This document shows, one piece after another, positions 1 through 64,000 of a stretch of DNA of 64,000 bases; position 1 is the first letter of the stretch, and every line of letters starts with the position of its first letter. Where the stretch lies: positions 22,555 to 86,554 of the forward strand of contig CAYVLY010000003.1 of the NCBI GenBank assembly GCA_964452565.1, read 5' to 3'. Position numbers and translations under genes: made by a program. Origin of the DNA: an uncultured Gammaproteobacteria bacterium (GTDB lineage: Bacteria; Patescibacteriota; Patescibacteriia; UBA9934). Below the pieces are notes generated by a model. That model saw only the letters and a program-made list of their open reading frames with translations. It was not told the origin of the DNA and did no database searches.

Positions 1-512
1 AGGGTGTAGATATATTAATCGAGTCATGCGCGCGCCTTACAGATGATGTCGACTGGAATTTGATCATCGTTGGGGATGGTAATCGTCGAGGGGTTTATGA
101 AGAGTTAGCGGAACAGAAACGTATTAAAAACAAAGTTCACTTTGCTGGTCGCCTGAGCCGTGCTGATCTACCGAGATATTATCAAGCAGCTGATGTGCAC
201 GTTTTACCCGCGGTCAATCAGTGTGAGGCATTTGGATTGGTTACACTTGAGGCTGCGGCATCAGGCTTGCCATCGATTGTCTCAAATCTGCCAGGTGTGC
301 GCACACTTGTGAAAGAGCGAGAGACTGGCTTGATCGTTCCTCCATCAGATATCGGCGCTCTAACACTTGCATTAACATTTATGTTGCAAAAAGATGATCT
401 TCGACAAAAGGCTGGTCAAGAAGCTAGGGTTCGGGCAGAACAAAGGTTTGCCCCAGGTGTTATCTATAAACAGTTGAAAGACGTATACAAAAGCGCTACA
501 GTAGGTCGGTGA
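1..512 (+). CDS. Glycosyltransferase family 4 (GT-B fold), C-terminal part; gene runs off the 5' window edge
   Basis: Frame is open from position 3 with no stop (…VDWNLIIVGDG…), continuing into ORF 60..512. C-terminal GT4 hallmarks are present (EAFGLVTLEAAASGLPSIVS). Confidence 0.8.
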   Translation, partial: GVDILIESCARLTDDVDWNLIIVGDGNRRGVYEELAEQKRIKNKVHFAGRLSRADLPRYYQAADVHVLPAVNQCEAFGLVTLEAAASGLPSIVSNLPGVRTLVKERETGLIVPPSDIGALTLALTFMLQKDDLRQKAGQEARVRAEQRFAPGVIYKQLKDVYKSATVGR

Positions 513-513
513 T

Positions 514-1722
514 ATGAAAATAGGCATTATTTCGAATTTGTACCCACCATATCAGCGCGGAGGCGCTGAGTATGTTGTTGTCCGCACTGTCGAGGCGCTA
601 CTTGATCGGTGGCAGGATGTTTTTGTTATCACAGGAAAGCCATTTGCCCAACGTGGCCCACTTGATAGAGATCGCAATGCTGTTGAGCGAGTGTATAGAT
701 TTTCACCGCGTAACATCTATTTCACAATTAATGATTATAAGTTTCCGTGGATTATTAGATTGTTTTGGCACATCATTGACACAGTTTGTTCGTTTGAAAA
801 AGCAAAGGTCGAAAAGGTGTTGCGTAGCGAACAGCCTAGCGTTGTGATGACCCACAACATCAAGGGTCTAGGGCTCCAAATCCCACGATCGCTACAAAAG
901 ATGAACATCCCACATATTCATATCATGCATGATCTGCAGTTGATTTACCCGTCTGGGCTTCTAATCTGGGGAAGAGAGCAGTTTTCATGGATGTTCAAGC
1001 CTGCGTATTCGGCTTATCGATTCTTTACGCGTCGCGCGATTGGTAAGCCAGATCTGGTGATTTTCCCATCAAAGTTTCTAATGGATAAGTATAAGGAGTT
1101 TAGATTTTTCAAAGACACTGAAATGATTGTGATGCCAAATCCCGCACCAGCATTTGACATTCATCCAAAGGACGAGCGACTTGAAGGTCCGCTTAGAATT
1201 TTGTTTGTTGGTCAACTTGAAAAGCACAAGGGGATCAAGCTTTTGATCGACGCATTTAAAAAGCTCAGATTTAAAGCTCTTCTAAACATTGCAGGAGAGG
1301 GAACTGAACGTAAGTATCTTGAGACTCAGGCAAAGGCAAATAAGCCGATTACTGATCTTGGATATGTTTCAGTTGAGCAACTAATCGATTGTTTGAAGTC
1401 GGCTGATGTTCTGGTGGTACCTTCACTTTGCTATGAGAATTCTCCAACTGTGATCTATGAGGCGCTTAGCGCAGGTATGCCTGTGATCGCAGCAGACATT
1501 GGGGGTGTCGGAGAGTTGGTTCAAGATGGGGTAAATGGTTATTTATTCAAACCTGGGGATGTTGATGATCTTGCACAGAAGTTGAGCCTTTTGAATAGTA
1601 AGAAAGAACAGTTTGGCCAGCGCGGAGCGCAGATTAAGACAACGATAGACGAGCATAGTTTGGATAACTATGCGAACAAGTTGATGGGGTTGCTGAATGG
1701 TGTGGTAAAAAAGAAGAAATAG
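514..1722 (+). CDS. Glycosyltransferase family 4
   Basis: 402-aa ORF with a GT4 C-terminal region (PSLCYENSPTVIYEALSAGMPVIAADIGG). It starts 2 nt after the upstream GT4 stop. Confidence 0.8.
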   Translation: MKIGIISNLYPPYQRGGAEYVVVRTVEALLDRWQDVFVITGKPFAQRGPLDRDRNAVERVYRFSPRNIYFTINDYKFPWIIRLFWHIIDTVCSFEKAKVEKVLRSEQPSVVMTHNIKGLGLQIPRSLQKMNIPHIHIMHDLQLIYPSGLLIWGREQFSWMFKPAYSAYRFFTRRAIGKPDLVIFPSKFLMDKYKEFRFFKDTEMIVMPNPAPAFDIHPKDERLEGPLRILFVGQLEKHKGIKLLIDAFKKLRFKALLNIAGEGTERKYLETQAKANKPITDLGYVSVEQLIDCLKSADVLVVPSLCYENSPTVIYEALSAGMPVIAADIGGVGELVQDGVNGYLFKPGDVDDLAQKLSLLNSKKEQFGQRGAQIKTTIDEHSLDNYANKLMGLLNGVVKKKK

Positions 1723-1741
1723 TGAAAGAACAGAAAGCTGG

Positions 1742-1770
1742 TTGACAAAGCTGGTTTCTTGTTTTACTTT
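1742..1770 (+). promoter_or_regulatory. Sigma70-like promoter TTGACA-17-TACTTT upstream of the GC-rich ORF
   Basis: TTGACA at 1742-1747, a 17-nt spacer, then TACTTT at 1765-1770. An AGGAGA RBS lies 6 nt before the ATG at 1828. Confidence 0.4.
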
Positions 1771-1827
1771 AGGGACTGTTGCAAAACACTGTACCTTTAG
1801 ATGCCCGAAAAGGGCAGGAGACAAGAC

Positions 1828-2985
1828 ATGCCTCTCGAAAGACTTCACGCGACTCTGATCATCACCGGCGCTCCCATGGACAAGGTCCCAGCCGACCTGA
1901 TGGCACCGGTGGTACGCAGCGGTGACGTACTCGCGCAGATCGGGGTCGGTGTATATGTCGACGTCAATGCCGCGCAGGGCGATCATGGCTCGGTGGTTAT
2001 GCATGGTGTGGGTGGAAGCAGAGTGACGTACAGAGACATCTTTGCGGCTCAGCGCGCAGACCGGCATATGCGTTCCTACTATGCGGGCGTGTATCAGCAG
2101 GTTCTGCTCGCCTGTATGATGTGCCGCAACGCGCTCCAGCAGACCTGGTTCGTGGAAAGTACAGATGCCGGGCGTATCAGGGAGTACACCGCACTTATCA
2201 CTTCAGCGATCGAGGAGCTGGAGGGCAGGAGGCAGGGTTTCCTTGAGTCGGCTCAGGAGATCCTGGAGTGTGCTGCAAGCCTTGACGATGTGCTCGGACG
2301 GTTCAATCCGTTCAGCCGCGCGGCTATGCTCTGCGCTATCATGCGTCGGCTGGAGGGCTATGCGAACTTCCGCTCCGAGATCATCGGTGAGGTGGGTCTG
2401 CGTGATCAGGCTCTCTACATGGAGCTTGAGCGCACCATGGCTATTCTTTACTGGGTGACCATGGAGCTGACCGAGATGTCACGGTGGTGGCGCGACAGTC
2501 GCTGGGTCAAGGACGACAACCATGCTCGACGGCTAGCCAAGCGCATGGGTGTGTGCGTTGAGATGCTCCAGCAGATCGTAGTCAAGCCTTTCCGGGCCTT
2601 GGCGTACAGAACCAGGCAGGACGTGGAGATGGTGGGTGGTTTGATCGAACACCCCTCTGCCCGCGACGCCGAGGCGGCCAACTTCCTGGACCGCGCCCTA
2701 CGCGCTTTGCAGCTGCCCCAGATGCATTGCCAGATCCACGAGATCATCGCGGCTGTGTCGCTGGCTGATCGTTGGGGTTCGCGTTTTGAGGAGCACGAGA
2801 TTGTGGCTGCCCTGCGCGTGCTGCGGCCTGTACATGACCAGCTCGGACGTCTTGATGACCGCGATTTCCAGACCAGGATCGTGGATCTGATGCACATGAA
2901 TCTCGGTTTGGCCATGACGGAATTCCAAGGTAGCTGCCGGCTCAAGCCGGTCAAGCGTTTGCTCCTCGATGCTGTCGCAAGCTAG
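1828..2985 (+). CDS. Hypothetical protein in GC-rich cassette G1 (ORF track start 1801; RBS-supported start 1828)
   Basis: Long ORF in a segment that is visibly about 60% GC against an about 40% backbone. Only shadow ORFs occur in other frames. It has its own promoter and a downstream 9-bp-stem hairpin. Confidence 0.55.
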   Translation: MPLERLHATLIITGAPMDKVPADLMAPVVRSGDVLAQIGVGVYVDVNAAQGDHGSVVMHGVGGSRVTYRDIFAAQRADRHMRSYYAGVYQQVLLACMMCRNALQQTWFVESTDAGRIREYTALITSAIEELEGRRQGFLESAQEILECAASLDDVLGRFNPFSRAAMLCAIMRRLEGYANFRSEIIGEVGLRDQALYMELERTMAILYWVTMELTEMSRWWRDSRWVKDDNHARRLAKRMGVCVEMLQQIVVKPFRALAYRTRQDVEMVGGLIEHPSARDAEAANFLDRALRALQLPQMHCQIHEIIAAVSLADRWGSRFEEHEIVAALRVLRPVHDQLGRLDDRDFQTRIVDLMHMNLGLAMTEFQGSCRLKPVKRLLLDAVAS

Positions 2986-3013
2986 GCCGCAACTCGACTT
3001 CTGATCGACAATA

Positions 3014-3035
3014 CCCCACGGGCACTCCCGTGGGG
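3014..3035 (+). terminator. Perfect 9-bp stem hairpin ccccacggg-cact-cccgtgggg downstream of G1
   Basis: Inverted repeat read directly from the sequence. It is followed at 3042-3060 by a weak stem and a T6 run. Confidence 0.5.
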
Positions 3036-3064
3036 TTCAAGCCATAAAAATAGGCTTTTTTGTT

Positions 3065-3078
3065 CAAGGTTGAACCTC
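3065..3078. repeat. Solo REP-like palindrome tcaaggttgaacct, a partial copy of the 18-bp RAYT-flanking repeat
   Basis: It matches 14 of 18 nt of the inverted repeats at 28715-28732 and 29436-29453. A second palindrome, gaggtttaacctc, follows immediately. Confidence 0.45.
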
Positions 3079-3100
3079 TGAGGTTTAACCTCCTAATTCT

Positions 3101-5209
3101 CTATTCTTTTTCAAATACAAACACTGTCACAGCTCCGTCGCCGAGGGCGAACCAGTCTATTGCTTCGTTTTTTGCGTGTTCGATTATTGTGTCAGATTCC
3201 CACCAGTACTCACTTACAACAAAGAATCCGAGTTCAACTCCAGCATAATCCATGGCTTGATTCATGACCTCAGCTGTTGGTTCCTCATCGGTCATTTCAA
3301 GGAAGTAGTTGTACATTGCACCACCAGTCGGAATTGGATAGTAGAAAATGTCACCGTGATAATAGTGAGCAAAGCCATATGCCTCAAGCGCTGCAGATGA
3401 TGTGGCCTGGTTTGCTAGAACAATGTAATCGACATTGTCTGCATATTCCTCGATCGCGTACACAGCGTCAAAGTCAGCCTGAGCAACATTGAATCCCGCA
3501 GAGCGCGCATAATTATCATGTCGCGGATAAGCGCCGTAGATCATTCCAGTTGATACGATTGTTGCGATAAGCACATAGGCGAGTCGGAGTGATGCTGGCT
3601 TTTCTTTGAGCCGTGCCCAGATTTCAGAAAGTGCAATGCTGACATATGGGATCAAAAAGATAATTGCCATTGTCAACAATCGGTCAGCATAGTTGGTTCG
3701 TTCGTATTCGATAAGGAATTCAAACTGCAGTGCTAACGTAAGTATCAAATAACTAACAAGCGATGCGATTGCAGCGTAGAGCCCAGAACAAAGTCCATGG
3801 GGCAGCTTTTCGATACGTGCAAAGATCACTCCAATGATTGCTAAGATCAATACAATCCAAAGGTGATTGTCGATTACTAGATATAGAAGATCGAACCAGG
3901 AGCTGAACTGGTTGTTTAAGAATCCCGTCAGATTCAGTTGGTCCCATGAGAGATTTGTTAGAGAGAATTGAATGTCAAGATTCGAAGCACGGGACTGCCA
4001 AACAAAGATGAGTGGTAACGCAAGCGCTCCAAGGATTGTTATGATCGAAGTCAGTGTCACTCGAATGGCTCTTGTTGCATTGATGCGGCTGATGAATACG
4101 AGTACAAAGTAGAATGCTGCAGGGATGCCCGCGAGAGGATGTGTTATTAAAATGGCTAGTGTCAGAATCGCCAGGAACCCGAGATATGGTTTAGATTCGA
4201 TCTTGTTCATCAAAAGCGGTAGCGATGTTAGTACGAGGCAGGCTGTGAGGATGTAAGCCAACGATTGGGGTGTTGTGCTTATGAAGGCTCCAAGCGGTAG
4301 TAGGAAGAGTGCTATAAGCATCATGCGCCAATTAGAGCCCAAAGTCCTAATCGCAGCCGCAGCGCTCAAGGGAATCAAGAATGCAGCAGCAAGAGGTACT
4401 AATAGACTGTCTATCAGCTTTATCGGAAGCGCAAAGATAAGTGCTCCAATCAACTCAAGTGCATATTGCCCAATGTAGTACATCGGTTTTGGTGTGATAG
4501 TTCCATGCTCTGCAATGTGTTCGATTGTTGCTCTGTGAATGAATGGGTCAAAGCCATAGCCGTTTGTGTAGATCAAAACTGCGATTGTGAGTGAGCTTGC
4601 GAAAAGCAAAATTAGAAGTGTAGTTGTGAGTTTTGAAACTGACCGACCTATCATGGTGATGAGCACGAGTGTGGCAATCGCTATAGCAATTAAAATCCGT
4701 GGATCAACAGCATCCCAAGGAGATCGAATCGCATCAATAACTTCGATTGGTAGAATATGCGACCACCAAGCTGCGAGTGCTAAGAGTACAATTATCGCCG
4801 CCGTAGCCGTACGTCCCCCTTCCCACCCTTCGAATTCCTCAGGGTGCCCTGAGCCTGTCGAATGGGCAGGGGGACAACAGGGGGTTGCCGTTGTTTTTTT
4901 TGATGCTATCGAAGATATGGCAAGCACTGCGACAAGCAGAAGGCTCAAGCTAAGGGTTGTAACAGATCCAAAGTAGTAGATTGCACTGCCGCCCAGCATC
5001 AATAATGAAAGCCCACAGAGAAGTCCGATGATGAAAGTTTCCAGCATTGATCGATCATTTGCGAAGCGTGACCCAAGCAACATTGATAAGCTCCACAGGA
5101 ATCCCAAAGCCGCTAAGGCGCCAAGCACAGGATTCACAATTGTCACAAGATTTACCCATGCAATAAGCAGGAAAGTCATTCCAAAAAGGGTATGGCGAAT
5201 GTTTGTCAT
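3101..5209 (-). CDS. Large polytopic membrane protein (about 14 TM helices plus a C-terminal soluble domain); possibly a GT-C-type glycosyltransferase or glycan polymerase
   Basis: 702-aa ORF that is strongly hydrophobic through the N-terminal two thirds. It sits in a glycan-biosynthesis neighbourhood. The start is ambiguous between 5209 and the internal Met at 5179. Confidence 0.65.
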   Translation of the reverse strand: MTNIRHTLFGMTFLLIAWVNLVTIVNPVLGALAALGFLWSLSMLLGSRFANDRSMLETFIIGLLCGLSLLMLGGSAIYYFGSVTTLSLSLLLVAVLAISSIASKKTTATPCCPPAHSTGSGHPEEFEGWEGGRTATAAIIVLLALAAWWSHILPIEVIDAIRSPWDAVDPRILIAIAIATLVLITMIGRSVSKLTTTLLILLFASSLTIAVLIYTNGYGFDPFIHRATIEHIAEHGTITPKPMYYIGQYALELIGALIFALPIKLIDSLLVPLAAAFLIPLSAAAAIRTLGSNWRMMLIALFLLPLGAFISTTPQSLAYILTACLVLTSLPLLMNKIESKPYLGFLAILTLAILITHPLAGIPAAFYFVLVFISRINATRAIRVTLTSIITILGALALPLIFVWQSRASNLDIQFSLTNLSWDQLNLTGFLNNQFSSWFDLLYLVIDNHLWIVLILAIIGVIFARIEKLPHGLCSGLYAAIASLVSYLILTLALQFEFLIEYERTNYADRLLTMAIIFLIPYVSIALSEIWARLKEKPASLRLAYVLIATIVSTGMIYGAYPRHDNYARSAGFNVAQADFDAVYAIEEYADNVDYIVLANQATSSAALEAYGFAHYYHGDIFYYPIPTGGAMYNYFLEMTDEEPTAEVMNQAMDYAGVELGFFVVSEYWWESDTIIEHAKNEAIDWFALGDGAVTVFVFEKE

Positions 5210-5270
5210 ATACGATATGATTATAACATCTATGCGTGATCCGTATCAGCTCTACCCGCATGACTATCTA

Positions 5271-5801
5271 ATGAAGCCGATTATTGACATGATTCCGGAG
5301 TTTTTGCGTCCGAATCATTTTACTATCGCGCGCATGGTGCTAACGCCAGTTGTTCTGGCTTTATTGTTTTTCGAGGTCTATGATTATGGAGTGCCACTTT
5401 TCATCATCGTAACCTTCACTGATGCTATTGATGGGTCATTGGCACGATGGCGCAGGCAGATAACAAAGTGGGGAACTTTTTATGATCCAGTAGCAGATAA
5501 ACTTTTGATTGGTTCAGTCATCTTACTTATCCTTTTGCAGCACGTAAACCCACTTCTGGGTTACATAATAATAATGCTTGAGGCATTGATGATGATAGGC
5601 GGATGGTATAAGAGACGTAAAGGAGAAAAGTGCCAGGCAAATGTGTGGGGTAAGATCAAGATGCTTTTGCAGGTATCTGGTGTGGTGTTTTTGCTTTTAG
5701 CACTTTGGCTTGGGGTAGATATGTTTGTTCCTATATCAAATGGAACATTAATTTTAGCTGTCTTGTTTGCGGTTGTAGCGCTCTTAACATACAGTTTGTG
5801 A
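5271..5801 (+). CDS. CDP-alcohol phosphatidyltransferase (PgsA-like)
   Basis: The DAIDGSLARWRRQITKWGTFYDPVADK motif (D-G-x2-A-R…G-x3-D-x3-D) is present. The ORF track start at 5028 overlaps the divergent gene, and the internal Met at 5271 fits the family N-terminus. Confidence 0.7.
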   Translation: MKPIIDMIPEFLRPNHFTIARMVLTPVVLALLFFEVYDYGVPLFIIVTFTDAIDGSLARWRRQITKWGTFYDPVADKLLIGSVILLILLQHVNPLLGYIIIMLEALMMIGGWYKRRKGEKCQANVWGKIKMLLQVSGVVFLLLALWLGVDMFVPISNGTLILAVLFAVVALLTYSL

Positions 5802-5802
5802 T

Positions 5803-7416
5803 ATGAAACAAATGAGCATAATCAGGAGCGTTGCTTTAATCCTCTTTTTTTTCTCTGTTGTATTTTTTGCATATTCACCATCAGAGATGATTTTCAACTC
5901 ACCAGATGAAAATGCTAATGCTGTTTTTGCGCTTGAGTTTGCAGATGACTCAATGTTTGCGATCCCATCAAGCTTTGATCAGGCCTGGAATGTTTTAGTG
6001 CATCCCCGCAGTACATTAGTGGTGTCCGATCGAATAGTGCCGGTGAGCTTCACAGGACTGTCAGTAGTTGCAGGACTAGTTGCGTCAGTCTTTGGTTGTT
6101 GGTCAATCATGCTTGTCACCCCGATTCTGGCTATTCTTGCGATTATTGCATGGCGCCAAAGCATTTATCAAATATTTAATAATGGTCGGCTTGCAGACCT
6201 TGCGGCGCTCTTTTTGATGATTCATCCCGCGTTCTGGCACTACACTGGCAGGACGATGATGCATAATGTCGGCTTTGTAGCGCTACTAGTCATCGCCTTT
6301 TATTTCTTTGTAAATCAACCGTTAAGATCTTATTGGAAAAATAGTTGGTACCTAGACGAGATTCTAGCAGGTATTGGGGTCGGCCTGGCGCTTGCATTTC
6401 GATCATCAGAGGTGATTTGGGTAGTTGCGATTATCGCAGCTCTATTGATTTGGAGGCGTGCTTCTATTGGGTGGCAGCGTATTCTGGTATTCGTTGTTTC
6501 GATCGCCATTATGCTTTTGCCGTTTTTGGCTCTAAACAATGCGTTGTACGGAGCCCCGTGGCTAACTGGATATACCGTGGAGTCTGTATCCCCTTTTTCC
6601 GAGGGCGGAATAGGGGTTGCTGCTATCGATCAGACTGAAGAATCTCTTCCTGGAATCCTTGGAATCCTATTTCCATTTGGAATTCATGAGATGAACATGC
6701 TGCGCAATGTTTTGGACTATGGGTTCTTTTTGTATCCATGGATGAGCGGACTTTCGATATTAGGAATAATTTTTGTGTTCAAAAGAAAGGAGTGGAGACT
6801 GTGGCTTATAGTGACAATCGGACTCTCGATTTGGATGGCACTGGTCTACGGGAGTTGGAAGTTTTCAGACAATCCGGATGCTTCAATCCTTACAGTCGGA
6901 AATTCGTATGCACGTTATTGGTTGCCATTGTTTGTGCTTGCATCGATTTTTGCAGCAGCAGCAGTTGATAGGGTAACTACCTGGATTGAAAAGCGTAAAC
7001 TGCCATTTGCATCAGGTGTGCCGTGGGCTATCGCTGTTATCACAATCTTGTTTTCTACAAGACTGGTGGTGTGGGGAGCTGACGGCTTCATTCAGACTAA
7101 TCAAAATATTGAATCATTTATTGAAAAGAAAGATATTGTGCTTGAGCACACTTCAGAAGACTCAATCATAATAGTAGACATGGCAGATAAGTATTTATTT
7201 CCAGATCGTAGCGTTGTAACACCACTTCGTGATGATGTGGTCTACGCGTTGATCCCAGAAATGATCGAAGCAACAGACCTACTTTACTTTGGTATAACAC
7301 TGCCAAATGAGGATATTCAATATCTTGAAAATGTGATTTTTGAGAACGTTGATATTACAGTGGAAGAGGTTATTACTGTCGAGGACGAGACACTGTATCG
7401 ATTTATAAAGCACTAA
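5803..7416 (+). CDS. Polytopic membrane glycosyltransferase, GT-C fold (PMT/ArnT-like, GT39/GT83)
   Basis: 537 aa with many TM helices and an early periplasmic-loop acidic DE motif (NSPDENANAVFALEF). Its start codon overlaps the upstream stop (TGATATG). Confidence 0.55.
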   Translation: MKQMSIIRSVALILFFFSVVFFAYSPSEMIFNSPDENANAVFALEFADDSMFAIPSSFDQAWNVLVHPRSTLVVSDRIVPVSFTGLSVVAGLVASVFGCWSIMLVTPILAILAIIAWRQSIYQIFNNGRLADLAALFLMIHPAFWHYTGRTMMHNVGFVALLVIAFYFFVNQPLRSYWKNSWYLDEILAGIGVGLALAFRSSEVIWVVAIIAALLIWRRASIGWQRILVFVVSIAIMLLPFLALNNALYGAPWLTGYTVESVSPFSEGGIGVAAIDQTEESLPGILGILFPFGIHEMNMLRNVLDYGFFLYPWMSGLSILGIIFVFKRKEWRLWLIVTIGLSIWMALVYGSWKFSDNPDASILTVGNSYARYWLPLFVLASIFAAAAVDRVTTWIEKRKLPFASGVPWAIAVITILFSTRLVVWGADGFIQTNQNIESFIEKKDIVLEHTSEDSIIIVDMADKYLFPDRSVVTPLRDDVVYALIPEMIEATDLLYFGITLPNEDIQYLENVIFENVDITVEEVITVEDETLYRFIKH

Positions 7417-7417
7417 C

Positions 7418-8881
7418 ATGTCAAAGCGCATCATCCAAATTCTAATAATTCTAATACCGGTTGTGATTTTTATCTGGTTACTTTGGATTGATCTGTGCCC
7501 CTCTGGCGTAAAGGAGGTATCAATCGAAGTGGGTGAATCAAGTCCTTACATCTACAGCATACTGCCAGATGAACGAGTATCAGATATTGAGTTTACTGAT
7601 GCGGGTGATGTATTTGTCACGATTGAAGATGAGCCAACATACTTTAGTGTGACATTACCGCAAACAGATTTTGATGAGATAGAGGTGGAACTTGAGTTTG
7701 ATTCATACTTACAGCCTGTGATCGAAGTTGGAGGCTTGGCAGACATCTACTCGGAGAGTTATGACTTAGAGCCGCTTCTAAATACTGAGCTTGATCAGCT
7801 GACATGGTCAGAGATTTCAGATGACGGGGTCAGACTCCTACAACGTGAATACAATTTTGATTCAATACCCGAGTTTTTTGTGAACATGCCTGATCGTGAT
7901 TCAATTGGTGTTTATCACTATGACCTTAAAGAGCCATATCGAATATCTAACTATCGGGCCTCAAGCTCCGAGCAGACGGTCAATGTCTCGTTACGCGGAT
8001 ATCATAAATATCTGACCTATATCAAAGACGAGGATTTTTACCTCGAAGTTGATTATATGGACATGAACCGCACTACTGGCGTAGATGATGCGGTGATTCG
8101 TATTCGAAACGAGCTAGATGAGGTCATGTTCGAATACTTTATCTATGATGATGGAAATGAGTTGGAGAATCAGATTGATTCAGAAGGAACCGCTATCATC
8201 GATCAGTCTAACTGGCCCGAAGGTGTATATTCGATCGAATTATCTGGAACAAGTGATGTGTTCTGGCGGTCGTTAACAACAAGACAGCAGTACATGACGT
8301 TTGTTGGCAAGGTCTATATTGCAGATGATGTTGGGTATCTTGCATCTCCACGTGCAACAAGTTTTTACACAGATGCAAAGCATCTGACACTTGAAACAAC
8401 GCATGCAGATTCGGTTCAAAGCGTACGTATCGGATCCGAATGGGTTGGAGTGTCGGAAAGTCATACAAAGTATAAGTACACAGTTGATGATACTGGTTTA
8501 GTGTATGGATACTCGTCAGTTGGCGACATAAAGATCACTGGAGATGGGAAGTTTGCCTTCACAGGCAGCATGTTTTTCAATCCTGACGCTGTATCACTAA
8601 ATGCCTATTCAGATATCAACGCCTTAGGAATTGACTACATTCTTACAACGTATGATCAGCCTGATCAAAGCGAGGATTGGAGTACTGCCTCGGCAACATT
8701 TGAGATTGGATCACTTGAGAATTTCGATAACTCTACGAAGTTCACGATCTCAACACCTGGTTTGATCGAATTCGGTGCAGCTGTTGATATACACTCGATT
8801 GCGGTTCGATTCTTGAAAGACCCAATGACCTGGCGCGAGATCCTATCGGCAGTTCGAAATCTAATACCATTTGGGATTTAG
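7418..8881 (+). CDS. Hypothetical exported or membrane-anchored protein (single N-terminal TM, large acidic ectodomain)
   Basis: 487-aa ORF with the N-terminal hydrophobic helix IILIPVVIFIWLLW. It is tightly coupled to the upstream GT-C gene. Confidence 0.6.
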   Translation: MSKRIIQILIILIPVVIFIWLLWIDLCPSGVKEVSIEVGESSPYIYSILPDERVSDIEFTDAGDVFVTIEDEPTYFSVTLPQTDFDEIEVELEFDSYLQPVIEVGGLADIYSESYDLEPLLNTELDQLTWSEISDDGVRLLQREYNFDSIPEFFVNMPDRDSIGVYHYDLKEPYRISNYRASSSEQTVNVSLRGYHKYLTYIKDEDFYLEVDYMDMNRTTGVDDAVIRIRNELDEVMFEYFIYDDGNELENQIDSEGTAIIDQSNWPEGVYSIELSGTSDVFWRSLTTRQQYMTFVGKVYIADDVGYLASPRATSFYTDAKHLTLETTHADSVQSVRIGSEWVGVSESHTKYKYTVDDTGLVYGYSSVGDIKITGDGKFAFTGSMFFNPDAVSLNAYSDINALGIDYILTTYDQPDQSEDWSTASATFEIGSLENFDNSTKFTISTPGLIEFGAAVDIHSIAVRFLKDPMTWREILSAVRNLIPFGI

Positions 8882-8882
8882 T

Positions 8883-9527
8883 ATGAGAAAACTATTTTTA
8901 ACATCAAGCTCAGATTTACTTTATGATCATTTGCAGGGTTTTCTCGAAAAGCCTGTAGATGAAGTTAAAATTGCTTGGATAACAACAGCAAAGAAAGGAT
9001 CGCCAAACAAGGAATATGTGGAAAAACATCGTAAGAAGATGAATCAGTTAGGGTGGAAGTTCACGGAGATCGATATCGAGGGAAAAACAGAAGAAGAGCT
9101 AAGAGAGTTGCTTGAAGACAAGGATATTATATACATGCACGGAGGTAATACTTTTTATCTCCTTAGGGCGATCAAGGCTGGAATATTTGAGAAGGTATTA
9201 GCAGAAAAGCTAGATCAGGGAGCGTTATATGTTGGTACAAGTGCAGGTACTTACGTGGCCTGCCCAACAATCGAAATGGCTGAATGGAAGCGCGATAGAA
9301 GATATTTTAGATTTGAAGATCAGGACTTAATTGCGATGGGTTTGGTGTCTTTTCTTGTAATGGTTCATTTCGAACCAAAGCATGAAGAAGACATCAGAGT
9401 AGGGATGAGTAAAACTGACTTAGATGTTTATGTATTAAGTGATGAGCAGGGTTTATATGTTGAGGATGGTGAAGTTCGATTGGTCGGGAAAGGTGATAGA
9501 ATTCAGTTAGATAAATATGCAAAGTAG
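8883..9527 (+). CDS. Peptidase S51 (dipeptidase E / cyanophycinase-like)
   Basis: HGGNTFYLL and GTSAG motifs of the S51 family. The Met at 8883 follows the upstream stop. Confidence 0.7.
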   Translation: MRKLFLTSSSDLLYDHLQGFLEKPVDEVKIAWITTAKKGSPNKEYVEKHRKKMNQLGWKFTEIDIEGKTEEELRELLEDKDIIYMHGGNTFYLLRAIKAGIFEKVLAEKLDQGALYVGTSAGTYVACPTIEMAEWKRDRRYFRFEDQDLIAMGLVSFLVMVHFEPKHEEDIRVGMSKTDLDVYVLSDEQGLYVEDGEVRLVGKGDRIQLDKYAK

Positions 9528-9855
9528 CATTGCGAAAACTGCGTTTTTGACGAGCCTTATTAGTTACGGTGTGTTTTTGTTGTTTGAATACTTGCGGCCG
9601 GGGTTTGTACAATACGTGTTTTCAGTGCATTGGTTCCTGGTTTTGATCATCGGAACAGGAATTTGGTATGCGGTTGTGGCTCAAGACCATGCACGTCGAA
9701 ATACTTTGTGGCGCTTGGCCCAGTTGATCATCGGATTGCTGCTAATGGTCGTTCTGCTGCGGGAAGGTGAAGTGTTTGGTGATTTTCGAATCTTGGTGGC
9801 TGTCATTGGGCTTGCTTTGCCGTTTGCAGTTGCGCGTCTGCTCAGATCGAATTAA
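9517..9855 (+). CDS. Small hypothetical membrane protein
   Basis: 112-aa ORF with 3-4 predicted TM helices. It overlaps the upstream gene by 11 nt. Confidence 0.45.
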   Translation: MQSSIAKTAFLTSLISYGVFLLFEYLRPGFVQYVFSVHWFLVLIIGTGIWYAVVAQDHARRNTLWRLAQLIIGLLLMVVLLREGEVFGDFRILVAVIGLALPFAVARLLRSN

Positions 9856-9873
9856 TATTTAAGACCCATAATT

Positions 9874-10278
9874 ATGTCAGACTGTATTTTTTGTAAAATC
9901 ATAAGCGGGGAAGCGCCATCATATAAGATTTATGAGGATGATAAGGTTGTAGTGTTTTTAAATATCTTTCCGGTATCAAAAGGCGCTACATTGATTGTAC
10001 CCAAGAATCACAATTCTTTTATGGCAGATGGACCTGAGGAGGATGCATTGGCTATGATGAAGGCTTTGTATAAAATCGCGCCCTTGATGATGGAGGGCCT
10101 TGGTGCTACTGGTTATAACCTTGGGATGAATCATGGAGAGAGCGCTGGTCCAGAGATACTGCACACACATATTCATGTGATGCCACGATATGATGGGGAG
10201 AAGCGGTCGTTTGAAAGATACGAGGCGTCAAAGGAGGAGCTTGAAGATGCTTTTAGACGTATGAAGTCAAAGATGTAA
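9874..10278 (+). CDS. HIT-family hydrolase (histidine triad)
   Basis: HTHIHVMPR histidine-triad motif and an N-terminal CxxC (DCIFCKI). Confidence 0.85.
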   Translation: MSDCIFCKIISGEAPSYKIYEDDKVVVFLNIFPVSKGATLIVPKNHNSFMADGPEEDALAMMKALYKIAPLMMEGLGATGYNLGMNHGESAGPEILHTHIHVMPRYDGEKRSFERYEASKEELEDAFRRMKSKM

Positions 10279-10279
10279 T

Positions 10280-10852
10280 ATGGCGCTTAAGAAGTGGAAA
10301 AAGCTGTCAGAAGAAAAACTCACTGAGAATCCTTGGTGGAGTTATATACTTGCGAAGTTTGAATTTAAAAAAGGTAAGATAGCAGAGTTTCACTTCATAA
10401 GATCATTAGACTCTGTTGGCATTGTTGCGGTTGATAAGGATGAGAAGATACCGATGGTCAAACAGTATAGATGTTTGTTTGATAAGTTCTCGTTGGAAAT
10501 ACCAATGGGTGGGGTTGAACAGGGTCAGACACCCGAGGAGGCTGCTCATATTGAGTTGGCCGAGGAAGCGCAACTAAAAGCAAGGCATGTAGAGCTTGTC
10601 GGAGAATATAATTGCAACAATGCTCGGATTCAACAAAGAGATTATGTTTTTGTAGCATATGGTCTATCTGACACAGTGGCTGAAGTCGATGAAACAGAGG
10701 AGTTTGAAAGGTATCGATATAGTGTTGATGAAGTCGAAGACCTAATTGATAGTGGAGAGATATCAGCTGGGATGACTATAACCTCATGGCGTTTAGCTAA
10801 ACCCAGAGTACTAGAGATTATTAAGCAGGGTCTGCACAAGGCTAAAGATTGA
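10280..10852 (+). CDS. NUDIX hydrolase
   Basis: Nudix box GGVEQGQTPEEAAHIELAEEAQL (G-x5-E-x7-REuxEExGu-like). Confidence 0.7.
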   Translation: MALKKWKKLSEEKLTENPWWSYILAKFEFKKGKIAEFHFIRSLDSVGIVAVDKDEKIPMVKQYRCLFDKFSLEIPMGGVEQGQTPEEAAHIELAEEAQLKARHVELVGEYNCNNARIQQRDYVFVAYGLSDTVAEVDETEEFERYRYSVDEVEDLIDSGEISAGMTITSWRLAKPRVLEIIKQGLHKAKD

Positions 10853-10890
10853 CCCAAGGAGGTAAAAATTGTAATCTAGGAGGTACATTA

Positions 10891-10917
10891 ATGAATACTA
10901 TTTTTGTACAAGTATGA
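10891..10917 (+). promoter_or_regulatory. 8-codon upstream ORF (MNTIFVQV*) whose stop overlaps the rfbB start (ATGA), preceded by a strong SD
   Basis: GGAGGT at 10879-10884 lies 6 nt before ATG 10891. The TGA at 10915-10917 overlaps ATG 10914. rfbB has no SD of its own. A second AAGGAGGT at 10846-10853 is followed by a TTG-TAA start-stop. Confidence 0.35.
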
Positions 10918-11924
10918 AAGTATTAGTAACAGGGGGATGTGGATTTATTGGATCGCACTTTATGCGTGTGGTCTTTGAGAAACGGCCAGATTGGGAGGTT
11001 ATAAACCTGGACGCTCTTACATATGCTGGAAACCTAGCAAATACCTTGGATCTACAAACACATCCACGCTATCGGTTTGTTTATGGATCAATCACTGACC
11101 GTAAGATAGTTGACACACTTGTTTCAGAAGTGGATGCTGTTATAAATTTTGCTGCAGAAACTCATGTAGATAGATCGCTCATGGATAATGAGCCTTTTAT
11201 TTTGACTAATATTTTGGGAGTGCAGCGGTTGATAGATGCATGTGTGAAACATGGAAAGCGTTTTCATCATGTGAGTACTGACGAGGTATTTGGTTCACTT
11301 GGACCAGAAGACCCAGGGTTCACAGAAGAGACCCCATATGATCCTCGCAATCCATATAGTGCTACAAAGGCAGCATCTGATCACTTGGTGCGAGCAGCAA
11401 TTCATTCACATGCACTGTGTGGAACAATCTCAAACTGCACAAATAACTACGGACCATTCTTGTATCCAGAAAAGTTTTTGGCAATTGCAATTACTAACCT
11501 TATGGAGAATCGTCCAGTTAGTATTCAAGGAGATGGACGGCAGATCCGTGATTGGATTACAGCACGTGATCATGGACTTGGTATCCTAGCAGTTCTTGAA
11601 AAGGGTCAGATTGGACATACATACATGATGGGAGGGGATGCTGAGTTGACGATTGCAGACACCGGGAAGGCTGTTGTTAAAGCAATGGGAGCGCATGATG
11701 AGATGCTTGTCTTTACTCAGGATCGACCAGGCCAGGATCGTCGGTATGCAATTGATTACACAAAAATCAGGAATGAGTTAGGTTGGCGACCAGAGGTGAC
11801 ATTCGAACAAGGACTGCAACAGATGATACAATGGTATCGCGAGAATGAATCTTGGTGGAAACCGATTAAACAAAGCTCTGGTTACCGCAAGTGGTACGAG
11901 GAGAATATAGGGCGTTTGAAATAA
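10914..11924 (+). CDS. rfbB: dTDP-glucose 4,6-dehydratase
   Basis: N-terminal GGCGFIGSH Rossmann motif and the YSATKAASDH catalytic YxxxK. Length 336 aa. Confidence 0.9.
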   Translation: MKVLVTGGCGFIGSHFMRVVFEKRPDWEVINLDALTYAGNLANTLDLQTHPRYRFVYGSITDRKIVDTLVSEVDAVINFAAETHVDRSLMDNEPFILTNILGVQRLIDACVKHGKRFHHVSTDEVFGSLGPEDPGFTEETPYDPRNPYSATKAASDHLVRAAIHSHALCGTISNCTNNYGPFLYPEKFLAIAITNLMENRPVSIQGDGRQIRDWITARDHGLGILAVLEKGQIGHTYMMGGDAELTIADTGKAVVKAMGAHDEMLVFTQDRPGQDRRYAIDYTKIRNELGWRPEVTFEQGLQQMIQWYRENESWWKPIKQSSGYRKWYEENIGRLK

Positions 11925-11996
11925 TTCAGAACCCAGACGCCAGATTTCAGAATCCAGAAGTAAGACCGGGTTCTGGGTACTGAGTTCTGTCTTCTG
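11925..11996 (+). repeat. CAGAAC/TTCTG-rich imperfect long hairpin (family E, copy 1) between rfbB and rfbC
   Basis: A left arm of CAGAA repeats faces a right arm of TTCTG repeats. The element sits immediately after the rfbB stop and just before the rfbC ATG. Confidence 0.4.
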
Positions 11997-12001
11997 TAAA
12001 T

Positions 12002-12544
12002 ATGAAAATCACAAAGACCCCAATTGAAGGATTGTTAATAATCGAGCCCGAGGTCTATGGGGATGATCGGGGTTTTTTCTTTGAGAGTTATAATCTCGAT
12101 AAGTTCAAAGATCTAGGAATCGACACTGTGTTTGTTCAAGATAATCACTCTAAGTCCGCGAAAGGAGTTTTGCGTGGGATTCATTTTCAACTTCCACCAA
12201 AGCCAATGACTAAGTTGGTTCGATGTATACGAGGTAAGCTTTGGGATGTGGCAGTTGATCTGCGTAAAGACTCACCGACTTACAAGCAGTGGTTTGGTAT
12301 CGAATTATCTGAGGAGAATAAAAAGATGCTTTATGTACCAGGTGACTTCGGTCATGGGTTCTACTCGCTTGAGGACTGCGAGCTTCAATACAAAGTATCA
12401 AACACTTTTGATTCGGAACTTGATGAAGGAATCGCGTGGAATGATTCTGAAATAAATATCAAATGGCCACTTGAAGGTGATCCGACTCTCTCGGAACGTG
12501 ATAAAAACGGAAAGACATTGGCTGAGTCTGATTTGCCTTTTTAA
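12002..12544 (+). CDS. rfbC: dTDP-4-dehydrorhamnose 3,5-epimerase
   Basis: RmlC cupin motifs (RGIHFQ and others). Length 180 aa. Confidence 0.9.
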   Translation: MKITKTPIEGLLIIEPEVYGDDRGFFFESYNLDKFKDLGIDTVFVQDNHSKSAKGVLRGIHFQLPPKPMTKLVRCIRGKLWDVAVDLRKDSPTYKQWFGIELSEENKKMLYVPGDFGHGFYSLEDCELQYKVSNTFDSELDEGIAWNDSEINIKWPLEGDPTLSERDKNGKTLAESDLPF

Positions 12545-12564
12545 ATAAGAATAACCCCCTCTAT

Positions 12565-12623
12565 CTCCCCCTTCGCAAGGGGGAGGTGTGATAGTTTCGA
12601 TTCCCCTCCTTACGAAGGAGGGG
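12565..12623 (+). repeat. Two tandem related hairpins, ctccccc-ttcgcaa-gggggag and cccctcc-ttacgaa-ggagggg
   Basis: Read directly from the sequence. They are intergenic between rfbC and rfbD. Confidence 0.4.
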
Positions 12624-12655
12624 TTAGAGGAGGTTGTTGCAGTCTATATTCATTT

Positions 12656-13519
12656 ATGAAAATACTAATTACAGGAGCGCAGGGTATGCTTGGCCAGGAT
12701 CTGGTCAAGGTTTTTGAATCCGCTGGACATAATGTGATCGCTGCGTCTCGAAAGGATCTTGACATCACGGATCGTGATGTAATTAATAGATATGTAAAAG
12801 ATCTAAAGCCCGAAGTTATTATCAATGCAGCCGCTTATAATGCAGTCGACGATATTGAAGAAGATGAGCACTTTGAAAAGGCAATGAAGATCAATGGAGA
12901 AGGTCCTGGGAATCTAGCGCAAGCTGCTGGATGGATTGGTGCGACTTTTGTTCATTTCAGTACTGACTATGTTTTTGATGGCAAGGGTGAGAAGTATTAC
13001 GAGGAGGATGATAAAACCAATCCAATTTCGCGTTATGGTGAATCAAAACTCAAAGGTGAGCAGTTAGCACAGGGTGCAGATGGCAAGGTATACATTTGTC
13101 GAGTATCAAAGATTTTTGGCAATCAGGGTAGTGGTGATAGTGCCAAGGAGAATGTTGTAGAGCTGATGCTTCGATTAAATAAAGAGCTTGATGACTTGAA
13201 AATCGTGGATGAAGAATACGGTTGCCCTACTTATTCTCCAGATATCGCCAAGGCAACTCTTAATTTGATCGAAGGTGATTATGAACCGGGCATCTACCAT
13301 ATGATCAACGAGGGTGAGCCTGTAACCGTCTACGGATTTGCAAAAGAGATTTTCGAAATGCGCGGCATTACAGAGAACTTTCGACCAGTACCTCGATCAG
13401 AGTTTCCGCGTGCAGCGGACTGTCCAGACTATGCGCCATTAAAGAATACTAAGCTGCCAAAGCTCAGAGATCGAAGCGAGGCATTGAAAGAGTTTTTGCA
13501 AAAATTAGGTGAGATATAA
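12656..13519 (+). CDS. rfbD: dTDP-4-dehydrorhamnose reductase
   Basis: RmlD-like N-terminus MKILITGAQGMLG and overall similarity. Length 287 aa. Confidence 0.9.
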   Translation: MKILITGAQGMLGQDLVKVFESAGHNVIAASRKDLDITDRDVINRYVKDLKPEVIINAAAYNAVDDIEEDEHFEKAMKINGEGPGNLAQAAGWIGATFVHFSTDYVFDGKGEKYYEEDDKTNPISRYGESKLKGEQLAQGADGKVYICRVSKIFGNQGSGDSAKENVVELMLRLNKELDDLKIVDEEYGCPTYSPDIAKATLNLIEGDYEPGIYHMINEGEPVTVYGFAKEIFEMRGITENFRPVPRSEFPRAADCPDYAPLKNTKLPKLRDRSEALKEFLQKLGEI

Positions 13520-13573
13520 TTTTTCATTAAAGACCCGATCGGGTTCCTAATGAAAATTTTTTTGAATTTGCCA

Positions 13574-13960
13574 TTGACAGCGGTTATTTTTTGTTACAAG
13601 ATGCCATTGCCGGATGGTCCGGTAGAAGTGCATCTGTTTTTGTAACGGAGGAACAGTGAGACGTTATTATATACAGGAATCGTTCAGTGGCCGTCGGTGG
13701 CTGGTGGATGTGCAAGATGGGGGCGGAAACAAAAAAGCGGGCGAGGCTGCCTGCCGCTTCTTCAGGACACTTCACACACTTCACGACAGCAGTGTAAGCA
13801 TCAAGCCAGCTACGGATGCCGATGAGGTCAAGATGGAGCTCGATCCGGTAACTGGGATACACGGGGTAGTGGCTGCGAAGCAGATTGCTGAGCGGGCCGC
13901 CTAGTCCGAAGCTCAACAACGCGTGACGCTCGGTCCTCTAGGATCGAGCGCTTATTTTTT
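13574..13960 (+). other. GC-rich cassette G2: TTGACA at 13574, GGAGGA-GTG start at 13656 (82-aa ORF to 13904), hairpin terminator 13924-13960. Coding versus structured RNA is unresolved.
   Basis: A roughly 350-nt GC-rich island in the AT-rich backbone. ORFs of similar length occur on both strands. A strong terminator (gacgctcggtcc-tcta-ggatcgagcgc plus T7) ends the unit. Confidence 0.35.
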
Positions 13961-13970
13961 TCCTTCATTT

Positions 13971-15296
13971 TTAAAACAACTCCGATGTTAGTTCTAGTCG
14001 GTATACTCCATACGCTCCATCTTGCTTTCCGTAAAAGTATGCTACATCGCCAGATTCATCGATCCATAGTTCTTGCATGTCCGCATCCTTGAGAAGTGTG
14101 GTTGTATATTGTTGATTTGCCTGAGCATAAGCTTCGAATGCTCGCAGGGCAGTGTCTTGTACAAAAATAATGTCAGCATCTGGATGCCAGCTTACTGATT
14201 CGATTATTGAACTTTGTCGTGTAACAAGCTCTGTAGTATGTGTTCTCGCATCGTATACAGATAGCTCGAAACCATTGGTGAATACAAGGCGGTCAAGATC
14301 TTCATCCCAGTCATATGCTGTCACATCCTCTTGGAGTAGGATTGGTTCATCTTCATGAATTTGGATCAAATAGAGCTGATTTGTGCTGTCAGTGAGTATT
14401 AAATATGTGCCGTCGCGCTCTTCAATCGTATATGTTGCCTTTGGCAATAGCGCTAGCGTTTCTTTTTCATCATCAACATACTGCGCGACCTCTGTTACAT
14501 GTGTACGTTGAATCAGTCGGAGAATACTTGCATCAAGCAATACAGATGTCTCATCGGTCTGTGTGAATTTTTCAAAACTTCCAGTTTCAACGTCCTGTTC
14601 ATAGAGCCCATTCTCAGTAGTCAGTGAAATCAAATGATCTGTACTTGGGTTCCATGCAGCCGTAATAATGTCATGTACTTTGATATCTATTTCAGTTCCT
14701 TGATTATCAAAAATCGATATTTCTGTATCAGTTTTATCAAAAACCGATAAATATGATCCTTGCGCAGACCAGGAAAGTTGGACCTCACCCTCAGTATCGA
14801 TTACCTGCTCAATAAGTGTGTGAGAATCCTGACCCGGATAGTATAGCCAAGTTTCTTGCCAACCACCTTCACGAATTAAATAAGCAATTGATTCGCCGTT
14901 TGGATTTACTGCTAGCGTCTCAGTGTCCTTATCAAACAACAGTTCAGCTTCAGAGTCTAAAAAGAGCATGATGTTTTGTAGCTGCACTGTTTGTCCACTT
15001 TCAATATCCACATCACCAAACCAAGAATGGTAACCGTCTTTACGAAGTTCGATTGAGTAATCACCAGGCATGACGCGTTTCAGAACTTCGGGTGTTTTGC
15101 CTTGTGCATATTCTCCATCAACATATATCTCAGCACTTCGAGGGCTTGTGGTTATTGAAAGCACTCCAGTTCGTGTGACTAGGCCAGTTGATGGGCTATA
15201 TCTATACCCAGCGGTAAATAAAACCAAAAGAGGCGCAATCACAAGGAAGGCCCCAACAAATGTCCAAAAGATGATTCGTCTAATCCACTTAGGCAT
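13971..15296 (-). CDS. Membrane-anchored PEGA-domain protein with a C-terminal beta-propeller-like domain
   Basis: N-terminal TM followed by a PEGA-like segment (SITTSPRSAEIYVDGEYAQGKTPEVLKRVMPGDYSIELRKDGYHSW). Length 441 aa. Confidence 0.65.
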   Translation of the reverse strand: MPKWIRRIIFWTFVGAFLVIAPLLVLFTAGYRYSPSTGLVTRTGVLSITTSPRSAEIYVDGEYAQGKTPEVLKRVMPGDYSIELRKDGYHSWFGDVDIESGQTVQLQNIMLFLDSEAELLFDKDTETLAVNPNGESIAYLIREGGWQETWLYYPGQDSHTLIEQVIDTEGEVQLSWSAQGSYLSVFDKTDTEISIFDNQGTEIDIKVHDIITAAWNPSTDHLISLTTENGLYEQDVETGSFEKFTQTDETSVLLDASILRLIQRTHVTEVAQYVDDEKETLALLPKATYTIEERDGTYLILTDSTNQLYLIQIHEDEPILLQEDVTAYDWDEDLDRLVFTNGFELSVYDARTHTTELVTRQSSIIESVSWHPDADIIFVQDTALRAFEAYAQANQQYTTTLLKDADMQELWIDESGDVAYFYGKQDGAYGVYRLELTSELF

Positions 15297-15356
15297 ATCG
15301 CATGGATTCTAGCAGAATTAGGGGGTTTTTTAAAGTTCAAAGCATATTATATATAG

Positions 15357-15385
15357 TTGACAGGCACTGTATTTTGTGTTAGCCT
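15357..15385 (+). promoter_or_regulatory. Sigma70-like promoter TTGACA-17-TAGCCT for the GC-rich gene G3
   Basis: TTGACA at 15357-15362, and the spacer ends ttttgtgt as in the other GC-cassette promoters. A GGAG RBS precedes ATG 15443. Confidence 0.35.
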
Positions 15386-15442
15386 ATTTCAGTTCTAGGG
15401 GATCGGCCTCTGGGAGACTAAGCGCAAGAAAGTGGAGATGAG

Positions 15443-15841
15443 ATGTCAGAAGATCCAATGGCCCAGAATGATACCCATAGTGAGTTCGAGATCAGCTGGA
15501 GAAAAGAAATCCTCGGAATGCTTAGGTGGGTCATGATGAACGTGCTCGCTACTCTAGCCGCGGCCACGCCTGGCCTCGCGCTGCTGGCAGCATTCTACTA
15601 TCTCTGGGAGTCGAGCAGTATCTTTGGCCAATGCATCGAGAGATGGGAAGAGCTCGGGCGTCCAGATTACCTGATCGTAGTCCTGTTCATCGTATGGATC
15701 GTGGGTGGGCTTGTCTCAGCGGCATGCACTGGCTTTTCGATCCATTGCTATGACAAAAAGGACCGGACGTTGTTTCTCGCGCTGGGCCTAATTGCCTCTC
15801 TGGCCAGCCTTGCCAGCGCTGTGGGCATCCTCTTCGTCTAG
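15443..15841 (+). CDS. GC-rich small integral membrane protein (cassette G3, about 4 TM helices)
   Basis: 132-aa ORF in a GC-rich segment, followed by a terminator. Confidence 0.55.
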   Translation: MSEDPMAQNDTHSEFEISWRKEILGMLRWVMMNVLATLAAATPGLALLAAFYYLWESSSIFGQCIERWEELGRPDYLIVVLFIVWIVGGLVSAACTGFSIHCYDKKDRTLFLALGLIASLASLASAVGILFV

Positions 15842-15876
15842 ACAATAGGACCCTCAGATACATGGTTCGCACCGTT

Positions 15877-15910
15877 CCCGCGTCCCCTTGTGGATGCGGG
15901 TTTTCGCTTT
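15877..15910 (+). terminator. Rho-independent terminator cccgcgtcc-ccttgt-ggatgcggg plus a T-run
   Basis: Stem-loop followed by ttttcgcttttt. It overlaps the ORF-track start (15888) of the next gene, which argues for the later start at 15948. Confidence 0.5.
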
Positions 15911-15947
15911 TTGGGGGATCTGGTCTATGTCTCTGAGCTGCGCTATA

Positions 15948-17201
15948 ATGAACCCCGTTATGAATATAAATTGGAAAAAGCTTCAAAAAGAAGTTTTGCG
16001 TATACGTACGCTTGTTTTTATTATTATTGCAATCGTGATATTTGCACTGGGCTGGCTTATGGGAGCCTCTCAGGATACAGGCTCGAATAAGAATATCGAA
16101 GAAGGCGAGGTCACGAACGAATTGCGATTTTACGAAGGAATTGAAGATGACATTAGTTTCCAGCAGTTTTGGCAGGTCTGGGATTTGGCAAAAGACTTAT
16201 ATCTGCGCGGACCAGTTTCTGAAAAGGATTTGTTCTATGGGGCTATATCTGGAATGGTTGAAGGTCTAGATGATGATTATTCTGTTTACTTTGATCCAGA
16301 GGATGCAGAAGCATTTAATGAAGAGCTTGATGGTGAGTATTCAGGAATAGGAGCAGAGATTGGAAAAGAAGATGATTATGTTGTAGTTGTCGCGCCACTT
16401 TCCGGATCTCCAGCAGAAGAAGCTGGGTTGCTTGCTGGTGACTTAATCGTTGCAGTTGATGATGAGGACATTATTGGCGTAACTGTTGACTATGCTGTGA
16501 GTATTATCCGTGGTGAGGCTGGTTCTGAGGTTATATTAACTGTTGTGCGAAATGGATTTGATAATACAATCGAGATCCCAATTACTCGTGGTGAAATTCA
16601 GATTAATAGCGTCGAATGGGAGCTTCGTGATGATGGAATCATGTACATTGAGCTCTATATGTTCAATGAAGATACAACAGCACTTTTCAGACAGGCAGCA
16701 CAGGAGGTTCTGACATCAGATGTGAATGGCATACTTCTTGATCTACGCAACAATCCAGGAGGTCTGTTAACTGAGGCTATAAATATTGCAGGATTCTGGA
16801 TTGCAGATGATATTGTTGTTCAGGAAAGAGTTGGAGGTGATACAGAAGGATATGCAGCAAATGGCTTGGCATGGCTTGATGATTACCCAACTGTTGTATT
16901 GATTGATGGTGGGTCTGCGTCAGGTTCTGAGATTTTGGCGGGCGCACTTCAAGATTACGGACTTGCGACACTTGTCGGTGAGCAGACTTACGGAAAGGGA
17001 TCTGTTCAGGAATACTATGAGTTTGATGACGGATCAGCTCTAAAGATTACAACTGCAGAATGGCTAACAGCACTTGGTCGATCTATTGATCAGGTAGGAA
17101 TAATTCCAGATGTGATAGTTGAATATACAATTGAAGATTATGAAGCAGGACTCACGCCACAATTCGACGCGGCGATCAGTGAGCTCCAGGCAGCCTGGTA
17201 G
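15948..17201 (+). CDS. ctpA: C-terminal processing peptidase, family S41 (tail-specific protease with PDZ domain)
   Basis: PDZ segment (GDLIVAVDDEDIIG) and S41 catalytic region (ILLDLRNNPGGLL). The N-terminal TM start is at MNPVMNINW. Confidence 0.8.
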   Translation: MNPVMNINWKKLQKEVLRIRTLVFIIIAIVIFALGWLMGASQDTGSNKNIEEGEVTNELRFYEGIEDDISFQQFWQVWDLAKDLYLRGPVSEKDLFYGAISGMVEGLDDDYSVYFDPEDAEAFNEELDGEYSGIGAEIGKEDDYVVVVAPLSGSPAEEAGLLAGDLIVAVDDEDIIGVTVDYAVSIIRGEAGSEVILTVVRNGFDNTIEIPITRGEIQINSVEWELRDDGIMYIELYMFNEDTTALFRQAAQEVLTSDVNGILLDLRNNPGGLLTEAINIAGFWIADDIVVQERVGGDTEGYAANGLAWLDDYPTVVLIDGGSASGSEILAGALQDYGLATLVGEQTYGKGSVQEYYEFDDGSALKITTAEWLTALGRSIDQVGIIPDVIVEYTIEDYEAGLTPQFDAAISELQAAW

Positions 17202-17697
17202 TAAAGAAAAGCATCGCACAGAGGTATCTTCTGGTGGAATTGTTTTTAAGCGAACACCAGAAGGTATTGTATTTGCAATGCAAAAGGATTCATATGGAAA
17301 GTGGACATTTGCAAAGGGTCATGTTCGAAAGGGTGAATCTTACCGCAAGACCGCGATGCGTGAGATTGAAGAGGAGTTAGGACTCAAGGATCTCAAGCAC
17401 ATTAAGCCCTTGGGGCATATTGATATCTGGTTTAGGGACCGGTTTGTTTTTAAGGGCAAGCTTGTGCGTAAGTTTATTCACTATTTTTTGTTTGAAGCCT
17501 CAGCAAATGCAAAGCTGGTGCCACTAAAGGCAAAAGACAAGGGTGAGGTTGTGCAGGCCGCAAGTTGGGTGCCGGCAAGTGAAGTTTGGGAAAGGTCGTC
17601 ATATGAAGATATGAGGCCAATTGTACGTCGTGCCTTGCAGTATTTCAACAAAACAAAAACTGTTAGACGTAGAAAGGGTTATCGTCGATCTTCTTAA
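17140..17697 (+). CDS. NUDIX hydrolase (start uncertain; overlaps the ctpA 3' end)
   Basis: Nudix box GHVRKGESYRKTAMREIEEELGL. No in-frame ATG, GTG or TTG lies between the ctpA stop and the Nudix fold, so the start must sit at 17140 or 17119 with a 60-80 nt overlap. Confidence 0.6.
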   Translation: MKQDSRHNSTRRSVSSRQPGSKEKHRTEVSSGGIVFKRTPEGIVFAMQKDSYGKWTFAKGHVRKGESYRKTAMREIEEELGLKDLKHIKPLGHIDIWFRDRFVFKGKLVRKFIHYFLFEASANAKLVPLKAKDKGEVVQAASWVPASEVWERSSYEDMRPIVRRALQYFNKTKTVRRRKGYRRSS

Positions 17698-17769
17698 TCC
17701 TACTGGTCGAATAGGTCTTACATATCCTATTTTGACCGACCTGGCCTAATCATATAAAATAAGGTATAT

Positions 17770-18204
17770 ATGAAAATCATTCTACTGGAGGACGTGAAGA
17801 GTATTGGCAAGAAGGGGGATATAAAAGAGGTAAACGACGGGTTTGCCCGCAATTTTTTGTTCCCACAACATAAGGCAGTTGAAGCGACAGAACATGCGAT
17901 AGCTCAGCAGACGCAGAAGAAAAAGGCAGCAACTGCTCGTGAGAAAAAGCAATCAAAGGCAGATAGGCAGGCTGTTTCAAAAGTTGATGGAGTAGAGGTT
18001 GTTATCAGGGCCAAGGCAGATAAGGGAAAGCTTTACGCAGCAGTTACAGCAAAAGAGGTTTCTGATGGTCTTAAGAGCCAAGGATTCAAGTTCAAAGAGT
18101 CTGAAGTTGAGTTCTCTACAACAAAGGATGTGGGAACTTACGACGCAATTGTCTCTAAAGGTGAGTTTGAGGCAGGGATCACTGTCGCTATTGAACCGAA
18201 ATAA
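17770..18204 (+). CDS. rplI: 50S ribosomal protein L9
   Basis: [32 protein letters not shown] is the canonical L9 N-terminus. Confidence 0.9.
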
Positions 18205-18208
18205 CCAG

Positions 18209-18236
18209 ATCGACCCCATGAGGGTCGATTTTGGTT
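18209..18236 (+). terminator. Rho-independent terminator atcgaccc-catga-gggtcgat plus tttggttt
   Basis: Hairpin and T-run immediately after the rplI stop. Confidence 0.6.
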
Positions 18237-18342
18237 TATGTTGAACCGTTCGGCCTCTGGCCTTACTTGTTGAACGTGTTGAAGTTGTTTATTTCGAGAG
18301 TAAACACTTTCAACATTTTCAACAAATTAAACAATACAAAAT

Positions 18343-19965
18343 ATGAAGCATAAATATCTTTTCATTGTTGGCGGAGTTATGAGTGGTGTTGGAAAAGGAA
18401 CTTCGTCCGCAGCACTTGGACTTACGCTTAAGTCAAAGGGATGTAATGTCACTGCGATCAAGATCGATCCATATGTGAACGTTGATGCAGGAACTATGAA
18501 TCCAGTTGAGCATGGTGAGGTGTTCGTCACTGTTGATGGTGATGAAACAGATCAAGATATTGGAACCTACGAGCGTTATCTTGATACTAACATCACACGA
18601 ATAAACTACATGACAACTGGTCGGGTGTATCAATCAGTTATTGAGCGTGAGCGTAACTTAGAATATGGCGGAAAGTGTGTTGAGGTGGTTCCGCATGTGC
18701 CAGAAGAGATAATCCGACGCATTGAACGTGCTTCAAAAGAAGCAAAGGCAGATATTACATTGATTGAGGTCGGTGGAACTGTTGGTGAGTATCAGAACGT
18801 TTTGTTCCTTGAGGCAGCGCGAATGATGCAAGTTCAAAACCCAGACGATGTTAAGTTTGCAATTGTAAGTTACCTACCAGTACCCCCCTCAGTTGGAGAG
18901 ATGAAAACAAAGCCAACCCAGTATGCTATTAGAACTTTGAACAGCGCTGGGATCAGGCCAGATTTTGTGATAGGTCGTTCACCACTTCCAATGGATGAGC
19001 CACGAAAGAAGAAGATTGCATGGATTTGTGGTGTGCCAAGTGAGCACATTATTGGGGCACCAGATGCTCCGAGTGTATATGATGTGCCACAGATGTTTGA
19101 AGACCAAGACTTTGCTAAAAGTGTTTTGAAATGTTTTAAGATGAAGCCAAGGCAGGGTGATCTCTCAAAGTGGAATGGTTTTGTTAAGAAGATGAAGGCT
19201 GCAAAGAAAGAGGTTAAGATCGGTGTTGTTGGAAAGTATTTCTCAACGGGCGACTTTGTGCTTTCAGATGTGTACTTATCAGTTCTTGAGGCTATAAAAC
19301 ATGCAGCAGTACATGAGGGGGTTCAAGCAAAGATTGAGTGGCTAAACTCAGAGGCATATGAGAAAGATCCAAAGTTGCTGAAGAAAGAGCTTAGTAAGCT
19401 TGATGGAGTGATAGTTCCAGGTGGATTTGGATCACGCGGGATCGAAGGTAAGATAAAAACAATAGAATACTGTCGGAAGAACAAGATCCCGTATTTCGGG
19501 CTTTGTTATGGAATGCAGTGCGCTGTAATTGAATATGCTCGGAATGTATTGAAGTGGAAAGATGCTAATACAACAGAGATTGATGAGAAGACAAAGTATC
19601 CAGTGATACATATCCAAGAATCTCAAAAAGAGAATGTTGAGAAGGGCGCGTATGGGGGTACACTTCGATTGGGATCGTATCCATGTAGTTTGAAAAATGG
19701 AAGCGTATCTGCAAAGTTGTATGGATCAGATATGATAAGTGAGAGACATCGTCATCGTTATGAGTTTAACAATGAGTATCGTGAGGATCTTGAAAGGAAG
19801 GGACTGACCATATCGGGTACAAGTCCAGACGATCACTTCGTCGAAATAGTCGAAATAAAGGATCACCCGTTCTTTATGGGGGTCCAATTCCATCCAGAAT
19901 TCCAGAGCCGTCCACTAACCCCACACCCACTGTTTAGAGGATTTATAAAGGCAGCAAAACGGTGA
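18343..19965 (+). CDS. pyrG: CTP synthase
   Basis: N-terminal GGVMSGVGKG P-loop, and a C-terminal glutamine amidotransferase region with GLCYGMQ and HPEF. Confidence 0.95.
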   Translation: MKHKYLFIVGGVMSGVGKGTSSAALGLTLKSKGCNVTAIKIDPYVNVDAGTMNPVEHGEVFVTVDGDETDQDIGTYERYLDTNITRINYMTTGRVYQSVIERERNLEYGGKCVEVVPHVPEEIIRRIERASKEAKADITLIEVGGTVGEYQNVLFLEAARMMQVQNPDDVKFAIVSYLPVPPSVGEMKTKPTQYAIRTLNSAGIRPDFVIGRSPLPMDEPRKKKIAWICGVPSEHIIGAPDAPSVYDVPQMFEDQDFAKSVLKCFKMKPRQGDLSKWNGFVKKMKAAKKEVKIGVVGKYFSTGDFVLSDVYLSVLEAIKHAAVHEGVQAKIEWLNSEAYEKDPKLLKKELSKLDGVIVPGGFGSRGIEGKIKTIEYCRKNKIPYFGLCYGMQCAVIEYARNVLKWKDANTTEIDEKTKYPVIHIQESQKENVEKGAYGGTLRLGSYPCSLKNGSVSAKLYGSDMISERHRHRYEFNNEYREDLERKGLTISGTSPDDHFVEIVEIKDHPFFMGVQFHPEFQSRPLTPHPLFRGFIKAAKR

Positions 19966-20006
19966 CGAGAGAATCTAGACCTCAGAAAACAGAACCCAGA
20001 TCAAAA

Positions 20007-20033
20007 GCCCTCGATTTCTCGAGGGCTTTTTTT
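20007..20033 (+). terminator. Rho-independent terminator gccctcga-tttc-tcgagggc plus T7
   Basis: Perfect 8-bp stem and T-run after pyrG. Confidence 0.65.
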
Positions 20034-20135
20034 GTTATAAAACAAATCTCACCCTAAACACAAAACCGCCATTTGTCCCAGTAGATCCCTCCTAACGTCG
20101 GGATGGTGTGGGGCCTCAGGCGGTTTTGATTAATG

Positions 20136-20408
20136 TTAGGCTACGTGAACCAGTGTGCGCTGTTTTAGCTTTCCGTTGAATCCAGCAATTTTCTTTTTTG
20201 AAAACTTTGCGATTCCATCTACTGCAGCGTATAGAGTGTCATCTTTTCCTTTTTTAACATTCTTACCTGGTCGGTACTTTGTACCACGTTGTCGGACTAG
20301 GATTTGTCCTGCCTTTACAGGTTGTCCATCTCCCTTTTTAAGCCCGAGTCGTTGAGATCTCGAATCGCGGCCATTGGAAGTAGAACCCTGCGCCTTTTTA
20401 TGTGCCAT
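20136..20408 (-). CDS. rpmA: 50S ribosomal protein L27
   Basis: [22 protein letters not shown] is the L27 N-terminus. No rplU (L21) lies upstream. Confidence 0.9.
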
Positions 20409-20573
20409 ATTGGGCTTTTCAGCTTAGTCGCGACTTATGCAACTGGTACAAGTTAGAATCGCATTACGTCGCAAAGTGTAGCGGATTTAGCTCTTTCCGT
20501 CAAGTGTTTATATACAGTCTGGAATTTTGCGAAAAAACGCGGTATTATAGACCTGTTAATATCTTGATTTAGC

Positions 20574-20966
20574 ATGAAAAAACACATAAAAGTTGCCAGA
20601 AAAAGGTTATCTGAAGTGTTGGTCGGACCTAGGGTAAAGTGGATCTTGGGCATTTCGATCATTTTGCTTTTGATTACTTTTGCAATTCCATTTTGGAAGC
20701 TATATCCTGAGATTGCCACAAAGCCGGCCGTGCCACTGCATTACAATATCCACTTTGGTGTAGATCTTTTTGGTGCATGGTGGCGGGTATTTATGCCATC
20801 AATTGCCGGATTGGTAATAATAATTATCAATACAATTCTTGCGGCAGTCTATTGCAAAAAGCAAAAGATGCTTTCATACTATGCATTGCTTGCAACCCCA
20901 GTGCTCATGGTTTTCCTTATCCTTGCTTCACTATTCATTACTCTTTTGAACCTCTCCTATGATTGA
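20574..20966 (+). CDS. Small hypothetical membrane protein (3 TM helices)
   Basis: 130-aa ORF that overlaps the mraY start by 8 nt. A TATTAT -10 lies upstream. Confidence 0.5.
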   Translation: MKKHIKVARKRLSEVLVGPRVKWILGISIILLLITFAIPFWKLYPEIATKPAVPLHYNIHFGVDLFGAWWRVFMPSIAGLVIIIINTILAAVYCKKQKMLSYYALLATPVLMVFLILASLFITLLNLSYD

Positions 20967-22020
20967 TCCCGGAGTGATTGGAAAAATACTTCTACTTACT
21001 ACTATCTCATTTGTCGTGGCGATTGCCTGGACACCGCTTTTGACGCACGTGTTGTACAAACATAAGATCGGAAAGTCTTTGCGTAGTAAAAAGCAGGCTC
21101 CGATTTTTCATAAAATGCATGAAAAGAAGATTGGCACACCAACAATGGGTGGGGTATTAATTTGGCTCACAGTGTTCGCGCTTTCTGTCTTCTTCCTGTT
21201 CTTTAGCCAGTTTGAGGTACCGCTATTAAGTGAACTGAACTTCTTGACCCGAGGCCAGACATTGCTGCCACTTGGAGCACTTGTTGCATCTGGTCTTGTT
21301 GGAATGATTGATGATCTTTTAAATGTTCGCGGTATTGGTAAGAACGGAGGTGGAATTCACATCAGGCATCGATTAGCTCTTTATTCAGTGATCGCAGTCG
21401 TTGGAGCTTGGTGGTTTTACGACAAGCTGGATTGGGATTTGTTTCACGTTCCGTTTGTTGAATCGTTTAATATCGGCTGGTGGTACATTCCGATCTTTAT
21501 CATCGTGATCGTTGGGACATCATTCTCTGTAAATCAAACTGACGGACTGGATGGACTTGCTGGCGGAACACTTGTTTCATCTTTTTCAGCCTTTGCAGTA
21601 ATCGCACTATTTCAAGAGCGCTATGAACTTGCTGTGTTCTGCGGTGTGATTGTCGGAGCGTTAATCGCATTTTTGTGGTTTAACATTTTTCCAGCACGAT
21701 TCTTCATGGGTGACACAGGAGCCATGTCCCTAGGAGTTACACTTGCCATAGTTGCCATGCTAACGAATACAGCTCTCCTACTACCGATTATTGGATTTGT
21801 GTTTGTTGTTGAGGCAATTTCGACAATCATTCAGCTTATATCGAAAAAACTATTCAAGAAGAAGGTTTTTAAAGTTGCGCCAGTGCATCATCATTTTGAA
21901 GCCAAGGGGTGGCCAGAACCAAAGGTTGTAATGCGTTTTTGGGTAATATCATGGATTGCAGCGGCTTTGGGTATCGTGCTCTTCTTGCTTGACATTTCAA
22001 TCACAGGAGGTTCGCTATAG
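20959..22020 (+). CDS. mraY: Phospho-N-acetylmuramoyl-pentapeptide transferase
   Basis: NQTDGLDGLAGG and FFMGDTGAMSLG motifs. Confidence 0.9.
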   Translation: MIDPGVIGKILLLTTISFVVAIAWTPLLTHVLYKHKIGKSLRSKKQAPIFHKMHEKKIGTPTMGGVLIWLTVFALSVFFLFFSQFEVPLLSELNFLTRGQTLLPLGALVASGLVGMIDDLLNVRGIGKNGGGIHIRHRLALYSVIAVVGAWWFYDKLDWDLFHVPFVESFNIGWWYIPIFIIVIVGTSFSVNQTDGLDGLAGGTLVSSFSAFAVIALFQERYELAVFCGVIVGALIAFLWFNIFPARFFMGDTGAMSLGVTLAIVAMLTNTALLLPIIGFVFVVEAISTIIQLISKKLFKKKVFKVAPVHHHFEAKGWPEPKVVMRFWVISWIAAALGIVLFLLDISITGGSL

Positions 22021-22021
22021 T

Positions 22022-23131
22022 ATGGCTAGAACACAAAAAAGACAGTTTGACAGCGTCTTTTTTGGATTAGTAATTGGACTCACGATTTTTGGATTGATCA
22101 TCCTAACCTCAGCATCTGGCCCGTCTGGTTACGAAGAGTTTGGGGACAGTTATTACTTTCTTAAGCATCAGTTAATTTCGGGAATCATTCCAGGTTTAGC
22201 TGTGATGGTCGCAGCCATGTTCACGCCGTATTCCTGGTACAGAAAGATCGCGTTTCCGCTTTTGTTGGTTTCGATAGGATTATTGATTCTGGTGTTTATC
22301 CCAGGAATTGGAACTGACTTTGGGACCTTTGCAAATAGTTGGGTCGATATTAGTGGCTTTTCTTTTCAGCCTGCTGAGATAGTTAAGCTCACATTCTTAT
22401 TGTATTTGTGTGCATGGATGGCGGAACGGGCTGGAGGTAAGCTGCAGGACTTTTCAGAAGGACTAGTGCCATTCTTGATAATCATCGGAATCATTGCAGG
22501 GCTTGTGCTTTTACAGCCTGACCTTGGGACACTTTCGGTTATAGGGGCTATGGCATTCATAATATTCTTTATTGCCGGTGGATCATTAAAGCACATTTTA
22601 GGAATAGGAATAGCCTGCTTTGCTGCACTTTACGTATTGATTGCATCATCACCATATCGAGTAGAGCGTTTTACAACCTTCTTGCATCCAGAGCTTGATC
22701 CCCAAGGTGTTGGCTATCAGATTAACCAGGCTTTGTTGGCGATTGGATCTGGTGGATTGTTTGGACGGGGATATGGCCACTCTTTGCAAAAGTTTCAATA
22801 CTTACCAGAGGTTATTGGAGACTCGATTTTTGCTGTTATGGCCGAGGAGCTTGGATTCTTTCTAACTGTTGGGTTTGTAGCATTGTTTGTCGCGATGATC
22901 CTAAGGGGGTTTTGGCTTTCTGAGCGCGTGCAGGATCGGTTTGGTCGGTTTTTGATCATTGGAGTGGTGAGTTGGTTTGGTGTGCAGGCTTTTGTAAATA
23001 TCGGAGCTATGGTCGGCGTTCTGCCAATCACAGGAGTGCCTTTGCCGTTTCTAAGTTATGGAGGAACTGCAATGGTGGTATCATTAGCAGCAGCAGGTGT
23101 TGTAATGAATATTTCAAAATATGCAAAATGA
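22022..23131 (+). CDS. ftsW: Peptidoglycan glycosyltransferase FtsW/RodA (SEDS family)
   Basis: 10-TM SEDS protein placed between mraY and murG. The start is the Met after the mraY stop. Confidence 0.85.
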   Translation: MARTQKRQFDSVFFGLVIGLTIFGLIILTSASGPSGYEEFGDSYYFLKHQLISGIIPGLAVMVAAMFTPYSWYRKIAFPLLLVSIGLLILVFIPGIGTDFGTFANSWVDISGFSFQPAEIVKLTFLLYLCAWMAERAGGKLQDFSEGLVPFLIIIGIIAGLVLLQPDLGTLSVIGAMAFIIFFIAGGSLKHILGIGIACFAALYVLIASSPYRVERFTTFLHPELDPQGVGYQINQALLAIGSGGLFGRGYGHSLQKFQYLPEVIGDSIFAVMAEELGFFLTVGFVALFVAMILRGFWLSERVQDRFGRFLIIGVVSWFGVQAFVNIGAMVGVLPITGVPLPFLSYGGTAMVVSLAAAGVVMNISKYAK

Positions 23132-24194
23132 AGGAGGCGAAAAACGAATACTCATGACAGGTGGTGGGACCCTGGGTCCTGTGACGCCTCTTTTAGCTAT
23201 CGTAGAGGAGTGGCAAAGTCAGGAGGAGGTCGAGGTAAGTTGGATTGGAACGCGTAAAGGTGCGGAACGGGCTTTGGTCGAATCAATGCAGATTCCGTTT
23301 GTGTCGATTGTATCGACAAAATTCGATCGAAGCCGATGGTGGAAGTGGTGGTTGATTCCGATACAATTGCTTATCGGATGTGTACAAGCTGGAATCGAAC
23401 TTCGAAAATCACAGCCAGATATTGTGTTTACTGCAGGTGGGTATGTAAGTGTTCCGGTTCTGATCATAGCTAGACTTATGGGGATGGCTACTTGGGTTCA
23501 TCAGCTCGATATAGTTCCAGGCTTGGCAAATCGAATCATGGCACCGTTTGCACATCAGATTACAGTCACATGGCCAGACTCTCTTGAACATTTTTCACAA
23601 AAGAAGACTACAGTAGTTGGGGGTGTGATGCGTCACGCATTGTTGCACGGTGATCGTGATCAAGCCTGTGAGCGGTATGGGTTGAAAAAAGATATGCCGA
23701 TTTTGTTAGTTGTCGGCGGTGGAACTGGTGCACTATCGATAAATGAGGCAATGGAGGCTATTGGATCTGATCTTCTTGAAGATATTCAAATCGTACATCT
23801 AACCGGAAAGGGCAAGATGACTCAAAAGCTCGAAAGCATGGGTGAGGGTTATATAGCGCTTGAGTTCCTTGGAGTGGGAATGAAGGATGCTTTTGCTATG
23901 GCTGACATGGTTATTGCACGAGCCGGTATGGGAACTATCATCGAACTTTGTGCTTTGAAAAAGCCGACTATAGTGATTCCGCTTCATAACACTGACCAAC
24001 TGGCAAATGCCCGAATGATCGAGGAGCGTGGTGCTGCTGAGGTGTTATGGGAGGTGAACCCGCAGATACTTAAACAAACGATTAAGAAGCTAATGTCGAA
24101 TGATGAGCGTCGAAAGCGTCTGTCATATCGTATTAGCGCCTTATTCTCAGCCTTTGGGGCAAAGGATATTGTAAGAATGGCAAAAGATATTTGA
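23121..24194 (+). CDS. murG: Undecaprenyldiphospho-muramoylpentapeptide beta-N-acetylglucosaminyltransferase
   Basis: GT28 N-terminus (MTGGGTLGPVTPLLAI) and the C-terminal GG(G)TGALSINEA motif. The alternative start is 23154. Confidence 0.85.
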   Translation: MQNEGGEKRILMTGGGTLGPVTPLLAIVEEWQSQEEVEVSWIGTRKGAERALVESMQIPFVSIVSTKFDRSRWWKWWLIPIQLLIGCVQAGIELRKSQPDIVFTAGGYVSVPVLIIARLMGMATWVHQLDIVPGLANRIMAPFAHQITVTWPDSLEHFSQKKTTVVGGVMRHALLHGDRDQACERYGLKKDMPILLVVGGGTGALSINEAMEAIGSDLLEDIQIVHLTGKGKMTQKLESMGEGYIALEFLGVGMKDAFAMADMVIARAGMGTIIELCALKKPTIVIPLHNTDQLANARMIEERGAAEVLWEVNPQILKQTIKKLMSNDERRKRLSYRISALFSAFGAKDIVRMAKDI

Positions 24195-24201
24195 AACAAA
24201 A

Positions 24202-24230
24202 ACACCCGCTGATATCGTGCGGGTGTTTTT
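24202..24230. terminator. Bidirectional terminator acacccgc-tgatatcgt-gcgggtgt with T-runs on both sides
   Basis: It serves murG on the + strand and the convergent small gene on the - strand. Confidence 0.65.
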
Positions 24231-24232
24231 GA

Positions 24233-24412
24233 TTACTCGGCAGGTGTCTCTACTGGAGCCTCCTCTGCAGGTGCCTCTGCCGGCGCTTCTGCTGGAGCCT
24301 CAGCAGGAGTTTCCTCTGCTGGAGCAGCAGTCTCACCAGCGCAGTTTGGGCAAAGACCATCAGTCAATTGCTCATCTGCAACTTCTGAGCTGCATGCAAC
24401 ACATACTCCCAT
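24233..24412 (-). CDS. Small zinc-ribbon protein with an acidic Pro-Ala-Glu repeat tail (59 aa, below the ORF-track cutoff): MGVCVACSSEVADEQLTDGLCPNCAGETAAPAEETPAEAPAEAPAEAPAEEAPVETPAE
   Basis: Hand-translated from the - strand. It has CxxC-x13-CxxC and is flanked by terminators. The ORF-track + strand ORFs here (AGASAG repeats) are its antisense shadow. Confidence 0.45.
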   Translation of the reverse strand: MGVCVACSSEVADEQLTDGLCPNCAGETAAPAEETPAEAPAEAPAEAPAEEAPVETPAE

Positions 24413-24494
24413 ATTTGAGTCGTGTTATGAATTAGTTTGCTTATTAATAGTAACAAAAACCAGCGAGTTTGTCGCTGGTATATTGTTTTTTTAT

Positions 24495-24644
24495 CTACTC
24501 AGCAGGTGCCTCAGCTGGAGCTTCTTCTGCTGGAGCCTCAGCTGGAGTCTCCTCAGTTGTAGCTGCTTCCTCTACAGTCTCCTCAGCAGGAGCTGCTGTT
24601 GGCTCATCAGTTGCTGGAGTTGCCACTGTTGTATCTTCATCCAT
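24495..24644 (-). CDS. Small acidic PAE-repeat protein, paralogous tail (49 aa): MDEDTTVATPATDEPTAAPAEETVEEAATTEETPAEAPAEEAPAEAPAE
   Basis: Hand-translated from the - strand. An extended -10 (TGCTACAAT) lies upstream and the terminator ccagcga-gtttg-tcgctgg lies downstream. Confidence 0.4.
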   Translation of the reverse strand: MDEDTTVATPATDEPTAAPAEETVEEAATTEETPAEAPAEEAPAEAPAE

Positions 24645-24722
24645 ACGAATATATTATTAATGATTTAACTATGATCCATTGTAGCAGATTATTCTTAAAA
24701 CCTGTGGACAAACAGTGAATAC

Positions 24723-24751
24723 TTGATTTATTCAGCTAAATGTGGTATAAA
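24723..24751 (+). promoter_or_regulatory. Promoter TTGATT-17-TATAAA (with TGG extension) for tRNA-Lys
   Basis: Read directly from the sequence. It lies about 30 nt upstream of the mature tRNA 5' end. Confidence 0.4.
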
Positions 24752-24783
24752 TTTGCCGTTGAATAACAATTTAATCTCATTGA

Positions 24784-24859
24784 GCACCGGTAGCTCAGTT
24801 GGTAGAGCGAGGGCCTTTTAAGCCCGAGGTCGCGGGTTCGAGTCCCGCCCGGTGTACCA
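24784..24859 (+). tRNA. tRNA-Lys (anticodon UUU), CCA encoded
   Basis: Manual cloverleaf: 7-bp acceptor stem with one G·U pair, D-loop with GG, anticodon loop CUUUUAA, T-loop TTCGAGT, 76 nt. Confidence 0.85.
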
Positions 24860-24861
24860 AA

Positions 24862-24889
24862 AATAACGCAGTCAAACTGCGTTATTTTT
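24862..24889 (+). terminator. Rho-independent terminator aataacgcag-tcaaa-ctgcgttatt plus tttt
   Basis: Perfect 10-bp stem immediately after the tRNA. Confidence 0.7.
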
Positions 24890-24908
24890 GCTATAATTAA
24901 GATACATT

Positions 24909-26021
24909 ATGCGGATTGCGATGATTGGACAAAAGGGAGTTGCGACTGGCGGGCGCTCAGGTGGAATTGAGGCGCACGTGCGAGAGGTTGCAAAACGATT
25001 GGCGTTCATTGGCCATGAGGTTTTTGTTTATGCCCGCGCTAAGTATGATCCTGAAAAGCCAGAGAGCTTTGAAGGTGCACGATTGGTTTTTCTGCCAACA
25101 GTCTATTCAAAACACATCGAAGCGATCCTACACACTTTAATTGCTTCGATACATGCACTGCGTAAAGATTATGACATTATTCATTATCACGGTGTTGGTC
25201 CTGCAACCTTGGCTTGGATTCCAAAGTTGTTTGCACGAAAGGCTAAGGTGATTGTAACTTTTCATTCCCAGGATCGGTTTCATAAAAAATGGGGTTGGTT
25301 TGCTCGCGTGTATCTTTTGTTTGGCGAATGGGCATCAGTGATGTTTTCACATTACTGTATTGCCGTATCTCACGAGATGCAAGTCTTCTGTCGCAGTAGA
25401 TATAAGCGAGAGGTTGTCTATATTCCAAATGGCGCCGAACTGAAAACTGTGAAGGGTCATGAGGAGCTTGAAAAGTTCGGACTTAAGCCAAAAGAGTATT
25501 TTGTAAACGTAGGACGTATTGTGCCGCAAAAAGGACTTCATTTTTTGATCGATGCATATAAAAATATCGATACTGACAAAAAAGTGGTCATTGTTGGCGC
25601 TCCGAGTTTTTCAGGAGACTACTACACAAAGATGCGTGAACTTGCAAAAGGCGATGACCGTATCCGATTTCTCGGCTTTCAAGAAGGTGAAACTCTTGAA
25701 CAGCTTTATTCAAATGCGTATGCATATGTTCATCCTTCAGAATATGAAGGCCTGCCATTGGTTATTCTCGAAGCAATGAGTTTTGGTTTAATGCCAATCG
25801 TCTCTGATATCGCACCTAATGTGGAAGCTATTCACGGCATAGGTCTTACTTTTACAACAGCAAATATGCAGGACTTACGCGACAAGCTTGAATACGCGAT
25901 AAGTCATCCAACTATTGTCCAAGATCAGGCAGAGGAAGCCCGCGCTATTATTGAAACTCATTTTAACTGGGATACAATCACAGACCATATTGAAGCTGTT
26001 TATATAACGTCGAGGCATTGA
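24909..26021 (+). CDS. Glycosyltransferase family 4
   Basis: GT4 C-terminal region (HPSEYEGLPLVILEAMSFGLMPIVSD). Length 370 aa. Confidence 0.8.
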   Translation: MRIAMIGQKGVATGGRSGGIEAHVREVAKRLAFIGHEVFVYARAKYDPEKPESFEGARLVFLPTVYSKHIEAILHTLIASIHALRKDYDIIHYHGVGPATLAWIPKLFARKAKVIVTFHSQDRFHKKWGWFARVYLLFGEWASVMFSHYCIAVSHEMQVFCRSRYKREVVYIPNGAELKTVKGHEELEKFGLKPKEYFVNVGRIVPQKGLHFLIDAYKNIDTDKKVVIVGAPSFSGDYYTKMRELAKGDDRIRFLGFQEGETLEQLYSNAYAYVHPSEYEGLPLVILEAMSFGLMPIVSDIAPNVEAIHGIGLTFTTANMQDLRDKLEYAISHPTIVQDQAEEARAIIETHFNWDTITDHIEAVYITSRH

Positions 26022-26084
26022 TCCAGAACACAGAACACAGAACTCAGTTGCGTCTGGGTTCTGAGGTCTGCAGTCTGGATTCTG
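26021..26084 (+). repeat. CAGAAC/TTCTG long imperfect hairpin (family E, copy 2)
   Basis: Left arm atccagaacacagaacacagaactcag, loop ttgcgt, right arm ctgggttctgaggtctgcagtctggattctg, with many G·U-compatible mismatches. Confidence 0.45.
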
Positions 26085-26097
26085 CAAACTCTATACT

Positions 26098-28704
26098 ATG
26101 ACAGATAAATCACAACAACTACAACTTCCATGGCATGCGCACTCCGTAGCGGATGTGTTTTTAGCTTTTAATACATCAGCGCAGGGTCTATCTGAATCAG
26201 AAGTAAGGGACAGGATCGAAGAACATGGGCTAAACGAATTGCCGAAAAAAGTTCCACGCTCTGGATTGGCTATATTTTTTACACAATTTGCAAATCCGTT
26301 GATGATCATTTTGGTGTTAGCTGCTGTTATAAGTGCACTATTACAGGAATGGCTTGATACAAGTGTGATTCTGTTTGCAGTTTTGTTAAATGCGATTTTA
26401 GGTTTTGTGGAAGAGTATAAGGCTGATAAATCAATGGAGAAGCTCAAATCGTTTTTACCGCAGCGTGCAAGGGTACGTAGGGGTGGAGTTGAGCGCATCA
26501 TTGATTCAAAACAGATTGTGCCAGGTGATGTTGTTATTCTTGGAACTGGCGACAAGATTATGGCAGATGGGCGTATCATCCTTACACAATCACTCGAGGT
26601 AAGTGAAGCAGCTCTCACTGGAGAGTCGGCGCCTATTGTAAAGCAAAAGGAACGCATAAATGTCAACATCGGTGTAACAGATAGAAAGAACATGCTTTAT
26701 GCAGGAACCGTGCTAGTCGCAGGACGGGCTGAGATGGTTGTCACAAACACGGGTGTTGAAACACAGATTGGTAAGATTACACAACTTGTCGCTGGAGTAG
26801 AACAAACCAAGACCCCCTTGCAAGAACAGATGAGTAAGTTTGCTCGTTGGCTAGGAGGCGCTGTATTACTTATAACTCTGGTCGTATTTTTAGCAGGGAT
26901 TGTTCGTGGTTTTGAGTTTGTTGAGATGATTCGTGTTTCGGTTGCGCTGGCAGTGTCTGCTATTCCTGAGGGGTTAGTAGTCGCGCTGACTGTGATTTTG
27001 GCAATCGGCATGCAAAGGATTCTCAAGAAGCGTGCGTTGATCCGTCGATTGATCGCTGCTGAAACCTTGGGAAGCGTATCAGTTATCTGCATGGATAAAA
27101 CCGGGACACTCACAACAGGCGAGATGGCGGTTGTGGAAGCGCGTGATGCAAAAGGCCAAGTTTCAGATAAGGTCGACGCATTTATTGAACTTGCTGATGC
27201 CCTGTGGAGCACAAAGGACGTTTTCGTAGATGAAGCAGATGGCGAGAGCTTTGCAGGTTCTCCAACTGAAGTAGCGATCATTAAGGCACTGTGGGAAGAT
27301 CGTGATAAGTATGAGCTTCAAAAATGCCAGATCGTCTCAGAGATACCGTTTAATTCAAAATATAAGTATAAGGCTCGCGTCTGTTCATTTGGTGAACGCA
27401 AAGAATTTTATATTGTTGGTGCGCCTGAGATCCTTCTAGAACGACTTGATGCCACTGATCGTCAAATGCGGGATTATCGACTGTGGCTTACAGAGATGAT
27501 TCAAAAGGGCTTGCGTGTTTTGTTGATCGCAAAGCAAAAACAGTTTGGGGATGGGGACATAACACATGATCACATTAAAGACCTAACCTTTGTTGGTTTT
27601 GTTGGGCTAAGCGATCCTTTACGTTCTTCTGCGCGCGAGACCATTGAGAAAGCACAAGACGCTGGACTTTTGCCAGTGATGATCACGGGTGATCATCCAG
27701 ATACAGCTTTTCATATTGCCCGCGATGCTGGGCTTGTAACACGTGAGGATCAGATTATAACAGGGGTGCAGCTTGATGAGCTTGATGATGTCACTTTTGC
27801 TTCAGAGCTTGAGAATATTATTGTTTATGCTCGGGTCTTGCCTAGGCATAAGCTTCGCATTGTTAATGCCTGGCGCACAAAGGGCCGGTCTGTAGCGATG
27901 GTTGGGGATGGTGTGAATGACGCTCCAGCTGTTAAGGGCGCAGATATTGGAATCGCACTTGGCTCTGGAACTGAAGTAGCAAAAGAAACGGCAGATATGG
28001 TACTTCTCGACAATCACTTTGCCACTATTGTTGGGGCAATTGAGCAAGGCCGTGCCATTTTTGAAAACATACGTAAGATGGTCGTTTATCTTCTTGCAGA
28101 TTCATTTAGTGAGATTATTTTGATTTTTGGAGCTATAATCTTTGCGCTGCCATTGCCTATCCTGCCAGCTCAGATTCTTTGGATCAATCTTGTGACTGAT
28201 GGATTTCCAAGTGTTGCTTTGACATTTGAAAAAGCAGAAAAAGGAGTCATGAAAGAACCACCACGGAAGAAAGATGAACCGATTTTGAATAAAGAAATGA
28301 AAGTTCTGATTTTTGTCATCGGAATTATCACAGACCTAATGCTCTTTGCGATCTACTTCTATCTTTTGGACCAGGAGCTTGACATTGATCACATTCGAAC
28401 GTTCATCTTTATCGCGCTTGGTATTGATTCACTCTTTTATGTATTTGCAGTGCGTAAGTTTAGAACAAGTGTTTTCCGATCAAATCCATTTGAGAATAAG
28501 TGGCTAGTTGGCGGTATCTTGGTCGGCTTTTTGTTCTTATTAATACCGATGTTGGTACCGGTACTTCGTGAATGGTTCCACCTCACCCCGCTTACATTAA
28601 TTGAATGGTTGGTTCTAATCGCCATTGCTGTCTTCCAGCTTTTGTTAATCGAAATTGTCAAGATGGGATTCCATAGAAAGCCAAGGCTAGAAAAGGCCAT
28701 GTAA
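26098..28704 (+). CDS. P-type ATPase, type IIA (Ca2+-transporting, SERCA/PMCA-like)
   Basis: DKTGTLT phosphorylation motif, AIPEGL, MITGDH and GDGVNDAPA. Length 868 aa. Confidence 0.9.
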   Translation: MTDKSQQLQLPWHAHSVADVFLAFNTSAQGLSESEVRDRIEEHGLNELPKKVPRSGLAIFFTQFANPLMIILVLAAVISALLQEWLDTSVILFAVLLNAILGFVEEYKADKSMEKLKSFLPQRARVRRGGVERIIDSKQIVPGDVVILGTGDKIMADGRIILTQSLEVSEAALTGESAPIVKQKERINVNIGVTDRKNMLYAGTVLVAGRAEMVVTNTGVETQIGKITQLVAGVEQTKTPLQEQMSKFARWLGGAVLLITLVVFLAGIVRGFEFVEMIRVSVALAVSAIPEGLVVALTVILAIGMQRILKKRALIRRLIAAETLGSVSVICMDKTGTLTTGEMAVVEARDAKGQVSDKVDAFIELADALWSTKDVFVDEADGESFAGSPTEVAIIKALWEDRDKYELQKCQIVSEIPFNSKYKYKARVCSFGERKEFYIVGAPEILLERLDATDRQMRDYRLWLTEMIQKGLRVLLIAKQKQFGDGDITHDHIKDLTFVGFVGLSDPLRSSARETIEKAQDAGLLPVMITGDHPDTAFHIARDAGLVTREDQIITGVQLDELDDVTFASELENIIVYARVLPRHKLRIVNAWRTKGRSVAMVGDGVNDAPAVKGADIGIALGSGTEVAKETADMVLLDNHFATIVGAIEQGRAIFENIRKMVVYLLADSFSEIILIFGAIIFALPLPILPAQILWINLVTDGFPSVALTFEKAEKGVMKEPPRKKDEPILNKEMKVLIFVIGIITDLMLFAIYFYLLDQELDIDHIRTFIFIALGIDSLFYVFAVRKFRTSVFRSNPFENKWLVGGILVGFLFLLIPMLVPVLREWFHLTPLTLIEWLVLIAIAVFQLLLIEIVKMGFHRKPRLEKAM

Positions 28705-28714
28705 ATGTTTTTCA

Positions 28715-29453
28715 CCCAAGGTTCAACCTTGAGCAAGAAACCTTTATTTAATGGGGTTGAGCTGATGTGGTAGCCCATACCTTATCCAGTCAAGTAAAAA
28801 TTTGGAGTAGTTATCAAGTGAATTGAATTCATACTTCAAAATATGCTCAGCATTATTTATAGTCGAGAAAATTTTTCGTACATTCGACCATTTATAGTTG
28901 ATGATAAAATTAATAGCGCTGCATATCTTTTTTGTTCCGGATTTCCATTTTGGATTGATAAATTTTAGTGGATTTAGATGGATATAGCGGAATATATGAA
29001 ATAGATACGTATCACTTGTGATGTGTTTTGATTTATACCTAGATTCGAATAGAGCTCCGGATCTTTCATATTTTTTATTGAAGTACATGGTGTATGCGGT
29101 GCCAACCCTCTGCATATACTTCGGAAGCCCATCTTCTGATAGCTGTTCAATGAGTAGGTGGTAGTGATTATCCATTAAACAATAAGCAAGAATTTTAACA
29201 TAGTCATTCCAATCTTTGCTTACTAGGTCTTTAATACAGCCCAGGAACTTCACTCGATCGCGGTCATCAATAAAGATTATTCGCTTATCAACACCACGAT
29301 TATATACATGGAAGTAGCCGAAGTGTTCATTTGATTTTTTCATAAATAAAATTTCCCCACATTAATATTAGATGGGGAGTACATATCTATCACATCATTT
29401 TATTATAAGAAGGTCAATATAGCTTGTTAATACATTCAAGGTTGAACCTTGGG
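28715..29453 (-). mobile_element. REP-associated tyrosine transposase (RAYT) unit bounded by perfect 18-bp inverted repeats CCCAAGGTTCAACCTTGA
   Basis: The inverted repeats at 28715-28732 and 29436-29453 (reverse complement) flank a single HUH/Y1 transposase gene. A partial solo copy sits at 3065-3078. Confidence 0.7.
28744..29343 (-). CDS. IS200/IS605-like Y1 (HUH) transposase of the RAYT type
   Basis: HUH motif DNHYHLLIE and a downstream catalytic Tyr (ESRYKS). Its 199 aa is longer than the IS200 TnpA proteins. Confidence 0.75.
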   Translation of the reverse strand: MKKSNEHFGYFHVYNRGVDKRIIFIDDRDRVKFLGCIKDLVSKDWNDYVKILAYCLMDNHYHLLIEQLSEDGLPKYMQRVGTAYTMYFNKKYERSGALFESRYKSKHITSDTYLFHIFRYIHLNPLKFINPKWKSGTKKICSAINFIINYKWSNVRKIFSTINNAEHILKYEFNSLDNYSKFLLDWIRYGLPHQLNPIK

Positions 29454-29503
29454 GCTTTTATATATCTACTGCCTACTGCATTCTTTTGCTATAATAGAAT
29501 CAT

Positions 29504-30961
29504 ATGGATTTACGAAAAATCGAGAATTTTCAAGATGCTGTAGTGACCGTAATGGGGCTAGGTCGATATAAGCAAGGAAGTGGTCTTGGAGCTGCAAAAT
29601 GGCTTATACGCCATGGCGCTCAGACTATCATCACAGACCTCAAAGATGAGACTGAACTTGAAGAGTCCATGGAACTTGTGATGGAGTGGTATCACAAGTA
29701 TCGTGAGATGTATCCGGATCGAACCATTTACTCACCATTATTTGTTCTTGGTGAGCATCGTAAAGAAGATTTCACTGAGGTGGACTGTGTTGTTCAAAAC
29801 CCAGGAGTACCAAGTGAGTCTGAGTTTATTGTTGCTGCAAAACAAGCAGGTGTATCAATCGAATCAGATGTGAGTCTTTTCTTCCGCTTCTCACCATATC
29901 CAATCGTTGCAGTCACAGGGACCAAGGGAAAGACCACAACAACTAAGATGATTGGTACAATGTTTGAGAACCAGGATGACCGAACAATTGTTGCAGGAAA
30001 TATCAAAGTATCGCCGCTTGAGTATCTCGATGAGCTCTTAGTGCGCGGGGAGGAAACACTGATCGTGCTTGAATTATCATCATGGATGCTTGAGAGCTTG
30101 CCAGGTGCATTTGAAGACATTGGTAAGGGACCAGATTTTGCAGTGCTAACCAATGTGTACCCAGATCACTTAAATCGATACAACTCATACGAAGATTACA
30201 TTCATTCAAAGGAGATTATCTTTTTGTCACAGGATCCAGACCAGTACACGATATTAAACTATGATCATGAGACTGTGCGTGGAATGGAATCAAAAGTTCG
30301 CGGACAGCTTTATTGGTGTTCCAGAAAATACATGGACCATAATGGATGTTTTATAAAGGACGGCATGATCGTATTCCGTAAAGAGGGTCAAGAAGAGGAG
30401 ATAGTCCCTGTTGATGAGGTGGGTCTCAAGGGCGAGCATAATATGGAAAATATCCTGACCTCAATTTGTGCTGCTCGACTTCGAGGAGTTGCATCTGATG
30501 TTGTTAAAAAGATCACAAAAGAGTTTCAGGGGGTATCAGATCGACAAGAGCTCGTACGTGAGGTTGATGAGATTACTTATATCAATGATACAACTGCGAC
30601 GCAGCCTGATGCTGTTATTGCTGCGCTAAAGCGATTTGGTGCAGATGCTGATGTGATTCTTATTGCTGGCGGAATGGATAAGGGTGTTGAGTATGATGCG
30701 CTTGCGGATCAGATTGCAGAAACCTGCAAGCACTTGGTGTTGTTTGATGGTGATGCATCGCAGATGATTTCAGAGAAAGTTGGAGATCGTGTGAAAAAGA
30801 CAGAAAAGATTTTGTCCATGAAAGATGCAGTGCAGCATGCAAAGTCTTTAGCTGCTTCAGGTGACATAGTCCTACTCTCGCCAGCGGCCGCAAGCTTTAA
30901 CATGTTTAAGAATGAGTTTGATCGTGGGGAGCAATTCCGTGAAGAGGTGCGAAATTTGTAA
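29504..30961 (+). CDS. murD: UDP-N-acetylmuramoylalanine--D-glutamate ligase
   Basis: N-terminal VTVMGLGRYKQGSG Rossmann-like motif and the AVTGTKGKTTTT P-loop. Length 485 aa. Confidence 0.85.
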   Translation: MDLRKIENFQDAVVTVMGLGRYKQGSGLGAAKWLIRHGAQTIITDLKDETELEESMELVMEWYHKYREMYPDRTIYSPLFVLGEHRKEDFTEVDCVVQNPGVPSESEFIVAAKQAGVSIESDVSLFFRFSPYPIVAVTGTKGKTTTTKMIGTMFENQDDRTIVAGNIKVSPLEYLDELLVRGEETLIVLELSSWMLESLPGAFEDIGKGPDFAVLTNVYPDHLNRYNSYEDYIHSKEIIFLSQDPDQYTILNYDHETVRGMESKVRGQLYWCSRKYMDHNGCFIKDGMIVFRKEGQEEEIVPVDEVGLKGEHNMENILTSICAARLRGVASDVVKKITKEFQGVSDRQELVREVDEITYINDTTATQPDAVIAALKRFGADADVILIAGGMDKGVEYDALADQIAETCKHLVLFDGDASQMISEKVGDRVKKTEKILSMKDAVQHAKSLAASGDIVLLSPAAASFNMFKNEFDRGEQFREEVRNL

Positions 30962-31020
30962 AAGAACCCAGAACCCAGCCAAAGGCCCCGAGCAGGGTCG
31001 AGGGGAACACAGAACTCAGA
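30962..31020 (+). repeat. CAGAAC-repeat GC-rich element (family E, copy 3) between murD and murE
   Basis: gaacccagaacccag…ggaacacagaactcag with the central ccccgagcagggtcgagggg. It ends 5 nt before the murE ATG. Confidence 0.4.
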
Positions 31021-31025
31021 TCAAT

Positions 31026-32336
31026 ATGATTCGTTTGTTACGCAAAATCATTCCGCAACCGATTTTGAATATCTACCACTTGGCGCTTGCAAGGTTGGCG
31101 GTTTTTCTCTACGCAGATCCTTCAAAAGAAATGATTGTAATTGGAGTCACCGGAACCAATGGAAAGTCATCTACTATACAGATGATTGCGCAGATGCTTG
31201 AGTCACAGGGTGCCATTGTGGGATATACAACAACAGCGCGGTTTTCAATAGCTGGGCATGATGTTATCAACGATATGAAAATGACCATGCCGGGTCGTTT
31301 TTATTTACAAAAGACTTTGAAACGCATGGTTCGAGCTGGTTGTGAGTATGCGATTATTGAAACAAGCTCTCAAGGGATTGAGCAGTTCCGCCACATAGGT
31401 ATTAATTACGATCTTGTCACATATACTAACTTAACACCTGAGCACATTGAGGCACATGGAGGTTTTGAAAATTATAAGGCCGCAAAGGGAAAGCTGTTCG
31501 CGCATCTAATGGATCGCACACATAAGACAATCAAAGACCAGGAGATAGAAAAGATTTCAGTTATTAATGCAGATGATGATCATGCTCCGTTCTTTTCATC
31601 CTTTGATGCAGATAGACATATAACTTTTTCAGTATCAGGCACACCAAATAAAGATCATCTGGTTGTAAAACCTGGAAGGATTAGTGCAGGGGGATTGAAA
31701 ATCAATGTGAATAATGTCGAAATGATAATTCCATATATTGCGACTTTTCAGCAAAAAAATGCAATTAGTGCACTAGCTGTTTTGCATGCACTAGGATTTA
31801 GTGAAGGAGAGATTAAGAAAGCACTTAAACACCTTGAGCCAATCGCGGGTCGTTTCGAGAGGGTAGACGAGGGTCAAGATTTTTCTGTGATTGTCGATTA
31901 TGCCTATGAACCGTTTGCTTTGCATGCATTGCTAGATGCTATAAAGGTGTTAAAGCCAAAAAGAATTATTGGGATACATGGGTCAGCTGGTGGTGGGCGA
32001 GACAAGGCTCGCAGACAAAAGATTGGAGAGCTTGCTGCAGAGCATGAAGATATTGTAATAGTTACGAATGAGGATCCATATGATGAAGATCCGCGTCAGA
32101 TTATTGAGCAAGTTGCAAAAGGTGCGAAAAAAGCTGGAAAGCAAGAGGGCGTTAATCTATTTTTAATTGATGATCGAGACAATGCGATTAGTAAAGCTAT
32201 TCATTTGGCTAAAAAAGGTGATGTTGTGATAATCACAGGAAAAGGTTCTGAAACTGTTATGGCAGTTGAAAAAGGCAAGAAAGTTCCGATGGATGACAGG
32301 GAAAGCGCTCGACGAGCATTAAGAGAGGTTCTATGA
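31026..32336 (+). CDS. murE: Mur ligase, most similar to UDP-MurNAc-tripeptide synthetase (MurE-like, short N-terminus)
   Basis: GVTGTNGKSST P-loop, IETSSQGIEQ (MurE-like EVSSHGL), and TNLTPEHIEAHGGFENYKAAKGKLF. The ORF-track start (30912) overlaps murD; the Met at 31026 follows repeat E3. Confidence 0.65.
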   Translation: MIRLLRKIIPQPILNIYHLALARLAVFLYADPSKEMIVIGVTGTNGKSSTIQMIAQMLESQGAIVGYTTTARFSIAGHDVINDMKMTMPGRFYLQKTLKRMVRAGCEYAIIETSSQGIEQFRHIGINYDLVTYTNLTPEHIEAHGGFENYKAAKGKLFAHLMDRTHKTIKDQEIEKISVINADDDHAPFFSSFDADRHITFSVSGTPNKDHLVVKPGRISAGGLKINVNNVEMIIPYIATFQQKNAISALAVLHALGFSEGEIKKALKHLEPIAGRFERVDEGQDFSVIVDYAYEPFALHALLDAIKVLKPKRIIGIHGSAGGGRDKARRQKIGELAAEHEDIVIVTNEDPYDEDPRQIIEQVAKGAKKAGKQEGVNLFLIDDRDNAISKAIHLAKKGDVVIITGKGSETVMAVEKGKKVPMDDRESARRALREVL

Positions 32337-32896
32337 GCGTGTCTACGGTTGAACTTCAACCTGAAGAGCAGGTTCTTGCAGTTGTGCGAAGAAGCGTATG
32401 TAGAGAGCTTCCTCGATTTTTCTTTGCTGCGATTTTTATACTGATTCCTTTCTTTTTCTTTTTCCCTCTAATGCGACTTGGTGGATTTGGCTTTGTTCTG
32501 TTTATAGTTATTCTAGGACTTGCGCTTTTGTACTCCTCAAGATTATGGGTAATGTGGTTTTACAGTGTTTTGATTATCACAGATGAGCGCATTATTGATT
32601 CTGAGCAACAAGGTTTGTTTAAGCGCGAAATTTCAGAACTTGATATTCAAGATATAGATGAGGTTGAGTGTGATAAAAAGGGAGCCATGCAAAAGATGTG
32701 TAGGCTTTCCACAGTCTATATTCGCACCAAGAAGGACCGCACATTTGACATAAAGGTTTCAGATCTAAAGCATTCGGAAAGGTTTGAGTCACTTCTTGAG
32801 GCAGTACAGGATATTCACGCAGAGGCTTCTCTTGGATCAAGGCGCAAGGTAGTATTAAAAAAGAAACATGGCACGAAAAAAGTCAACAAAAAATAA
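32333..32896 (+). CDS. Membrane protein with a bacterial PH-like (bPH_2/YdbT-like) domain
   Basis: Two TM helices then a PH-like soluble domain. The start overlaps the murE stop (ATGA). Confidence 0.5.
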   Translation: MSVSTVELQPEEQVLAVVRRSVCRELPRFFFAAIFILIPFFFFFPLMRLGGFGFVLFIVILGLALLYSSRLWVMWFYSVLIITDERIIDSEQQGLFKREISELDIQDIDEVECDKKGAMQKMCRLSTVYIRTKKDRTFDIKVSDLKHSERFESLLEAVQDIHAEASLGSRRKVVLKKKHGTKKVNKK

Positions 32897-33272
32897 GTGG
32901 TTTATTGCGATCTTGGCAGTATTGCTTGTGGTTTTTTTGATTGCTTTTGGACGTGAGTATGTGGGGAACATACAAGTCCAGCATTACATCGAGGATCTGC
33001 AGGAACAAAAGCTTGAACAAGAATCTGAGCAGCTGGAGACAATGGCATTGATTCAGGAGCTTTCAAGTGAGTATTTCTTAGAGTCAGAGGGGCGCATTAA
33101 GCAGGGCTTGGGACAGGAGGGTGAGACCGTAATTGTTATTCAGGACGATGAAAATGGTGACGGTCAAGACCAGGATGGAGTTGATGATGGAATGACAAAT
33201 GTTGCGCGTTGGTTTTATTACTTTTTCGCGTCCAATACTTTTAATGAACTAAAAGGTTATGAGGATAGCTAA
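32868..33272 (+). CDS. Septum-formation initiator-like protein (FtsB/DivIC-like): TM plus coiled coil
   Basis: N-terminal TM (WFIAILAVLLVVFLIAF), a coiled-coil region, and EYFLESEGRIKQGLGQEGETVIV, which resembles the FtsB/DivIC C-terminal motif. Confidence 0.45.
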   Translation: MARKKSTKNKWFIAILAVLLVVFLIAFGREYVGNIQVQHYIEDLQEQKLEQESEQLETMALIQELSSEYFLESEGRIKQGLGQEGETVIVIQDDENGDGQDQDGVDDGMTNVARWFYYFFASNTFNELKGYEDS

Positions 33273-34113
33273 AGAGGACAAGGAAGTTCAGGAGGTTCAG
33301 ACACGATTCTCGTTTCTGAATTTTTTGATACTAGTGATTGTATTGTTGATCATTGGCAGCGTATTCTTTGTTTATAATCAGATTTATAGTCAGCACACAA
33401 ACACTGAATTCACTCGGTCAATCGCGAATGTGCTGCCATTGCCAGCTGGGTCAGTGAATGGAGATCTGTTTTGGTATGAGGAGGTATTCGCTTTTGATAG
33501 TTTGGCGCAGATTGAAGAGCCAGATGAGGATCATTTTGGTTCTGCGATTGATGCGATTGTACGGCAAAAAATTATAGGGCAGATTGCAGGTGAGTTAGGT
33601 GTCTCAATTGATTCGATTGAAACAGGTGAAGATCAGTGGAGTCAGTATAGTTGGACCCAAGAGCAATATGAAGATTATGTGCTTGAGCCATTAGCGCTGT
33701 CTACAGCTGTAGATGAGGCGATTTATGACTCTGATAAGCATCAACAAAGTGTCATTGATGAGCTAGGACATGTTCTGTCTTTGTATGAATCAGGTGTTAG
33801 CTTTGAAGACCTTGCGATCCAATACTCTGAGACTGCTGCTGGTCAGTTTGGTGGTGATGTAGGGTATGTGTGTGTAGATGAGCTTGATGATGGGCTGGAA
33901 GGTGGGTGGGTCAATGAGATTGATATAATCTCCGATATTATCGAACTTGAAGATCGATTTGTGGTAGCAATGACCTATGATCAAATCGAATCTGAAGATG
34001 AGGAGGCTTGCACTCAGATTGGCCTGCAAATGATTGTACTCTATAAAAACACACTGGCTGATGTACTCATCGAATACAAAGAAGCAGCAGTAGTTAAGAT
34101 TTATGGTCAATAA
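33259..34113 (+). CDS. Membrane-anchored parvulin-like peptidyl-prolyl isomerase (PpiC-type)
   Basis: N-terminal TM. The parvulin-like segment has GHVLSL…FEDLAIQYSE…FGGDVGYV. Confidence 0.45.
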   Translation: MRIAKEDKEVQEVQTRFSFLNFLILVIVLLIIGSVFFVYNQIYSQHTNTEFTRSIANVLPLPAGSVNGDLFWYEEVFAFDSLAQIEEPDEDHFGSAIDAIVRQKIIGQIAGELGVSIDSIETGEDQWSQYSWTQEQYEDYVLEPLALSTAVDEAIYDSDKHQQSVIDELGHVLSLYESGVSFEDLAIQYSETAAGQFGGDVGYVCVDELDDGLEGGWVNEIDIISDIIELEDRFVVAMTYDQIESEDEEACTQIGLQMIVLYKNTLADVLIEYKEAAVVKIYGQ

Positions 34114-34137
34114 TTTGGGTAAGAAAAAGAATTAAAA

Positions 34138-34161
34138 TCCCCGTTCTGGCGGGGGGTTTTT
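34138..34161 (+). terminator. Terminator ccccg-ttctggc-gggggg plus T5
   Basis: Hairpin and T-run after the parvulin-like gene. It argues against the ORF-track start at 34162 for the giant gene. Confidence 0.5.
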
Positions 34162-34221
34162 ATGTCCACAGATTTGTTTGTTCGAACCGCCATAATTGAT
34201 ACAATATACGCACAAATATAC

Positions 34222-37200
34222 ATGAGATATATAAAGACAAGATCACTTGCCTTATTCATTTGTAATGTTTCAGTCATTGCAGTATTTGTGTTTCTTGCTG
34301 GAGTTTTGTGGGTCAATAATGCTGAAGCTGCTGTTGTAACTTGGGAGGGAGATGTTGATAATAATTGGAGCACTGATGGCAACTGGGATACTGGAACGGC
34401 TCCTACTTCGATCGATGTTGCGACATTTGTGGACGCCTATGATGCAAACTGCGATATTGATGCCACGATTAATGTCAAAGGAATTGATATAAACACCGGA
34501 TACGCCGGCACAATCACGCAGCAGACAGGTTCTGATATAACAGTTGGAACTAGTGATTTTGCCCAGGATGCGGGTACATTCACAGGAAGTAGTAATGCTT
34601 CTGACGACATTACCATCAATGGTGACCTTACCGTAGGAAGTAATTTTACATCTACTAAAGGAACTTTGTATTTGGCTGGAATAGTTAATATCACAGGAAC
34701 ATTTACCCACAACAGCGGAACAGTAGAAGCTATTTTTGCTTCTGGAAGTACAGATACTGATTTTAATAATGCGGCGACTTTGTATAACTTCATTGTTAAC
34801 AAATCAAGCTGGGACGTAAATTTGAGCGGTCAGACTATCATAGTGGAAGGCACGCTAACTTTGACAGATGGAGCAGTTAACAATGGCACGATTGAGATGC
34901 AAGGAGTAACAACAACGGTTGGTACAGATGCGGGTAATGGAAATGCTGATATCGAGTTCACACAATCTGCTACCCAGACACTTACATGTAGTGCCACTTA
35001 TTTCCAATATAAGATAACCGTTAACAAAGCCGGAGGATCCTTTGACTTTGGTTCAAATATTGATACATCAACCGATGCCAGTGCAGACTTTGTACTTACA
35101 TTAGGAACAGTTAATCTTGGCAGTTATACATTAAATGTTCATGATGATATACAAATCGATGGCGGAACGTTTAATAGTAATACAGGAGATGTTATAACAG
35201 ATGATCTAAGAATTAATGCTGGTACCTTTGAAGCTCCTGACGCTAGTGGTTCCTTGGCAATTTCTGGCGTCCTTGTGGTAGATGGTACATTCACCCATAA
35301 TGACGGAACAGTTACGCTTGATGACACAACAGCTGCTGGAGATGTAGATATTTATGATGCTGTTACTTTTAAAAACCTTGTATTAAACAAAACGGGCGGC
35401 TGGGGATTGAATTTGAGAACCATAACCATCATTGTGACAGACACATTGACTGTTACAGATGGGTACATCAACAACGGTACGCTCGAGATGCAGGGAGCAA
35501 CAACAACTATTGGCGCTAATGCTGACAATGGAAATGCTGACTTTGAGTTCACACAATCAGCCACTCAGACACTTACGTGTAACGCAACTTACTTCCAATA
35601 CAAAATAATCGTTAACAAAGCCGGAGGATCCTTTGACTTTGGTTCAAATATTGATACATCAACCGATGCCAGTGCAGACTTTGTACTTACATTAGGAACA
35701 GTCAATCTTGGCGGTTATACATTGGATGTTCAAGACCTTATACAAATCGATGGCGGAACGTTTAATAGTAATACAGGAGACATTATAACTGATAATTTGA
35801 CGATTAATGGTGGTACATTTGAAGCTCCTGACGCAAGTGGTTCTTTGACTATTTCCGGAGACCTAAGAGCGACTGGTACATTTACTCACAACGATGGTAC
35901 GGTCACGTTTGATGACACAACAGCTGGCGGAGAAGTAAATATCTATAATGCTGTCACATTCAAAAACCTTGTATTAAACAAAACAAGTGGCTGGGGGTTG
36001 AATCTAAGAACCACAACAACTATTGTTACAAATACACTTACCGTGACAGATGGTTACGTCAACAACGGTACCTTGCAGCTGCAAGGGGCAACAATAACGG
36101 TTAATGCAGATGACAATGGAACTGCTGACTTTGAGTTTACAGGATCTGCTACGCAGACATTTACCTGTGGCGCAACTTACTTCCAAAACAAAATAATTGT
36201 CAACAAAGCCGGAGGATCCTTTGATTTTGGTTCAGATATTGATGTTAGTACTGATGGAAATGCAGATTTTGTGCTTACAACAGGAACAGTCAATCTTGGC
36301 AGTTATACATTAGACCTTCACGATGACTTGCAAATCGATGCCGGAACATTTAATGGTGGTTCAGGGGATATTGTAGCCAATGACGTTTTAATCAATGGTG
36401 GTACATTCGAAGCTCCAGATGCCAGTGGATCATTAACTCTTTCAAAGGTCCTCACCGCTGTTGGCACCTTTTCTCACAACAATGGGACGGTAACATTTGA
36501 TGATACAGTATCCGGTGGAGACGCGGATGTTAATCAGGCAGTTACGTTTAATAATCTCGCAGTTAACAAGCCTGGCTGGGGGCTACAGCTTAGTTCACAG
36601 ACCATTGTTGCTGAAGGGGCACTAACCATGACAGACGGTAGATTCAATAGCGGAACTGTGCAGGCGCAAGGAAATGTTACTGTTGCATCAGCCTGGGATA
36701 CTGATACAAGCACAACATTGCAGTTCACTAGCAGCAATGTGCAAAGCTTTGATTTAACAGGTGCTACAGGTGCTTTTAACGCTGATATTGTTATTAATAA
36801 GTCCGGAGGGTCTGTTCAGCTAGCCTCAGATTTGACAATGAATCAGTCAGACCAAGACCTGACTATTGTTGAAGGAACTTTTGATCTTAATGGTTACGAT
36901 CTTGATATCAACGACCAAGCAAATAGTGACTTCGATATTGAAGATGGAGGGGTACTTAGGTGGCAGGGCTCGGAAACATTGTCAGTAAATACTGGTGACC
37001 CCACGCTTGCATCTGGAAGTCAAGTTATCTATGACCCGACTTCGGGGACTGTCTCACTACAGGATTGGACATATCATCATCTAGAAGTAGTAGGTACTGG
37101 TGGTGCGGTTGTGCAGATGGGATCTACGGAAACTATAGCTGGGAATTTAACAATAACGTCAGGAATACTTGATGTAAACGGCTCTGGTCTCACGGTTAGT

Positions 37201-40200
37201 GGAACATTTAGTAATTTAGGCACATTGAGAATCCAGGGTGATGAGACATTGTCTTTAACCAATGATACTGACAGTGGAACCATTGAATTTGTAGGAGATG
37301 GAGATAGCGCAGCAGATGCTTACAACATGCTTAATTGGACCTTTAATAACCTCTCAGTTAATTTTACTGACAGCGCTGATTCAATCAATGGTCAGTATTT
37401 AACTGGCACAAACACCATGGCAAATAATCTATGGTCATATTGGAATTTGGATGATGGGTCAGGATCAACTGCAACTGACCAGTCAGCAAATACGAATAAT
37501 GGAACACTTAATAATATGGAGGAAGGGGACTGGATTACATCTGATTTAGCGCCTCTTACCTTCACAAATACCAATGGTTTAGTTTTCGATGGCGGAACTA
37601 GTAATGAATATGTTGAATTTACTAGTGATGCAGCCTTCAATGACAGATCAGTTTCACTCTGGTTCAAAACATCTGACACGTCATCCAGGCAGGTGTTATT
37701 TCAAGAGGGAGGGACATCTAATGGAATGAATATTTATATAGATGGAGGAAAAGTTTATGGTGGCTCCTGGGGGAGTGGGATAAATTCAGTATTCCTGTCC
37801 GGAAATATTAGCGCAGATACTTGGACAAATGTAATTTTAACATTTGACGATACTGGAAATCTTGAATTGTTTATAGGCAATGTAAGCCAAGGAACATCTG
37901 CAACTGGTGGATCTATGCCAGCACATACCGCACAAGATTCTTTGGCGGCAAAGCTAGGTGATACAAAGTATCACGATGGTACCAGTAATGGTAACGGTCA
38001 TTATTTCAATGGTCGCATGGACGAGGTCAGAGTTTATGAGCGCGTTGTTACTAGTGCCGAACGAATAGCACTTGCGGCAGGAAGTAATGATAGCCGTACT
38101 TCAACACCACTGAGCTCTCTAACAGTTAATAGTAATTTTACTCAGGCTGGCGGAACCTTTACTGCACCAACAGGAACAATGACGGTGAAGGGGAACTTTG
38201 CTAATACTGGTGGAACATTTACACACAACAGCGGAACAGTAGCATTGTCTGATTCAGGTGTTGCAACAACTGTCTCTGGAAACACGACATTTAACAACCT
38301 GTCAATGACGACTAATGGAGATACAATCACATTTACGCATACTACAACAACAACTGTGGCAGGTACATTTACAGTAACTGGTGCGTCAGGTCAGCAAATA
38401 ACTCTAGCTAGTTCAGACCCAGGTACCACTTGGCTTTTAAATGTTTCCGGAACAAGTTCCGTTGACTACGTACATGTTACAGATTCAGATGCAAGTGGTG
38501 GCAATGCCATCACACATGTTGATGTTGCTCATTCTACTGATAATGGGAATAATACCAACTGGGGCTTTAATGTTGCTCCAACAGTTACATCTGTTACAGC
38601 AGTTCAAGAATCAGACGGAACTGTCACAATTACATTCATCATGGATGATGGCGATGATGATAATACCCTAGAAGCCCTTGTTCAATACAATGTAGGTGGA
38701 GGGAATACAAAGGCGACTCTTAGCGAGACAGATGGAGATACTTCTGCAACATATGGAGATCCAAAAGTAGAGAATGATGATACTTATCAAGTTGGTAATG
38801 CCTCTGGATATATAACAAGTTCATCTGGAGCTAATACAGTGACGACGCAATGGAATGCATCTACAGATGAAACAGGGATAGATATTTCTACTGCAACCAT
38901 CACGGTTACTCCATACGATGGAACTGAAGCAGGAACACCATCTTCTAGTTCAAACTTTTCATTAGATCTCACGGCTCCAACAGTATCATCAGCGTCCTAC
39001 AAGGATACAAATGCAGATGGAACAGTGGATCGAGTGGATATTGTGTTTAATGAAAACGTTTCACTGGGAAGCTATAATACAGCAGACTGGTCATTCTCAG
39101 AACAAGGAACAATAACATTAGATGACTCTGGAGCGTCTGCTTCTACCGATACCATATTATTAACAGTCACGGCAGATGCTAACGAAACAGGAGGAGCAAC
39201 CGCGCCAACAGTGCTATATACAAATGCTGCGGGTAGATTAACAGATGCATACAATAATGCGGTTGCAACATTTGGAGCTGCGCAGACAGTTACTGACGCT
39301 GCTTCTCCGCGCATGAACCAGATTGGGTATAGGGATTCAGATGCAGATGGGCAGATAGATTCCGCAGTTCTAGCATTCTCAGAGACGGTAACCATTGTTT
39401 ATGACGATGGAGATTGGGTTACGGTAGCTAATGACCTGACAAACATGGACGTTTCAGCGATTGCTTCAGGAAACGGAACATCAAGTGTCACATTTACTGC
39501 AACAGCCGCAGCAGACATCACAGGGGGCTCTACACAACCAACAATTGCGTTTACTCCAACAACTGGATCTATTCAGGACTCAGCTACAAACGCTGCAACA
39601 GCATTTAGTGCAACATCATTTGTAGACGAGGCAAAGCCAGTAATCTTAACCTCAACTCCAACGGATACATCTACTGTTCAATCACGAACGAATGCTATTG
39701 TCTGGAATTTCTCAGAGGCAATGGCTACTGGTGGAGGATGGGTGCATGCCTCAGAGTTTACCTCGACCCCAAACCCAGGAGGATGGGGAACTGCTTCTTG
39801 GAGTAATAGTGATAAAACTGTAACTGTTTCACATGCTCCATTCTTATGTATTACAGATTATTCAATAGCGACAGATGATACTGTTATAGCTGCCGCTGCG
39901 GGGGAGACTGGATACACAGCATTGGATGACTCTGCTTCAGCCCCAATTGGAACAGCTTTAACCTTCACGACCATGACTTGCACAGGGACAAGCTCAAGCC
40001 AGGCGTCTCAAGTCGCAGATACAATGAGTTATCCTGTTACAGATGATATTGATGTTGCAGATGGTGCAGGAGCGGCTGATGAGGATGAATGTTCTGGCGT
40101 AGAGCCAGGGGCAAAGATTAAATTATCCTGGTCAGTGACTTCTAGTGTTGGGTTTGTGAATCTGTACTATTCAACAGATCAGGGTGAGACTTACGCCACC

Positions 40201-40998
40201 ATTGCAAGTCAAGCTACAAACTCTGGAAGTTACTCATGGATAGCGCCAGAAGGTCTTTCTGAGGCATCTGATATACAATTCAAGATTGAGGGAACTGACC
40301 TTGTTGAAATAACAAGTACTTATGAAACTGGATTAATGGATATATGTGAGGTAGAAGAAGTGGATGAAGATGACGATGCTGTCGATGATGCCGATGACAC
40401 AGCAGATGCCGCTGATGGTGAAGAAGAGGCAGAGGAGATTGTTGTACCGATTGGAATGGCGATTGAATCAGCCTTTGGTGATAAATGGACAAAGGAAGTG
40501 GCAAAAAGAGAAATAGATACGTCAGAGTTCCCAGTACAGGAAGTTGCCATTGGTTCACTTGTGAAGCTCGTAGATGATGGAGACCCAGCAACGCAGGCGG
40601 ATTCAGCAGTCTATTACGTTGGCGCCGATCAACGAAGACATCCATTCCCCAATGAATCGGTGTACAGTACATGGTTCACGACTTTTCACGGTATAAAAAC
40701 CATTGAACAGGAAACAATGTCCGCGATTCCAATGGGACCCATGGTTACTTATAGGCCAGGTTCGACCCTTGTGAAGTTCCCGTCTGTAAATAAGGTTTAT
40801 GCTATTGATGCTGACGGTTCACTGCGATGGATCGCAACAGAGGAGCTTGTAGAAGAATTGTATGGAGACGAGTGGAATAAATTTATAGTAGATATTTCAG
40901 AAGCCTTCTATTCAAGTTACGAATTTGGAACCAGCTTAAGCTCTATGGAGGACATGACCTGGGATACAGTGATGGCATTATACGCAGCGAATAAGTAG
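34222..40998 (+). CDS. Giant cell-surface protein (about 2259 aa): N-terminal signal anchor, three 198-aa tandem beta-rich repeats, LamG/concanavalin-like lectin domain, further Ig-like repeats, acidic D/E stretch
   Basis: Single uninterrupted ORF with hydrophobic N-terminus IAVFVFLAGVLWV. A LamG_3-like region starts at WSYWNLDDGSGSTATDQSANTNNGTLNN and ends at FNGRMDEVRVYERVVTSAERIALAAG. DEDDDAVDDADDTADAADGEEEAEE lies near the C-terminus. Confidence 0.8.
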   Translation: MRYIKTRSLALFICNVSVIAVFVFLAGVLWVNNAEAAVVTWEGDVDNNWSTDGNWDTGTAPTSIDVATFVDAYDANCDIDATINVKGIDINTGYAGTITQQTGSDITVGTSDFAQDAGTFTGSSNASDDITINGDLTVGSNFTSTKGTLYLAGIVNITGTFTHNSGTVEAIFASGSTDTDFNNAATLYNFIVNKSSWDVNLSGQTIIVEGTLTLTDGAVNNGTIEMQGVTTTVGTDAGNGNADIEFTQSATQTLTCSATYFQYKITVNKAGGSFDFGSNIDTSTDASADFVLTLGTVNLGSYTLNVHDDIQIDGGTFNSNTGDVITDDLRINAGTFEAPDASGSLAISGVLVVDGTFTHNDGTVTLDDTTAAGDVDIYDAVTFKNLVLNKTGGWGLNLRTITIIVTDTLTVTDGYINNGTLEMQGATTTIGANADNGNADFEFTQSATQTLTCNATYFQYKIIVNKAGGSFDFGSNIDTSTDASADFVLTLGTVNLGGYTLDVQDLIQIDGGTFNSNTGDIITDNLTINGGTFEAPDASGSLTISGDLRATGTFTHNDGTVTFDDTTAGGEVNIYNAVTFKNLVLNKTSGWGLNLRTTTTIVTNTLTVTDGYVNNGTLQLQGATITVNADDNGTADFEFTGSATQTFTCGATYFQNKIIVNKAGGSFDFGSDIDVSTDGNADFVLTTGTVNLGSYTLDLHDDLQIDAGTFNGGSGDIVANDVLINGGTFEAPDASGSLTLSKVLTAVGTFSHNNGTVTFDDTVSGGDADVNQAVTFNNLAVNKPGWGLQLSSQTIVAEGALTMTDGRFNSGTVQAQGNVTVASAWDTDTSTTLQFTSSNVQSFDLTGATGAFNADIVINKSGGSVQLASDLTMNQSDQDLTIVEGTFDLNGYDLDINDQANSDFDIEDGGVLRWQGSETLSVNTGDPTLASGSQVIYDPTSGTVSLQDWTYHHLEVVGTGGAVVQMGSTETIAGNLTITSGILDVNGSGLTVSGTFSNLGTLRIQGDETLSLTNDTDSGTIEFVGDGDSAADAYNMLNWTFNNLSVNFTDSADSINGQYLTGTNTMANNLWSYWNLDDGSGSTATDQSANTNNGTLNNMEEGDWITSDLAPLTFTNTNGLVFDGGTSNEYVEFTSDAAFNDRSVSLWFKTSDTSSRQVLFQEGGTSNGMNIYIDGGKVYGGSWGSGINSVFLSGNISADTWTNVILTFDDTGNLELFIGNVSQGTSATGGSMPAHTAQDSLAAKLGDTKYHDGTSNGNGHYFNGRMDEVRVYERVVTSAERIALAAGSNDSRTSTPLSSLTVNSNFTQAGGTFTAPTGTMTVKGNFANTGGTFTHNSGTVALSDSGVATTVSGNTTFNNLSMTTNGDTITFTHTTTTTVAGTFTVTGASGQQITLASSDPGTTWLLNVSGTSSVDYVHVTDSDASGGNAITHVDVAHSTDNGNNTNWGFNVAPTVTSVTAVQESDGTVTITFIMDDGDDDNTLEALVQYNVGGGNTKATLSETDGDTSATYGDPKVENDDTYQVGNASGYITSSSGANTVTTQWNASTDETGIDISTATITVTPYDGTEAGTPSSSSNFSLDLTAPTVSSASYKDTNADGTVDRVDIVFNENVSLGSYNTADWSFSEQGTITLDDSGASASTDTILLTVTADANETGGATAPTVLYTNAAGRLTDAYNNAVATFGAAQTVTDAASPRMNQIGYRDSDADGQIDSAVLAFSETVTIVYDDGDWVTVANDLTNMDVSAIASGNGTSSVTFTATAAADITGGSTQPTIAFTPTTGSIQDSATNAATAFSATSFVDEAKPVILTSTPTDTSTVQSRTNAIVWNFSEAMATGGGWVHASEFTSTPNPGGWGTASWSNSDKTVTVSHAPFLCITDYSIATDDTVIAAAAGETGYTALDDSASAPIGTALTFTTMTCTGTSSSQASQVADTMSYPVTDDIDVADGAGAADEDECSGVEPGAKIKLSWSVTSSVGFVNLYYSTDQGETYATIASQATNSGSYSWIAPEGLSEASDIQFKIEGTDLVEITSTYETGLMDICEVEEVDEDDDAVDDADDTADAADGEEEAEEIVVPIGMAIESAFGDKWTKEVAKREIDTSEFPVQEVAIGSLVKLVDDGDPATQADSAVYYVGADQRRHPFPNESVYSTWFTTFHGIKTIEQETMSAIPMGPMVTYRPGSTLVKFPSVNKVYAIDADGSLRWIATEELVEELYGDEWNKFIVDISEAFYSSYEFGTSLSSMEDMTWDTVMALYAANK
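34850..36450 (+). repeat. Three tandem intragenic repeats of about 594 nt (198 aa); copies 1 and 2 are near-identical at the DNA level
   Basis: For example, 35016-35110 and 35610-35704 are identical except for single bases. A third, more diverged copy begins near 36201. Confidence 0.7.
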
Positions 40999-41120
40999 AT
41001 AAAGCAAAACACCCTGAGCGAAGTCGAAGGGTGTTTTTGATCGATTATTTTTAGTTGAACCATTTTAGTTCAACTAATAAAATTGAACTAAAATTTTGCG
41101 CTAAAATTAGCTCAGAAATC

Positions 41121-41149
41121 TTGACAAAAGCACAATTTTGTGCTATTTT
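41121..41149 (+). promoter_or_regulatory. Consensus promoter TTGACA-17-TATTTT with the perfect palindrome GCACAATTTTGTGC in the spacer
   Basis: TTGACA at 41121-41126, palindrome at 41130-41143, and -10 at 41144-41149. AAGGGGGAA RBS then ATG 41222. Confidence 0.5.
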
Positions 41150-41221
41150 TTGGCTAGTTTCTTTCTTAAGGTTTCTAAACGGCTAACAACGGCCAATATT
41201 AAAAAGCAAAAAGGGGGAACG

Positions 41222-41536
41222 ATGTTCTACTTCGATATCCTGGTCAGCGGTGTGGTGTCCACGGCGATCTCGCCATACGTCTGGGCGCTGCTCTACCTGC
41301 TGTTCATGATGCGCATGCGCCATAGCGTTGATGAGTTCGGCGCATTCGTTCTCTGGGCGCTCGTTTTGCTGGCCGGATGCCTGGTTGGCGTCTGGGCAGA
41401 AAATGCCGGGTGGAGTGAGCACAGGCAGATGTCACAAGAAGACTACGTTGTGATGATAGTCTTCGCGCTGGTGGTACCGCTGCTCATCGGCATGGTGCTG
41501 GCAGGTGTCGCGCGCATGACATCCACCCACCAGTGA
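41222..41536 (+). CDS. GC-rich small integral membrane protein (cassette G4, 104 aa, 3 TM helices)
   Basis: GC-rich ORF with an RBS-supported start, flanked by its own promoter and terminator. Confidence 0.55.
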   Translation: MFYFDILVSGVVSTAISPYVWALLYLLFMMRMRHSVDEFGAFVLWALVLLAGCLVGVWAENAGWSEHRQMSQEDYVVMIVFALVVPLLIGMVLAGVARMTSTHQ

Positions 41537-41554
41537 TCACCTACAAGCTGTCCT

Positions 41555-41583
41555 CAGACCTGGTCCCAGACAAGGTCTTTTCC
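41555..41583 (+). terminator. Terminator agacc…ggtct plus tttt after G4
   Basis: Stem-loop and T-run followed by the ftsE -10 (TATAAT). Confidence 0.5.
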
Positions 41584-41609
41584 GTTCTATGATATAATAA
41601 CCCAGCAAT

Positions 41610-42293
41610 ATGATTCGATTTTCTAATGTTAGCAAGCACTATCCGCCAAGCACAAAGGCTTTGCGGCATGTTAGCTTGCATATAAAACCAGGTGAGTTTA
41701 TATCTGTTGTTGGGCAGAGTGGATCAGGTAAAACAACTCTAGCAAAGCTTTTGTTTGCAGAAGAAAAAGCAACAAAGGGAAAGATCGTAATTGGAGATTG
41801 GGACATCAGCAGAATACGTCAGTCAGAGGTGCCAGATCTTCGCAGACAGATAGGTGTTGTGTTTCAGGACTTTAAGTTACTGCCACGAAAGACGGTTTTA
41901 GAGAATGTGAAATTCGCGCTTGAGGTAGCCGGCGAGTCACGCTCACGTATTCACAAAATTGTTCCTCAAGTATTAAAAATCGTTGGGCTTTCAGATAAGC
42001 ATGCTCGGTATCCACGCCAATTGTCAGGCGGTGAGCAGCAACGAGTATCAATTGCGCGCGCTCTAGTTCATCGGCCAAAGATCCTTGTAGCAGATGAGCC
42101 AACTGGAAATCTCGATACCATTCATGCGCATGAGATTATCCAACTTCTTAAAAAGATCAACGAATACGGAACTACAGTTGTTTTGGTAACACATGATCGA
42201 GATATAGTTAATGCACTTAAAAAACGCGTGGTGACAATTGCGGATGGAAAAATCGTTTCTGACATTGAGCGCGGTAAATACATTCTCTCATGA
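41610..42293 (+). CDS. ftsE: Cell-division ABC transporter ATP-binding protein FtsE-like
   Basis: Walker A GQSGSGKTT, ABC signature LSGGEQQR and Walker B ILVADEP. Length 227 aa. Confidence 0.85.
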   Translation: MIRFSNVSKHYPPSTKALRHVSLHIKPGEFISVVGQSGSGKTTLAKLLFAEEKATKGKIVIGDWDISRIRQSEVPDLRRQIGVVFQDFKLLPRKTVLENVKFALEVAGESRSRIHKIVPQVLKIVGLSDKHARYPRQLSGGEQQRVSIARALVHRPKILVADEPTGNLDTIHAHEIIQLLKKINEYGTTVVLVTHDRDIVNALKKRVVTIADGKIVSDIERGKYILS

Positions 42294-43210
42294 GTTTACC
42301 TTTATCAACTGCTAGGGTTATTAAGTTTACATTCCAGAACATTTTTAGAAACTTCTGGCTGTCTTTTATAACTCTAACAATTTTTGTCTTAACCCTGATA
42401 ACGATCAACGCAGTACTATTCATGAATGTAGTTGCAGAGTCGGTTCTCGAGGCGGTTGAGCAAAAGGTAGAGGTGACATTCTACTTCACACCAGATGCAT
42501 CTGAGGATATTGTTACTTCAGCGCAAGGTTATCTACGTGGATTTTCGCAGGTACGAGATGTAGAGTATGTTTCAGCTGATGAGGCACTGGAGCTTTTTAA
42601 AGAACGTCATGCAGATGACGAGGTGATACTTTCGTCACTTGATGAAGTTGGAGATAACCCATTTGGGCATTCGCTTGTAGTCACAACTCAGTCAACGGAT
42701 GACTTTGATTTTATCTCAGATGTGATGGAAACGCCTGAGTTCACCCCTTATATCAAAGAGCAGGACTTCACTGACTATGAGCAAGTTATTGAGAAGATAG
42801 AAACGCTCAATACCCGGATTGGCTATGCTGGATTTGCACTGGCTGGATTATTTGGACTAATCGCAATAATGATTATCTTTAACACCATTCGTGTTGCGAT
42901 TTACGTTCATCGCGATGAGATTGGAATCATGAAGTTGGTTGGAGCAAATGACTGGTTTGTGCGTGGGCCATTCATACTTGAGGCCTTACTCTATAGTTTC
43001 TGTGCAACAGTTGTGATGATCGCGATTACATTCGGACTTTTAGGTGCATCAAGAAATCAAATCACAGATTACTTCGGTGATGCCGGTGAGAGTATATTTT
43101 CGTATTTCCAAGACAATGCACTATTTATCTTTGGTTGGCAGTTCCTAGCTCTGGCGCTCTTGAGCCTTTTGACCACCGCATTTGCGATGAGGAAGTATTT
43201 GAAAACTTAG
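42290..43210 (+). CDS. ftsX: FtsX-like permease (4 TM helices with a large extracytoplasmic loop)
   Basis: FtsX topology and the MKLVGANDWFVRGPF motif. It is translationally coupled (ATGA) to ftsE. Confidence 0.8.
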   Translation: MSLPLSTARVIKFTFQNIFRNFWLSFITLTIFVLTLITINAVLFMNVVAESVLEAVEQKVEVTFYFTPDASEDIVTSAQGYLRGFSQVRDVEYVSADEALELFKERHADDEVILSSLDEVGDNPFGHSLVVTTQSTDDFDFISDVMETPEFTPYIKEQDFTDYEQVIEKIETLNTRIGYAGFALAGLFGLIAIMIIFNTIRVAIYVHRDEIGIMKLVGANDWFVRGPFILEALLYSFCATVVMIAITFGLLGASRNQITDYFGDAGESIFSYFQDNALFIFGWQFLALALLSLLTTAFAMRKYLKT

Positions 43211-43305
43211 ACCATCCCGATACGAAGGTGAGGGATCCCGGCTGGCTTAGTGATTATCGGCCAGCCATTGAAAAATACAGCGTTTTCTGTTAGTCTAATC
43301 GACCT

Positions 43306-44799
43306 ATGGACGAAAATGCATCACAATACGGAAAGCACAGATTTTGGGAGATGATCCCAGGAATTCTTATTTGGACGACGTTTATCCTTGCGATTGGAGC
43401 GTCTTTTTTTGCTCCTGCAGTTGCTGTAATCTTCATTATCATTTTTGATTTGTACTGGACAATGCGTGTTCTGTACTTTTTGTTTTTTGTTATATTTGCA
43501 CATCGGACATATCGCAAGGCAATGCTTATTGATTGGTATGCAAAGACTCAGGAGATCGAAGATTGGGATCGCCTTTATCACATCGTATTTTTACCAACAG
43601 TCGATGAGGGCATCAACATTTTACGAGATGCCATGGAGTCGATCAAAGAAAGTGCTTATCGAAATGATCGGTTTATTGTTGTGCTTGGTGGTGAAGAGCC
43701 AAGAAAGCAGGAGTTTTTGGAAAAGGCAGAGAAGATTAAAGAAGAATATGGAGATGTGTTTGCGTATTTCATGATAACGGTTCATCCTAAAGGTCTGCCT
43801 GGTGAGATTGTTGGAAAAGGTTCTAACATGAAGTGGATGGAGACTGAGGTTCAGAAGTATATTGATGAGCAGAAGATTCCTTACGAAGATATTCTTGTTA
43901 CAGCGTTTGATATTGATACGATCGCCCATCCTCAGTACTATTCGAGATTGAGCTATTTATATCTCACAGTTGATAAACCTACGCAGGCATCGTATCAACC
44001 AGTGGTGCTATATTCGAATAATGTATGGAAGGTTCAGGCACCGATTCGTGTTTCAGTGTTTGGTACTACTTTCTGGCTTTTGTCTGAGTTGGCCCGATCA
44101 GATCGAATGTGGACGTTTTCATCACATTCTATGACCTGGCAAATGCTTGTTGATGTTGGATTCCATGAGCCAAACTTAGTGTCTGAAGATTCACGCATCT
44201 TTTTGCAAGGTTTGATTCAATATAACGGAGATTATCGTGTAGAGCCAATGTTTTTGCCTGTTTACATGGACGCTGTCGAAGGCGAAGGTTATTGGGATGG
44301 TATGAAAGCGCTTTATAAGCAGCAGAGACGTTGGGCATGGGGAGTGGAGCATCTTCCATACATGCTTGAGAAGTTTAAAGAAAATAAGATGATTCCTTGG
44401 TGGATTAAGACAAAGTATGTTTTTAATCAACTTGAAGGAATGTACACCTGGGCAACAGCACCAATGTTGATTTTCATTCTCGGATACTTGCCATTCTTCA
44501 TGTTGCAAGATACGCCAACAGCGCTTTTGGCAAACTCACCATTCACTCTCGAACGCATGATGCAGGTTGCAACTGCTGGTGTATTCATTAGTGCGCTTTT
44601 GAGTTTTTGGCTTTTACCTAAGCGACCAAAAGATAAATCGCGATGGTGGTGGTTGATTATGATCTTACAATGGGCTTTGTTGCCGATCACGTTTGTAGTA
44701 TTTGGAGCCTTCCCAGCAATCGATGCTCAAACCCGCATGATGACTGGAAAGTATCTTGGATTCAATGTGACAAGAAAGCAGAGGCGAGTTAAAAAGTAG
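43306..44799 (+). CDS. Membrane-embedded processive GT2 glycosyltransferase (cellulose/chitin/hyaluronan-synthase-like)
   Basis: N-terminal TM helices, a DxD-like TAFDIDT, the QQRRWAWG (QxxRW) motif, and C-terminal TM helices. Length 497 aa. Confidence 0.7.
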   Translation: MDENASQYGKHRFWEMIPGILIWTTFILAIGASFFAPAVAVIFIIIFDLYWTMRVLYFLFFVIFAHRTYRKAMLIDWYAKTQEIEDWDRLYHIVFLPTVDEGINILRDAMESIKESAYRNDRFIVVLGGEEPRKQEFLEKAEKIKEEYGDVFAYFMITVHPKGLPGEIVGKGSNMKWMETEVQKYIDEQKIPYEDILVTAFDIDTIAHPQYYSRLSYLYLTVDKPTQASYQPVVLYSNNVWKVQAPIRVSVFGTTFWLLSELARSDRMWTFSSHSMTWQMLVDVGFHEPNLVSEDSRIFLQGLIQYNGDYRVEPMFLPVYMDAVEGEGYWDGMKALYKQQRRWAWGVEHLPYMLEKFKENKMIPWWIKTKYVFNQLEGMYTWATAPMLIFILGYLPFFMLQDTPTALLANSPFTLERMMQVATAGVFISALLSFWLLPKRPKDKSRWWWLIMILQWALLPITFVVFGAFPAIDAQTRMMTGKYLGFNVTRKQRRVKK

Positions 44800-44850
44800 A
44801 TATTAACAAAAGGCCCGGCATCGCGTCGGGTTTTGTGTTTGGTACAAGAG

Positions 44851-44868
44851 TTGATGCGATCGCATCAA
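44851..44868. repeat. Perfect 18-nt palindrome TTGATGCGATCGCATCAA between the convergent genes
   Basis: Read directly from the sequence. It contains a GCGATCGC core. Confidence 0.5.
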
Positions 44869-44942
44869 AAGTTGTACTTTAAAGATAGAAAAGAAGAACC
44901 CCCGCGCGAGCAGGGGCTCGACGGAGGCGAGGGGGGCGTGGG

Positions 44943-45497
44943 TCAGATGGAGTAGCCCATGCAGGTGGACCAGCGGATGGCGCGCTTGATCACGGGGCTG
45001 CGGTAGCCGGCATGTGGTGTGGTGACCACCTCCAGGCTGAAGAGCACTGCGGCCACGGGGATGGCCAGGAATATGATGGTGGCTGCGACGTTGTACACGT
45101 ACCACGCCGGTTCGAAGTAGGCTGGGATGCTCTCCAGTAGCCCGATGTCCACCAGTACCCTGGTTTCCCACCAGAAAACCGAGTACTCGATTGTCGGCTG
45201 GATGTTCCAGCCGATGGCTTCGAGCCACTGGCTGGGCGCGTAGATGGTGAAGAAGAACAGGCTGACTGCCCAGATGAGCGCACCGACGGCCAGGCAGCTG
45301 ACGAACTCGACCACACCGTTCACCACTTTCATGGTGCTGTTCCGGTCTTCGTAGTTCTCCCTGAGGATCACGTCCAGCTGGGCTGCCGCTACCGCAATGA
45401 ACGGGAATAGGATCACAGAGCAGACCAGGCCCCAGACCAGGGACCAGAGGGCGCCGACACGGCGCAGGACGGAGATGAGCATTGTTTTGCCTTTCAT
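44943..45497 (-). CDS. GC-rich integral membrane protein (cassette G5; start 45497 or 45482)
   Basis: GC-rich ORF with a GC-rich hairpin and T-rich 3' flank. An upstream promoter is on the - strand. Confidence 0.5.
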   Translation of the reverse strand: MKGKTMLISVLRRVGALWSLVWGLVCSVILFPFIAVAAAQLDVILRENYEDRNSTMKVVNGVVEFVSCLAVGALIWAVSLFFFTIYAPSQWLEAIGWNIQPTIEYSVFWWETRVLVDIGLLESIPAYFEPAWYVYNVAATIIFLAIPVAAVLFSLEVVTTPHAGYRSPVIKRAIRWSTCMGYSI

Positions 45498-45586
45498 GCT
45501 CGGGTTCTCAGAGGGCATATTCATTATACACTCAGAGAACGCGAGCACTGATAAATTGCTCACACATTATGAAATATCAACAAACT

Positions 45587-45615
45587 ATAATAGCGCAAAA
45601 ATGCCTTTTTGTCAA
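45587..45615 (-). promoter_or_regulatory. Consensus promoter on the - strand: TTGACA-aaaaggcatttttgcgc-TATTAT
   Basis: -35 at 45615-45610 and -10 at 45592-45587, with a 17-nt spacer. The spacer closely resembles those of the G4 and G7 promoters. Confidence 0.5.
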
Positions 45616-45692
45616 GGATTCTAACTAATATTGGGCTTTTTTTAAAGTAATTTTGGTAAACATTTAAGGAATTAAGTACACTGTGTACATCT

Positions 45693-46724
45693 ATGCATGT
45701 ATATGTACACATTATTGCTTGGAATGAGCGGGACTATTTGCCTGCGCTTTTAGAGTCCTTAGGGGGTCAGACCCACAAAAATTTCACAATCCGACTTTTG
45801 GATAATGGATCAACTGATGGCACTTATGAGTTTATTCAGCAGCATTGTCCAAAGAACCTAGTTGTTCGCAATAATAAGAACTTGGGATTTGCTGAAGGTC
45901 ATAATCAGTTGATTCGATTTACCTTAGATCGGGCACCAGAGAACCAACAGGCTGCTATCTTACTTGCGAACGCCGACATGCTTATCGAGCCAGATGCGAT
46001 TGAAAAGATGGTCAAGACTCTCGGAAAGAATATCGGAGCAGTACAGCCTAAGCTATATCGAGCGTTCGGCGAGAATATTGGCGATGAGTATCTTGAGGAG
46101 ACAGTCAAATCAGATATATTTGATACAACTGGACTTCAGGTTTCAAAGTCTTGGCGTATGGGTGATCGTGGCGCAGGGGATATGGATGCCGGTCAGTATG
46201 ATCAAAAATTGGACCTTTTTGGTCCAGGTGGGGCTATGTTTATGATTCCGATCGAGACTGTACGCGATGTGATAGTCGAAAATGATTTTTTCGATTCTGA
46301 CTTTTTTGCTTATCGAGAAGATTGTGACTTGGCTTGGAGATTACAAAAGCGAAGGTGGAAGACTGTATTTGTACCAGACGCCATTGCATATCATTATCGA
46401 GGGATGTATGGAGCTGAGAAGCAAACATGGCTGCAGCGCTTAAGGAATCGCAAAGGACAGAATCCATTTTTCGCAGCATACTCGACGCGTAATCAACTTT
46501 TCGTACTTTTGAAGAATCTAACGTTTGGAGATTTGATTCTCGGACTACCCTGGATTGTATTTAATGAAGGTGGTAGAGTCGTTTATGCATTTTTCTTTGA
46601 GGGTCAGACCCGCTCAAGACTTCTCCAAGGAATCAAGCTAATACCTAAGATGCTTAAGAAACGCAAGCAGATTCTAAAGCGACAGCTAAAGCCTGAGAGC
46701 GAGATCCGCGCGTATGTTGAATAA
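45693..46724 (+). CDS. Glycosyltransferase family 2
   Basis: GT-A N-terminus (IIAWNERDYLPALLESL…LDNGSTDGT). Length 343 aa. Confidence 0.8.
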   Translation: MHVYVHIIAWNERDYLPALLESLGGQTHKNFTIRLLDNGSTDGTYEFIQQHCPKNLVVRNNKNLGFAEGHNQLIRFTLDRAPENQQAAILLANADMLIEPDAIEKMVKTLGKNIGAVQPKLYRAFGENIGDEYLEETVKSDIFDTTGLQVSKSWRMGDRGAGDMDAGQYDQKLDLFGPGGAMFMIPIETVRDVIVENDFFDSDFFAYREDCDLAWRLQKRRWKTVFVPDAIAYHYRGMYGAEKQTWLQRLRNRKGQNPFFAAYSTRNQLFVLLKNLTFGDLILGLPWIVFNEGGRVVYAFFFEGQTRSRLLQGIKLIPKMLKKRKQILKRQLKPESEIRAYVE

Positions 46725-47547
46725 TTCCAAAACAATCGATCTGTCGATCCTTATTGTTCACACGTTTGAGGGTCGTTTGTTGCGTCAGACTTTAGGGAGT
46801 ATCAGTCGCGCAGCACCCAAGGTGAACTTCGAGGTTGTTATCATCGATAATAATCCTGCTGCTGGATTTGGTGAGGTTCTTGCAGATGAATTCCCGCACA
46901 TTCGTCACATTGGGCTTGAGAGAAATGTTGGATTTGGAGCTGCGATGAATGTTGGAATCAAGGCAGCAAAAGGGCGCTATGTATTGATCTTTAACCCAGA
47001 TATTGTTGTGCAGCCCGAGTCTCTAGAGACAATGATGGAGTTTATGGATGAAAATCATGATGTGGGGATCTGCGGTCCTCAACTTAAAAATCCAGATGGT
47101 AGCCTTCAATACTCATGTTACAGATTTCCAACAGTAATGATTCCGGCATATCGAAGAACACCGCTGGGCAAGTTTTCATTTGGTCGCAGAGCTGTGGAGC
47201 ATTATCTTATGACTCACGAGAACCATGATCAAGAGATGGATGTTGACTCTCTTATTGGTGCAGCGTTATTCACACGAAAGACAACACTAGATGAGGTTGG
47301 GCATTTTGATGAGCGCTTTTTCATGTATTATGAGGATAATGATCTTTGTAGGAGGTTTTGGGAAAAAGGGCACAGAGTAGTTTATTACCCAAAAGCACAC
47401 ATGATCCATTATCATCGACGTGCAAGTGCTGATGGCAACTTTCTAAAGCAACTATTCAATCGATTTGCCTGGATACAGATTGCGAGTGCTATAAAGTTTT
47501 TTGCAAAATATAGAGGAAAAGAGAATCCTCGCAGAGTGATCAAATGA
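46714..47547 (+). CDS. Glycosyltransferase family 2
   Basis: GT-A N-terminus (LSILIVHTFEG…VVIIDNNPA) and DxD region. It overlaps the upstream GT2 by 11 nt. Confidence 0.8.
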   Translation: MLNNSKTIDLSILIVHTFEGRLLRQTLGSISRAAPKVNFEVVIIDNNPAAGFGEVLADEFPHIRHIGLERNVGFGAAMNVGIKAAKGRYVLIFNPDIVVQPESLETMMEFMDENHDVGICGPQLKNPDGSLQYSCYRFPTVMIPAYRRTPLGKFSFGRRAVEHYLMTHENHDQEMDVDSLIGAALFTRKTTLDEVGHFDERFFMYYEDNDLCRRFWEKGHRVVYYPKAHMIHYHRRASADGNFLKQLFNRFAWIQIASAIKFFAKYRGKENPRRVIK

Positions 47548-47611
47548 ACAGGGAGTTGTGGGATATGCAACATTTCATGTAAAATAGCAGAAAGATTATT
47601 AATCTATTTAT

Positions 47612-47875
47612 ATGCAAGAAGGTAGTAGAGAACAGGGGAAGTCACGTTATGAAAGTATGAGTAACGCTGATTTGGTTGGCGAATGGGAGATGTCTTATTC
47701 AGATTGGGATCAGGCTATGAGTCTTGAGGGGGCTGACAGCTATGACGAGGAAGCAGTAGAACGAGAGTATCAGGTTATGGCCGAGATCCAGCCATTACTC
47801 GCAGATCGAGGTCTTTGGGATGAGAAAGCAAAAAAGCCAAGTAAAAGTAGTGTTGAATTGGAGGGGGGAGAATAA
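47612..47875 (+). CDS. Small acidic hypothetical protein (87 aa)
   Basis: ORF followed by a clear terminator (47899-47924 aagagcca-ctaaca-tggctctt plus tt). Confidence 0.4.
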   Translation: MQEGSREQGKSRYESMSNADLVGEWEMSYSDWDQAMSLEGADSYDEEAVEREYQVMAEIQPLLADRGLWDEKAKKPSKSSVELEGGE

Positions 47876-47938
47876 AACAAACCCTAGATCCCAAAGTAAA
47901 GAGCCACTAACATGGCTCTTTTCTGATATAATACCAAC

Positions 47939-49933
47939 ATGCCAAAGGGGTTAAACTTTTTAGAGGAGCCAGATGCTCTTGGTGGCCCAGAGCCAGATAC
48001 AGAGCCAATGATCTCCTATCAACCACCGAAGATGCCTTTTAAGGTGAAGAAGGTGAGTTTTATTGCAGTCGGAGGCATTCTGCTTGTTGCGTGTCTTTTC
48101 TTTTTGATTAGCATAGGAAGGTTTGTTAATGCTGCTCTCGATGTCCAAGATTCACTTGAGGCGGCACAGGCCTATGCTTTGGAGTTTGAGTTTGAAAGGG
48201 CACAGATTGAAGTAAGGGAGGCTCAAGATTCGCTTGAGATAGCCAAGAGTAGCTTATGGGCTGCCAAGTGGATGTATCCATTGCCATATGTTGGTGATCA
48301 AGTTGAGGCACTGGTTGTGTTGGTCGACACTGGGATAACACTTGCTGGTGTTATGGATGATGCTTTGTCAATTGTTCAAGAGGTGTATTCGTCAGTTTCT
48401 GACATTCAAGATGCACTCGATGATGTTGCTGGGCTTGATAAGGAATATACGTTTGAAACATTGCCAAGTGACGTGCGTGTGGAGATACTTCAGACATTTA
48501 GTAATATTGCACCAGATTTAGCCAAAGCCAGTGTTCAGTTAGATATTGCACAAGAAAAGCTTTCTGAATTGGAGGGTCTGCAGCTTTTAGGTGATATGGA
48601 AGATGTTGTCCTAGAGCTTCAAGAAACATTGCCTAAGATTGCTGCTGCAGTTGAGCTTATTACACCATTTGCGCAGTCGATCGATGAACTTGCAGGGGTG
48701 GATCAGGATAGACAGTGGCTTTTGCTATTTTTGAATAACACAGAGATGCGGCCAGGTGGTGGCTTTATGGGTGTTTATGGATTACTACAGGTACGTGACG
48801 GAGAGATTATTGATATAACAACTGCTGATACTTATTCAATTGATCAATTGGTTGAGAGTGATGAATACGTTGTCGAGCCGCCGTATCCAATCGAGGCCTA
48901 TTTGGGGCTTGATACATGGTACTTCCGTGATGCTAACTGGTACCCAGACTTTGCAGAGTCGTCGAAAACCGCAGTACAACTTTTGCGCCAAGAGTATTCT
49001 TATTCAGGTCAGCCAGTTCCTGAGATCCATGGCGTTATTGGATTCACACCAACTGTTGTCGAGATGTTACTTGAGGTGATCGGCGATGTCACAGTTGATG
49101 GAATCACTTTTACAAGTGAGAATTTCACCGAGACTCTTGAGTATGATGTTGAGTTTGGATTTAAAGAACGTGGAGTTGCATGGGAAGATCGTAAGGCGAT
49201 AATCAACGATCTTGTCGATGAGCTCATGGATCGATTAATGGATGTATCTATTACAGAGCTTCCAGGTTTGATCACAGCCTTTGAGCAGATGTTCACGCAA
49301 AAGCAGATCGGAATGTATAGCTTTGATGCTCAAACCCAGGTTGTGTTTGAAGATGCTGACTGGGCAGGCGTGCTAGATGTTGACGAAACAGATGACTTTT
49401 TGTTGGTAGCTGACGCGAACATGGGTGCTCTGAAGACTGATCACGCAATGGAAAAGGAGATCGTGTATTCAATTATTCCAAGTGATAATGGTTACCAGGC
49501 GCAAGTTGATATCACTTATTATCATCAGGGTGGCTTTGATTGGCGCACAACTCGTTATCTAAGTTACACAAGTATCTTGGCGCCCATTGGTAGTGAGTTG
49601 ATCTCAACAACTGGTGACAATGCATCTGCATATGAAGAGCTTGGAACAATGCGGTTTGGAAGCTATATCTCAATAGAGCCTGGAGAGACTGGCACTCTAT
49701 CATTTGTGTATTCATTGCCAGACTCTGTGAGCGAGGCAATCGAAGATGGGCTTTATGATTTGACCGTTTTCAAGCAAGTAGGTTCTAAACAGGCTGCGTT
49801 GACTCTAGACCTTGATTTTGATAAAAACCTAAGAGCAGCAGAGCCTTCTGAGCTGGAAGACCAGTATGGAGATCAGACATATCACGTTGAGGTTCAGCTA
49901 GATCAGGATTTGGAGTTTATTGTGCAGTTTTAG
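47939..49933 (+). CDS. Membrane-anchored hypothetical protein (N-terminal TM plus large ectodomain; DUF4012-like architecture)
   Basis: 664-aa ORF with TM helix FIAVGGILLVACLFFLISI, sited in a glycan locus. The family assignment is from memory only. Confidence 0.6.
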   Translation: MPKGLNFLEEPDALGGPEPDTEPMISYQPPKMPFKVKKVSFIAVGGILLVACLFFLISIGRFVNAALDVQDSLEAAQAYALEFEFERAQIEVREAQDSLEIAKSSLWAAKWMYPLPYVGDQVEALVVLVDTGITLAGVMDDALSIVQEVYSSVSDIQDALDDVAGLDKEYTFETLPSDVRVEILQTFSNIAPDLAKASVQLDIAQEKLSELEGLQLLGDMEDVVLELQETLPKIAAAVELITPFAQSIDELAGVDQDRQWLLLFLNNTEMRPGGGFMGVYGLLQVRDGEIIDITTADTYSIDQLVESDEYVVEPPYPIEAYLGLDTWYFRDANWYPDFAESSKTAVQLLRQEYSYSGQPVPEIHGVIGFTPTVVEMLLEVIGDVTVDGITFTSENFTETLEYDVEFGFKERGVAWEDRKAIINDLVDELMDRLMDVSITELPGLITAFEQMFTQKQIGMYSFDAQTQVVFEDADWAGVLDVDETDDFLLVADANMGALKTDHAMEKEIVYSIIPSDNGYQAQVDITYYHQGGFDWRTTRYLSYTSILAPIGSELISTTGDNASAYEELGTMRFGSYISIEPGETGTLSFVYSLPDSVSEAIEDGLYDLTVFKQVGSKQAALTLDLDFDKNLRAAEPSELEDQYGDQTYHVEVQLDQDLEFIVQF

Positions 49934-49942
49934 CACTGCACT

Positions 49943-50026
49943 GTGTCACCCCTGCGCAGGCAGGGGTCCATCGAAAAGTCGAGTTCGATATATATCGATG
50001 GATCCCGGCTCAGGGGCCGGGATGAC
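49943..50026 (+). repeat. Three-hairpin GC-rich intergenic element (family X/Y, + orientation)
   Basis: Sequence gtgtcacccctgcgcaggcaggggtccatcgaaaagtcgagttcgatatatatcgatggatcccggctcaggggccgggatgac. It is about 80% identical to the reverse complement of 57094-57175. Confidence 0.6.
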
Positions 50027-50069
50027 GAATGAATTTAGACGGAGGATTGAGGGGGGGAGATACTTACTT

Positions 50070-51074
50070 ATGTTCGAGAAAAAAATTGGAATTGATTTAG
50101 GAACCACCACGGTTTTGGTATATCTGCCGAAGCGTGGAATTATTATCAATGAGCCATCTGTGGTAGCGGTATCCAAGGCAGACAGAAAAGTTTTGGCAGT
50201 TGGAAAAGAGGCAAAGGACATGCTTGGGCGCACCCCGGATACAATTGTTGCTCAACGTCCACTTAAGGATGGGGTGATTGCTGACTATAAAACCACAGAG
50301 GCAATGCTTCGATATTTCATCAATAAGTCTCTTGGAGGAATGCGGATTTTGCGTCCTGAAGTAATGGTTGCGGTTCCTGGTGGGATCACCTCAACTGAAA
50401 GACGTGCAGTTATTGATGCAGCACTCTCTGCTGGAGCAAAAGCTGCTTATATTATCCGTCAACCAATCGTTGCAGCCATAGGTGCGAGTATCCCAATCGG
50501 AAGTCCATCAGGTCACATGGTAGTTGAGATTGGTGGGGGAACCACTGAGGTTGCAGTTATCTCGCTTGGGGGGATTGTTGCATCTGACTCTGTCAGAATT
50601 GGGGGAGTTAAGTTTGATCAGGCGATCATGGAACATATTCGCAAGAAGTACAACCTTGCCGTTGGTGAACGAACTGCAGAGGAAATTAAGATTCGAGTTG
50701 GTTCCGCAATGTACTTGGAGGACAAACTTGAGATGGAAGTTAAGGGCCGAGATATGATAACTGGACTTCCAAAAATCATGATCGTGACCTCGGATGATGT
50801 CACAGAAGCTATCCAACCGCTCTTAGAAGGGATCCTAGAGGCAATTAAAGAGGTGTTGTATAAAACACCACCTGAGCTCTCCGCTGATGTGATGGACAAA
50901 GGAATCGTGATTTCTGGTGGAAGTTCACAGCTGCGGAACTTTGATCGGCTCATTGCAGAGGCGACTGGAGTGCCTACTTATTTGGCAGAAGAGTCACAAC
51001 TTTGTGTTGCAAAGGGAACAGGAATTGCACTTGATAATCTTGACGCTTACAAGCGTAGCGTCTTCACTGGCTAG
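50070..51074 (+). CDS. mreB: Rod-shape-determining actin homologue MreB
   Basis: KIGIDLGTTTVLVY phosphate-1 motif, plus VEIGGGTTEVAVIS and ISGGSSQL. Confidence 0.85.
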   Translation: MFEKKIGIDLGTTTVLVYLPKRGIIINEPSVVAVSKADRKVLAVGKEAKDMLGRTPDTIVAQRPLKDGVIADYKTTEAMLRYFINKSLGGMRILRPEVMVAVPGGITSTERRAVIDAALSAGAKAAYIIRQPIVAAIGASIPIGSPSGHMVVEIGGGTTEVAVISLGGIVASDSVRIGGVKFDQAIMEHIRKKYNLAVGERTAEEIKIRVGSAMYLEDKLEMEVKGRDMITGLPKIMIVTSDDVTEAIQPLLEGILEAIKEVLYKTPPELSADVMDKGIVISGGSSQLRNFDRLIAEATGVPTYLAEESQLCVAKGTGIALDNLDAYKRSVFTG

Positions 51075-51076
51075 TT

Positions 51077-52195
51077 ATGATTTACGGAATCGACGTTAAT
51101 GCCCTGACACGACCGAACTACACTGGAGTTGAAAGGTATGTGTTTGAGCTAATAAGCGAGATGATGAAAAAACCGCTTAAGGAGGGGGAGCGGGTTTTTT
51201 TGTATACATCAAATATCGTCGATGATCTTGGAGAGTTACCAGAAGGATGGGAATGGAAAGTCTTAAAGCTTTCAATATTATCAAAGGGTTGGACGCATAT
51301 GCGATTAAGCTGGGAACTACTTGTAAGGCCGCCTGATGTATTCTTCTCACCTGCACATGAGATTCCATTGGGATCTTGGCGAACAAAAATTGTGAACACA
51401 ATTCACGACATTGCTTTTGTCCATGTGCCCGAGGTGTATACATTTTTTAATCGTTTTCGACAGAAATGGGCAGTTAGACGCGCAGCTCAAAAGGCTGATC
51501 AGATTTTAACGGTTTCAGAGACCACAAAGGCTGATCTTGAGAAGTTCTACAAGATTCGGTCTGATCGAATGACTGTAACTAGATTAGGGGTCAGACCCAA
51601 TAAGTTTAGGGTCAGACCCAGGGATGTGGATGAAATTTTGCAAAAATACCATTTAAAAGCTCAGAAGTACTTACTAACCATCGGTCGAGTTGAAAAGAAA
51701 AAGGGAATTGGTTTTTTGCTGCAAGTTTTTGAAAAGTACATTGAAAAGCACCCCGAGTCAGATTTACACTTAGTTCTTGGAGGAAAGATGGGAAATGGCC
51801 AAGAGGAGATTGAGAATCAAATCAAAAGCTCAAAGGCCAAGGATCGAGCCCATGTTTTAGGATTTGTACCTGAGGAAGATCTTGCTGCATTGATGCATGG
51901 ATCGCTGGCATATGTTTTTCCTTCAACCTATGAAGGATTTGGCATTCCAGCACTTGAGGCCATGGCAGCTGGAACTCCAGTAATAGCATCAGATGTACCT
52001 GCATTGCGTGAGGTATGTGGCGATGCAGCCTTGATTCGATCAACGCAAGATATCCATGCCTGGGTTGATGCTATGGAGCAGGTTCGAGGTAGTGAAATTA
52101 GATCGAATCTGATCGAAAAGGGAAATCAGCGAGTACAAGAGTTTACTTGGCAAAGTACGGCACAAAAGACGTGGGAGGTTTTGAGGGATTTGTAG
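51077..52195 (+). CDS. Glycosyltransferase family 4
   Basis: GT4 C-terminal region (FPSTYEGFGIPALEAMAAGTPVIASDV). Confidence 0.8.
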   Translation: MIYGIDVNALTRPNYTGVERYVFELISEMMKKPLKEGERVFLYTSNIVDDLGELPEGWEWKVLKLSILSKGWTHMRLSWELLVRPPDVFFSPAHEIPLGSWRTKIVNTIHDIAFVHVPEVYTFFNRFRQKWAVRRAAQKADQILTVSETTKADLEKFYKIRSDRMTVTRLGVRPNKFRVRPRDVDEILQKYHLKAQKYLLTIGRVEKKKGIGFLLQVFEKYIEKHPESDLHLVLGGKMGNGQEEIENQIKSSKAKDRAHVLGFVPEEDLAALMHGSLAYVFPSTYEGFGIPALEAMAAGTPVIASDVPALREVCGDAALIRSTQDIHAWVDAMEQVRGSEIRSNLIEKGNQRVQEFTWQSTAQKTWEVLRDL

Positions 52196-52197
52196 AT

Positions 52198-52971
52198 ATG
52201 CGTGACATTATTACCGAACTTATACATTTAGGATTTTCACCCAATGAGGCCAAGGTGTATTTGGCAGCATTGGAGTTGAGCGTGTCACCTGCACAACGAA
52301 TTGGTGATAAGGCTGGTGCTAATCGTGCAACAACCTATGCGGTGCTTAAGAGTTTGATAAAGAAGGGGTTGATTACTTCAGTAAATGTCGATGGCACACA
52401 ACACTTTAGGGCAGAGGCCCCGCAGTCGATTTTGACATTATTTGAGCTTCAGCAGCGGGAGTTAGAGAAGCGAAAGCATAAGGCACATCAAACAATCCAG
52501 CGTTTGCAGGTGTTTCACAATACTGATGGCAGTAAACCTAAGATTCGTTATTTTGAGCGTGTTACGGGGCTTCGTGCTATGCAGGCAGAGTATGAGATGT
52601 TGGATGAGGATATGATTCAGATTGTGGGACTGGATACTTTGAAAAAGCTCTATGATCCATCTTCAGATGGAGAGCATGCAAAAGAGTTGAAGCGTAAGGA
52701 TCGAAAAGTGAAGACCATTATTGCAACGCAAGAAGATACATCGCATTTAGATGAGCTTGATAACTTTCAATATGTTGTTGTTGATCCAGATGTTGTAAGT
52801 ATCAAAGGTGAGATGACAGTTTGCGGCGATCGGGTTGTTATGTTTTCTTACTCATCGAGTATCATCGCCGTAGAGGTTCAGTCAAAGGAGATTGCAGATA
52901 CTGCAAGGGCAACACTTGAGCTTGCTTGGAATGAGGCTGTTAGGCTTTCGAGGATAGGAAAGGAAGATTAG
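52198..52971 (+). CDS. TrmB-family transcriptional regulator
   Basis: N-terminal wHTH (LGFSPNEAKVYLAALELSVSPAQRIGDKAGANRATTYAVLKSLIKKGLI) and a C-terminal TrmB-like domain. Confidence 0.65.
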   Translation: MRDIITELIHLGFSPNEAKVYLAALELSVSPAQRIGDKAGANRATTYAVLKSLIKKGLITSVNVDGTQHFRAEAPQSILTLFELQQRELEKRKHKAHQTIQRLQVFHNTDGSKPKIRYFERVTGLRAMQAEYEMLDEDMIQIVGLDTLKKLYDPSSDGEHAKELKRKDRKVKTIIATQEDTSHLDELDNFQYVVVDPDVVSIKGEMTVCGDRVVMFSYSSSIIAVEVQSKEIADTARATLELAWNEAVRLSRIGKED

Positions 52972-52980
52972 TTATCGCTT

Positions 52981-53053
52981 GGGGGTATTCCATCCCCCAA
53001 ACCCCCTGGCCATGTTTCTTTGCTGGCCCAAAGAAATATGGAAAAGAAAAGGC
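52981..53053 (+). repeat. Two-hairpin element A (gggggtattccatccccc … ccatgtttctttgctggcccaaagaaatatgg …), left direct repeat of the GC-rich island
   Basis: About 85% identical over 73 nt to 55857-55929 in the same orientation. Confidence 0.6.
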
Positions 53054-53267
53054 CTTTGCGAGTAGTCCCGCGGCTTACTAGAACACAGACACCTGCCGCC
53101 AATTTTTTTATTAGAGGTATTAATGGTTGGGCTGATCGATAATCTCCAGCCGTAGGGTTGGCGTCGGGTCGCAAGGCCCGACACCATCAGGGACGTAGGG
53201 CAACTGCACGCACTCAAGATTAGCTGGGGAAAATTGGCTGGGGACTGAGTTTGAGGATACAGACAAA

Positions 53268-53295
53268 ACACCACCCAATCGGGTGGTGTTTTTTG
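53268..53295. terminator. Bidirectional terminator acaccaccc-aatc-gggtggtgt flanked by A/T runs
   Basis: Perfect 9-bp stem with aaaa upstream and tttttt downstream. Confidence 0.55.
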
Positions 53296-53389
53296 CGCTG
53301 TTCACAAGTTTACTTATGAACACTGCGTGTTGGCAGAGCACAGTACTAGGTACTGGCCCTGCCTGTGAGACGGGGGAAGGGACGGGGGA

Positions 53390-54343
53390 CTAGGCCGCAG
53401 CCGAGTGCTTGCGATCGAGCTCAGCGATCCGGTTGTGGAACAGCTTCTCGAGCTCGCGCTGCTGGGCTTCGAGTTCCTCGATCGCCCTGGGCGGGATGGG
53501 GAGTTCCTCATCGAGACGGTGCTGGATCATCTTTTCGAGATCACCCTCTGAGGTGCCCAGCCAGGGCATCCGGTGCTTGTCCTCGACGTGCCGGTTGGTG
53601 TAGGGCATGTAGCTGGCCCACCTCGGGCCGCGGTAGTTCCGTTCTGCGCCGCGACGGGCGCGCGGCCTGTGGCCGTGGAGCCGTGCCACATGGCAGTCCT
53701 TGGACACGTGACGGCTCTTGCGAGCCTGGTGGGGCTCGGCCGCGATACGCTCGGCCTCGAGATGAGCGGCATAGCGGGCGATGGCATCGGCATACTCGAC
53801 CTCGTAGTCGATATCGCCTTCGATCATGTCTCCTCTGTACACCCTGACCATGTCTCCTGCCAGCCAGATCAGGTGCTCTTGCGCGAGCTGGACCCGACGC
53901 TCTTCGTTTTCTCCGATCCAGTTCTCCATGTCGTCCCAGACCTCATCTTCGTCGTACTCGTCGAGCTCGTATTCCTCGTCGTCCAAGGCCTCGCGGCCGA
54001 AGTCGAAGTGCTCGATGAGGACCTGGTCAGTGGAGGGGTCGACGCGATCGGGGTGGAAGGGGTCAGCCATCTGGACGTGCATGTCGTACAAGTCCATGTG
54101 GTTGTTCATGGCTACCTCGCCGAAGTTGGGCGAGGTTCCGAAGCTGCGCACTCCATTCTCGTTGGTGACCCACCAGGCCGGCTTGCGGCCGGTGATCTGG
54201 TTTTTCTCGTCTGCCCACCGCTCGAGCTCCTGGGCCCGACCTTCTGCGATGATCTGCTGCCGCTGTCGTTCACCTTCCAGATCCAGGGTCATGACGACGT
54301 TTGGGACTGGCAGGTGTCGAACTTCTGATGCTGCTGTTGCCAT
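53390..54343 (-). CDS. GC-rich hypothetical protein (cassette G6, 317 aa, acidic D/E-rich segment)
   Basis: Long ORF in a GC-rich island, with AAGGAG 9 nt before the ATG. All other frames show shadow ORFs only. Confidence 0.5.
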   Translation of the reverse strand: MATAASEVRHLPVPNVVMTLDLEGERQRQQIIAEGRAQELERWADEKNQITGRKPAWWVTNENGVRSFGTSPNFGEVAMNNHMDLYDMHVQMADPFHPDRVDPSTDQVLIEHFDFGREALDDEEYELDEYDEDEVWDDMENWIGENEERRVQLAQEHLIWLAGDMVRVYRGDMIEGDIDYEVEYADAIARYAAHLEAERIAAEPHQARKSRHVSKDCHVARLHGHRPRARRGAERNYRGPRWASYMPYTNRHVEDKHRMPWLGTSEGDLEKMIQHRLDEELPIPPRAIEELEAQQRELEKLFHNRIAELDRKHSAAA

Positions 54344-54895
54344 TTCCGATATCTCCTTCGGTGTGGCTTCTGGTGGAAAGAAAACCCCGGGATGGGGCGT
54401 CTATTTGTGGTGGTTTCCCACAGCAATCTGGAGGTGATGTGGTGCTCTGAGACAGGCTCAGAACATGTGCCCAGCTAGGCTGGGCTCATAGGGTAGTGAC
54501 TCCCGAAGGAATATATCCCGAGAATGTTCGGGTATGTACTAGGAGTTAGCCGAAGCCAAGTCTTAGAACTTGAACATTCAATCCTCCTGAGGCTTTGTAA
54601 TTTCAGAAGAAATTCATCAACCTCCAGGTTGCTGTAGAAAACGCCTCAGATGTGATCTCCTAATCACATCCAAAGCGTTTTTTTTGTTCTCTCTCAAATT
54701 GTTGTCATCCTGAACGAAGTGAAGGATCCACTCAAGTAGATTCTTCGCTACGCTCAGAATGACAGGTGACATAGCCACTCAGAGCACACAAGTGAACTTG
54801 TATTCTCTGCGCGACCCGCATACAGGCGATCTTGAGACAAGGCTCGTGATCGGTGATCCTGCATGCGAGACGGAAGGGGGTGAAGGGGCGGCGGA

Positions 54896-55612
54896 CTAGC
54901 GGGGCGCCTGGCTGAGCTCGCGGATGCTGGCCGTCAGACCGCCATCCTGGGCCTGGGCGACCTTGCGGGTGGGGGTCAGCCGCTGGAAGTCCAGGTCGCT
55001 CTCCTTGCCACCGACCTTCGCAGGCAGGGCAGCGGAGAACTTGCGGATCTGGGCGAACACCTCATCGGTGAGGATGCCCAGCGCCACGAAGCACTCACCG
55101 ACCTCGCGGTAGCTCCGGCGCACACCCAGCTTCTTGCTCTGGGCGATGGCGTAGAGCGTGTTCGCCGCGGCCTGCTTGTTGCTGGTCAGGACGACCTTCC
55201 CGGCCTTCTGGTCCATCGCGTAGGTGTAGGGGCACTTGCCGCTGTGCTGCCACTTGTCGCCCCTCTTGAACCGCCGGTAGGTGCCGGCCTTGGATGCGGC
55301 ATCCAGGATGGCCTTGCAGGCTTGGTTCTGGTGCGAGAGGAAGACGGCCACATCGTAGCGGGCCTTGGCAGCCAGGCCAGCCTTGTCACCTGCGTCGTGC
55401 ATCTTCTTGAGGCACAGCTGCTCGGCGACCAGGCGCGCGGGCTCGAGCTCCTGTACCATCTGCTCCATTGCCGCCTCGTCACTCTTGACCAGGTTGGCGA
55501 TGGCCAGTAGGGCGCGCTTCAGCTGCTTCTCGGCCTCGGTCAGCTCATCCCACTTTTTGTAGATGAAGAGGGTGTCCTGGCGGGGCTGCGTGTTCTTGGT
55601 TGCTTCGGCCAT
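54896..55612 (-). CDS. GC-rich hypothetical protein (cassette G7, 239 aa from MAEATKNT)
   Basis: AAGGAG RBS 7 nt before ATG 55612 and a consensus promoter about 150 nt upstream. Confidence 0.5.
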   Translation of the reverse strand: MAEATKNTQPRQDTLFIYKKWDELTEAEKQLKRALLAIANLVKSDEAAMEQMVQELEPARLVAEQLCLKKMHDAGDKAGLAAKARYDVAVFLSHQNQACKAILDAASKAGTYRRFKRGDKWQHSGKCPYTYAMDQKAGKVVLTSNKQAAANTLYAIAQSKKLGVRRSYREVGECFVALGILTDEVFAQIRKFSAALPAKVGGKESDLDFQRLTPTRKVAQAQDGGLTASIRELSQAPR

Positions 55613-55763
55613 GATGGCACTCCTTGTTCTGGCTGGGTGACCCCTCGACCTCCTTGGTCGGGTGGTCGGGGGTTGGATGGAAGCCCCGGGGGTGGGGCAT
55701 GCTTGGGGAAACAAGTGAAGGGAACGCATTTATATTGGCTTTCTGGCCAAATGCGAACGTTGT

Positions 55764-55792
55764 AATATAGCACAAAAAAGCGGTTTTGTCAA
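55764..55792 (-). promoter_or_regulatory. Consensus promoter on the - strand: TTGACA-aaaccgcttttttgtgc-TATATT
   Basis: -35 at 55792-55787 and -10 at 55769-55764, with a 17-nt spacer. Confidence 0.5.
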
Positions 55793-55856
55793 GAGCAAAC
55801 CATGGATTTGGGGCCAAAGTTAGTAAAAAAAATTGTAAAGCTCTGAGTGATCAGTT

Positions 55857-55929
55857 GGGGGTACTCCGTCCCCCTGGACCCCCAGGCCATATTTCTTTGC
55901 TCACCCAAAGAAATATGGAAAAGAAAGGG
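55857..55929 (+). repeat. Two-hairpin element B, right direct repeat of the GC-rich island
   Basis: Sequence gggggtactccgtccccctggacccccaggccatatttctttgctcacccaaagaaatatggaaaagaaaggg. Confidence 0.6.
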
Positions 55930-56158
55930 TGTTGGCCCATACTGCGCTCGTCCAGGTATACCTCAGGCATACAAACGGGCATTTTGGCGATCCAATTTGT
56001 AATTAAAGGATAAATTGGACTCAAAATGCTATTCCGTTCTCCTGCCCGAGGATAAGCCTGGATGTACTCGTGGTGGGCCTGAGTCTGGGTCCTGGGTTCC
56101 CTTCGACTCGCCCTGCTCGCTCAGGACCTTCGGCTGCATTCCGTGGTACAATACCCCT

Positions 56159-57082
56159 ATGAATCCCTCGTTTGAGAGCATTATTGGCCATAAAAAGCAG
56201 TGTGATTATCTAAAGCATGTCCTAGAGTCTGGAAATGTCGCACATGCTTATTGTTTTTCTGGTTCAAAAGGATTGGGCAAGGCAACGATTGCAAAGGAGT
56301 TTGCTGAGCGATTATTAAGTCTAGAGACTGACAAACTTCAAACTTCACCAAATGTAACAATCGTAAGTGATGAGAATGGGAAGATCGGAGTTGAAGAGAT
56401 CCGAGCGCTCAAGCAGACCTTGTCACTTTCTACTTTTGGTGGAGGCTGGAAGATTGCAATTATCAACGGCGCTGATTCAATGACAACCTCTGCGCAGAAT
56501 GCCTTACTAAAAACATTGGAAGAACCAACACCTCAGACTGTTTTGATCCTCATCTCTCATAACTCAGATGCACTTTTGGAAACCATTCGTTCGCGCGTTG
56601 CGACTATTGAATTCAATCTTTTGCCAGTTGATCAAATAGTTGATGCCCTTGAAGATAGGTTTGGAGTAAAAAAACAAAAAGCACAGCTTATTGCGCAGCT
56701 TAGTATGGGTAGAGCAGGAGTTGCATTTGTTTGTTCTGACGAAGAGAACTGTAAGGAGCAAGAAGAAAAGGCACAGGAGGCTCTTCAGTTTTTGCAAGAC
56801 CCACTTTACGAGCGAATGCGTAAGATTGAGTTGATCACAAAAACCAAAGAAGATCGTCAACGAGTGATCCAAAACATGGTAGAATTATGGAGAATGTGGC
56901 TGCATGAAGGTTTGCTGTACTCTTTGGGTATGAGCTCTGCTGATCAGGTTAAAGATCTAGCAGGACAAAGCTCAGGTACTCAGATCAAGAAAGCACTCTC
57001 AACTCTTCATGAATGTGAGCGTGCACTGGATCGCAATGTTCAACCAGCACTTGCCCTACAAGTGTTTGCGTCGAGTTTTTAA
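56159..57082 (+). CDS. holB: DNA polymerase III delta' subunit (AAA+ clamp-loader)
   Basis: HAYCFSGSKGLGKATIAKEFAERLL Walker-A-like region and the SRV-like SRVATIEF. The ORF-track start at 56015 lies in a GC-rich non-coding-looking leader; the Met at 56159 directly follows TGGTACAAT. Confidence 0.75.
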   Translation: MNPSFESIIGHKKQCDYLKHVLESGNVAHAYCFSGSKGLGKATIAKEFAERLLSLETDKLQTSPNVTIVSDENGKIGVEEIRALKQTLSLSTFGGGWKIAIINGADSMTTSAQNALLKTLEEPTPQTVLILISHNSDALLETIRSRVATIEFNLLPVDQIVDALEDRFGVKKQKAQLIAQLSMGRAGVAFVCSDEENCKEQEEKAQEALQFLQDPLYERMRKIELITKTKEDRQRVIQNMVELWRMWLHEGLLYSLGMSSADQVKDLAGQSSGTQIKKALSTLHECERALDRNVQPALALQVFASSF

Positions 57083-57093
57083 ACAACTAATCT

Positions 57094-57175
57094 GTCATCC
57101 CGGCCGTAGAGCCGGGATCCATCGAAAATCAATTTCGATAAGTGATGGACCCCCGATCGGGGTCGGGGGTGACAC
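57094..57175 (-). repeat. Three-hairpin GC-rich intergenic element (family X/Y, - orientation)
   Basis: It is the reverse complement of the element at 49943-50026 and lies between the holB stop and the lipoprotein start. Confidence 0.6.
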
Positions 57176-57186
57176 ATAATGAGAAT

Positions 57187-58242
57187 ATGAAAAAATATAC
57201 ATCTTTAAGCCTTTTGGCTCTGTCCTTGGTACTTGTTGGTAATAGTTGCCTTTCATCAAGCTCAACATCTAGCACTGGCGGTGTTTGGCAAACACAGGAC
57301 AGTGGACAAAACTGGACTCAACTGGCAGCGCTTCCTCAGGCAGGCGGAGTCGGATCTATTGCTGGAGTAAATGTAACAGTTATTGAGATTGATCCCTCAG
57401 ATGCTACTGTTTACTATCTTGGAACTGATGGAAATGGAGTGTTTGTCTCATATGACGCTGGAAGCACATGGCAGCGACCAGATGCAAGCGCCCTTGCAAC
57501 TGGATCGATTGTTGATATTGAAGTTCACCCAAGTGATGTTTGTACGATCTATATTGCATATCCTGACACAGTTTTGAAGACTACTGACTGCATGCGAAGT
57601 GTTGATGATATTTATGAAGTAGATCAGTCAGACGAGTATGTGACAACTTTTGATATTGATTGGTACAGTCCAGACAATCTTTGGCTTGGTAACGAGCAAG
57701 GAGCAGTTATTAAGTCAGCAGATGCTGGAGGAACTTGGTCAACTATTTATCGTGTAAATGATGATATTACTGATTTAGAAATCAGTAAGGCAGATAGTCG
57801 GATTATCCTTGTGGCAACTGACCGCAGGGGCCTGTATCGATCTGAAGACAGTGGATCAAGCTGGACTGAGTATGAGGATGAGCTAAGGAAAGAGTTCAAG
57901 AGTTCAGATGAGGTTTATGGTTTTACTCAAACCGAAGATGGAACGTCTGTGATTATGAATACTGAATATGGATTACTGATTTCCATTGACATGGGTGAGA
58001 CATGGGATGCTTTGTCATTGCTTACAGAAGAGGGTGAAGTCCGAGTTTGGGATGTTGCATTTGCACCTCACAATGCGAGCGATATTTACTACACAACCTC
58101 ATCAACTTTTTACAGCACAAGCACTGGAGGTCAGTCATGGGTAACTGAAGATTTACCGTCTGGCAGAACACCTTACATTGTGCGCGTAAATCCAGATGAT
58201 ATGGATAGGGTTTTGGTAGGATTTAGAGCATTGGACAACTAG
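57187..58242 (+). CDS. Lipoprotein with BNR/Asp-box (SxDxGxTW) beta-propeller repeats
   Basis: Lipobox LVGNSC, and Asp-box repeats SYDAGSTW, SADAGGTW, SEDSGSSW, SIDMGETW and STGGQSW. Confidence 0.65.
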   Translation: MKKYTSLSLLALSLVLVGNSCLSSSSTSSTGGVWQTQDSGQNWTQLAALPQAGGVGSIAGVNVTVIEIDPSDATVYYLGTDGNGVFVSYDAGSTWQRPDASALATGSIVDIEVHPSDVCTIYIAYPDTVLKTTDCMRSVDDIYEVDQSDEYVTTFDIDWYSPDNLWLGNEQGAVIKSADAGGTWSTIYRVNDDITDLEISKADSRIILVATDRRGLYRSEDSGSSWTEYEDELRKEFKSSDEVYGFTQTEDGTSVIMNTEYGLLISIDMGETWDALSLLTEEGEVRVWDVAFAPHNASDIYYTTSSTFYSTSTGGQSWVTEDLPSGRTPYIVRVNPDDMDRVLVGFRALDN

Positions 58243-58269
58243 CGAAAAACTGACTAAGATGCATTTTAT

Positions 58270-58800
58270 ATGAGTAGAAACGAACAATTTCAAAAAGTAA
58301 TCGAGTTCTTTGAAGGAGAACTTAAGACCCTACGAACTGGTCGCGCCACTCCAGAGTTGGTTGATAGTGTTCAGGTTGAAGCCTATGGAGCGCAGCAGCC
58401 ACTAAAAGCTGTTGCGAGCATTTCAACACCTGACCCAAAGACTGTGCAGATTGAGCCATGGGATGCGTCTGTTGTTCAGTCGATTGAAAAGGCGCTCATG
58501 GAAGCAGATCTTGGCATGACTCCAAATGTAGATGGAAAAATCATCCGTCTTAATATGCCAATGATGACAGATGATAATCGTCAGCAAATGGTTAAGAAGT
58601 TGAAAGAAAAGACAGAGGATTCGAAGGTTAAGATTCGTCGCATAAGAGAGGATGAGAAGAAAGTAATCGATAAGCAAGAAGGTATTGGAGATGACGACAA
58701 GCGCCGTGAACTTGAGAATCTTGAAAGCGACGTAAAGGATCAAGTTGCAAAGATCGATGAGATGGCAAAGAAAAAAGAAGAAGAGATTACAACGATTTAA
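58270..58800 (+). CDS. frr: Ribosome recycling factor
   Basis: 176-aa RRF fold sequence (…LKTLRTGRATPELVDSVQVEAYG…). Confidence 0.9.
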   Translation: MSRNEQFQKVIEFFEGELKTLRTGRATPELVDSVQVEAYGAQQPLKAVASISTPDPKTVQIEPWDASVVQSIEKALMEADLGMTPNVDGKIIRLNMPMMTDDNRQQMVKKLKEKTEDSKVKIRRIREDEKKVIDKQEGIGDDDKRRELENLESDVKDQVAKIDEMAKKKEEEITTI

Positions 58801-58801
58801 T

Positions 58802-60190
58802 ATGGCAAAAGAAGAGCAGAAGCAAATGGAAAAGATCGTGTCGCTTTGTAAGCGACGCGGCTTTATCTTTCCGTCCTCAGAGATCTATGGTGGGTTTTCA
58901 GCAGTTTATGACTATGGCCCGCTTGGCACAGAGCTTTCAAATAACATTAAGGCTGCATGGTGGAAAACAATAGTACATGAGCGTGAAGATGTCGTTGGAC
59001 TTGATAGCTCGATTTTCATGAGTCCAAAGATTTGGGAGGCTAGTGGACATGTTGGTGGCTTTGCTGATCCTCTGACTGAGTGTAAGAAGTGCCATGCGCG
59101 ACATCGTGTTGATCACATGCTTGAGTCAATTGATGTGTTTGCAGATGAGAAAATGACTGAAGAGGAGGTAAATAAGATTTTTGAAGAAAATAAAGATAAG
59201 TTGAAGTGTCCAAAATGTGGGGCGCAAGATTTCACAGATGTTCGAAAGTTCAACTTGCTCGTGCAGTCAAACCTTGGAAACTTCACAGGAGATTGGGCAG
59301 AAAATCCAGTGTATCTTCGCGGTGAGACTTGCCAAGGAATCTTTGTGAACTTTAAAAATGTAGTTGATTCAATGCACGTTAAGGTTCCGTTTGGTATTGC
59401 TCAAGTTGGTAAAGCATTTCGTAATGAGATTACAGCGCGGCAATTCATATTTAGAACACGCGAGTTTGAGCAAATGGAGATGCAGTATTTTGTACATCCA
59501 GATGAAGCAATGAAGTTCTATGATGAGTGGAAGGAGCTCAGAATGCAGTTCTACATTGATCTAGGTATAGATAAGAAAAACCTTAAATGGCATCAGCATG
59601 AGAACTTAGTGTTCTATGCTAAGGAAGCGTATGACATTGAGTATAAGTATCCATTTGGATGGAAAGAGCTTGAGGGCATCCATGCGCGAGGGGACTATGA
59701 TCTTACTCAGCATTGCGAACATTCTGGTCAAAAGCTGGAGTACATGGATCAGCAGAAAAAAGAAAAGTATACCCCCCACGTTGTTGAAACCTCTGCTGGC
59801 GTTGGGCGTACTCTACTAGCAGTTCTTACCGATGCTTACACAGAGGAAGAAGTTGAGGGAGAGACTCGTGTGGTCTTGAAGCTTCATCCAAAGCTAGCAC
59901 CATTCAAGATCGCAGTGTTGCCACTCTCAAAGAAAGACGAGCTGATCGAACCAGCGCGCGAAGTTTTCAAAACTCTTGCAAAGAAATATCACACAGACTT
60001 TGACATTACTCAGTCGATTGGGAAGCGATATCGCAGACAAGACGAGATTGGAACGCCATACTGTATTACATTTGATTTTGATTCATTGGAGGATAAGGCG
60101 GTTACTGTTCGTGATCGCGATACTATGAAGCAGGACCGTGTAGCTATAAATGAGCTAGAAGCATACTTTGCAGAGAAGCTCGATTATTAA
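58802..60190 (+). CDS. glyQS: Glycine--tRNA ligase (dimeric class II GlyRS)
   Basis: N-terminus KRRGFIFPSSEIYGGFSAVYDYGPLG typical of alpha2-type GlyRS. Confidence 0.85.
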   Translation: MAKEEQKQMEKIVSLCKRRGFIFPSSEIYGGFSAVYDYGPLGTELSNNIKAAWWKTIVHEREDVVGLDSSIFMSPKIWEASGHVGGFADPLTECKKCHARHRVDHMLESIDVFADEKMTEEEVNKIFEENKDKLKCPKCGAQDFTDVRKFNLLVQSNLGNFTGDWAENPVYLRGETCQGIFVNFKNVVDSMHVKVPFGIAQVGKAFRNEITARQFIFRTREFEQMEMQYFVHPDEAMKFYDEWKELRMQFYIDLGIDKKNLKWHQHENLVFYAKEAYDIEYKYPFGWKELEGIHARGDYDLTQHCEHSGQKLEYMDQQKKEKYTPHVVETSAGVGRTLLAVLTDAYTEEEVEGETRVVLKLHPKLAPFKIAVLPLSKKDELIEPAREVFKTLAKKYHTDFDITQSIGKRYRRQDEIGTPYCITFDFDSLEDKAVTVRDRDTMKQDRVAINELEAYFAEKLDY

Positions 60191-60203
60191 TCAATAGAAA
60201 AAT

Positions 60204-61499
60204 ATGATCAAAGCAAAGCAGCTGAATAATGGCATGCGATTTCATCTTGTTCCGTTTAAAGGCACAAATGCTGTTACTGTTTTAGTTTTGTCAGACGTTG
60301 GCTCTCGTTATGAGTCAGATAGAGTAATGGGAGGCTCGCATCTTATCGAACACATGATGTTCAAGGGAACGAAAAAGCGACCAACAACATTGGATATTTC
60401 AAAGGAATTAGATCGATATGGTGCAGAGTTCAATGCCTACACTGGCAAGGATGTTACTGGATATTATGTAAAAATTGCTGGAGATAAGGCACCGGTCGCG
60501 ATCGATCTTTTACATGACATGCTTTTTAACTCAAAGTTTGACTCTAAAGAACTCAAACGCGAGAAGCAAGTGATAGTTGAGGAGATAAAGATGTATGAGG
60601 AAAATCCGATCATGCATATTGGCGATATGATTGAGCAGGTGATGTTTGACGGCTCTTCTTTGGGCCGGGAGATTGCTGGAACACCTGAATCAGTAGTTGA
60701 CATGAGACGTGCTGATATCCTTAAGTATAAGAATGAACATTATTCACCTGAGAGAATGGTTGTTGTATTAGCTGGAGCGATTCCAAAGGACGCCAAAGCG
60801 CTTCTTGAAAAAACATTTGGAAGCGTAAAGGTTACGCAGGACAAGGTGAGAGCTTACGAGACAATCTCTGATCGTTTTGAAGCTCCGGGAGCTCGCATGA
60901 GAACGCAGTTTAAGCCATTGAAACAGATCCAACTTGCACTAGGTTTTCCAACAGTTGGTCGTGAGCATAAGGATTCCCCAGCGCTTAGAATCTTATCAAC
61001 TATATTGGGAGGGTCGATGAGTTCAAGGTTATTTATCGAAGTTAGGGAACGTAAGGGACTTTGCTACACGATCCGATCCCATGTTGGTTTTTATGAGGAT
61101 GTTGGTAAGTTTATTATCCAAGCAGGACTTGATGAGAAAAGACTTGATGATGCTGTTAAGACAATTTTCAAGGAGCTGGATAAGATTAAAAAGCACGGTG
61201 TAACTCAAAAAGAACTTAGTTATACAAAGGACCATTTGGATGGCGCTATGCAACTTGGTCTTGAGAATTCATCTGCACGAGCAGAGTTTTATGGCCGGCA
61301 GGAGCTTCATCTGGGATATTCAAAAACCCCAGAAGAGCGACTTAAGGAATTACATGCAGTTAAGCGTTCAGATATTAAAAGAGTGGCTTGTGAGGTTTTG
61401 GATCTTAATCAATTATCAGTTGCAGCAATTGGTCCGTACAAGAAAGATAAGGATCTAAAGAAGCATTTCGAAGAAGTAATGAAAAGTGATAAAAGGTAG
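60204..61499 (+). CDS. M16-family zinc peptidase (pitrilysin/insulinase-like)
   Basis: Inverted zinc-binding motif HLIEHMMFKGT (HxxEH) and the downstream Glu region. Confidence 0.8.
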   Translation: MIKAKQLNNGMRFHLVPFKGTNAVTVLVLSDVGSRYESDRVMGGSHLIEHMMFKGTKKRPTTLDISKELDRYGAEFNAYTGKDVTGYYVKIAGDKAPVAIDLLHDMLFNSKFDSKELKREKQVIVEEIKMYEENPIMHIGDMIEQVMFDGSSLGREIAGTPESVVDMRRADILKYKNEHYSPERMVVVLAGAIPKDAKALLEKTFGSVKVTQDKVRAYETISDRFEAPGARMRTQFKPLKQIQLALGFPTVGREHKDSPALRILSTILGGSMSSRLFIEVRERKGLCYTIRSHVGFYEDVGKFIIQAGLDEKRLDDAVKTIFKELDKIKKHGVTQKELSYTKDHLDGAMQLGLENSSARAEFYGRQELHLGYSKTPEERLKELHAVKRSDIKRVACEVLDLNQLSVAAIGPYKKDKDLKKHFEEVMKSDKR

Positions 61500-61503
61500 T
61501 AAA

Positions 61504-61570
61504 AGGTGATTAGAGGTTTGGAACTTCGTAACCTCTGATCACCTCTGATCACCTCTATAACCTTTTTACT
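61504..61570 (+). terminator. Terminator-like hairpin aggtgattagaggtt…aacctctgatcacct with a ctgatcacct direct repeat and T-run
   Basis: Read from the sequence; it sits between the M16 peptidase and tpiA. Confidence 0.4.
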
Positions 61571-62344
61571 ATGAAATACGTATTTGCAAATTGGAAAATG
61601 AACCTAGGCATTCGCGAGAGTGTGGCCCTTGCGCGTGGAGTAATGCGAACACTACGAGGTAAGGAAAAGACACCGTCAGTTGTTATATTTCCATCCTTTA
61701 CTGTGCTTAACGAGGTTCGAAAGGTAATGGCGCGATCTAGAATGAGACTTGGTGCGCAAAATTGTGGTACACAGAAAAAGGGCGCATTCACTGGAGAGGT
61801 CTCAACCTCCATGCTTGAAGACATTCAGTGTGAGTATGTTTTGGTAGGTCATTCTGAGCGTCGTCATGTTTTTGGTGAAAGTCTAGAGATTATTAAAGAT
61901 CGTTTTAAGGCCGCAATGGAGTCAAAACTTGTACCTGTTTTGTGTGTGGGTGAGCCATCAGAAGAGCGTAATGTTGGAAATGCAGAGTCTTATGTGTCAG
62001 AGCAGCTTATCAGTGCATTGAAAGGTTTACGCATCCCAAGGCAAAAGCATCTATTTGTTGCTTATGAACCAGTATGGGCCATTGGATCAGATCACGCGGC
62101 GCTTGTTGCAGATATGGTTGAGATGCATGACTTCATCAAAGATACGATCAAAAAGATTGTAGACGTTCCTGAAAGTAAGATTCATATTTTGTATGGAGGA
62201 TCAGTTGATTCTCAAAACGCATATGTGTTTTTACGTGAGGAATTAGTTGATGGGGTGTTGGTTGGGGGTGCAAGCTTGAAAATAAAAGAGTTCCAGGGCA
62301 TAGTAGACGCCGCAACTGATGTCATAACCGCTCAGGAACTATAA
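61571..62344 (+). CDS. tpiA: Triosephosphate isomerase
   Basis: ANWKMN, GAQN, VGHSERR and YEPVWAIG signature motifs. Confidence 0.9.
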   Translation: MKYVFANWKMNLGIRESVALARGVMRTLRGKEKTPSVVIFPSFTVLNEVRKVMARSRMRLGAQNCGTQKKGAFTGEVSTSMLEDIQCEYVLVGHSERRHVFGESLEIIKDRFKAAMESKLVPVLCVGEPSEERNVGNAESYVSEQLISALKGLRIPRQKHLFVAYEPVWAIGSDHAALVADMVEMHDFIKDTIKKIVDVPESKIHILYGGSVDSQNAYVFLREELVDGVLVGGASLKIKEFQGIVDAATDVITAQEL

Positions 62345-62347
62345 TCT

Positions 62348-63142
62348 ATGTTTTGGACGATATTATTTAGCATATTATTTGTAGGAGGCGTTATTGTGAT
62401 TGGATGGCTTGTTTGGCAAAAGTGGACCGACCTGAGAGTTCTAGATCCAGATTCGATCCCAGAGTCTGTGTCAAAGAAAAAGAAACAAGAGTTATTGAGA
62501 AAGCGAATTGAGCGCACAGGACTCAAGTATGCCAAAAAAGCGCAGAAGGGAGTCATACGACCTCTTGGTACTGGAATGCAAGAAGCATTCCGGCGTTTTG
62601 CTGGAAAGCTGACTGCAGCCGAGCGTAGGTATCAGCAAGAAAAGCACAAGCAGGCAGCCGACGAAGGGGACCTGCGTGTTATTGATCAACTTGTCGATGA
62701 GGCACAAAAGTTTATGGATGAGGAGATCTGGGATTTGGCCGAGAAGAAGCTCATTCAAGTTATTGGGCTTGATGCTCGCAACGCAGATGCATACGAGCTT
62801 CTTGGACGCGTATATCTGGCTACAAAGGATTATGAATCAGCTAAGGAGACATTTGTATTTCTGAATAAACTTCATCCAAAAGACGCTAGTGTAATAGCTA
62901 GCTTGGGTGAAGTCGATCTGAAACTCGATAACGTGGATGGTGCGGTTGGGCACTTTGAAAGGGCAGTAGAATTGAGCCCGAAGAATCCCAAATATCTTGA
63001 TCTCTACATTGAAGCGATCATTAAGAGCGGAGACGTTCATATGGCTATGACAGTGTTAGATCGGTTGATAGAGGTAAACCCAGAGAATAAGAAAATACTA
63101 GATTTTGAGAAGAAAATAGAAGAACTTCGGAAAAATAAGTAA
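62348..63142 (+). CDS. Membrane-anchored TPR-repeat protein
   Basis: N-terminal TM followed by TPR-like repeats (NADAYELLGRVYLATKDYESAKETF…). Confidence 0.65.
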   Translation: MFWTILFSILFVGGVIVIGWLVWQKWTDLRVLDPDSIPESVSKKKKQELLRKRIERTGLKYAKKAQKGVIRPLGTGMQEAFRRFAGKLTAAERRYQQEKHKQAADEGDLRVIDQLVDEAQKFMDEEIWDLAEKKLIQVIGLDARNADAYELLGRVYLATKDYESAKETFVFLNKLHPKDASVIASLGEVDLKLDNVDGAVGHFERAVELSPKNPKYLDLYIEAIIKSGDVHMAMTVLDRLIEVNPENKKILDFEKKIEELRKNK

Positions 63143-63160
63143 AAATACTAACATTAGGCA

Positions 63161-63186
63161 AAACCCTTGACTTTTCAAGGGTTTTG
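63161..63186 (+). terminator. Terminator aacccttga-cttt-tcaagggtt plus T-run
   Basis: Perfect 9-bp stem after the TPR gene. Confidence 0.65.
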
Positions 63187-63292
63187 TGTTAATTTTTTAA
63201 GCTTGCGCGGGATCCCCCTGCGTCAAGTGGGCTTTGCCCAAAAGGCCCCTTTACAACGTTTTTGAAGGCAGGAAGCTTTCAATGAAGGGAAC

Positions 63293-64000
<708 letters not shown>

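Follow-up and report, generated by a model that had tools for sequence, protein, structure and literature searches.

Two small acidic genes lie beside tRNA-Lys(UUU)

The window, a 64-kb stretch from the genome of a Candidatus Uhrbacteria bacterium (candidate phyla radiation), contains a locus at which two small minus-strand genes adjoin a lysine tRNA gene. The ZR (zinc-ribbon) gene (24233..24412, minus strand), recognised from the ORF listing and from homologues, starts with ATG and encodes a 59-aa protein, MGVCVACSSEVADEQLTDGLCPNCAGETAAPAEETPAEAPAEAPAEAPAEEAPVETPAE. Its codons 1–26 (24335..24412, minus strand) specify a zinc-ribbon domain, MGVCVACSSEVADEQLTDGLCPNCAG, and codons 27–59 (24236..24334, minus strand) a predicted disordered, acidic tail of (PAEA)n repeats devoid of K, R, and H. 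The second gene, ORF-B (24495..24644, minus strand), also starts with ATG and encodes a Cys-free, acidic, "tail-only" protein of 49 aa, MDEDTTVATPATDEPTAAPAEETVEEAATTEETPAEAPAEEAPAEAPAE, with the N-terminus MDEDTT. The flanking genes are those given in the initial annotation: murG (GT28; 23121–24194, plus strand), which is convergent with the ZR gene, and tRNA-Lys(UUU) (24784..24859, plus strand; ARAGORN, Rfam 71.8 bits). A putative, divergent tRNA-Lys promoter was read from the sequence at 24723..24751 on the plus strand (TTGATT, a 17-nt spacer, and TATAAA with a TG upstream), and this block is kept in the related loci L001 and L006. At a permissive Rfam threshold, tRNA was the sole family found in the region.

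The 2 kb around the locus contain 30 ORFs that reach 25 aa or more, and the ZR and ORF-B reading frames by themselves are therefore not beyond chance. What is beyond chance is their acidic composition, together with the conservation of both genes among relatives: across all frames of the window, they are the sole ATG-initiated ORFs of 25–150 aa with at least 20% D+E and no more than two K/R/H. Neither product contains a tryptic site.

Each gene has its own promoter-like element and terminator

The ZR gene is preceded by an extended −10 box, TGTTACTAT (24447..24455, minus strand), 34 nt upstream of its ATG, and this region can be aligned with TGTTACAAT and TTAATTCATTAACAC in the DNA preceding the L001 and L006 ZR genes. 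The corresponding box of ORF-B, TGCTACAAT (24678..24686, minus strand), lies 33 nt upstream of the ATG, and its conserved counterparts precede ORF-B in L002 and L014 and ZR in L001 and L006. In every locus, TGnTAC(A/T)AT occurs about 33 nt 5′ of each ATG and a hairpin terminator occurs 3′ of each stop codon, as proposed in the initial annotation, which had assigned each gene a −10 box and a terminator of its own. The hairpin at 24197..24231 (inverted repeat I1) is a predicted bidirectional intrinsic terminator common to murG on the plus strand and ZR on the minus strand; it folds with −20.4 kcal/mol (z = −6.75) on the minus strand and −21.4 kcal/mol (z = −4.97) on the plus strand, and a T-run follows each stem. 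The ORF-B intrinsic terminator found by the terminator scan (24459..24479, minus strand; −15.6 kcal/mol, z = −6.6) is situated between the two small genes. The ZR leader is AT-rich and contains TAATTCATAACAC. Neither gene has a Shine-Dalgarno sequence, which is uninformative because the genome itself hardly uses such sites (5 of 45 long ORFs).

The conserved motif TTGTCCACA (24703..24711, minus strand), which is DnaA-box-like (TTRTCCACA), immediately precedes the promoter of the small genes. It is the sole exact match in the window, and the same place holds the sole matches in most related loci. Since TTATCCACA with one mismatch is not enriched in the window (13 versus 17.7 expected) and the sole perfect TTATCCACA box, at 63991, falls inside a coding region, the link to DnaA is a resemblance and not a result.

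Both minus-strand reading frames are very probably genes

We consider it highly probable that both minus-strand ORFs are genuine protein-coding genes, each of them monocistronic, whose products belong to the families described below. For the ZR domain, the sense frame contains no stops and has the lowest pooled pN/pS (0.26); the other frames range from 0.43 to 3.6. Across seven distinct loci, the ATG and the four Cys codons never change, and variation affects 25 of 27 third codon positions, compared with 9–10 first or second positions. Pairwise dN/dS is 0.05–0.28 for ZR and 0.08–0.40 for ORF-B, whose N-terminus is conserved; the values for the low-complexity tails come from protein-guided alignments and are biased downward. 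Length variation stays in frame as well, both in the tails of relatives (19–75 aa in all) and in an 11-codon deletion in the ORF-B of L014. Frame conservation and the effect of repeat-number changes were the two points on which the initial annotation had staked its proposal, and neither refutes it. In an independent assembly, both genes were called on the minus strand and the ZR gene is identical. SRR8146440 is among the groundwater or sediment samples in which such genomes occur.

An exact-sequence look-up in a collection of 15 billion proteins returned neither protein, although the genes are called on the independent contig.

The ORF track reported plus-strand ORFs here instead, which the initial annotation had regarded as antisense by-products: the "AGASAG" ORF (24469..24660, plus strand; 63 aa), which begins with a TTG within the terminator hairpin, and an ORF over the ZR gene (24217..24435, plus strand; 72 aa). 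Such frames stay open because the reverse complement of GCN, GAR, and CCN codons is free of stops. The track missed both genes, as had been noted, through a length threshold: each is below the 60-aa default, and the antisense ORFs, at 61–72 aa, pass it.

A rival reading is that the locus is simple-repeat DNA or a small RNA, or that the plus-strand ORFs are the real genes. In its favour, both tails have a 12-nt (4-codon) period (Tandem Repeats Finder; 24262–24309, 4.0 copies; 24498–24551, 4.2 copies) that keeps every antisense frame open, chance ORFs of this size are frequent, and one antisense frame of the ribbon region is stop-free with a pN/pS of 0.43. Against this stand the frame-specific substitution pattern and the invariant ATG and Cys codons, promoters and terminators that face the minus strand in all loci, a plus-strand ORF that begins in a terminator hairpin and shifts to a different frame in L002, and the lack of any Rfam family besides the tRNA. 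We judge this reading to be already refuted by the comparative data and give it next to no probability.

A minimal zinc ribbon defines a small family

The four Cys residues of the ZR protein (positions 4, 7, 21, and 24) form a CxxC-x13-CxxC pattern and are invariant in about 20 family members. In nine members, M1, G2, V3, C4, C7, D13, C21, P22, N23, C24, and G26 are all invariant, and the ribbon consensus is MGVCxxC-x13-CPxC. AlphaFold2 (AF2) modelled residues 1–26 with pLDDT above 90 (93–94), in agreement with the N-terminal zinc ribbon of the initial annotation. The tail scored 52–58, and no strand was predicted in the disordered acidic repeats beyond residue 27. Aromatic residues are absent from the window protein. 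The ribbon, itself acidic, has a surface that offers no clue to a target. From the Cys pattern and the model, we infer that the bound metal is zinc rather than iron or none.

Homology searches with the zinc-ribbon half, as the initial annotation had suggested, recovered a family with conserved frames. A 40-aa profile and an exhaustive 32-column profile search together yielded only about 20 members, all from Uhrbacteria/Patescibacteria. With the full-length ZR protein as query, low-complexity words dominated the search, and 2 of 8000 candidates matched. Two further proteins, P0019 and P0022, were rejected as generic multi-zinc-finger proteins.

ZR matches no Pfam, NCBIfam, PDB, phage, or defence family. 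Scans of the window proteins and their relatives against Pfam, NCBIfam, PHROGs, and PADLOC returned sub-threshold generic zinc ribbons only (HVO_2753_ZBP, Spt4, DZR_2, and DUF1272). The best E-value was 1.2 in a PDB sequence profile search and 5.7 in a Foldseek search of the AF2 model against the PDB; these matches are unusable because the folded part comprises only about 26 residues. In the literature, we found no paper linking Uhrbacteria with small proteins and no description of the ZR family.

ORF-B and the exchange of acidic tails

ORF-B homologues are present in L002, L014, L015, L026, L029, and L031, and as P0010–P0012. Their shared MDEDTT N-terminus and lack of Cys mark ORF-B as a second, separate conserved family, essentially a tail by itself. 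Its AF2 model has no secondary structure (pTM 0.14).

In the ZR family, the alignments indicate that the ribbon is fixed and that the tail keeps only its charge and disorder, not its sequence or length. Family members are strongly acidic (D+E 9–23, K+R 0–3), and relatives replace the ZR tail with PVE, D/E-rich, or G/D/S-rich tails of 19–75 aa, which amount to at least three unrelated tail flavours. The C-termini vary likewise (..TPAE, ..APAA, ..SDEE, ..GDAM, and ..APTV). Most characterised acidic tails make specific contacts via a hydrophobic or aromatic "tip" motif; the PAE-type tails have no such motif, which counts against the mechanism proposed below.

Within the window, the tails of ZR and ORF-B are 80% identical across a 54-nt stretch and 93.5% identical across one of 31 nt. 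Between genomes, the match is closer still: an ORF-B-like gene of L026 and the ZR gene of L017 are 98.7% identical across 78 nt that take in the stop codon and the terminator. These matches show that ZR and ORF-B genes have exchanged tails. The initial annotation had called ORF-B a paralogue of ZR, which thus holds for the tails and fails for the rest of the protein, as ORF-B has an N-terminus and a family of its own. The presence of ORF-B is patchy among relatives. In several of them the ribbon bears a PAE tail and a separate tail-only gene is absent, a split-versus-fused pattern.

A resident of the dcw cluster edge

Wherever the flank is long enough, the ZR gene of every relative examined adjoins tRNA-Lys(UUU), also in the distant L025 and L029, and most of these relatives have it on the tRNA's 5′ (promoter) side. 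Seen from the tRNA, the adjoining gene in related loci is ZR or ORF-B. Most genomes with enough flank have ZR inside the dcw cluster (mraY-ftsW-murG ... ZR - GT4 - murD - mur ligase - DivIC - ftsE/X), where it is convergent with murG or directly upstream of GT4. The neighbours seen comprise dcw genes, tRNA-Lys, GT4, and a P-type ATPase.

The initial annotation had placed the genes at a hot spot for insertions and suggested that they might be phage-related. On this reading, they would be mobile cargo that encodes, for example, an anti-restriction DNA mimic. The adjacent tRNA gene, the patchy presence of ORF-B, and an acidic composition like that of Ocr- and ArdA-type mimics are in keeping with such an origin, and there are traces of rearrangement at tRNA-Lys, namely 178-nt repeats in L009, a duplicated tRNA 3′ end in L025, and IS transposases in L031. 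The evidence as a whole does not support this idea. The ZR gene keeps its position in all of those examined, mostly on the 5′ side, whereas integration uses the 3′ side of a tRNA gene; the 23-nt 3′ end of tRNA-Lys occurs once in the window at up to three mismatches, and there is no integrase nearby. A search of 2.9 million viral contigs yielded no relative, no PHROG match was better than E 0.02, and PADLOC returned none. We regard mobile cargo as largely refuted and give it a very small probability. Its constant placement instead marks the module as a fixed resident beside tRNA-Lys(UUU) at the murG/GT4 edge of the dcw cluster.

A second possibility is that ZR is an accessory of cell division or cell-wall synthesis whose ribbon would bind a dcw protein (MurG, GT4, FtsW, or FtsZ) and whose tail would modulate assembly or membrane association. 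The dcw location in most genomes is what speaks for it. The gene, however, invariably forms a transcription unit by itself, closed by a terminator ahead of GT4. Its dcw neighbours differ between loci (L001 has a metallophosphoesterase, L006 GIY-YIG, and L025 DUF1653), and tRNA-Lys is the only constant one. The homologues all come from one narrow clade, and the conserved neighbourhood may thus reflect shared ancestry, with the dcw synteny inherited and not selected, rather than function. We consider the accessory role unlikely.

Relationship to known zinc-ribbon proteins

An architectural parallel is the FmdB-type protein Ruc (Rv0991c) of Mycobacterium tuberculosis, which has an N-terminal four-Cys zinc ribbon of about 50 aa and a hydrophilic, disordered C-terminus that varies in sequence and length (7–61 aa) and is needed for chaperone activity (PMC7448276). 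ZR shares this layout with Ruc/FmdB: it too is a small cytoplasmic protein whose C-terminus, beyond an N-terminal zinc ribbon of four Cys, is hydrophilic, disordered, and different from one homologue to the next. By analogy, ZR might act as a redox-switched holdase: the four Cys would hold zinc at rest, oxidation would release the zinc and give disulfide-linked multimers, and the tail would keep unfolding proteins soluble. What speaks for this role is that Ruc, too, pairs a conserved ribbon with a variable tail (PMC7448276). The details diverge, however. The ZR ribbon is about half the size of the Ruc/FmdB ribbon, has x13 instead of x17 spacing, and starts at residue 4 with no preceding hairpin; the ZR tail is uniformly polyanionic, without Lys or Arg; and the separate tail-only gene with which tails are exchanged has no counterpart in the Ruc system. 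Against FmdB/Zn_ribbon_8 (PF09723, TIGR02605), the window protein has no match at E ≤ 1 in Pfam or E ≤ 10 in NCBIfam, and one of nine members matches PF09723, at E 0.33, so that none reaches the model and no sequence relationship between ZR and FmdB is detectable. Linkage to chaperone and proteostasis genes had pointed to the function of Ruc (PMC7448276), and no such gene occurs in about 12 distinct ZR contexts. We thus regard a Ruc-like holdase as improbable.

The best profile similarity, although sub-threshold, is to the Spt4/RpoE'' zinc finger (PF06093) and to RNA polymerase zinc ribbons of the RPABC4 type; the zinc-ribbon part of seven of nine members matches. The best PF06093 score is 19.9 bits (P0003) against a 25-bit cut-off and covers only profile positions 3–28 of 77, and the window ZR protein has no PF06093 match at E ≤ 1. 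One member is named "RNA polymerase subunit RPABC4 / Spt4" by JGI. Spt4 is an archaeal and eukaryotic protein, and its C-terminal beta-strand region pairs with the NGN domain of Spt5/NusG. ZR lacks this Spt5/NusG-binding C-terminal half and its beta-strand region and has an acidic disordered tail in its place.

The archaeal HVO_2753 family (PF07754) comprises one-domain zinc-finger micro-proteins that resemble ZR in size (about 59 aa) and in their C(P)xC knuckles. ZR has two knuckles and an acidic tail, whereas HVO_2753 has four CPxCG motifs that form two zinc-binding pockets, and no acidic tail. The scores are correspondingly far from the cut-offs (PF07754: E 0.011, 15.9 versus 33.2 bits; NF041909: 13.5 versus 80 bits). 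Rubredoxin was rejected too: its CxxCG ... CPxCG knuckles are about 29 residues apart on an aromatic core, compared with a spacing of 13 and no aromatic residue in ZR, and a rubrerythrin-like domain matched only at E 0.19.

Escherichia coli YacG (about 65 aa) has one C4 zinc finger and an acidic, flexible C-terminus; it inhibits DNA gyrase and occupies a nucleic-acid-binding site of its target. ZR is similar in size and has the same order of parts, one C4 finger and then a flexible, acidic segment. Its knuckle pattern differs, the conserved Trp-containing tail motif of YacG is absent, and the Pfam and NCBIfam scans gave no sequence match to YacG.

Tethered acidic tails that compete with nucleic acid are also found in the C-terminal domain of the Bacillus subtilis RNA polymerase delta subunit (RpoE), in sigma70 region 1.1, in the acidic tip of Hfq, and in eukaryotic DSS1. 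In these proteins, a folded or docking module is joined to a K/R-free, polyanionic, disordered segment that works through its charge and not its sequence, and the conservation in ZR follows this pattern. Their docking modules (HARE-HTH, sigma, and Sm) differ from that of ZR and do not include a 26-residue zinc ribbon, and the resemblance concerns a likely mode of action and not membership.

Several other classes of small protein were considered and set aside. Rigid DNA mimics of the Ocr and ArdA type have a rigid fold with carboxylates spaced like the phosphates of B-DNA, whereas the tails here are predicted to be disordered, and the PHROG and PADLOC scans gave no family; a flexible polyanion may still mimic charge. 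Tags of the Pup/UBact type carry a conserved C-terminal GG[QE] or R-x-G-[EQ] and are linked to a Pup ligase or proteasome. Here the C-termini vary, and no neighbourhood contains a PafA, Dop, or proteasome gene. RiPP precursors and antitoxins were rejected for lack of the defining motifs or partner genes.

A candidate tethered and free polyanion

The best overall explanation of the locus is, in our view, a conserved ZR/ORF-B module that supplies a tethered and a free polyanion, to which we assign a probability of roughly 0.4. The job of both genes probably depends on negative charge.

How such a module would work is a tentative proposal, which we hold with less than even confidence. The ribbon would dock on one specific partner, of an RNA polymerase, nucleoid-protein, or ribosome-associated kind. 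The tail, as a tethered polyanion, would then either cover a basic nucleic-acid-binding surface or compete there with nucleic acid, and ORF-B would supply the same polyanion untethered. We propose this mechanism because the ribbon is strictly conserved while the tail is conserved by composition only, and because known tethered acidic tails act in this way. The data may fit a chaperone-type or entropic-bristle role as well as nucleic-acid mimicry.

A further, more speculative extension, which we consider a long shot, would tie expression of the module to the replication or growth state of the cell through the TTRTCCACA element, which resembles a DnaA box and lies in the promoter region common to the module and tRNA-Lys. 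The ribbon-anchored and free polyanions, interchangeable in split or fused form, would then constitute a "polyanion module" of Uhrbacteria, a delta-subunit-like or DSS1-like mimic that tunes RNA polymerase, nucleoid proteins, or the division machinery in organisms without the usual regulators.

Implications for small proteins of the candidate phyla radiation

Bacteria of the candidate phyla radiation have tiny genomes that are rich in unannotated small genes, very few of which have comparative support. The comparisons made here provide such support for two genes of fewer than 60 aa, in whose place length-thresholded ORF tracks put antisense artefacts. They also define two linked, uncharacterised miniprotein families: one with a minimal zinc ribbon and an exchangeable polyanionic tail, and one that consists of the tail alone. 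From the split-versus-fused pattern, we argue that both families may work in one process.

Should the idea of a tethered polyanion prove false, a clean correction of the annotation and a defined family for later screens would still be gained. Should it hold, these proteins would be among the smallest known bacterial regulators of the nucleic-acid-mimic or chaperone type, and they would offer an easy test system for charge-only disordered tails because they are small enough for chemical synthesis. If the wider interpretation as a polyanion module were also true, they would represent a new class of small-protein regulators specific to bacteria of the candidate phyla radiation.

Two minus-strand genes between murG and tRNA-Lys

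Between murG (23121-24194, with GT28 glycosyltransferase domains) and tRNA-Lys(UUU) (24784-24859) lie two small minus-strand genes with ATG starts. The zinc-ribbon gene ZR (24233..24412) encodes 59 aa (MGVCVACSSEVADEQLTDGLCPNCAGETAAPAEETPAEAPAEAPAEAPAEEAPVETPAE) with Cys 4, 7, 21, and 24 in a CxxC-x13-CxxC arrangement, and the tail-only gene ORF-B (24495..24644) encodes 49 aa (MDEDTTVATPATDEPTAAPAEETVEEAATTEETPAEAPAEEAPAEAPAE). Neither protein contains a single K, R, or H, and the tails of both genes have a 12-nt period with about four copies. Three ORFs of 63, 61, and 72 aa, antisense to this region on the plus strand, exceed the 60-aa threshold of the ORF track, whereas the two real genes fall short of it; this is why, as the initial annotation stated, the track missed them. 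Since short ORFs arise commonly by chance here, the coding case was built on relatives rather than on the mere presence of these ORFs.

About 20 distinct small ZR-family proteins came out of word-indexed and exhaustive profile searches that covered 5.8 billion clusters at 90% identity and 1.84 billion representatives at 50%. All of them start with MG[VI]C..C, have the pattern ..D[DE]x[LM]x[DE]..CxxC in common, and end in an acidic tail. Across codons 1-27 of seven distinct loci, 25 of the 27 third positions vary, compared with 9-10 at the first or second codon position; TGT and TGC alternate as Cys codons, and pairwise dN/dS is 0.05-0.28. Pooled pN/pS is lowest in the sense frame (0.26, no stops), and the other five frames range from 0.43 to 3.6, with stops in four. 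The tails span 19-75 residues, these length changes being in frame without exception, and the stop codon always lies immediately 5' of a terminator hairpin. An exact-sequence look-up of both small proteins in a protein collection gave no match, although Logan SRR8146440, an assembly obtained independently from the same organism, has a contig with identical MurG on which both are called as minus-strand genes whose products are identical to those here. Together, these comparisons show that the 59-aa gene is real and conserved.

ORF-B homologues of 38-62 aa occur in related loci (L002/L023, L014/L022, L015, L026/L027, L029, and L031/L032), and three (P0010-P0012) also turned up as proteins. All have the N-terminus M(D)EDT(T) and an acidic P/A/V/T/E-rich body, and none has Cys; the homologue in L014 has an in-frame deletion of 11 codons. 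Their dN/dS is 0.08-0.40, values biased downward by low complexity and the protein-guided alignments. AF2 predicted no secondary structure for ORF-B (pTM 0.14). The conserved frame and N-terminus indicate that the 49-aa gene, too, is real and a member of a distinct family. L015 encodes a third type of acidic miniprotein between tRNA-Lys and the ORF-B homologue (1917-2045; 42 aa, 60% D+E, no Cys), with its own TTGACA / TACAAT promoter and a C-terminus (...GDDDEF) whose DDDEF resembles the SSB acidic tip.

A resident module beside the tRNA gene

The nearest MurG relatives among 185,579 reference genomes come from two Candidatus Uhrbacteria MAGs (87% and 78% identity), and named homologues of the small proteins are likewise from Uhrbacteria or the Patescibacteria group. 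In the window, the division/cell-wall (dcw)-type cluster includes mraY, ftsW, murG, GT4, a P-type ATPase, murD, a Mur ligase, and DivIC-like and rotamase ORFs. Most related loci also lie within the dcw cluster, which would accommodate a dcw accessory factor, a role we consider improbable; apart from the tRNA gene, neighbours and relative orientation vary. Directly 3' of the dcw-type genes is an ORF of 2278 aa (34162-40998, plus strand). A compositionally foreign gene with G+C much above the rest of the window runs off its end (63284-64000); it encodes a lipoprotein-like N-terminus followed by Asp/Cys-rich repeats (..CDDxDxxxxPGAxExCDGxDNDCDG..) and holds the only perfect TTATCCACA of the window.

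The module adjoins tRNA-Lys(UUU) in every locus with enough flank except L031, where two transposase genes (DDE_3 and rve; 212-2225) separate the tRNA gene (11-86) from the ORF-B/ZR pair. It is divergent from the tRNA in the window, L001, L003, L006, L009, L012, L015, L016, and L029, and runs in the same direction in L002, L020, and L025. Of the two genes, only ORF-B is variably present. The site had been described as an insertion hot spot and the genes as possibly phage-related. The window contains neither an integrase nor a duplicate of the tRNA 3' end, viral contigs hold no relative, and PHROGs and PADLOC gave no match. With the constant tRNA-Lys adjacency, these results support neither reading and indicate that the module is resident.

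Two relatives carry repeats at the tRNA gene. In L009, a 178-nt tandem repeat (5380-5796; 2.3 copies, 97-99% identical) lies directly 3' of tRNA-Lys, each unit opening with the final ~18 nt of the tRNA and its terminator hairpin, a layout reminiscent of the E. coli tyrT operon with its 178-bp repeats. In L025, the tRNA-Lys(UUU) 3' end and following sequence (620-660) are duplicated ~160 nt downstream (781-817), which looks like an att-like scar between a tRNA pair (CUU, UUU) and the zinc-ribbon gene.

Transcription signals

Every locus has a TGnTAC(A/T)AT extended -10 box 33-35 nt 5' of the ATG, then an AT-rich leader that includes a motif resembling TAATTCAT, and an intrinsic terminator after the stop codon. 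In the window, the minus-strand boxes are TGCTACAAT (24686-24678) for ORF-B and TGTTACTAT (24455-24447) for ZR. A hairpin with a 13-bp stem (24197-24231) follows ZR and also closes murG on the opposite strand, and a GC-rich 8-bp hairpin (24459-24479) follows ORF-B (z about -6.7 versus shuffled controls for each). The earlier assignment of a promoter and a terminator to each gene thus holds across relatives, and by these signals ZR and ORF-B are independent transcription units.

Neither gene has a Shine-Dalgarno sequence. This is normal for the organism, since only 5 of 45 long window ORFs have a similar motif and many first genes have TATAAT 6-12 nt 5' of the ATG (e.g., 24892-24897, 11 nt before the GT4 ATG at 24909, and at 29504, 41610, and 47939), which suggests that leaderless or near-leaderless mRNAs are widespread.

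A DnaA-box-like motif, TTGTCCACA (24711-24703, minus strand), sits just 5' of the ORF-B promoter, at 11 nt from the divergent tRNA promoter's -35 box. It is the only exact match in the 64 kb, and the window shows no enrichment of near-matches. TTRTCCACA, which agrees with the DnaA-box consensus, occurs at the equivalent place as the sole match or an inverted pair in L001, L002, L006, L009-L014, L016, L021-L023, and L031 (e.g., L001 5860, L006 4766, L009 5931, L012 5908, L002 5637/5660, and L031 2240), except that L012 has three extra copies outside this region (34-132). Its orientation varies by lineage, with the inverted pair in L002-type loci, and it is absent from L003-5, L015, L017-20, L024, and L029. 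We regard the element as a lead for possible replication- or growth-coupled control, not a result.

Shared tails and a split-versus-fused pattern

Gene order is ORF-B then ZR in the window and L031/L032, ZR then ORF-B facing murG in L026/L027 and L029, and tRNA, ORF-B, and, further along, ZR in L002/L023. The window tails of ZR and ORF-B are 80% identical over 54 nt and 93.5% identical within the 31-nt EETPAEAPAE stretch. The pair had been called paralogues, which is apt for the tails only; otherwise ORF-B is a distinct family with its own N-terminus. In L026, the ORF-B-like gene matches ZR of L017 at 98.7% identity over 78 nt that take in the 3' end, stop codon, and terminator, implying that a ZR domain gained an ORF-B tail, or the reverse. 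A separate ORF-B is mostly absent where ZR has a long PAE/PVE tail (L001, L003, L006, L017, and L020) and mostly present where the ZR tail is of another kind (L002, L026, L029, and L031). This distribution fits a split-versus-fused pattern, with L009, L012, and the window itself as exceptions, and can be taken as "Rosetta-stone" evidence for a joint function of ribbon and tail.

A predicted zinc ribbon with an acidic, disordered tail

AF2 modeling of ZR with the family alignment gave pLDDT of 93-94 in residues 1-20 and of 52-58 in the tail, values that fit a minimal zinc ribbon and a disordered region after it; the zinc ribbon had been proposed at the outset. No curated family reached its cut-off with the window protein or its relatives. 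The top Pfam match of the window protein is HVO_2753_ZBP (E 0.011; 15.9 bits versus a 33.2-bit cut-off), and seven of nine members gave weak matches to Spt4 in its zinc-ribbon part (top 19.9 bits versus 25; profile positions 3-28 of 77). FmdB/Zn_ribbon_8 was essentially unmatched by ZR members, and PDB sequence and fold searches with ZR were empty. The sub-motif C..C..[FV]P.D.[LM]..G.CP.C occurs twice in P0021 (118 aa; basic N-terminus, acidic C-terminus) and three times at the C-terminus of the kinase-like P0019 (688 aa), so the ribbon may be a wider, undescribed module.

The ribbon is strictly conserved and itself acidic, and tails are conserved only in charge (9-23 D+E, 0-3 K+R) and disorder; the ZR tail and the free tail-only protein are interchangeable. 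Across relatives, the two genes keep their promoter-like boxes and lie beside the tRNA gene. In the most economical reading, to which we give a probability of only about 30%, the ribbon would dock on one specific partner, leaving the tail as a tethered polyanion, either in competition with nucleic acid for a basic surface or as a shield over it. RNA polymerase delta of B. subtilis works in this way through its acidic C-terminal domain, as do sigma70 region 1.1, the Hfq acidic tip, and DSS1. The closest described architecture is Ruc of M. tuberculosis, whose N-terminal four-Cys ribbon is followed by a variable, hydrophilic, disordered C-terminus needed for oxidation-activated holdase activity (PMC7448276). 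The ZR family shares this layout but falls outside Ruc's sequence and gene-neighbourhood criteria, and a Ruc-like redox holdase is an unlikely identity for it.

The initial annotation was thus right about the genes and their omission and partly right in its interpretation. The split/fused feature is neat, and a specialist would not be surprised, CPR genomes having many small genes without known function. The pair is a lineage-restricted two-gene module of acidic miniproteins, a variation on the known theme of a small zinc-ribbon protein with a disordered tail.

Follow-up and report, generated by a model that had tools for sequence, protein, structure and literature searches.

A Y1 transposase-like gene between perfectly inverted palindromes, a probable resident RAYT-like module in a patescibacterial genome window

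Introduction

Nowhere is the joint persistence of a transposase-derived gene and its non-autonomous repeats by vertical descent better exemplified than in RAYT/REPIN systems, and the published surveys of them cover mainly cultured Proteobacteria, Cyanobacteria and Bacteroidetes. Canonical REP families are abundant and dispersed extragenically, typically in more than 100 copies. Patescibacteria have genomes of ~1 Mb with few repeats. The ends of IS200/IS605 insertion sequences are not inverted repeats of each other.

The REPs of E. coli are G+C-rich imperfect palindromes of 20-40 nt with a 5' GTAG guide, found in hundreds of copies (PMC3479197). Class-2 enzymes have the tyrosine motif Y---NP, as opposed to the Y---Q of IS200 (PMC6006769). 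The signature of TnpAY1 subclass 2.1 is NH[YF]H, F-Q in place of W-Q/E, and Y[IV]HLNP (Table 1 of PMC6006769); its C-terminal tail comprises an 'SS' motif and an HTH-like domain (Bac_DnaA_C, HTH_23 or HTH_28), and no REPs or REP-like structures were found adjacent to its genes (PMC6006769). The TIRtrons, with their TIRYT genes (PMC3733652), are equated with this subclass (PMC6006769) and with the Group 1 RAYTs of Bertels (PMC5581495). Most published TIRs contain GGGGWSAS, and the authors note other TIRs unrelated to this motif (PMC3733652).

Here we describe a Y1 gene and its flanking palindromes in a window of 64 kb, by which we mean the whole stretch of 64,000 nucleotides presented above. 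Related loci are designated by L and a number.

Results

The Y1 gene is bracketed by two arms, CCCAAGGTTCAACCTTGA and TCAAGGTTGAACCTTGGG (Table 1), which are complementary at 18 of 18 positions and lie 703 nt apart, as a preliminary description of this DNA had claimed for a perfect 18-bp inverted repeat. Within each 18-nt arm lies a 7+1+7 palindrome, CAAGGTT[C/G]AACCTTG, and for this reason the orientation of the arms is set by the central C/G alone. Exact inverted repeats reached a maximum of 11 nt in 390 shuffled flank pairs and the same maximum in 139 control pairs of real sequence. Neither the exact 18-mer nor the 15-mer with up to two mismatches has a further site in the 64 kb except the copy at 3065.

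Table 1. Features of the Y1 locus and of the solo repeats, with positions in the window
Feature	Position	Strand	Basis or remark
Inverted solo dimer of AGGTT-N-AACCT (11-nt unit), AGGTTGAACCT ctg AGGTTTAACCT	3065..3092	.	second unit degenerate
Left inverted-repeat arm CCCAAGGTTCAACCTTGA	28715..28732	.	palindrome CAAGGTTcAACCTTG at 28717-28731
Y1/HUH tyrosine transposase-like gene, 199 aa	28744..29343	-	ORF, Pfam PF01797, AF2 model, fold search
Predicted catalytic tyrosine Y120 codon in RYIHLNP, class-2 'Y---NP'	28984..28986	-	alignment of 40 relatives
HUH metal-binding motif codons H60-Y61-H62 within NHYHLL	29158..29166	-	translation; alignment of 40 relatives
Promoter-like site of the Y1 gene: TTAACA, 17 nt, TATAAT	29402..29430	-	11/12 consensus matches
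Right inverted-repeat arm TCAAGGTTGAACCTTGGG	29436..29453	.	palindrome CAAGGTTgAACCTTG at 29437-29451
Inverted solo dimer built from the sister unit, TAGTTGAACCA ttt TAGTTCAACTA-A	41052..41077	.	linked to the Y1 locus by similarity only

The left arm lies 11 nt past the stop codon of an ATPase gene and 12 nt past that of the Y1 gene, the two genes being convergent, and the right arm lies 93 nt upstream of the Y1 ATG. As single-stranded DNA, the left arm forms a 6-bp stem with a 3-nt loop (-4.4 kcal/mol; -6.0 kcal/mol for the opposite strand) and the right arm a hairpin of -4.4 kcal/mol with a z-score of -3.5. Monomeric arms fold weakly: most strands give about -4.4 kcal/mol, and the best value is -6.0 kcal/mol. 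On the plus strand the right arm is followed by GCTTTTATAT, and the combination is terminator-like, the sole such match in the region.

A GT[AG]G guide is absent from the foot of the hairpins: the arms read ..tcaCCCAAGGTT.. and ..attCAAGGTT.., without GTAG or GTGG. Because this conserved guide tetranucleotide is absent, the cleavage site is not predictable. The outer ends, CCTTGGGGCTTT and CCTTGGGTGAAA, do not fit GGGGWSAS. Rfam found one tRNA-Lys and nothing else in the window, and therefore the palindromes represent no known RNA family.

The protein matches Pfam Y1_Tnp (PF01797) with 35.7 bits against a gathering cutoff of 23 (E 1.1e-8), and all 40 aligned relatives match the same profile. 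Across the 40 aligned sequences, H60, H62, Y120, N124 and P125 never vary, and the full-length window ORF keeps every invariant residue of the family. The window motifs NHYH (59-62), LFE (98-100) and YIHLNP (120-125) correspond to NHFH, LFE/LFQ and YIHLNP in the family consensus; in the C-terminal 'SS' region the window reads WSNV where the consensus is WSSY, with S153 nearly invariant. Pfam detects an HTH domain in none of the 40 members.

The AF2 model of the window protein has a pLDDT of 91.9 and ends in four helices. Its best fold match in the PDB is 4er8_A, the E. coli TnpAREP with a REP hairpin (E 4.8e-7), and the TnpA structures of ISDra2 and IS608 rank next; the match spans 158 columns for 4ER8 compared to ~125 for IS608 and ISDra2. 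All of the 27 best fold matches are Y1 transposases (4er8, 2xm3, 2a6m, 2vjv, 2f4f, 2ec2 and others). A profile search of the PDB by sequence gave nothing at E <= 0.01, and at E <= 10 only matches of 14-15 bits, to ISDra2 TnpA and 4ER8. Accordingly, the earlier identification of a 199-aa HUH/Y1 transposase with HYHLL (residues 60-64) and a downstream Tyr was correct, and the PF01797 search proposed along with it gave a score above the cutoff. For a RAYT profile, of the kind proposed in the same place, the outcome was negative, as NCBIfam REP_Tyr_transpos (NF047646) scored 46.2 bits, below its equivalog cutoff of 80.

A second copy of the gene was found in the 64-kb window neither by tblastn nor with the family HMM. 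The G+C content of the gene is 34%, compared to 44% in the window and 0.42-0.44 in its neighbours. The -35 hexamer of its promoter-like site starts 6 nt past the upstream palindrome; this site is a consensus match alone, in a region not enriched overall for such sites. The leader GATGTGAT is conserved in the window, L002 and L006 and occurs once more in L076; being limited to these four, it was ruled out as a family-wide motif.

The Y1 gene resides between the ATPase gene and MurD, and its ortholog in L002 occupies the same spacer. Between the window and L002, identity is 92% for MurD, 81% for the ATPase and 60% for Y1. Since dS is saturated in all four genes compared, dN/dS is not computable for this pair; the dN of Y1 is 2.4 to 6 times that of its neighbours. 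The flanks of the L002 ortholog carry a 28-nt perfect palindrome made of the same 11-nt unit as in the window, and this dimer minus its central 15 nt is exactly the upstream arm of the window. In L209 and L212 the orthologous spacer is empty, with neither Y1 gene nor palindrome, and in L207 it holds different cargo, a HicA pair and other palindromes. The Y1 gene has been a long-term resident of a single chromosomal site. Searches for plasmid and phage relatives gave only distant partial matches (26-48% identity) and nothing that points to an origin on a plasmid or phage.

The window also contains two solo repeats. The one closer to its start is composed of CAAGGTTGAACCTCT (3065-3079) and, directly after it, GAGGTTTAACCTC (3080-3092), in agreement with the preliminary description, which had reported a partial solo palindrome at 3065-3078 and a second palindrome after it. 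From the sequence we read the two as one inverted dimer of AGGTT-N-AACCT, with units at 3067-3077 and 3081-3091. This dimer is located between convergent ORFs, directly past a terminator-like hairpin (3013-3036), can form an 11-bp hairpin (-7.4 kcal/mol, z-score -3.0) and almost matches the 28-nt flanking palindrome of the L002 ortholog.

The sister-type dimer is found downstream of a 2278-aa ORF, again past a terminator-like hairpin, and has a hairpin energy of -7.5 to -8.9 kcal/mol with a z-score of -4.5. Its repeat type is that of the flanks of a 48%-identical Y1 gene at locus L006, and the window holds no cognate Y1 gene for it. The preliminary description had proposed a check for inverted pairing of other copies; the solo copies are inverted dimers, and the flanks of the family often are.

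In total, the 64 kb, with ~4.9 kb of intergenic DNA, have one cognate-type solo dimer, which is degenerate, and one of sister type. A repeat family within the source genome is barely demonstrated by a 64-kb window. The earlier idea of a REP family dispersed in the genome is accordingly weak here, while in related genomes it is supported by identical solo copies on other contigs. At 44.3% G+C, the window is also not especially AT-rich, as the genome had been said to be.

Exact flanking inverted repeats of at least 12 nt are found at 30 of 78 related loci, compared to 0 of 390 shuffles and 0 of 139 real-sequence controls. The arms are palindromes specific to a lineage, in many cases inverted dimers able to form perfect hairpins, and their sequence varies by lineage yet is identical on both sides of each gene. 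GTAG is found inside the palindrome in some relatives only (Omnitrophota, L052). We sought a rule linking the central base to the orientation of the gene across loci and found no consistency. For three loci (L062, L053 and L015), cognate palindromes are found in frame within the Y1 ORF itself, which favours mobility of the repeats.

Solo dimers are found on the same contig as the gene in L015, L052, L006, L068 and the window. Among the matches listed (at least 119 stretches), 10 of 80 AGGTT-N-AACCT dimer loci have a family Y1 gene alongside, and dimers stand on both sides of the gene in L101, L126, L130 and L152. Identical or near-identical solo dimers are also present on other contigs of the same MAGs in Uhrbacteria SI037_bin110 and T7-022_bin-281, and on six contigs in Omnitrophota BS750m-G21. 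From the genome scan we use within-genome recurrence and Y1 adjacency only; a collection-wide excess of dimers over chance was judged unsafe because hairpin stems that hold a self-complementary unit match the dimer pattern automatically.

More than 3,300 database relatives exist at 90% clustering, and those named by source are all Patescibacteria. With so many relatives and a flanking-palindrome layout that recurs, the locus is no exception among genomes of this kind, contrary to what had been supposed. The layout, already known from RAYT/TIRYT systems of other bacteria, is common across CPR genomes. A literature search combining RAYT with Patescibacteria or the candidate phyla radiation found no description of it and one unrelated mention.

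Discussion

With a probability of about 0.7, the locus is best explained as a RAYT-like module of the 'TIRtron/REPtron' type that is resident and vertically inherited, in which one intact gene for an HUH/Y1 single-strand DNA endonuclease-ligase lies between two inverted cognate palindromes. The family and fold of the protein, its intact catalytic residues and the perfect inverted repeat around the gene are established by the present analysis, as are the recurrent layout, the solo dimers in genomes of relatives, the in-frame copies and the long residence at one site. That the Y1 protein binds the palindromes, cleaves at a given position and mobilises the repeats, and that the host draws any benefit, is inferred.

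The module is not a canonical RAYT: its protein scores too low for the NCBIfam RayT cutoff and bears the signature of subclass 2.1, and its repeats have no GT[AG]G guide. The RAYT architecture with cognate REPs that was proposed for this locus therefore holds in part, in that inverted hairpin-forming repeats bracket the gene and 4ER8 is the best fold match; the profile score and the lack of the guide do not fit it. By its motifs, the window protein appears to belong to TnpAY1 subclass 2.1, or 'TIRYT', an assignment made by motif signature only.

The resemblance to TIRYT systems extends to a RAYT-like Y1 gene between terminal inverted repeats that lack a GTAG tag, to the signature NH[YF]H / F-Q/E / Y[IV]HLNP and to a low copy number; some published TIRs are also self-complementary, form dimers or clusters and belong to moderately abundant families. 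Nonetheless, the published cases come from Proteobacteria, Acidobacteria and similar groups, the common GGGGWSAS motif is missing at the window arms, and the window protein, with 199 aa compared to a median of 238, has no C-terminal HTH by Pfam. Subclass 2.1 was moreover reported as REP-less (PMC6006769), whereas here the arms form hairpins and have solo copies.

The E. coli REPtron (4ER8; PMC3479197) is the best structural match and has the same HUH and Y---NP chemistry, as well as inverted hairpin-forming repeats around a single-copy, chromosomally fixed gene. It differs in sequence (~11% identity in the structural alignment, with the window protein below the RayT cutoff) and in its repeats, as the units here measure 11-15 nt, lack a guide and are sparse.

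In the REPIN-RAYT system of Pseudomonas (PMC3116915), two inverted units likewise form one long hairpin as the repeated entity, which is the case in relatives of the window, identical copies are found at the flanks of the gene and scattered in the genome, and the gene is vertically inherited. The hairpins here measure only ~25-30 nt, however, the window flanks are monomers, and the copies seem to number tens per genome rather than hundreds, as roughly estimated from ~8 solo sites in ~210 kb. IS200/IS605 elements (IS608 and ISDra2 TnpA) share the Y1 HUH fold, and recognition of small hairpins at the ends of the element is expected for both. Their proteins are core-only (~150 aa), without the helical C-terminal extension of the window protein, and they differ further in having Y---Q instead of Y---NP, multiple identical or near-identical copies of the gene and often tnpB.

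On the model of IS608, ISDra2 and E. coli TnpAREP, the palindromes would fold out as small hairpins when the DNA is single-stranded, as it is on the lagging-strand template. The Y1 enzyme may bind these hairpins and cut alongside them through a covalent 5'-phosphotyrosine link at Y120, with H60 and H62 holding the metal during cleavage, and would then rejoin the ends. Short units or inverted dimers would in this way be excised and inserted as REPIN-like mini-hairpins of ~25-30 nt, and the enzyme would leave its own gene unmoved.

Other readings of the locus were considered. An autonomous insertion sequence would be an IR-gene-IR segment of ~740 bp that moves as a whole, IS200-like or as a TIR-bounded transposon, and its presence would mark an insertion event. 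The inverted repeat does coincide exactly with the edges of the inserted segment, the module and both arms are missing from the L209 and L212 spacers, and the gene stands out from its neighbours by its low G+C and high dN. Group 1 RAYTs are also the most IS-like of the true RAYT groups, exceeded in this only by Group 6, which clusters within IS200 (PMC5581495). The absence of the module in L209 and L212 and the other cargo in L207 make the spacer between ATPase and MurD an insertion hotspot. Yet there is one copy in 64 kb, which has held the same site as in L002 while synonymous sites became saturated, and plasmids and phages carry distant relatives only. The tyrosine motif is of class 2 and not that of IS200, tnpB is missing, the ends are inverted repeats, which those of IS200/IS605 are not, and in relatives it is the short repeats that multiply and not the gene. 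Taken together, we regard a mobile element of this kind as unlikely.

Host regulation could instead account for the palindromes, as a bidirectional terminator and an operator or insulator near the Y1 and murD promoters, the arms matching through a common regulatory function and without any Y1 processing. The positions suit such roles: the left arm sits between convergent stop codons, the right arm abuts a -35 hexamer and forms with GCTTTTATAT the only terminator-like match in the region, and the solo dimers at 3065 and 41052 occupy 3' intergenic regions beside terminator-like hairpins. REPs elsewhere in bacteria act in termination and mRNA stability (PMC3733652). A purely regulatory origin is nonetheless improbable, as it leaves unexplained the sequence-specific palindromes at 30 of 78 loci across many lineages, a sequence that varies between lineages yet is identical from side to side, and the copies that lie in frame within the ORF; any function in termination might have been co-opted secondarily and is compatible with Y1 processing. 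We give very little weight to a decaying relic, that is, the inactive remnant of a once-active repeat-spreading system whose repeats are eroding in a streamlined genome. The arms are collapsed monomers where L002 has 28-nt dimers, the second unit of the solo dimer is mutated, and the high dN and low G+C would fit decay, but the full-length ORF retains all invariant family residues, its model is confident, the arms are still 18/18 identical, and the gene has a strong promoter-like site and a conserved leader.

Returning to the resident module, its relatives tentatively suggest a large undescribed partnership of repeats and transposases in Patescibacteria and some neighbouring phyla. Subclass 2.1 / 'TIRYT' Y1 enzymes would there mobilise REPIN-like hairpins of 25-30 nt, which possibly persist by vertical descent in highly reduced genomes and even land in frame within the gene of the enzyme itself, and the window would be a collapsed, monomer-flanked example. 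Each hairpin would comprise two near-palindromic 11-nt units with the core GGT-NNN-ACC, mostly AGGTT-S-AACCT. That the layout is common in Patescibacteria extends the range of RAYT/REPIN-type systems to streamlined, symbiotic bacteria, offers very small substrates (units of 11-15 nt, hairpins of 25-30 nt) for the biochemistry of hairpin recognition by HUH enzymes, and puts in question the published claim that subclass 2.1 has no REP-like partners. For annotation, the locus is probably to be labelled a resident RAYT/TIRYT-like module, and neither an active insertion sequence nor a mark of recent mobile-element activity.

Finally, in a sample biased by the DNA-pattern search and left out as support here, repeat type tracks protein similarity weakly (40.6% versus 37.6% identity, a difference reached by 10 of 2000 permutations), and repeat type and protein agree for 15 of 23 nearest neighbours.

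A Y1 gene between self-complementary repeats

The preliminary description of this DNA had proposed a complete unit of a REP-associated tyrosine transposase (RAYT) bounded by a perfect inverted repeat. The repeat holds: the two arms flanking the Y1 gene are the longest inverted pair that a repeat finder returns in the region (18 nt, 100% complementary, 703 nt apart). The arms are each palindromic (7+1+7, CAAGGTT[C/G]AACCTTG), and the central base is the only thing separating 'inverted' from 'direct'. With up to 2 mismatches, the 15-nt palindrome is found in both flanks and at 3065-3079, and nowhere else in the 64-kb window. The inverted repeat is not due to chance, since an exact inverted repeat of at least 12 nt was reached in none of 390 shuffled flanks (78 related loci, same analysis; longest 11 nt) and in none of 139 real-sequence control pairs at the same spacing.

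Coordinates of the Y1 locus and of related repeat copies
Feature	Position	Strand	Sequence	Remark
P-type ATPase gene	26098-28704
Left arm	28715-28732		CCCAAGGTTCAACCTTGA	between convergent stop codons of P-type ATPase gene and Y1 ORF
Y1 ORF	28744-29343	minus		199 aa; sole ORF between arms
Right arm	29436-29453		TCAAGGTTGAACCTTGGG	exact reverse complement of left arm; between divergent starts of Y1 ORF and murD
murD	29504-30961
Solo dimer	3065-3092		CAAGGTTGAACCTctgAGGTTTAACCTC	inverted dimer, slightly degenerate; nearly identical to L002 palindrome
Solo dimer, L006-type unit	41052-41077			inverted dimer behind terminator-like hairpin
L207 spacer cargo	3672-4233; 4268-4370			HicA toxin pair; palindrome cluster
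In-frame palindrome copies	L062 8346-8358; L053 10153-10167; L015 6878-6920			inside Y1 ORF

The assignment of the protein to the HUH/Y1 family is borne out. It matches Pfam Y1_Tnp at 35.7 bits (gathering score 23), and the residues invariant in an alignment with 39 relatives (H12, R16, G17, H60, H62, F88, N89, R94, G96, F99, Y120, N124 and P125) cover the HUH motif (NHYHLL) and the tyrosine motif RYIHLNP. A sequence profile search of the PDB was nearly blind. The AlphaFold2 model is confident (pLDDT 91.9, pTM 0.87), and its top Foldseek match is E. coli TnpAREP with a REP hairpin (4er8_A, E 4.8e-7, 158 aligned columns), followed by ISDra2, IS608, IS200 and Sulfolobus Y1 transposases at ~125-130 columns. 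A database clustered at 90% contains 3,325 relatives at E <= 0.001; those few that carry a source name come from Patescibacteria (Uhrbacteria, Yonathbacteria, 'Patescibacteria group'), and the best named matches of the neighbouring MurD are also Patescibacteria, Uhrbacteria.

The 5′ leader of the gene, ATGATGTGAT(A/G)AGTAT... (29344-29401, minus), is conserved in the related loci L002 (8575-8636) and L006 (9960-10000). It is common to these three and not to the wider family, and its GATGTGAT core occurs in 4 of 77 upstream regions. A hairpin CUCCCC...GGGGA after the leader would pair the Shine-Dalgarno-like GGGGA and may control Y1 translation.

Flanking palindromes are common in the family

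The nearest relative (P0002, 60% identical) occupies the same position between ATPase and MurD genes in L002. On both sides it carries a 28-nt perfect palindrome, AAGGTTGAACCTCTAGAGGTTCAACCTT, in which two 11-nt units AGGTT-S-AACCT are joined as an inverted dimer; as single-stranded DNA it has folding energies of -13.5 and -16.3 kcal/mol and z-scores close to -7. Removal of the central 15 nt from the upstream dimer gives the window's arm CCCCAAGGTTCAACCTTG exactly, and by this comparison the monomeric arms of the window look like collapsed dimers. A further relative (P0008, 48% identical, L006) lies at an unrelated site, with dimers of a sister unit, TTAGTTGAACTAtttTAGTTCAACTAA, on either side.

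We also collected 80 metagenome loci with Y1 relatives 30-48% identical, 78 of them analysable. Of the 78, 30 have exact inverted repeats of 12-38 nt around the gene. This figure is a lower bound, since many contigs stop near the gene and the analysis passes over imperfect repeats, as in L006. The arms consist of palindromes, each specific to its lineage, with stems of 5-13 bp and centres of 1-5 nt (for example AAGGTTCGACCTT, ACAGGTCCGACCTGT, GGAAGATGATCTTCC, CCGGTGTCGGACACCGG and TTAGGAGCCTCGCTCCTAA); many are inverted dimers. The arrangement is thus common in this bacterial group, and the earlier remark that it is unusual in this kind of genome does not stand.

Relation to known systems

Y1 proteins have been split into classes, of which class 2 carries a Y---NP motif (Quentin et al. 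2018, PMC6006769, Table 1). Proteins of subclass 2.1 (Bertels Group 1) carry NH[YF]H, F-Q, Y[IV]HLNP and, in the tail, an 'SS' motif; their median length is 238 aa, copy numbers are low, and REP is given as 'no'. The same paper identifies this subclass with the TIRYTs that Di Nocera et al. described in 2013 (PMC6006769). [quoted passage not shown] For Group 1 genes, flanking 16-mers number ~12 per replicon, commoner than those of housekeeping genes and far rarer than in REPIN-associated groups (Bertels et al. 2017, PMC5581495).

The motifs of the window protein (NHYH, LFE, YIHLNP, WSNV) and those of its family (NHFH, LFE/Q, YIHLNP, WSSY) agree with the subclass 2.1 signature, and by these motifs, rather than the authors' HMMs, we provisionally place the window Y1 there. 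Its layout is consistent with a TIRtron whose TIRs are self-complementary, although the GGGGWSAS TIR motif of TIRYTs is missing in the window and the protein has no Pfam-detectable HTH. Calling the element a RAYT with cognate palindromes was therefore right in kind, but it is a RAYT-like TIRtron and not a canonical REP/RAYT pair: the protein scores 46.2 bits against the NCBIfam REP-associated tyrosine transposase equivalog, under the cutoff of 80, and a GT[AG]G guide is lacking. Unlike IS200, the window Y1 has no Y---Q motif and no tnpB, nor multiple copies in the 64 kb. We found no description in the literature of such systems from CPR bacteria; the added value is modest, in that a widespread and apparently undescribed CPR branch with very small hairpin repeats is exposed.

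Solo copies and in-frame copies of the repeats

Two solo dimers lie in the window, both of them inverted pairs. That at 3065 sits between convergent ORFs, right behind a terminator-like hairpin. The other is of the L006 type, and reciprocally L006 holds a dimer of the window's AGGTT type (17983-18009), so each genome holds both repeat types. A second Y1 gene may be present in the window genome outside the 64 kb.

The repeat family, first proposed to be dispersed in the genome, is barely so in the window, where the cognate unit has the one solo copy at 3065. Relatives carry solo copies of the cognate repeat on their own contigs (three sites in L015, one in L052, two clusters in L006, one in L068). 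A rough density over the loci with same-contig solo copies, ~8 sites in ~210 kb, points to a copy number per genome in the tens and not in the hundreds.

A scan of GTDB species-representative genomes for AGGTTNAACCT-N(1-8)-AGGTTNAACCT gave at least 119 stretches. Among the 80 loci listed, at least 39 are titled as CPR lineages, at least 10 have an adjoining family Y1 gene (E below 1e-45), and L101, L126, L130 and L152 have the gene flanked by the dimer on both sides. The collection-wide count is not used as support, since any long hairpin with this self-complementary unit in its stem matches the pattern. In MAGs with a flanked Y1 gene, the dimer also occurs on contigs that lack such a gene: Uhrbacteria SI037_bin110 (flanked gene L101; identical dimer L116, spacer variant L148) and T7-022_bin-281 (flanked gene L130; dimers also L120 and L147). 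The non-CPR Omnitrophota MAG BS750m-G21 has near-identical dimers on at least six contigs (L088, L091, L093, L136, L155 and L163), with no Y1 gene within these six loci. These dimers read cGTAGGTTGAACCTACg, with the same GTTSAAC core, here framed by GTAG...CTAC, and resemble published 'double-foot' GTAG REPs.

Cognate palindromes also occur in frame inside Y1 ORFs (one copy each in L062 and L053, two in L015). They encode EVQPQ, LEDDLP, FRSLAPK and FRSEAPK in a variable insert that separates helix A from the HUH strand (~residues 62-76), which the window protein does not have. On sequence grounds, these copies are the most direct sign of palindrome movement. They parallel the REP-in-tnpAREP feature, which Quentin et al. 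(2018, PMC6006769) ascribe to subclass 2.4 alone.

History of the ATPase-MurD spacer

Between the window and L002, identity is 92% for MurD, 81% for the ATPase, 72-78% (alignment-dependent) for the second Mur ligase and 60% for Y1; dN is 0.34 for Y1 against 0.06-0.14 for its neighbours, and dS is saturated. Y1 has therefore been at this site for long and evolves fast. All catalytic residues are kept in this divergence, and it is very improbable that the gene is a decaying relic.

ATPase and MurD genes are adjacent in L209 (MurD 85%) and L212 (MurD 75%), with 69 and 163 bp between them and neither a Y1 gene nor a palindrome. The same spacer in L207 (MurD 86%) holds a HicA toxin pair and a AGGCTTAGCCT / AGGCTAAGCCT palindrome cluster with no Y1 module; it looks like a recurrent insertion hotspot. 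In an alignment of the regions upstream of murD, the right-hand boundary of the inserted segment falls between 29454 and ~29468, just outside the right arm. From the long residence and the empty spacers, the gene and both arms were acquired in a single event by the ancestor that the window and L002 lineages share, or were lost elsewhere, and have not moved since.

Between the ATPase stop codon and the palindrome downstream of Y1, L002 has a G+C-rich segment of ~350 bp (9265-9600) that is absent in the window. A 71-aa minus-strand ORF without a Pfam match is called in it on the duplicate contig L004.

Possible activity of the Y1 enzyme

We favour, with a probability of about 0.70, a resident RAYT/TIRYT-type Y1 enzyme with cognate palindromes that spreads short repeats rather than itself. 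What goes beyond the Y1 fold, motifs, architecture and repeat distribution we infer by analogy with IS608, ISDra2 and E. coli TnpAREP. The enzyme would recognise small hairpins on single-stranded DNA and would cut and rejoin beside them via a Y120 phosphotyrosine intermediate, so that the short repeats, and not the Y1 gene, would spread.

If the whole unit were an autonomous IS-like element, this would explain why some sites are empty, why the inverted repeat lies at the edges and why the Y1 gene is low in G+C (34%, window 44.3%); the class-2 motif, the long fixed residence and the single copy in the window (tblastn; family HMM on six-frame translations) make this unlikely. It is likewise improbable that the palindromes are purely regulatory: the right arm is terminator-like and adjoins a promoter-like site, yet the pattern is family-wide, lineage-specific and linked to the gene, and copies lie in frame within Y1 ORFs.

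Other features of the window

Two stretches (52000-56000 and 2000-4000) have a markedly higher G+C content (0.52-0.57 versus ~0.43) and may be acquired islands. Neither has an rRNA or other Rfam match, and the ORFs at 53390-54343 (minus), 54896-55729 (minus), 1801-2985 (plus) and 3101-5209 (minus) have no Pfam match. Upstream of tRNA-Lys (24784-24859), a non-coding gap of ~590 bp (24195-24783) contains repeated CTGCTG-gag-CAGCAG hairpins at 24289, 24316 and 24584. The dcw-like cluster (murD, a second Mur ligase and a DivIC-like gene) is directly followed by a single ORF of 2278 aa (34162-40998, plus).

Follow-up and report, generated by a model that had tools for sequence, protein, structure and literature searches.

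The 64,000-nt window that we analysed carries two copies of a compact palindromic element, each lodged between two plus-strand genes. Element 1 (49944..50027, plus strand) occupies a 136-nt gap between a DUF4012 gene and mreB, beginning 10 nt past the stop codon of the DUF4012 gene and leaving 42 nt to the mreB ATG. Element 2 (57093..57174, assigned to the minus strand) sits between a DNA_pol3_delta2 (holB-like) gene and the gene for a BNR/Sortilin-type lipoprotein. The 104-nt gap there consists of 10 nt after the holB-like stop, the 82-nt element and 12 nt to the lipoprotein ATG. Both elements are intergenic between co-directional genes, and each starts exactly 10 nt past a stop codon. A sequence-only reading had placed three-hairpin elements at 49943-50026 and 57094-57175, upstream of mreB and of the BNR lipoprotein gene, and we find both in that setting with boundaries within 1 to 2 nt of those positions.

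Its estimate of about 80% identity after reverse-complementing one copy also holds, as a MAFFT alignment gives a mean column identity of 82%, flanks included. Copy 1 and reverse-complemented copy 2 have four exact blocks in common: TGTGTCACCCC, GGGGTCCATC, TCGATGGATCCCGGCTC and GGCCGGGATGAC. A 15-mer (TCGATGGATCCCGGC) and an 11-mer (GCCGGGATGAC) match exactly at the two element sites and nowhere else in the 64-kb window. When mismatches were tolerated for the same two words, the observed match count was reached by none of 100 shuffles.

The claim that the two copies lie in opposite orientation survives in part. The flanking hairpin types are indeed swapped, with the AC and AT stem types on opposite sides in the two copies, which led to the earlier reading. 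However, the copies align at 63 of 86 positions (73%) both directly and after reverse complementation. Their orientation is ambiguous, each element being 65 to 68% identical to its own reverse complement. For the spacers, alignment in the same orientation is clearly the better one (score 10 versus 2, with 0 of 2000 shuffles reaching 10).

Note that the public gene calls begin inside the elements (49998-50069 and 57145-57186). MreB is called there at 358 amino acids instead of 334, extending 24 codons into the element, and the lipoprotein at 365 instead of 351 (14 more). An exact look-up of the true MreB consequently found no match.

Anatomy of the elements and other repeats in the window

Each element has the same order of parts: a tag, an 8-bp stem-loop, a CCA tail, a spacer, a TGG tail, a second 8-bp stem-loop and the reverse-complemented tag. 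Element 1 opens with the outer tag TGTC, a variant of CGTC (49944..49947, plus strand), which pairs with 50024-50027 in the four-way-junction fold and belongs to the covarying outer stem. The first REP hairpin follows (49948..49967, plus strand), with an 8-bp stem ACCCCTGC/GCAGGGGT and the loop GCAG. Next come the CCA tail, a 28-nt AT-rich spacer with complementary ends TCGA...TCGA and the TGG tail (49968..50001, plus strand). The second REP hairpin (50002..50023, minus strand) has an 8-bp stem ATCCCGGC/GCCGGGAT and a 6-nt loop. The hairpins and the tail-spacer segment are seen in both sequence and fold; the closing tag, identified from the sequence, is CGTC read on the minus strand (GACG on the plus strand; 50024..50027). 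The middle hairpin of the element, TCCATCGA/TCGATGGA, is built from the two tails and the spacer ends.

Element 2 runs from a TGTC tag (57093-96) through a REP with the stem ATCCCGGC..GCCGGGAT (57097-118), CCA (57119-21), a 24-nt spacer (57122-45) and TGG (57146-48) to a second REP, ACCCCCGA..TCGGGGGT (57149-70), and the tag GACA (TGTC on the minus strand; 57171-74). Three of the four tags in the two elements read TGTC and one reads CGTC; all face outward, and paired with each other they form the outer stem of the fold. All four stems are 8 bp long and open with A-T; two begin with AT and two with AC, the latter having C-G instead of T-A at the second stem pair. Each element thus combines one AC stem (ACCCC..GGGGT) with one AT stem (ATCCCGGC..GCCGGGAT). 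The tail is CCA in four of four REPs, and both spacers are AT-rich with complementary ends of the TCGA..TCGA type. One loop has 4 nt (GCAG) and three have 6 nt, two of which RNAfold shortens to 4 nt via a ninth pair (one G-U, one G-C).

A third head-to-head REP dimer in the window, with TGTC tags, belongs to another stem family (54703..54764, no strand assigned). It was identified by a regex match and its sequence and scores a weak 9.9 bits with our covariance model, R1. Its stems, ATCCTGAAC.. and ATTCTGAGC.. (ATCCTGAACGAAGTGAAGGAT and ATTCTGAGCGTAGCGAAGAAT), each contain a tandem G.A mismatch, are separated by a 9-nt spacer and differ from each other by compensatory changes. The surrounding stretch, at about 53300-55800 between the TrmB-like and holB-like genes, has 52 to 57% GC within a 43% GC window and two minus-strand ORFs without a Pfam match (53390-54343 and 54896-55729). 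Relatives carry different genes there, and the stretch may be an acquired island.

Two further repeats were observed. Another GC-rich double-hairpin repeat (CTCCCCCTTCGCAAGGGGGAG ... CCCCTCCTTACGAAGGAGGGG) lies at 12555-12633. Its family also occurs in a relative (contig L129, 9011-9126), in the space between the genes for prolyl-tRNA synthetase and peptidase M16; the corresponding gap in the window is only 13 nt. At 43216-43270, a degenerate REP-like hairpin (ATCCCGATACGAAGGTGAGGGAT) is followed by a GGCTGGC..GCCAGCC hairpin, and in the same relative a module resembling it makes up the spacer of a decayed REP dimer (L129 1398-1529, R1 22 bits). We rejected the near-match at 43228 as a dimer, since it is at most a degenerate REP-like hairpin, and weak R1 matches at 63154, 19998 and L127:3301 are ordinary terminator hairpins.

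Fold, covariation and the wider family

The two elements fold in the manner first suggested for them, and they do so on both strands. Each strand of each copy, as RNA or DNA, forms an outer 4-bp stem and three hairpins, in a perfect four-way junction with the closing stem GUCA/UGAC and no unpaired junction bases. RNA minimum free energies range from −43 to −48 kcal/mol (z −4.3 to −6.2), and none of 200 shuffles was equally stable; the sense strands have −47.7 (copy 1) and −43.3 kcal/mol (copy 2).

Further copies elsewhere had been set as a test of a mobile or REP-like reading, and the same architecture occurs in large numbers in other genomes. We searched with a family pattern made up of the junction bases only (GGGGTCCATC, 15 to 45 nt, GATGGATCCC), which gave at least 117 loci in species-representative genomes and one match in viral contigs, of the same architecture. 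Among the matches listed, stable hairpins were present on both sides in 83 of the 116 that were testable, and the remaining testable ones were coding-sequence coincidences or longer-arm variants. One pattern scan of reference genomes yielded more than 90 elements with this architecture among the matches listed. Most come from Alphaproteobacteria, including Sphingomonadales, Devosia, Bosea and Algimonas, and a single Elusimicrobia chromosome of 2.7 Mb carries many. The window copies belong to a very widespread family.

An alignment of 79 elements gives the consensus CGTCACCCCGGCGnAnGCCGGGGTCCATC...GATGGATCCCGGCCTnCGCCGGGATGACG, with all conserved bases in stems and variation in the loops and spacer. 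R1 is the covariance model built on this alignment. It scores element 1 at 68.7 bits (E 7e-15) and element 2 at 62.0 bits (E 3e-13), each as a complete head-to-head dimer of CGTC-type REPs, although both window copies are among the 79 sequences of the seed. On the loci from Alphaproteobacteria and the Elusimicrobia genome, R1 finds several copies per 8 kb, each matched on both strands.

The covariation support that was sought for the structure is present in these 79 aligned elements. Standard pairs make up 94.3% of the 1966 cells of the four-way-junction structure, and 122 cells are changed on both sides, compared with 35.8 in shuffles. The structure has a covariation score of 0.197, and sliding the partners gives no more than 0.063. 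Because the bases of the search pattern are fixed and cannot vary, this signal comes from the outer tag stem (variants CG/UA/GC, GC/CG/UA and others) and from inner stem positions (GC 53, CG 14, UA 6; GC 44, CG 31). At the most variable stem position, local hairpin pairing is kept in 73 of 79 elements and arm-to-arm pairing in 53 of 79, so that the conserved units are the individual hairpins. The partial arm-to-arm pairing preferred by RNAalifold on the MAFFT alignment was rejected, as 20 of the 79 elements, including both window copies, work with local hairpins only. We thus show that the local hairpins are under selection. Furthermore, the two loops of most alphaproteobacterial copies are mutually reverse-complementary (GAAG and CTTC), which points to DNA-level symmetry.

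This architecture is that of the CGTC-tagged REPs, a super-family reported by Di Nocera, De Gregorio and Rocco (2013, BMC Genomics 14:522; PMC3733652). According to that survey, a REP of this type carries the tag CGTC at one end outside the stem, with TGTC and CCTC as accepted variants. The stem has 8 to 9 bp and its first two positions are almost always complementary A/T residues; the loop has 4 to 5 nt, with exceptions in some species; and the untagged end bears a 3-nt tail with the consensus CCA. The survey describes mostly head-to-head dimers, both homo- and heterodimers, with the tags outside and spacers of 20 to 100 bp, some with complementary ends. They lie mostly between co-directional or convergent ORFs, near the 3' end of the upstream ORF. 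No associated transposase is described there; the mobilising enzyme was left as an open question in 2013, and frozen relics were offered as an alternative. Families of tens to thousands of units per genome are reported, from Proteobacteria, Chlorobi, Bacteroidetes, Spirochaetes and Thermotogae.

The window copies agree with this definition in tag, stem, tail, dimer and spacer, location and the lack of a flanking transposase; of their loops, one has 4 nt and three have 6 nt. Judged by the family's textual description, they closely resemble CGTC-1 and can be called CGTC-1-like, and the alphaproteobacterial consensus (8-bp stem, 4-nt loop) fits that family. We consider it highly probable that both elements are head-to-head CGTC-tagged REP heterodimers, that is, a small, non-coding, non-autonomous repeat that entered intergenic spacers of this Patescibacteria lineage. 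The three-hairpin elements are an already described kind and not a new RNA; what is new is the small Patescibacteria genome that hosts them, where they seem to have inserted recently. In the literature collection searched we found no paper that links REPs to Patescibacteria, and a full-text search with the element's sequence strings matched nothing but primers containing BamHI sites. The known hosts of CGTC-tagged REPs are hereby extended to Patescibacteria and to a genome of the Elusimicrobia.

These repeats can also mislead annotation elsewhere. In L120, an unrelated contig from soil, the N-terminus MDPGLRRDDE of a 195-aa ORF (64-651, minus strand) is a translated CGTC REP. This is an example of a spurious annotation ORF seeded by such repeats. 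In the window, too, the elements mislead gene callers, and they coincide with metagenome assembly breaks.

Empty sites and alternative explanations

The closest MreB proteins, at 88 to 90% identity, are labelled Candidatus Uhrbacteria or Patescibacteria, and the DUF4012 gene and gene order fit a Patescibacteria (Uhrbacteria-like) host. Syntenic contigs of relatives allow the filled sites of the window to be compared with their orthologues. The gap from the DUF4012 gene to mreB is 4 nt in L124 (GCA_018664485.1), and in L121 it holds 97 nt of an unrelated repeat. The gap from the holB-like stop to the lipoprotein ATG is about 11 to 14 nt in L121, 11 nt in L129, L130 and L131 (lipoprotein 82% identical) and 10 nt in L132 (84% identical). 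The filling in L121 (9902-10000) consists of CCGATCT and CCCCAAT units, the reverse of GGGGATT-type heptamers, and the DUF4012-mreB site seems to accept various small repeats. Scanning about 74 kb of relatives' sequence (overlapping contigs counted) with R1 gave no clear copy and one degenerate 22-bit relative, in L129. The roughly 73.5 kb of source-genome sequence analysed contain two dimers of this type (four REPs) and one dimer of another family (two REPs); R1 found no copy in the 9.5 kb beyond the window.

Given the empty orthologous sites in the sampled relatives, the copies look like lineage-specific insertions. The simplest reading of these gene gaps is a lineage-specific gain of both copies, and absence could in principle also result from repeated loss. 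Judged by the same gaps, the elements are shown to be dispensable in close relatives. Clean filled and empty sites among close relatives bear on whether a transposase-less family still spreads.

Contigs of the same organism from SRR8146440 (Logan L127, L126 and L119) end at window positions 12579, 43229, 54731 and 57096, all at palindromic repeats; another contig stops within an ORF rather than at a repeat (63507). Assembly breaks at repeats are suggestive of more near-identical copies of these palindromes in the sample. A metagenome scan for sister copies in the source lineage, with a spacer-specific pattern, returned one unrelated high-GC contig only.

The elements could instead be kept mainly for the benefit of the host, through an RNA-level 3' hairpin block giving a more stable upstream mRNA or less read-through into mreB or the lipoprotein gene, with spread being secondary. 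The position of both copies between co-directional genes, 10 nt past the upstream stop, and their very stable sense-strand folds speak for such a block, and the survey takes position and G-T pairs as grounds for an RNA-level action of many REPs (PMC3733652). However, sampled relatives with the same gene order do without the element, and no U-tract follows it. Folding is equally good on both strands, which is what DNA-level palindromy predicts, and the reverse-complementary GAAG/CTTC loops of most alphaproteobacterial copies again indicate symmetry at the DNA level. We therefore regard this explanation as unlikely, if the most serious of those that compete with the repeat.

A DNA-level role, as a cruciform or a binding site for gyrase, a nucleoid protein or a polymerase in the manner of E. 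coli BIME/REP clusters, appears improbable. Speaking for it are the perfect four-way junction without unpaired junction bases, the junction sequences conserved across phyla and the known role of this kind in E. coli REPs, which the survey cites (PMC3733652). Yet junction invariance is partly ascertainment, since those bases were fixed by the search pattern; two to three copies per 70 kb are too sparse for a general role in supercoiling, and the sites in relatives are empty. The data can be accounted for without a host-selected function at the RNA or DNA level.

The suggestion of 'a MITE' or 'terminator' in the sequence-only reading gives way to its REP-like alternative. We think it very improbable that a DDE transposase recognising terminal inverted repeats moves these elements as classical MITEs, despite their short, non-coding form, the inverted ends GTCA..TGAC and the presence/absence polymorphism. 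They do not qualify as such because they lack target-site duplications: the ends of 66 to 72 elements show no excess of 2- to 4-nt direct repeats, and a 2-nt match occurs in 5 of 72, against 4.6 expected. The arms are self-folding hairpins with independent compensatory changes rather than simple inverted repeats, and no transposase gene adjoins the copies in 0.9 Mb of loci. Nor are they canonical intrinsic terminators, because no U-tract follows either copy; a search for a GC-rich hairpin with a U-tract found no such site in 49700-50300 or 56900-57400.

An orientation-dependent cis-regulatory RNA (riboswitch or leader) or small RNA gene is barely credible despite the stable, covariation-supported structure upstream of genes, as the element matches R1 on both strands, confines its conserved bases to stems while loops and spacer vary, lies beside unrelated genes in unrelated phyla and is absent from orthologous leaders; Rfam 15 gathering and permissive scans gave no gathering-score match and local noise at E>0.5 only, and ARAGORN made no tRNA or tmRNA call at the elements in spite of their cloverleaf-like fold, its one call being a tRNA-Lys at 24784. 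The preference for a mobile or REP-like palindrome over a riboswitch was thus well founded, given the agreement with the CGTC-tagged REP definition, the lack of an Rfam match and the relatives' empty sites.

Mobilisation and comparison with known systems

The window encodes a RAYT-like Y1/HUH transposase of 199 amino acids (28744-29343, minus strand; Pfam Y1_Tnp 35.7 bits, above cut-off). It has the motifs HYH and YIHLNP and scores 46 bits with the NCBIfam model 'REP-associated tyrosine transposase', below the cut-off of 80. The gene lies in the lowest-GC part of the window (38%). Within the unit at 28715-29453, perfect inverted repeats of 18 nt, palindromic in themselves (CAAGGTTSAACCTTG; CCCAAGGTTCAACCTTGA), flank the gene on both sides. 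Two tandem copies of the small palindrome that flanks it, AGGTTNAACCT, lie at 3067-3091 between convergent ORFs; this palindrome occurs four times in the window, compared with 0.07 expected. The unit is a REPtron/TIRtron-like arrangement whose palindrome is unrelated in sequence to the CGTC REPs.

This nearest Y1 transposase is about 20.6 kb from the elements and is not flanked by CGTC REPs. The window thus matches the published pattern, in which a tyrosine transposase is present yet lacks flanking CGTC units. At 28744-29343 we found no cognate RAYT gene flanked by the same REP, the arrangement that defines a REPIN-RAYT pair, and the GTAG tetranucleotide at which RAYTs cleave is absent from the REP 5' ends, where the tags are TGTC or CGTC. 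The RAYT-like protein gave nothing better than E=4 in a tblastn search against all fetched loci and no meaningful match in a PDB sequence search.

By analogy with RAYTs and GTAG REPs (PMC3733652), we propose a HUH/RAYT-like copying mechanism in which a trans-acting enzyme would work on the hairpins in single-stranded DNA. Insertion takes place without target duplication, and the sites entered would be intergenic, 10 nt past stop codons. As each copy lies between genes of the same direction, both would be transcribed with the upstream gene and would fold into three stable hairpins. As a side effect, these might form an orientation-independent 3' barrier that slows exonucleases and partly uncouples the two genes. 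The elements are probably not dedicated regulators of mreB or of the lipoprotein gene.

There is a slim chance that CGTC-type dimers are still mobile in this ~1-Mb Patescibacteria lineage and are copied in trans by the RAYT-like protein at 28744-29343. If that protein does copy them, the 'missing' transposase of the CGTC super-family would be identified, and mobility here would argue against the survey's frozen-relic alternative. A very small genome with fresh copies and a single RAYT-like gene in 64 kb is a convenient place to seek the mobilising enzyme. The biological value of our findings is modest, with a small chance of helping to find that enzyme.

Among known systems, the CGTC-1 dimers of the survey (e.g., of Sphingomonas wittichii) are closest. 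They share with the window copies the CGTC/TGTC outer tag, the 8-bp GC-rich stem opening with A-T and the CCA tail. Outward tags, a 20- to 100-bp spacer with complementary ends and heterodimers are also common to both, as is a position just past the upstream stop between co-directional genes without an adjacent transposase. The window copies differ in that three of four loops have 6 nt rather than 4 to 5, the spacer is AT-rich and one REP per dimer has AC rather than AT at stem positions 1 and 2. Their host, a member of the Patescibacteria, lies outside the five phyla listed there. The survey also assigns Rickettsia RPE-4/RPE-6 and Neisseria dRS3 to the CGTC type (PMC3733652); they belong to the same super-family by tag, stem and tail and likewise occur in small genomes. 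Unlike the intergenic, solitary window copies, they are often intragenic or clustered.

The REPINs mobilised by RAYTs (Bertels and Rainey 2011; GTAG REPs of Pseudomonas and E. coli) resemble the window elements in having two inverted REP hairpins and a spacer in about 80 to 110 nt, no target-site duplication, presence/absence polymorphism and a Y1/HUH RAYT-like gene in the same genome. However, the tag here is CGTC/TGTC and not GTAG, the RAYT-like gene is flanked by the unrelated palindrome CAAGGTTSAACCTTG, and the arms differ from each other, so that conservation lies in the local hairpins and not in a single long one. E. coli REP/BIME elements are likewise extragenic palindromes in alternating orientation, transcribed 3' of genes, with mRNA stabilisation and DNA-level protein targets as their proposed roles. 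They belong to another sequence family with another tag, and BIMEs number in the hundreds and have defined protein partners, which goes beyond anything shown for the window elements.
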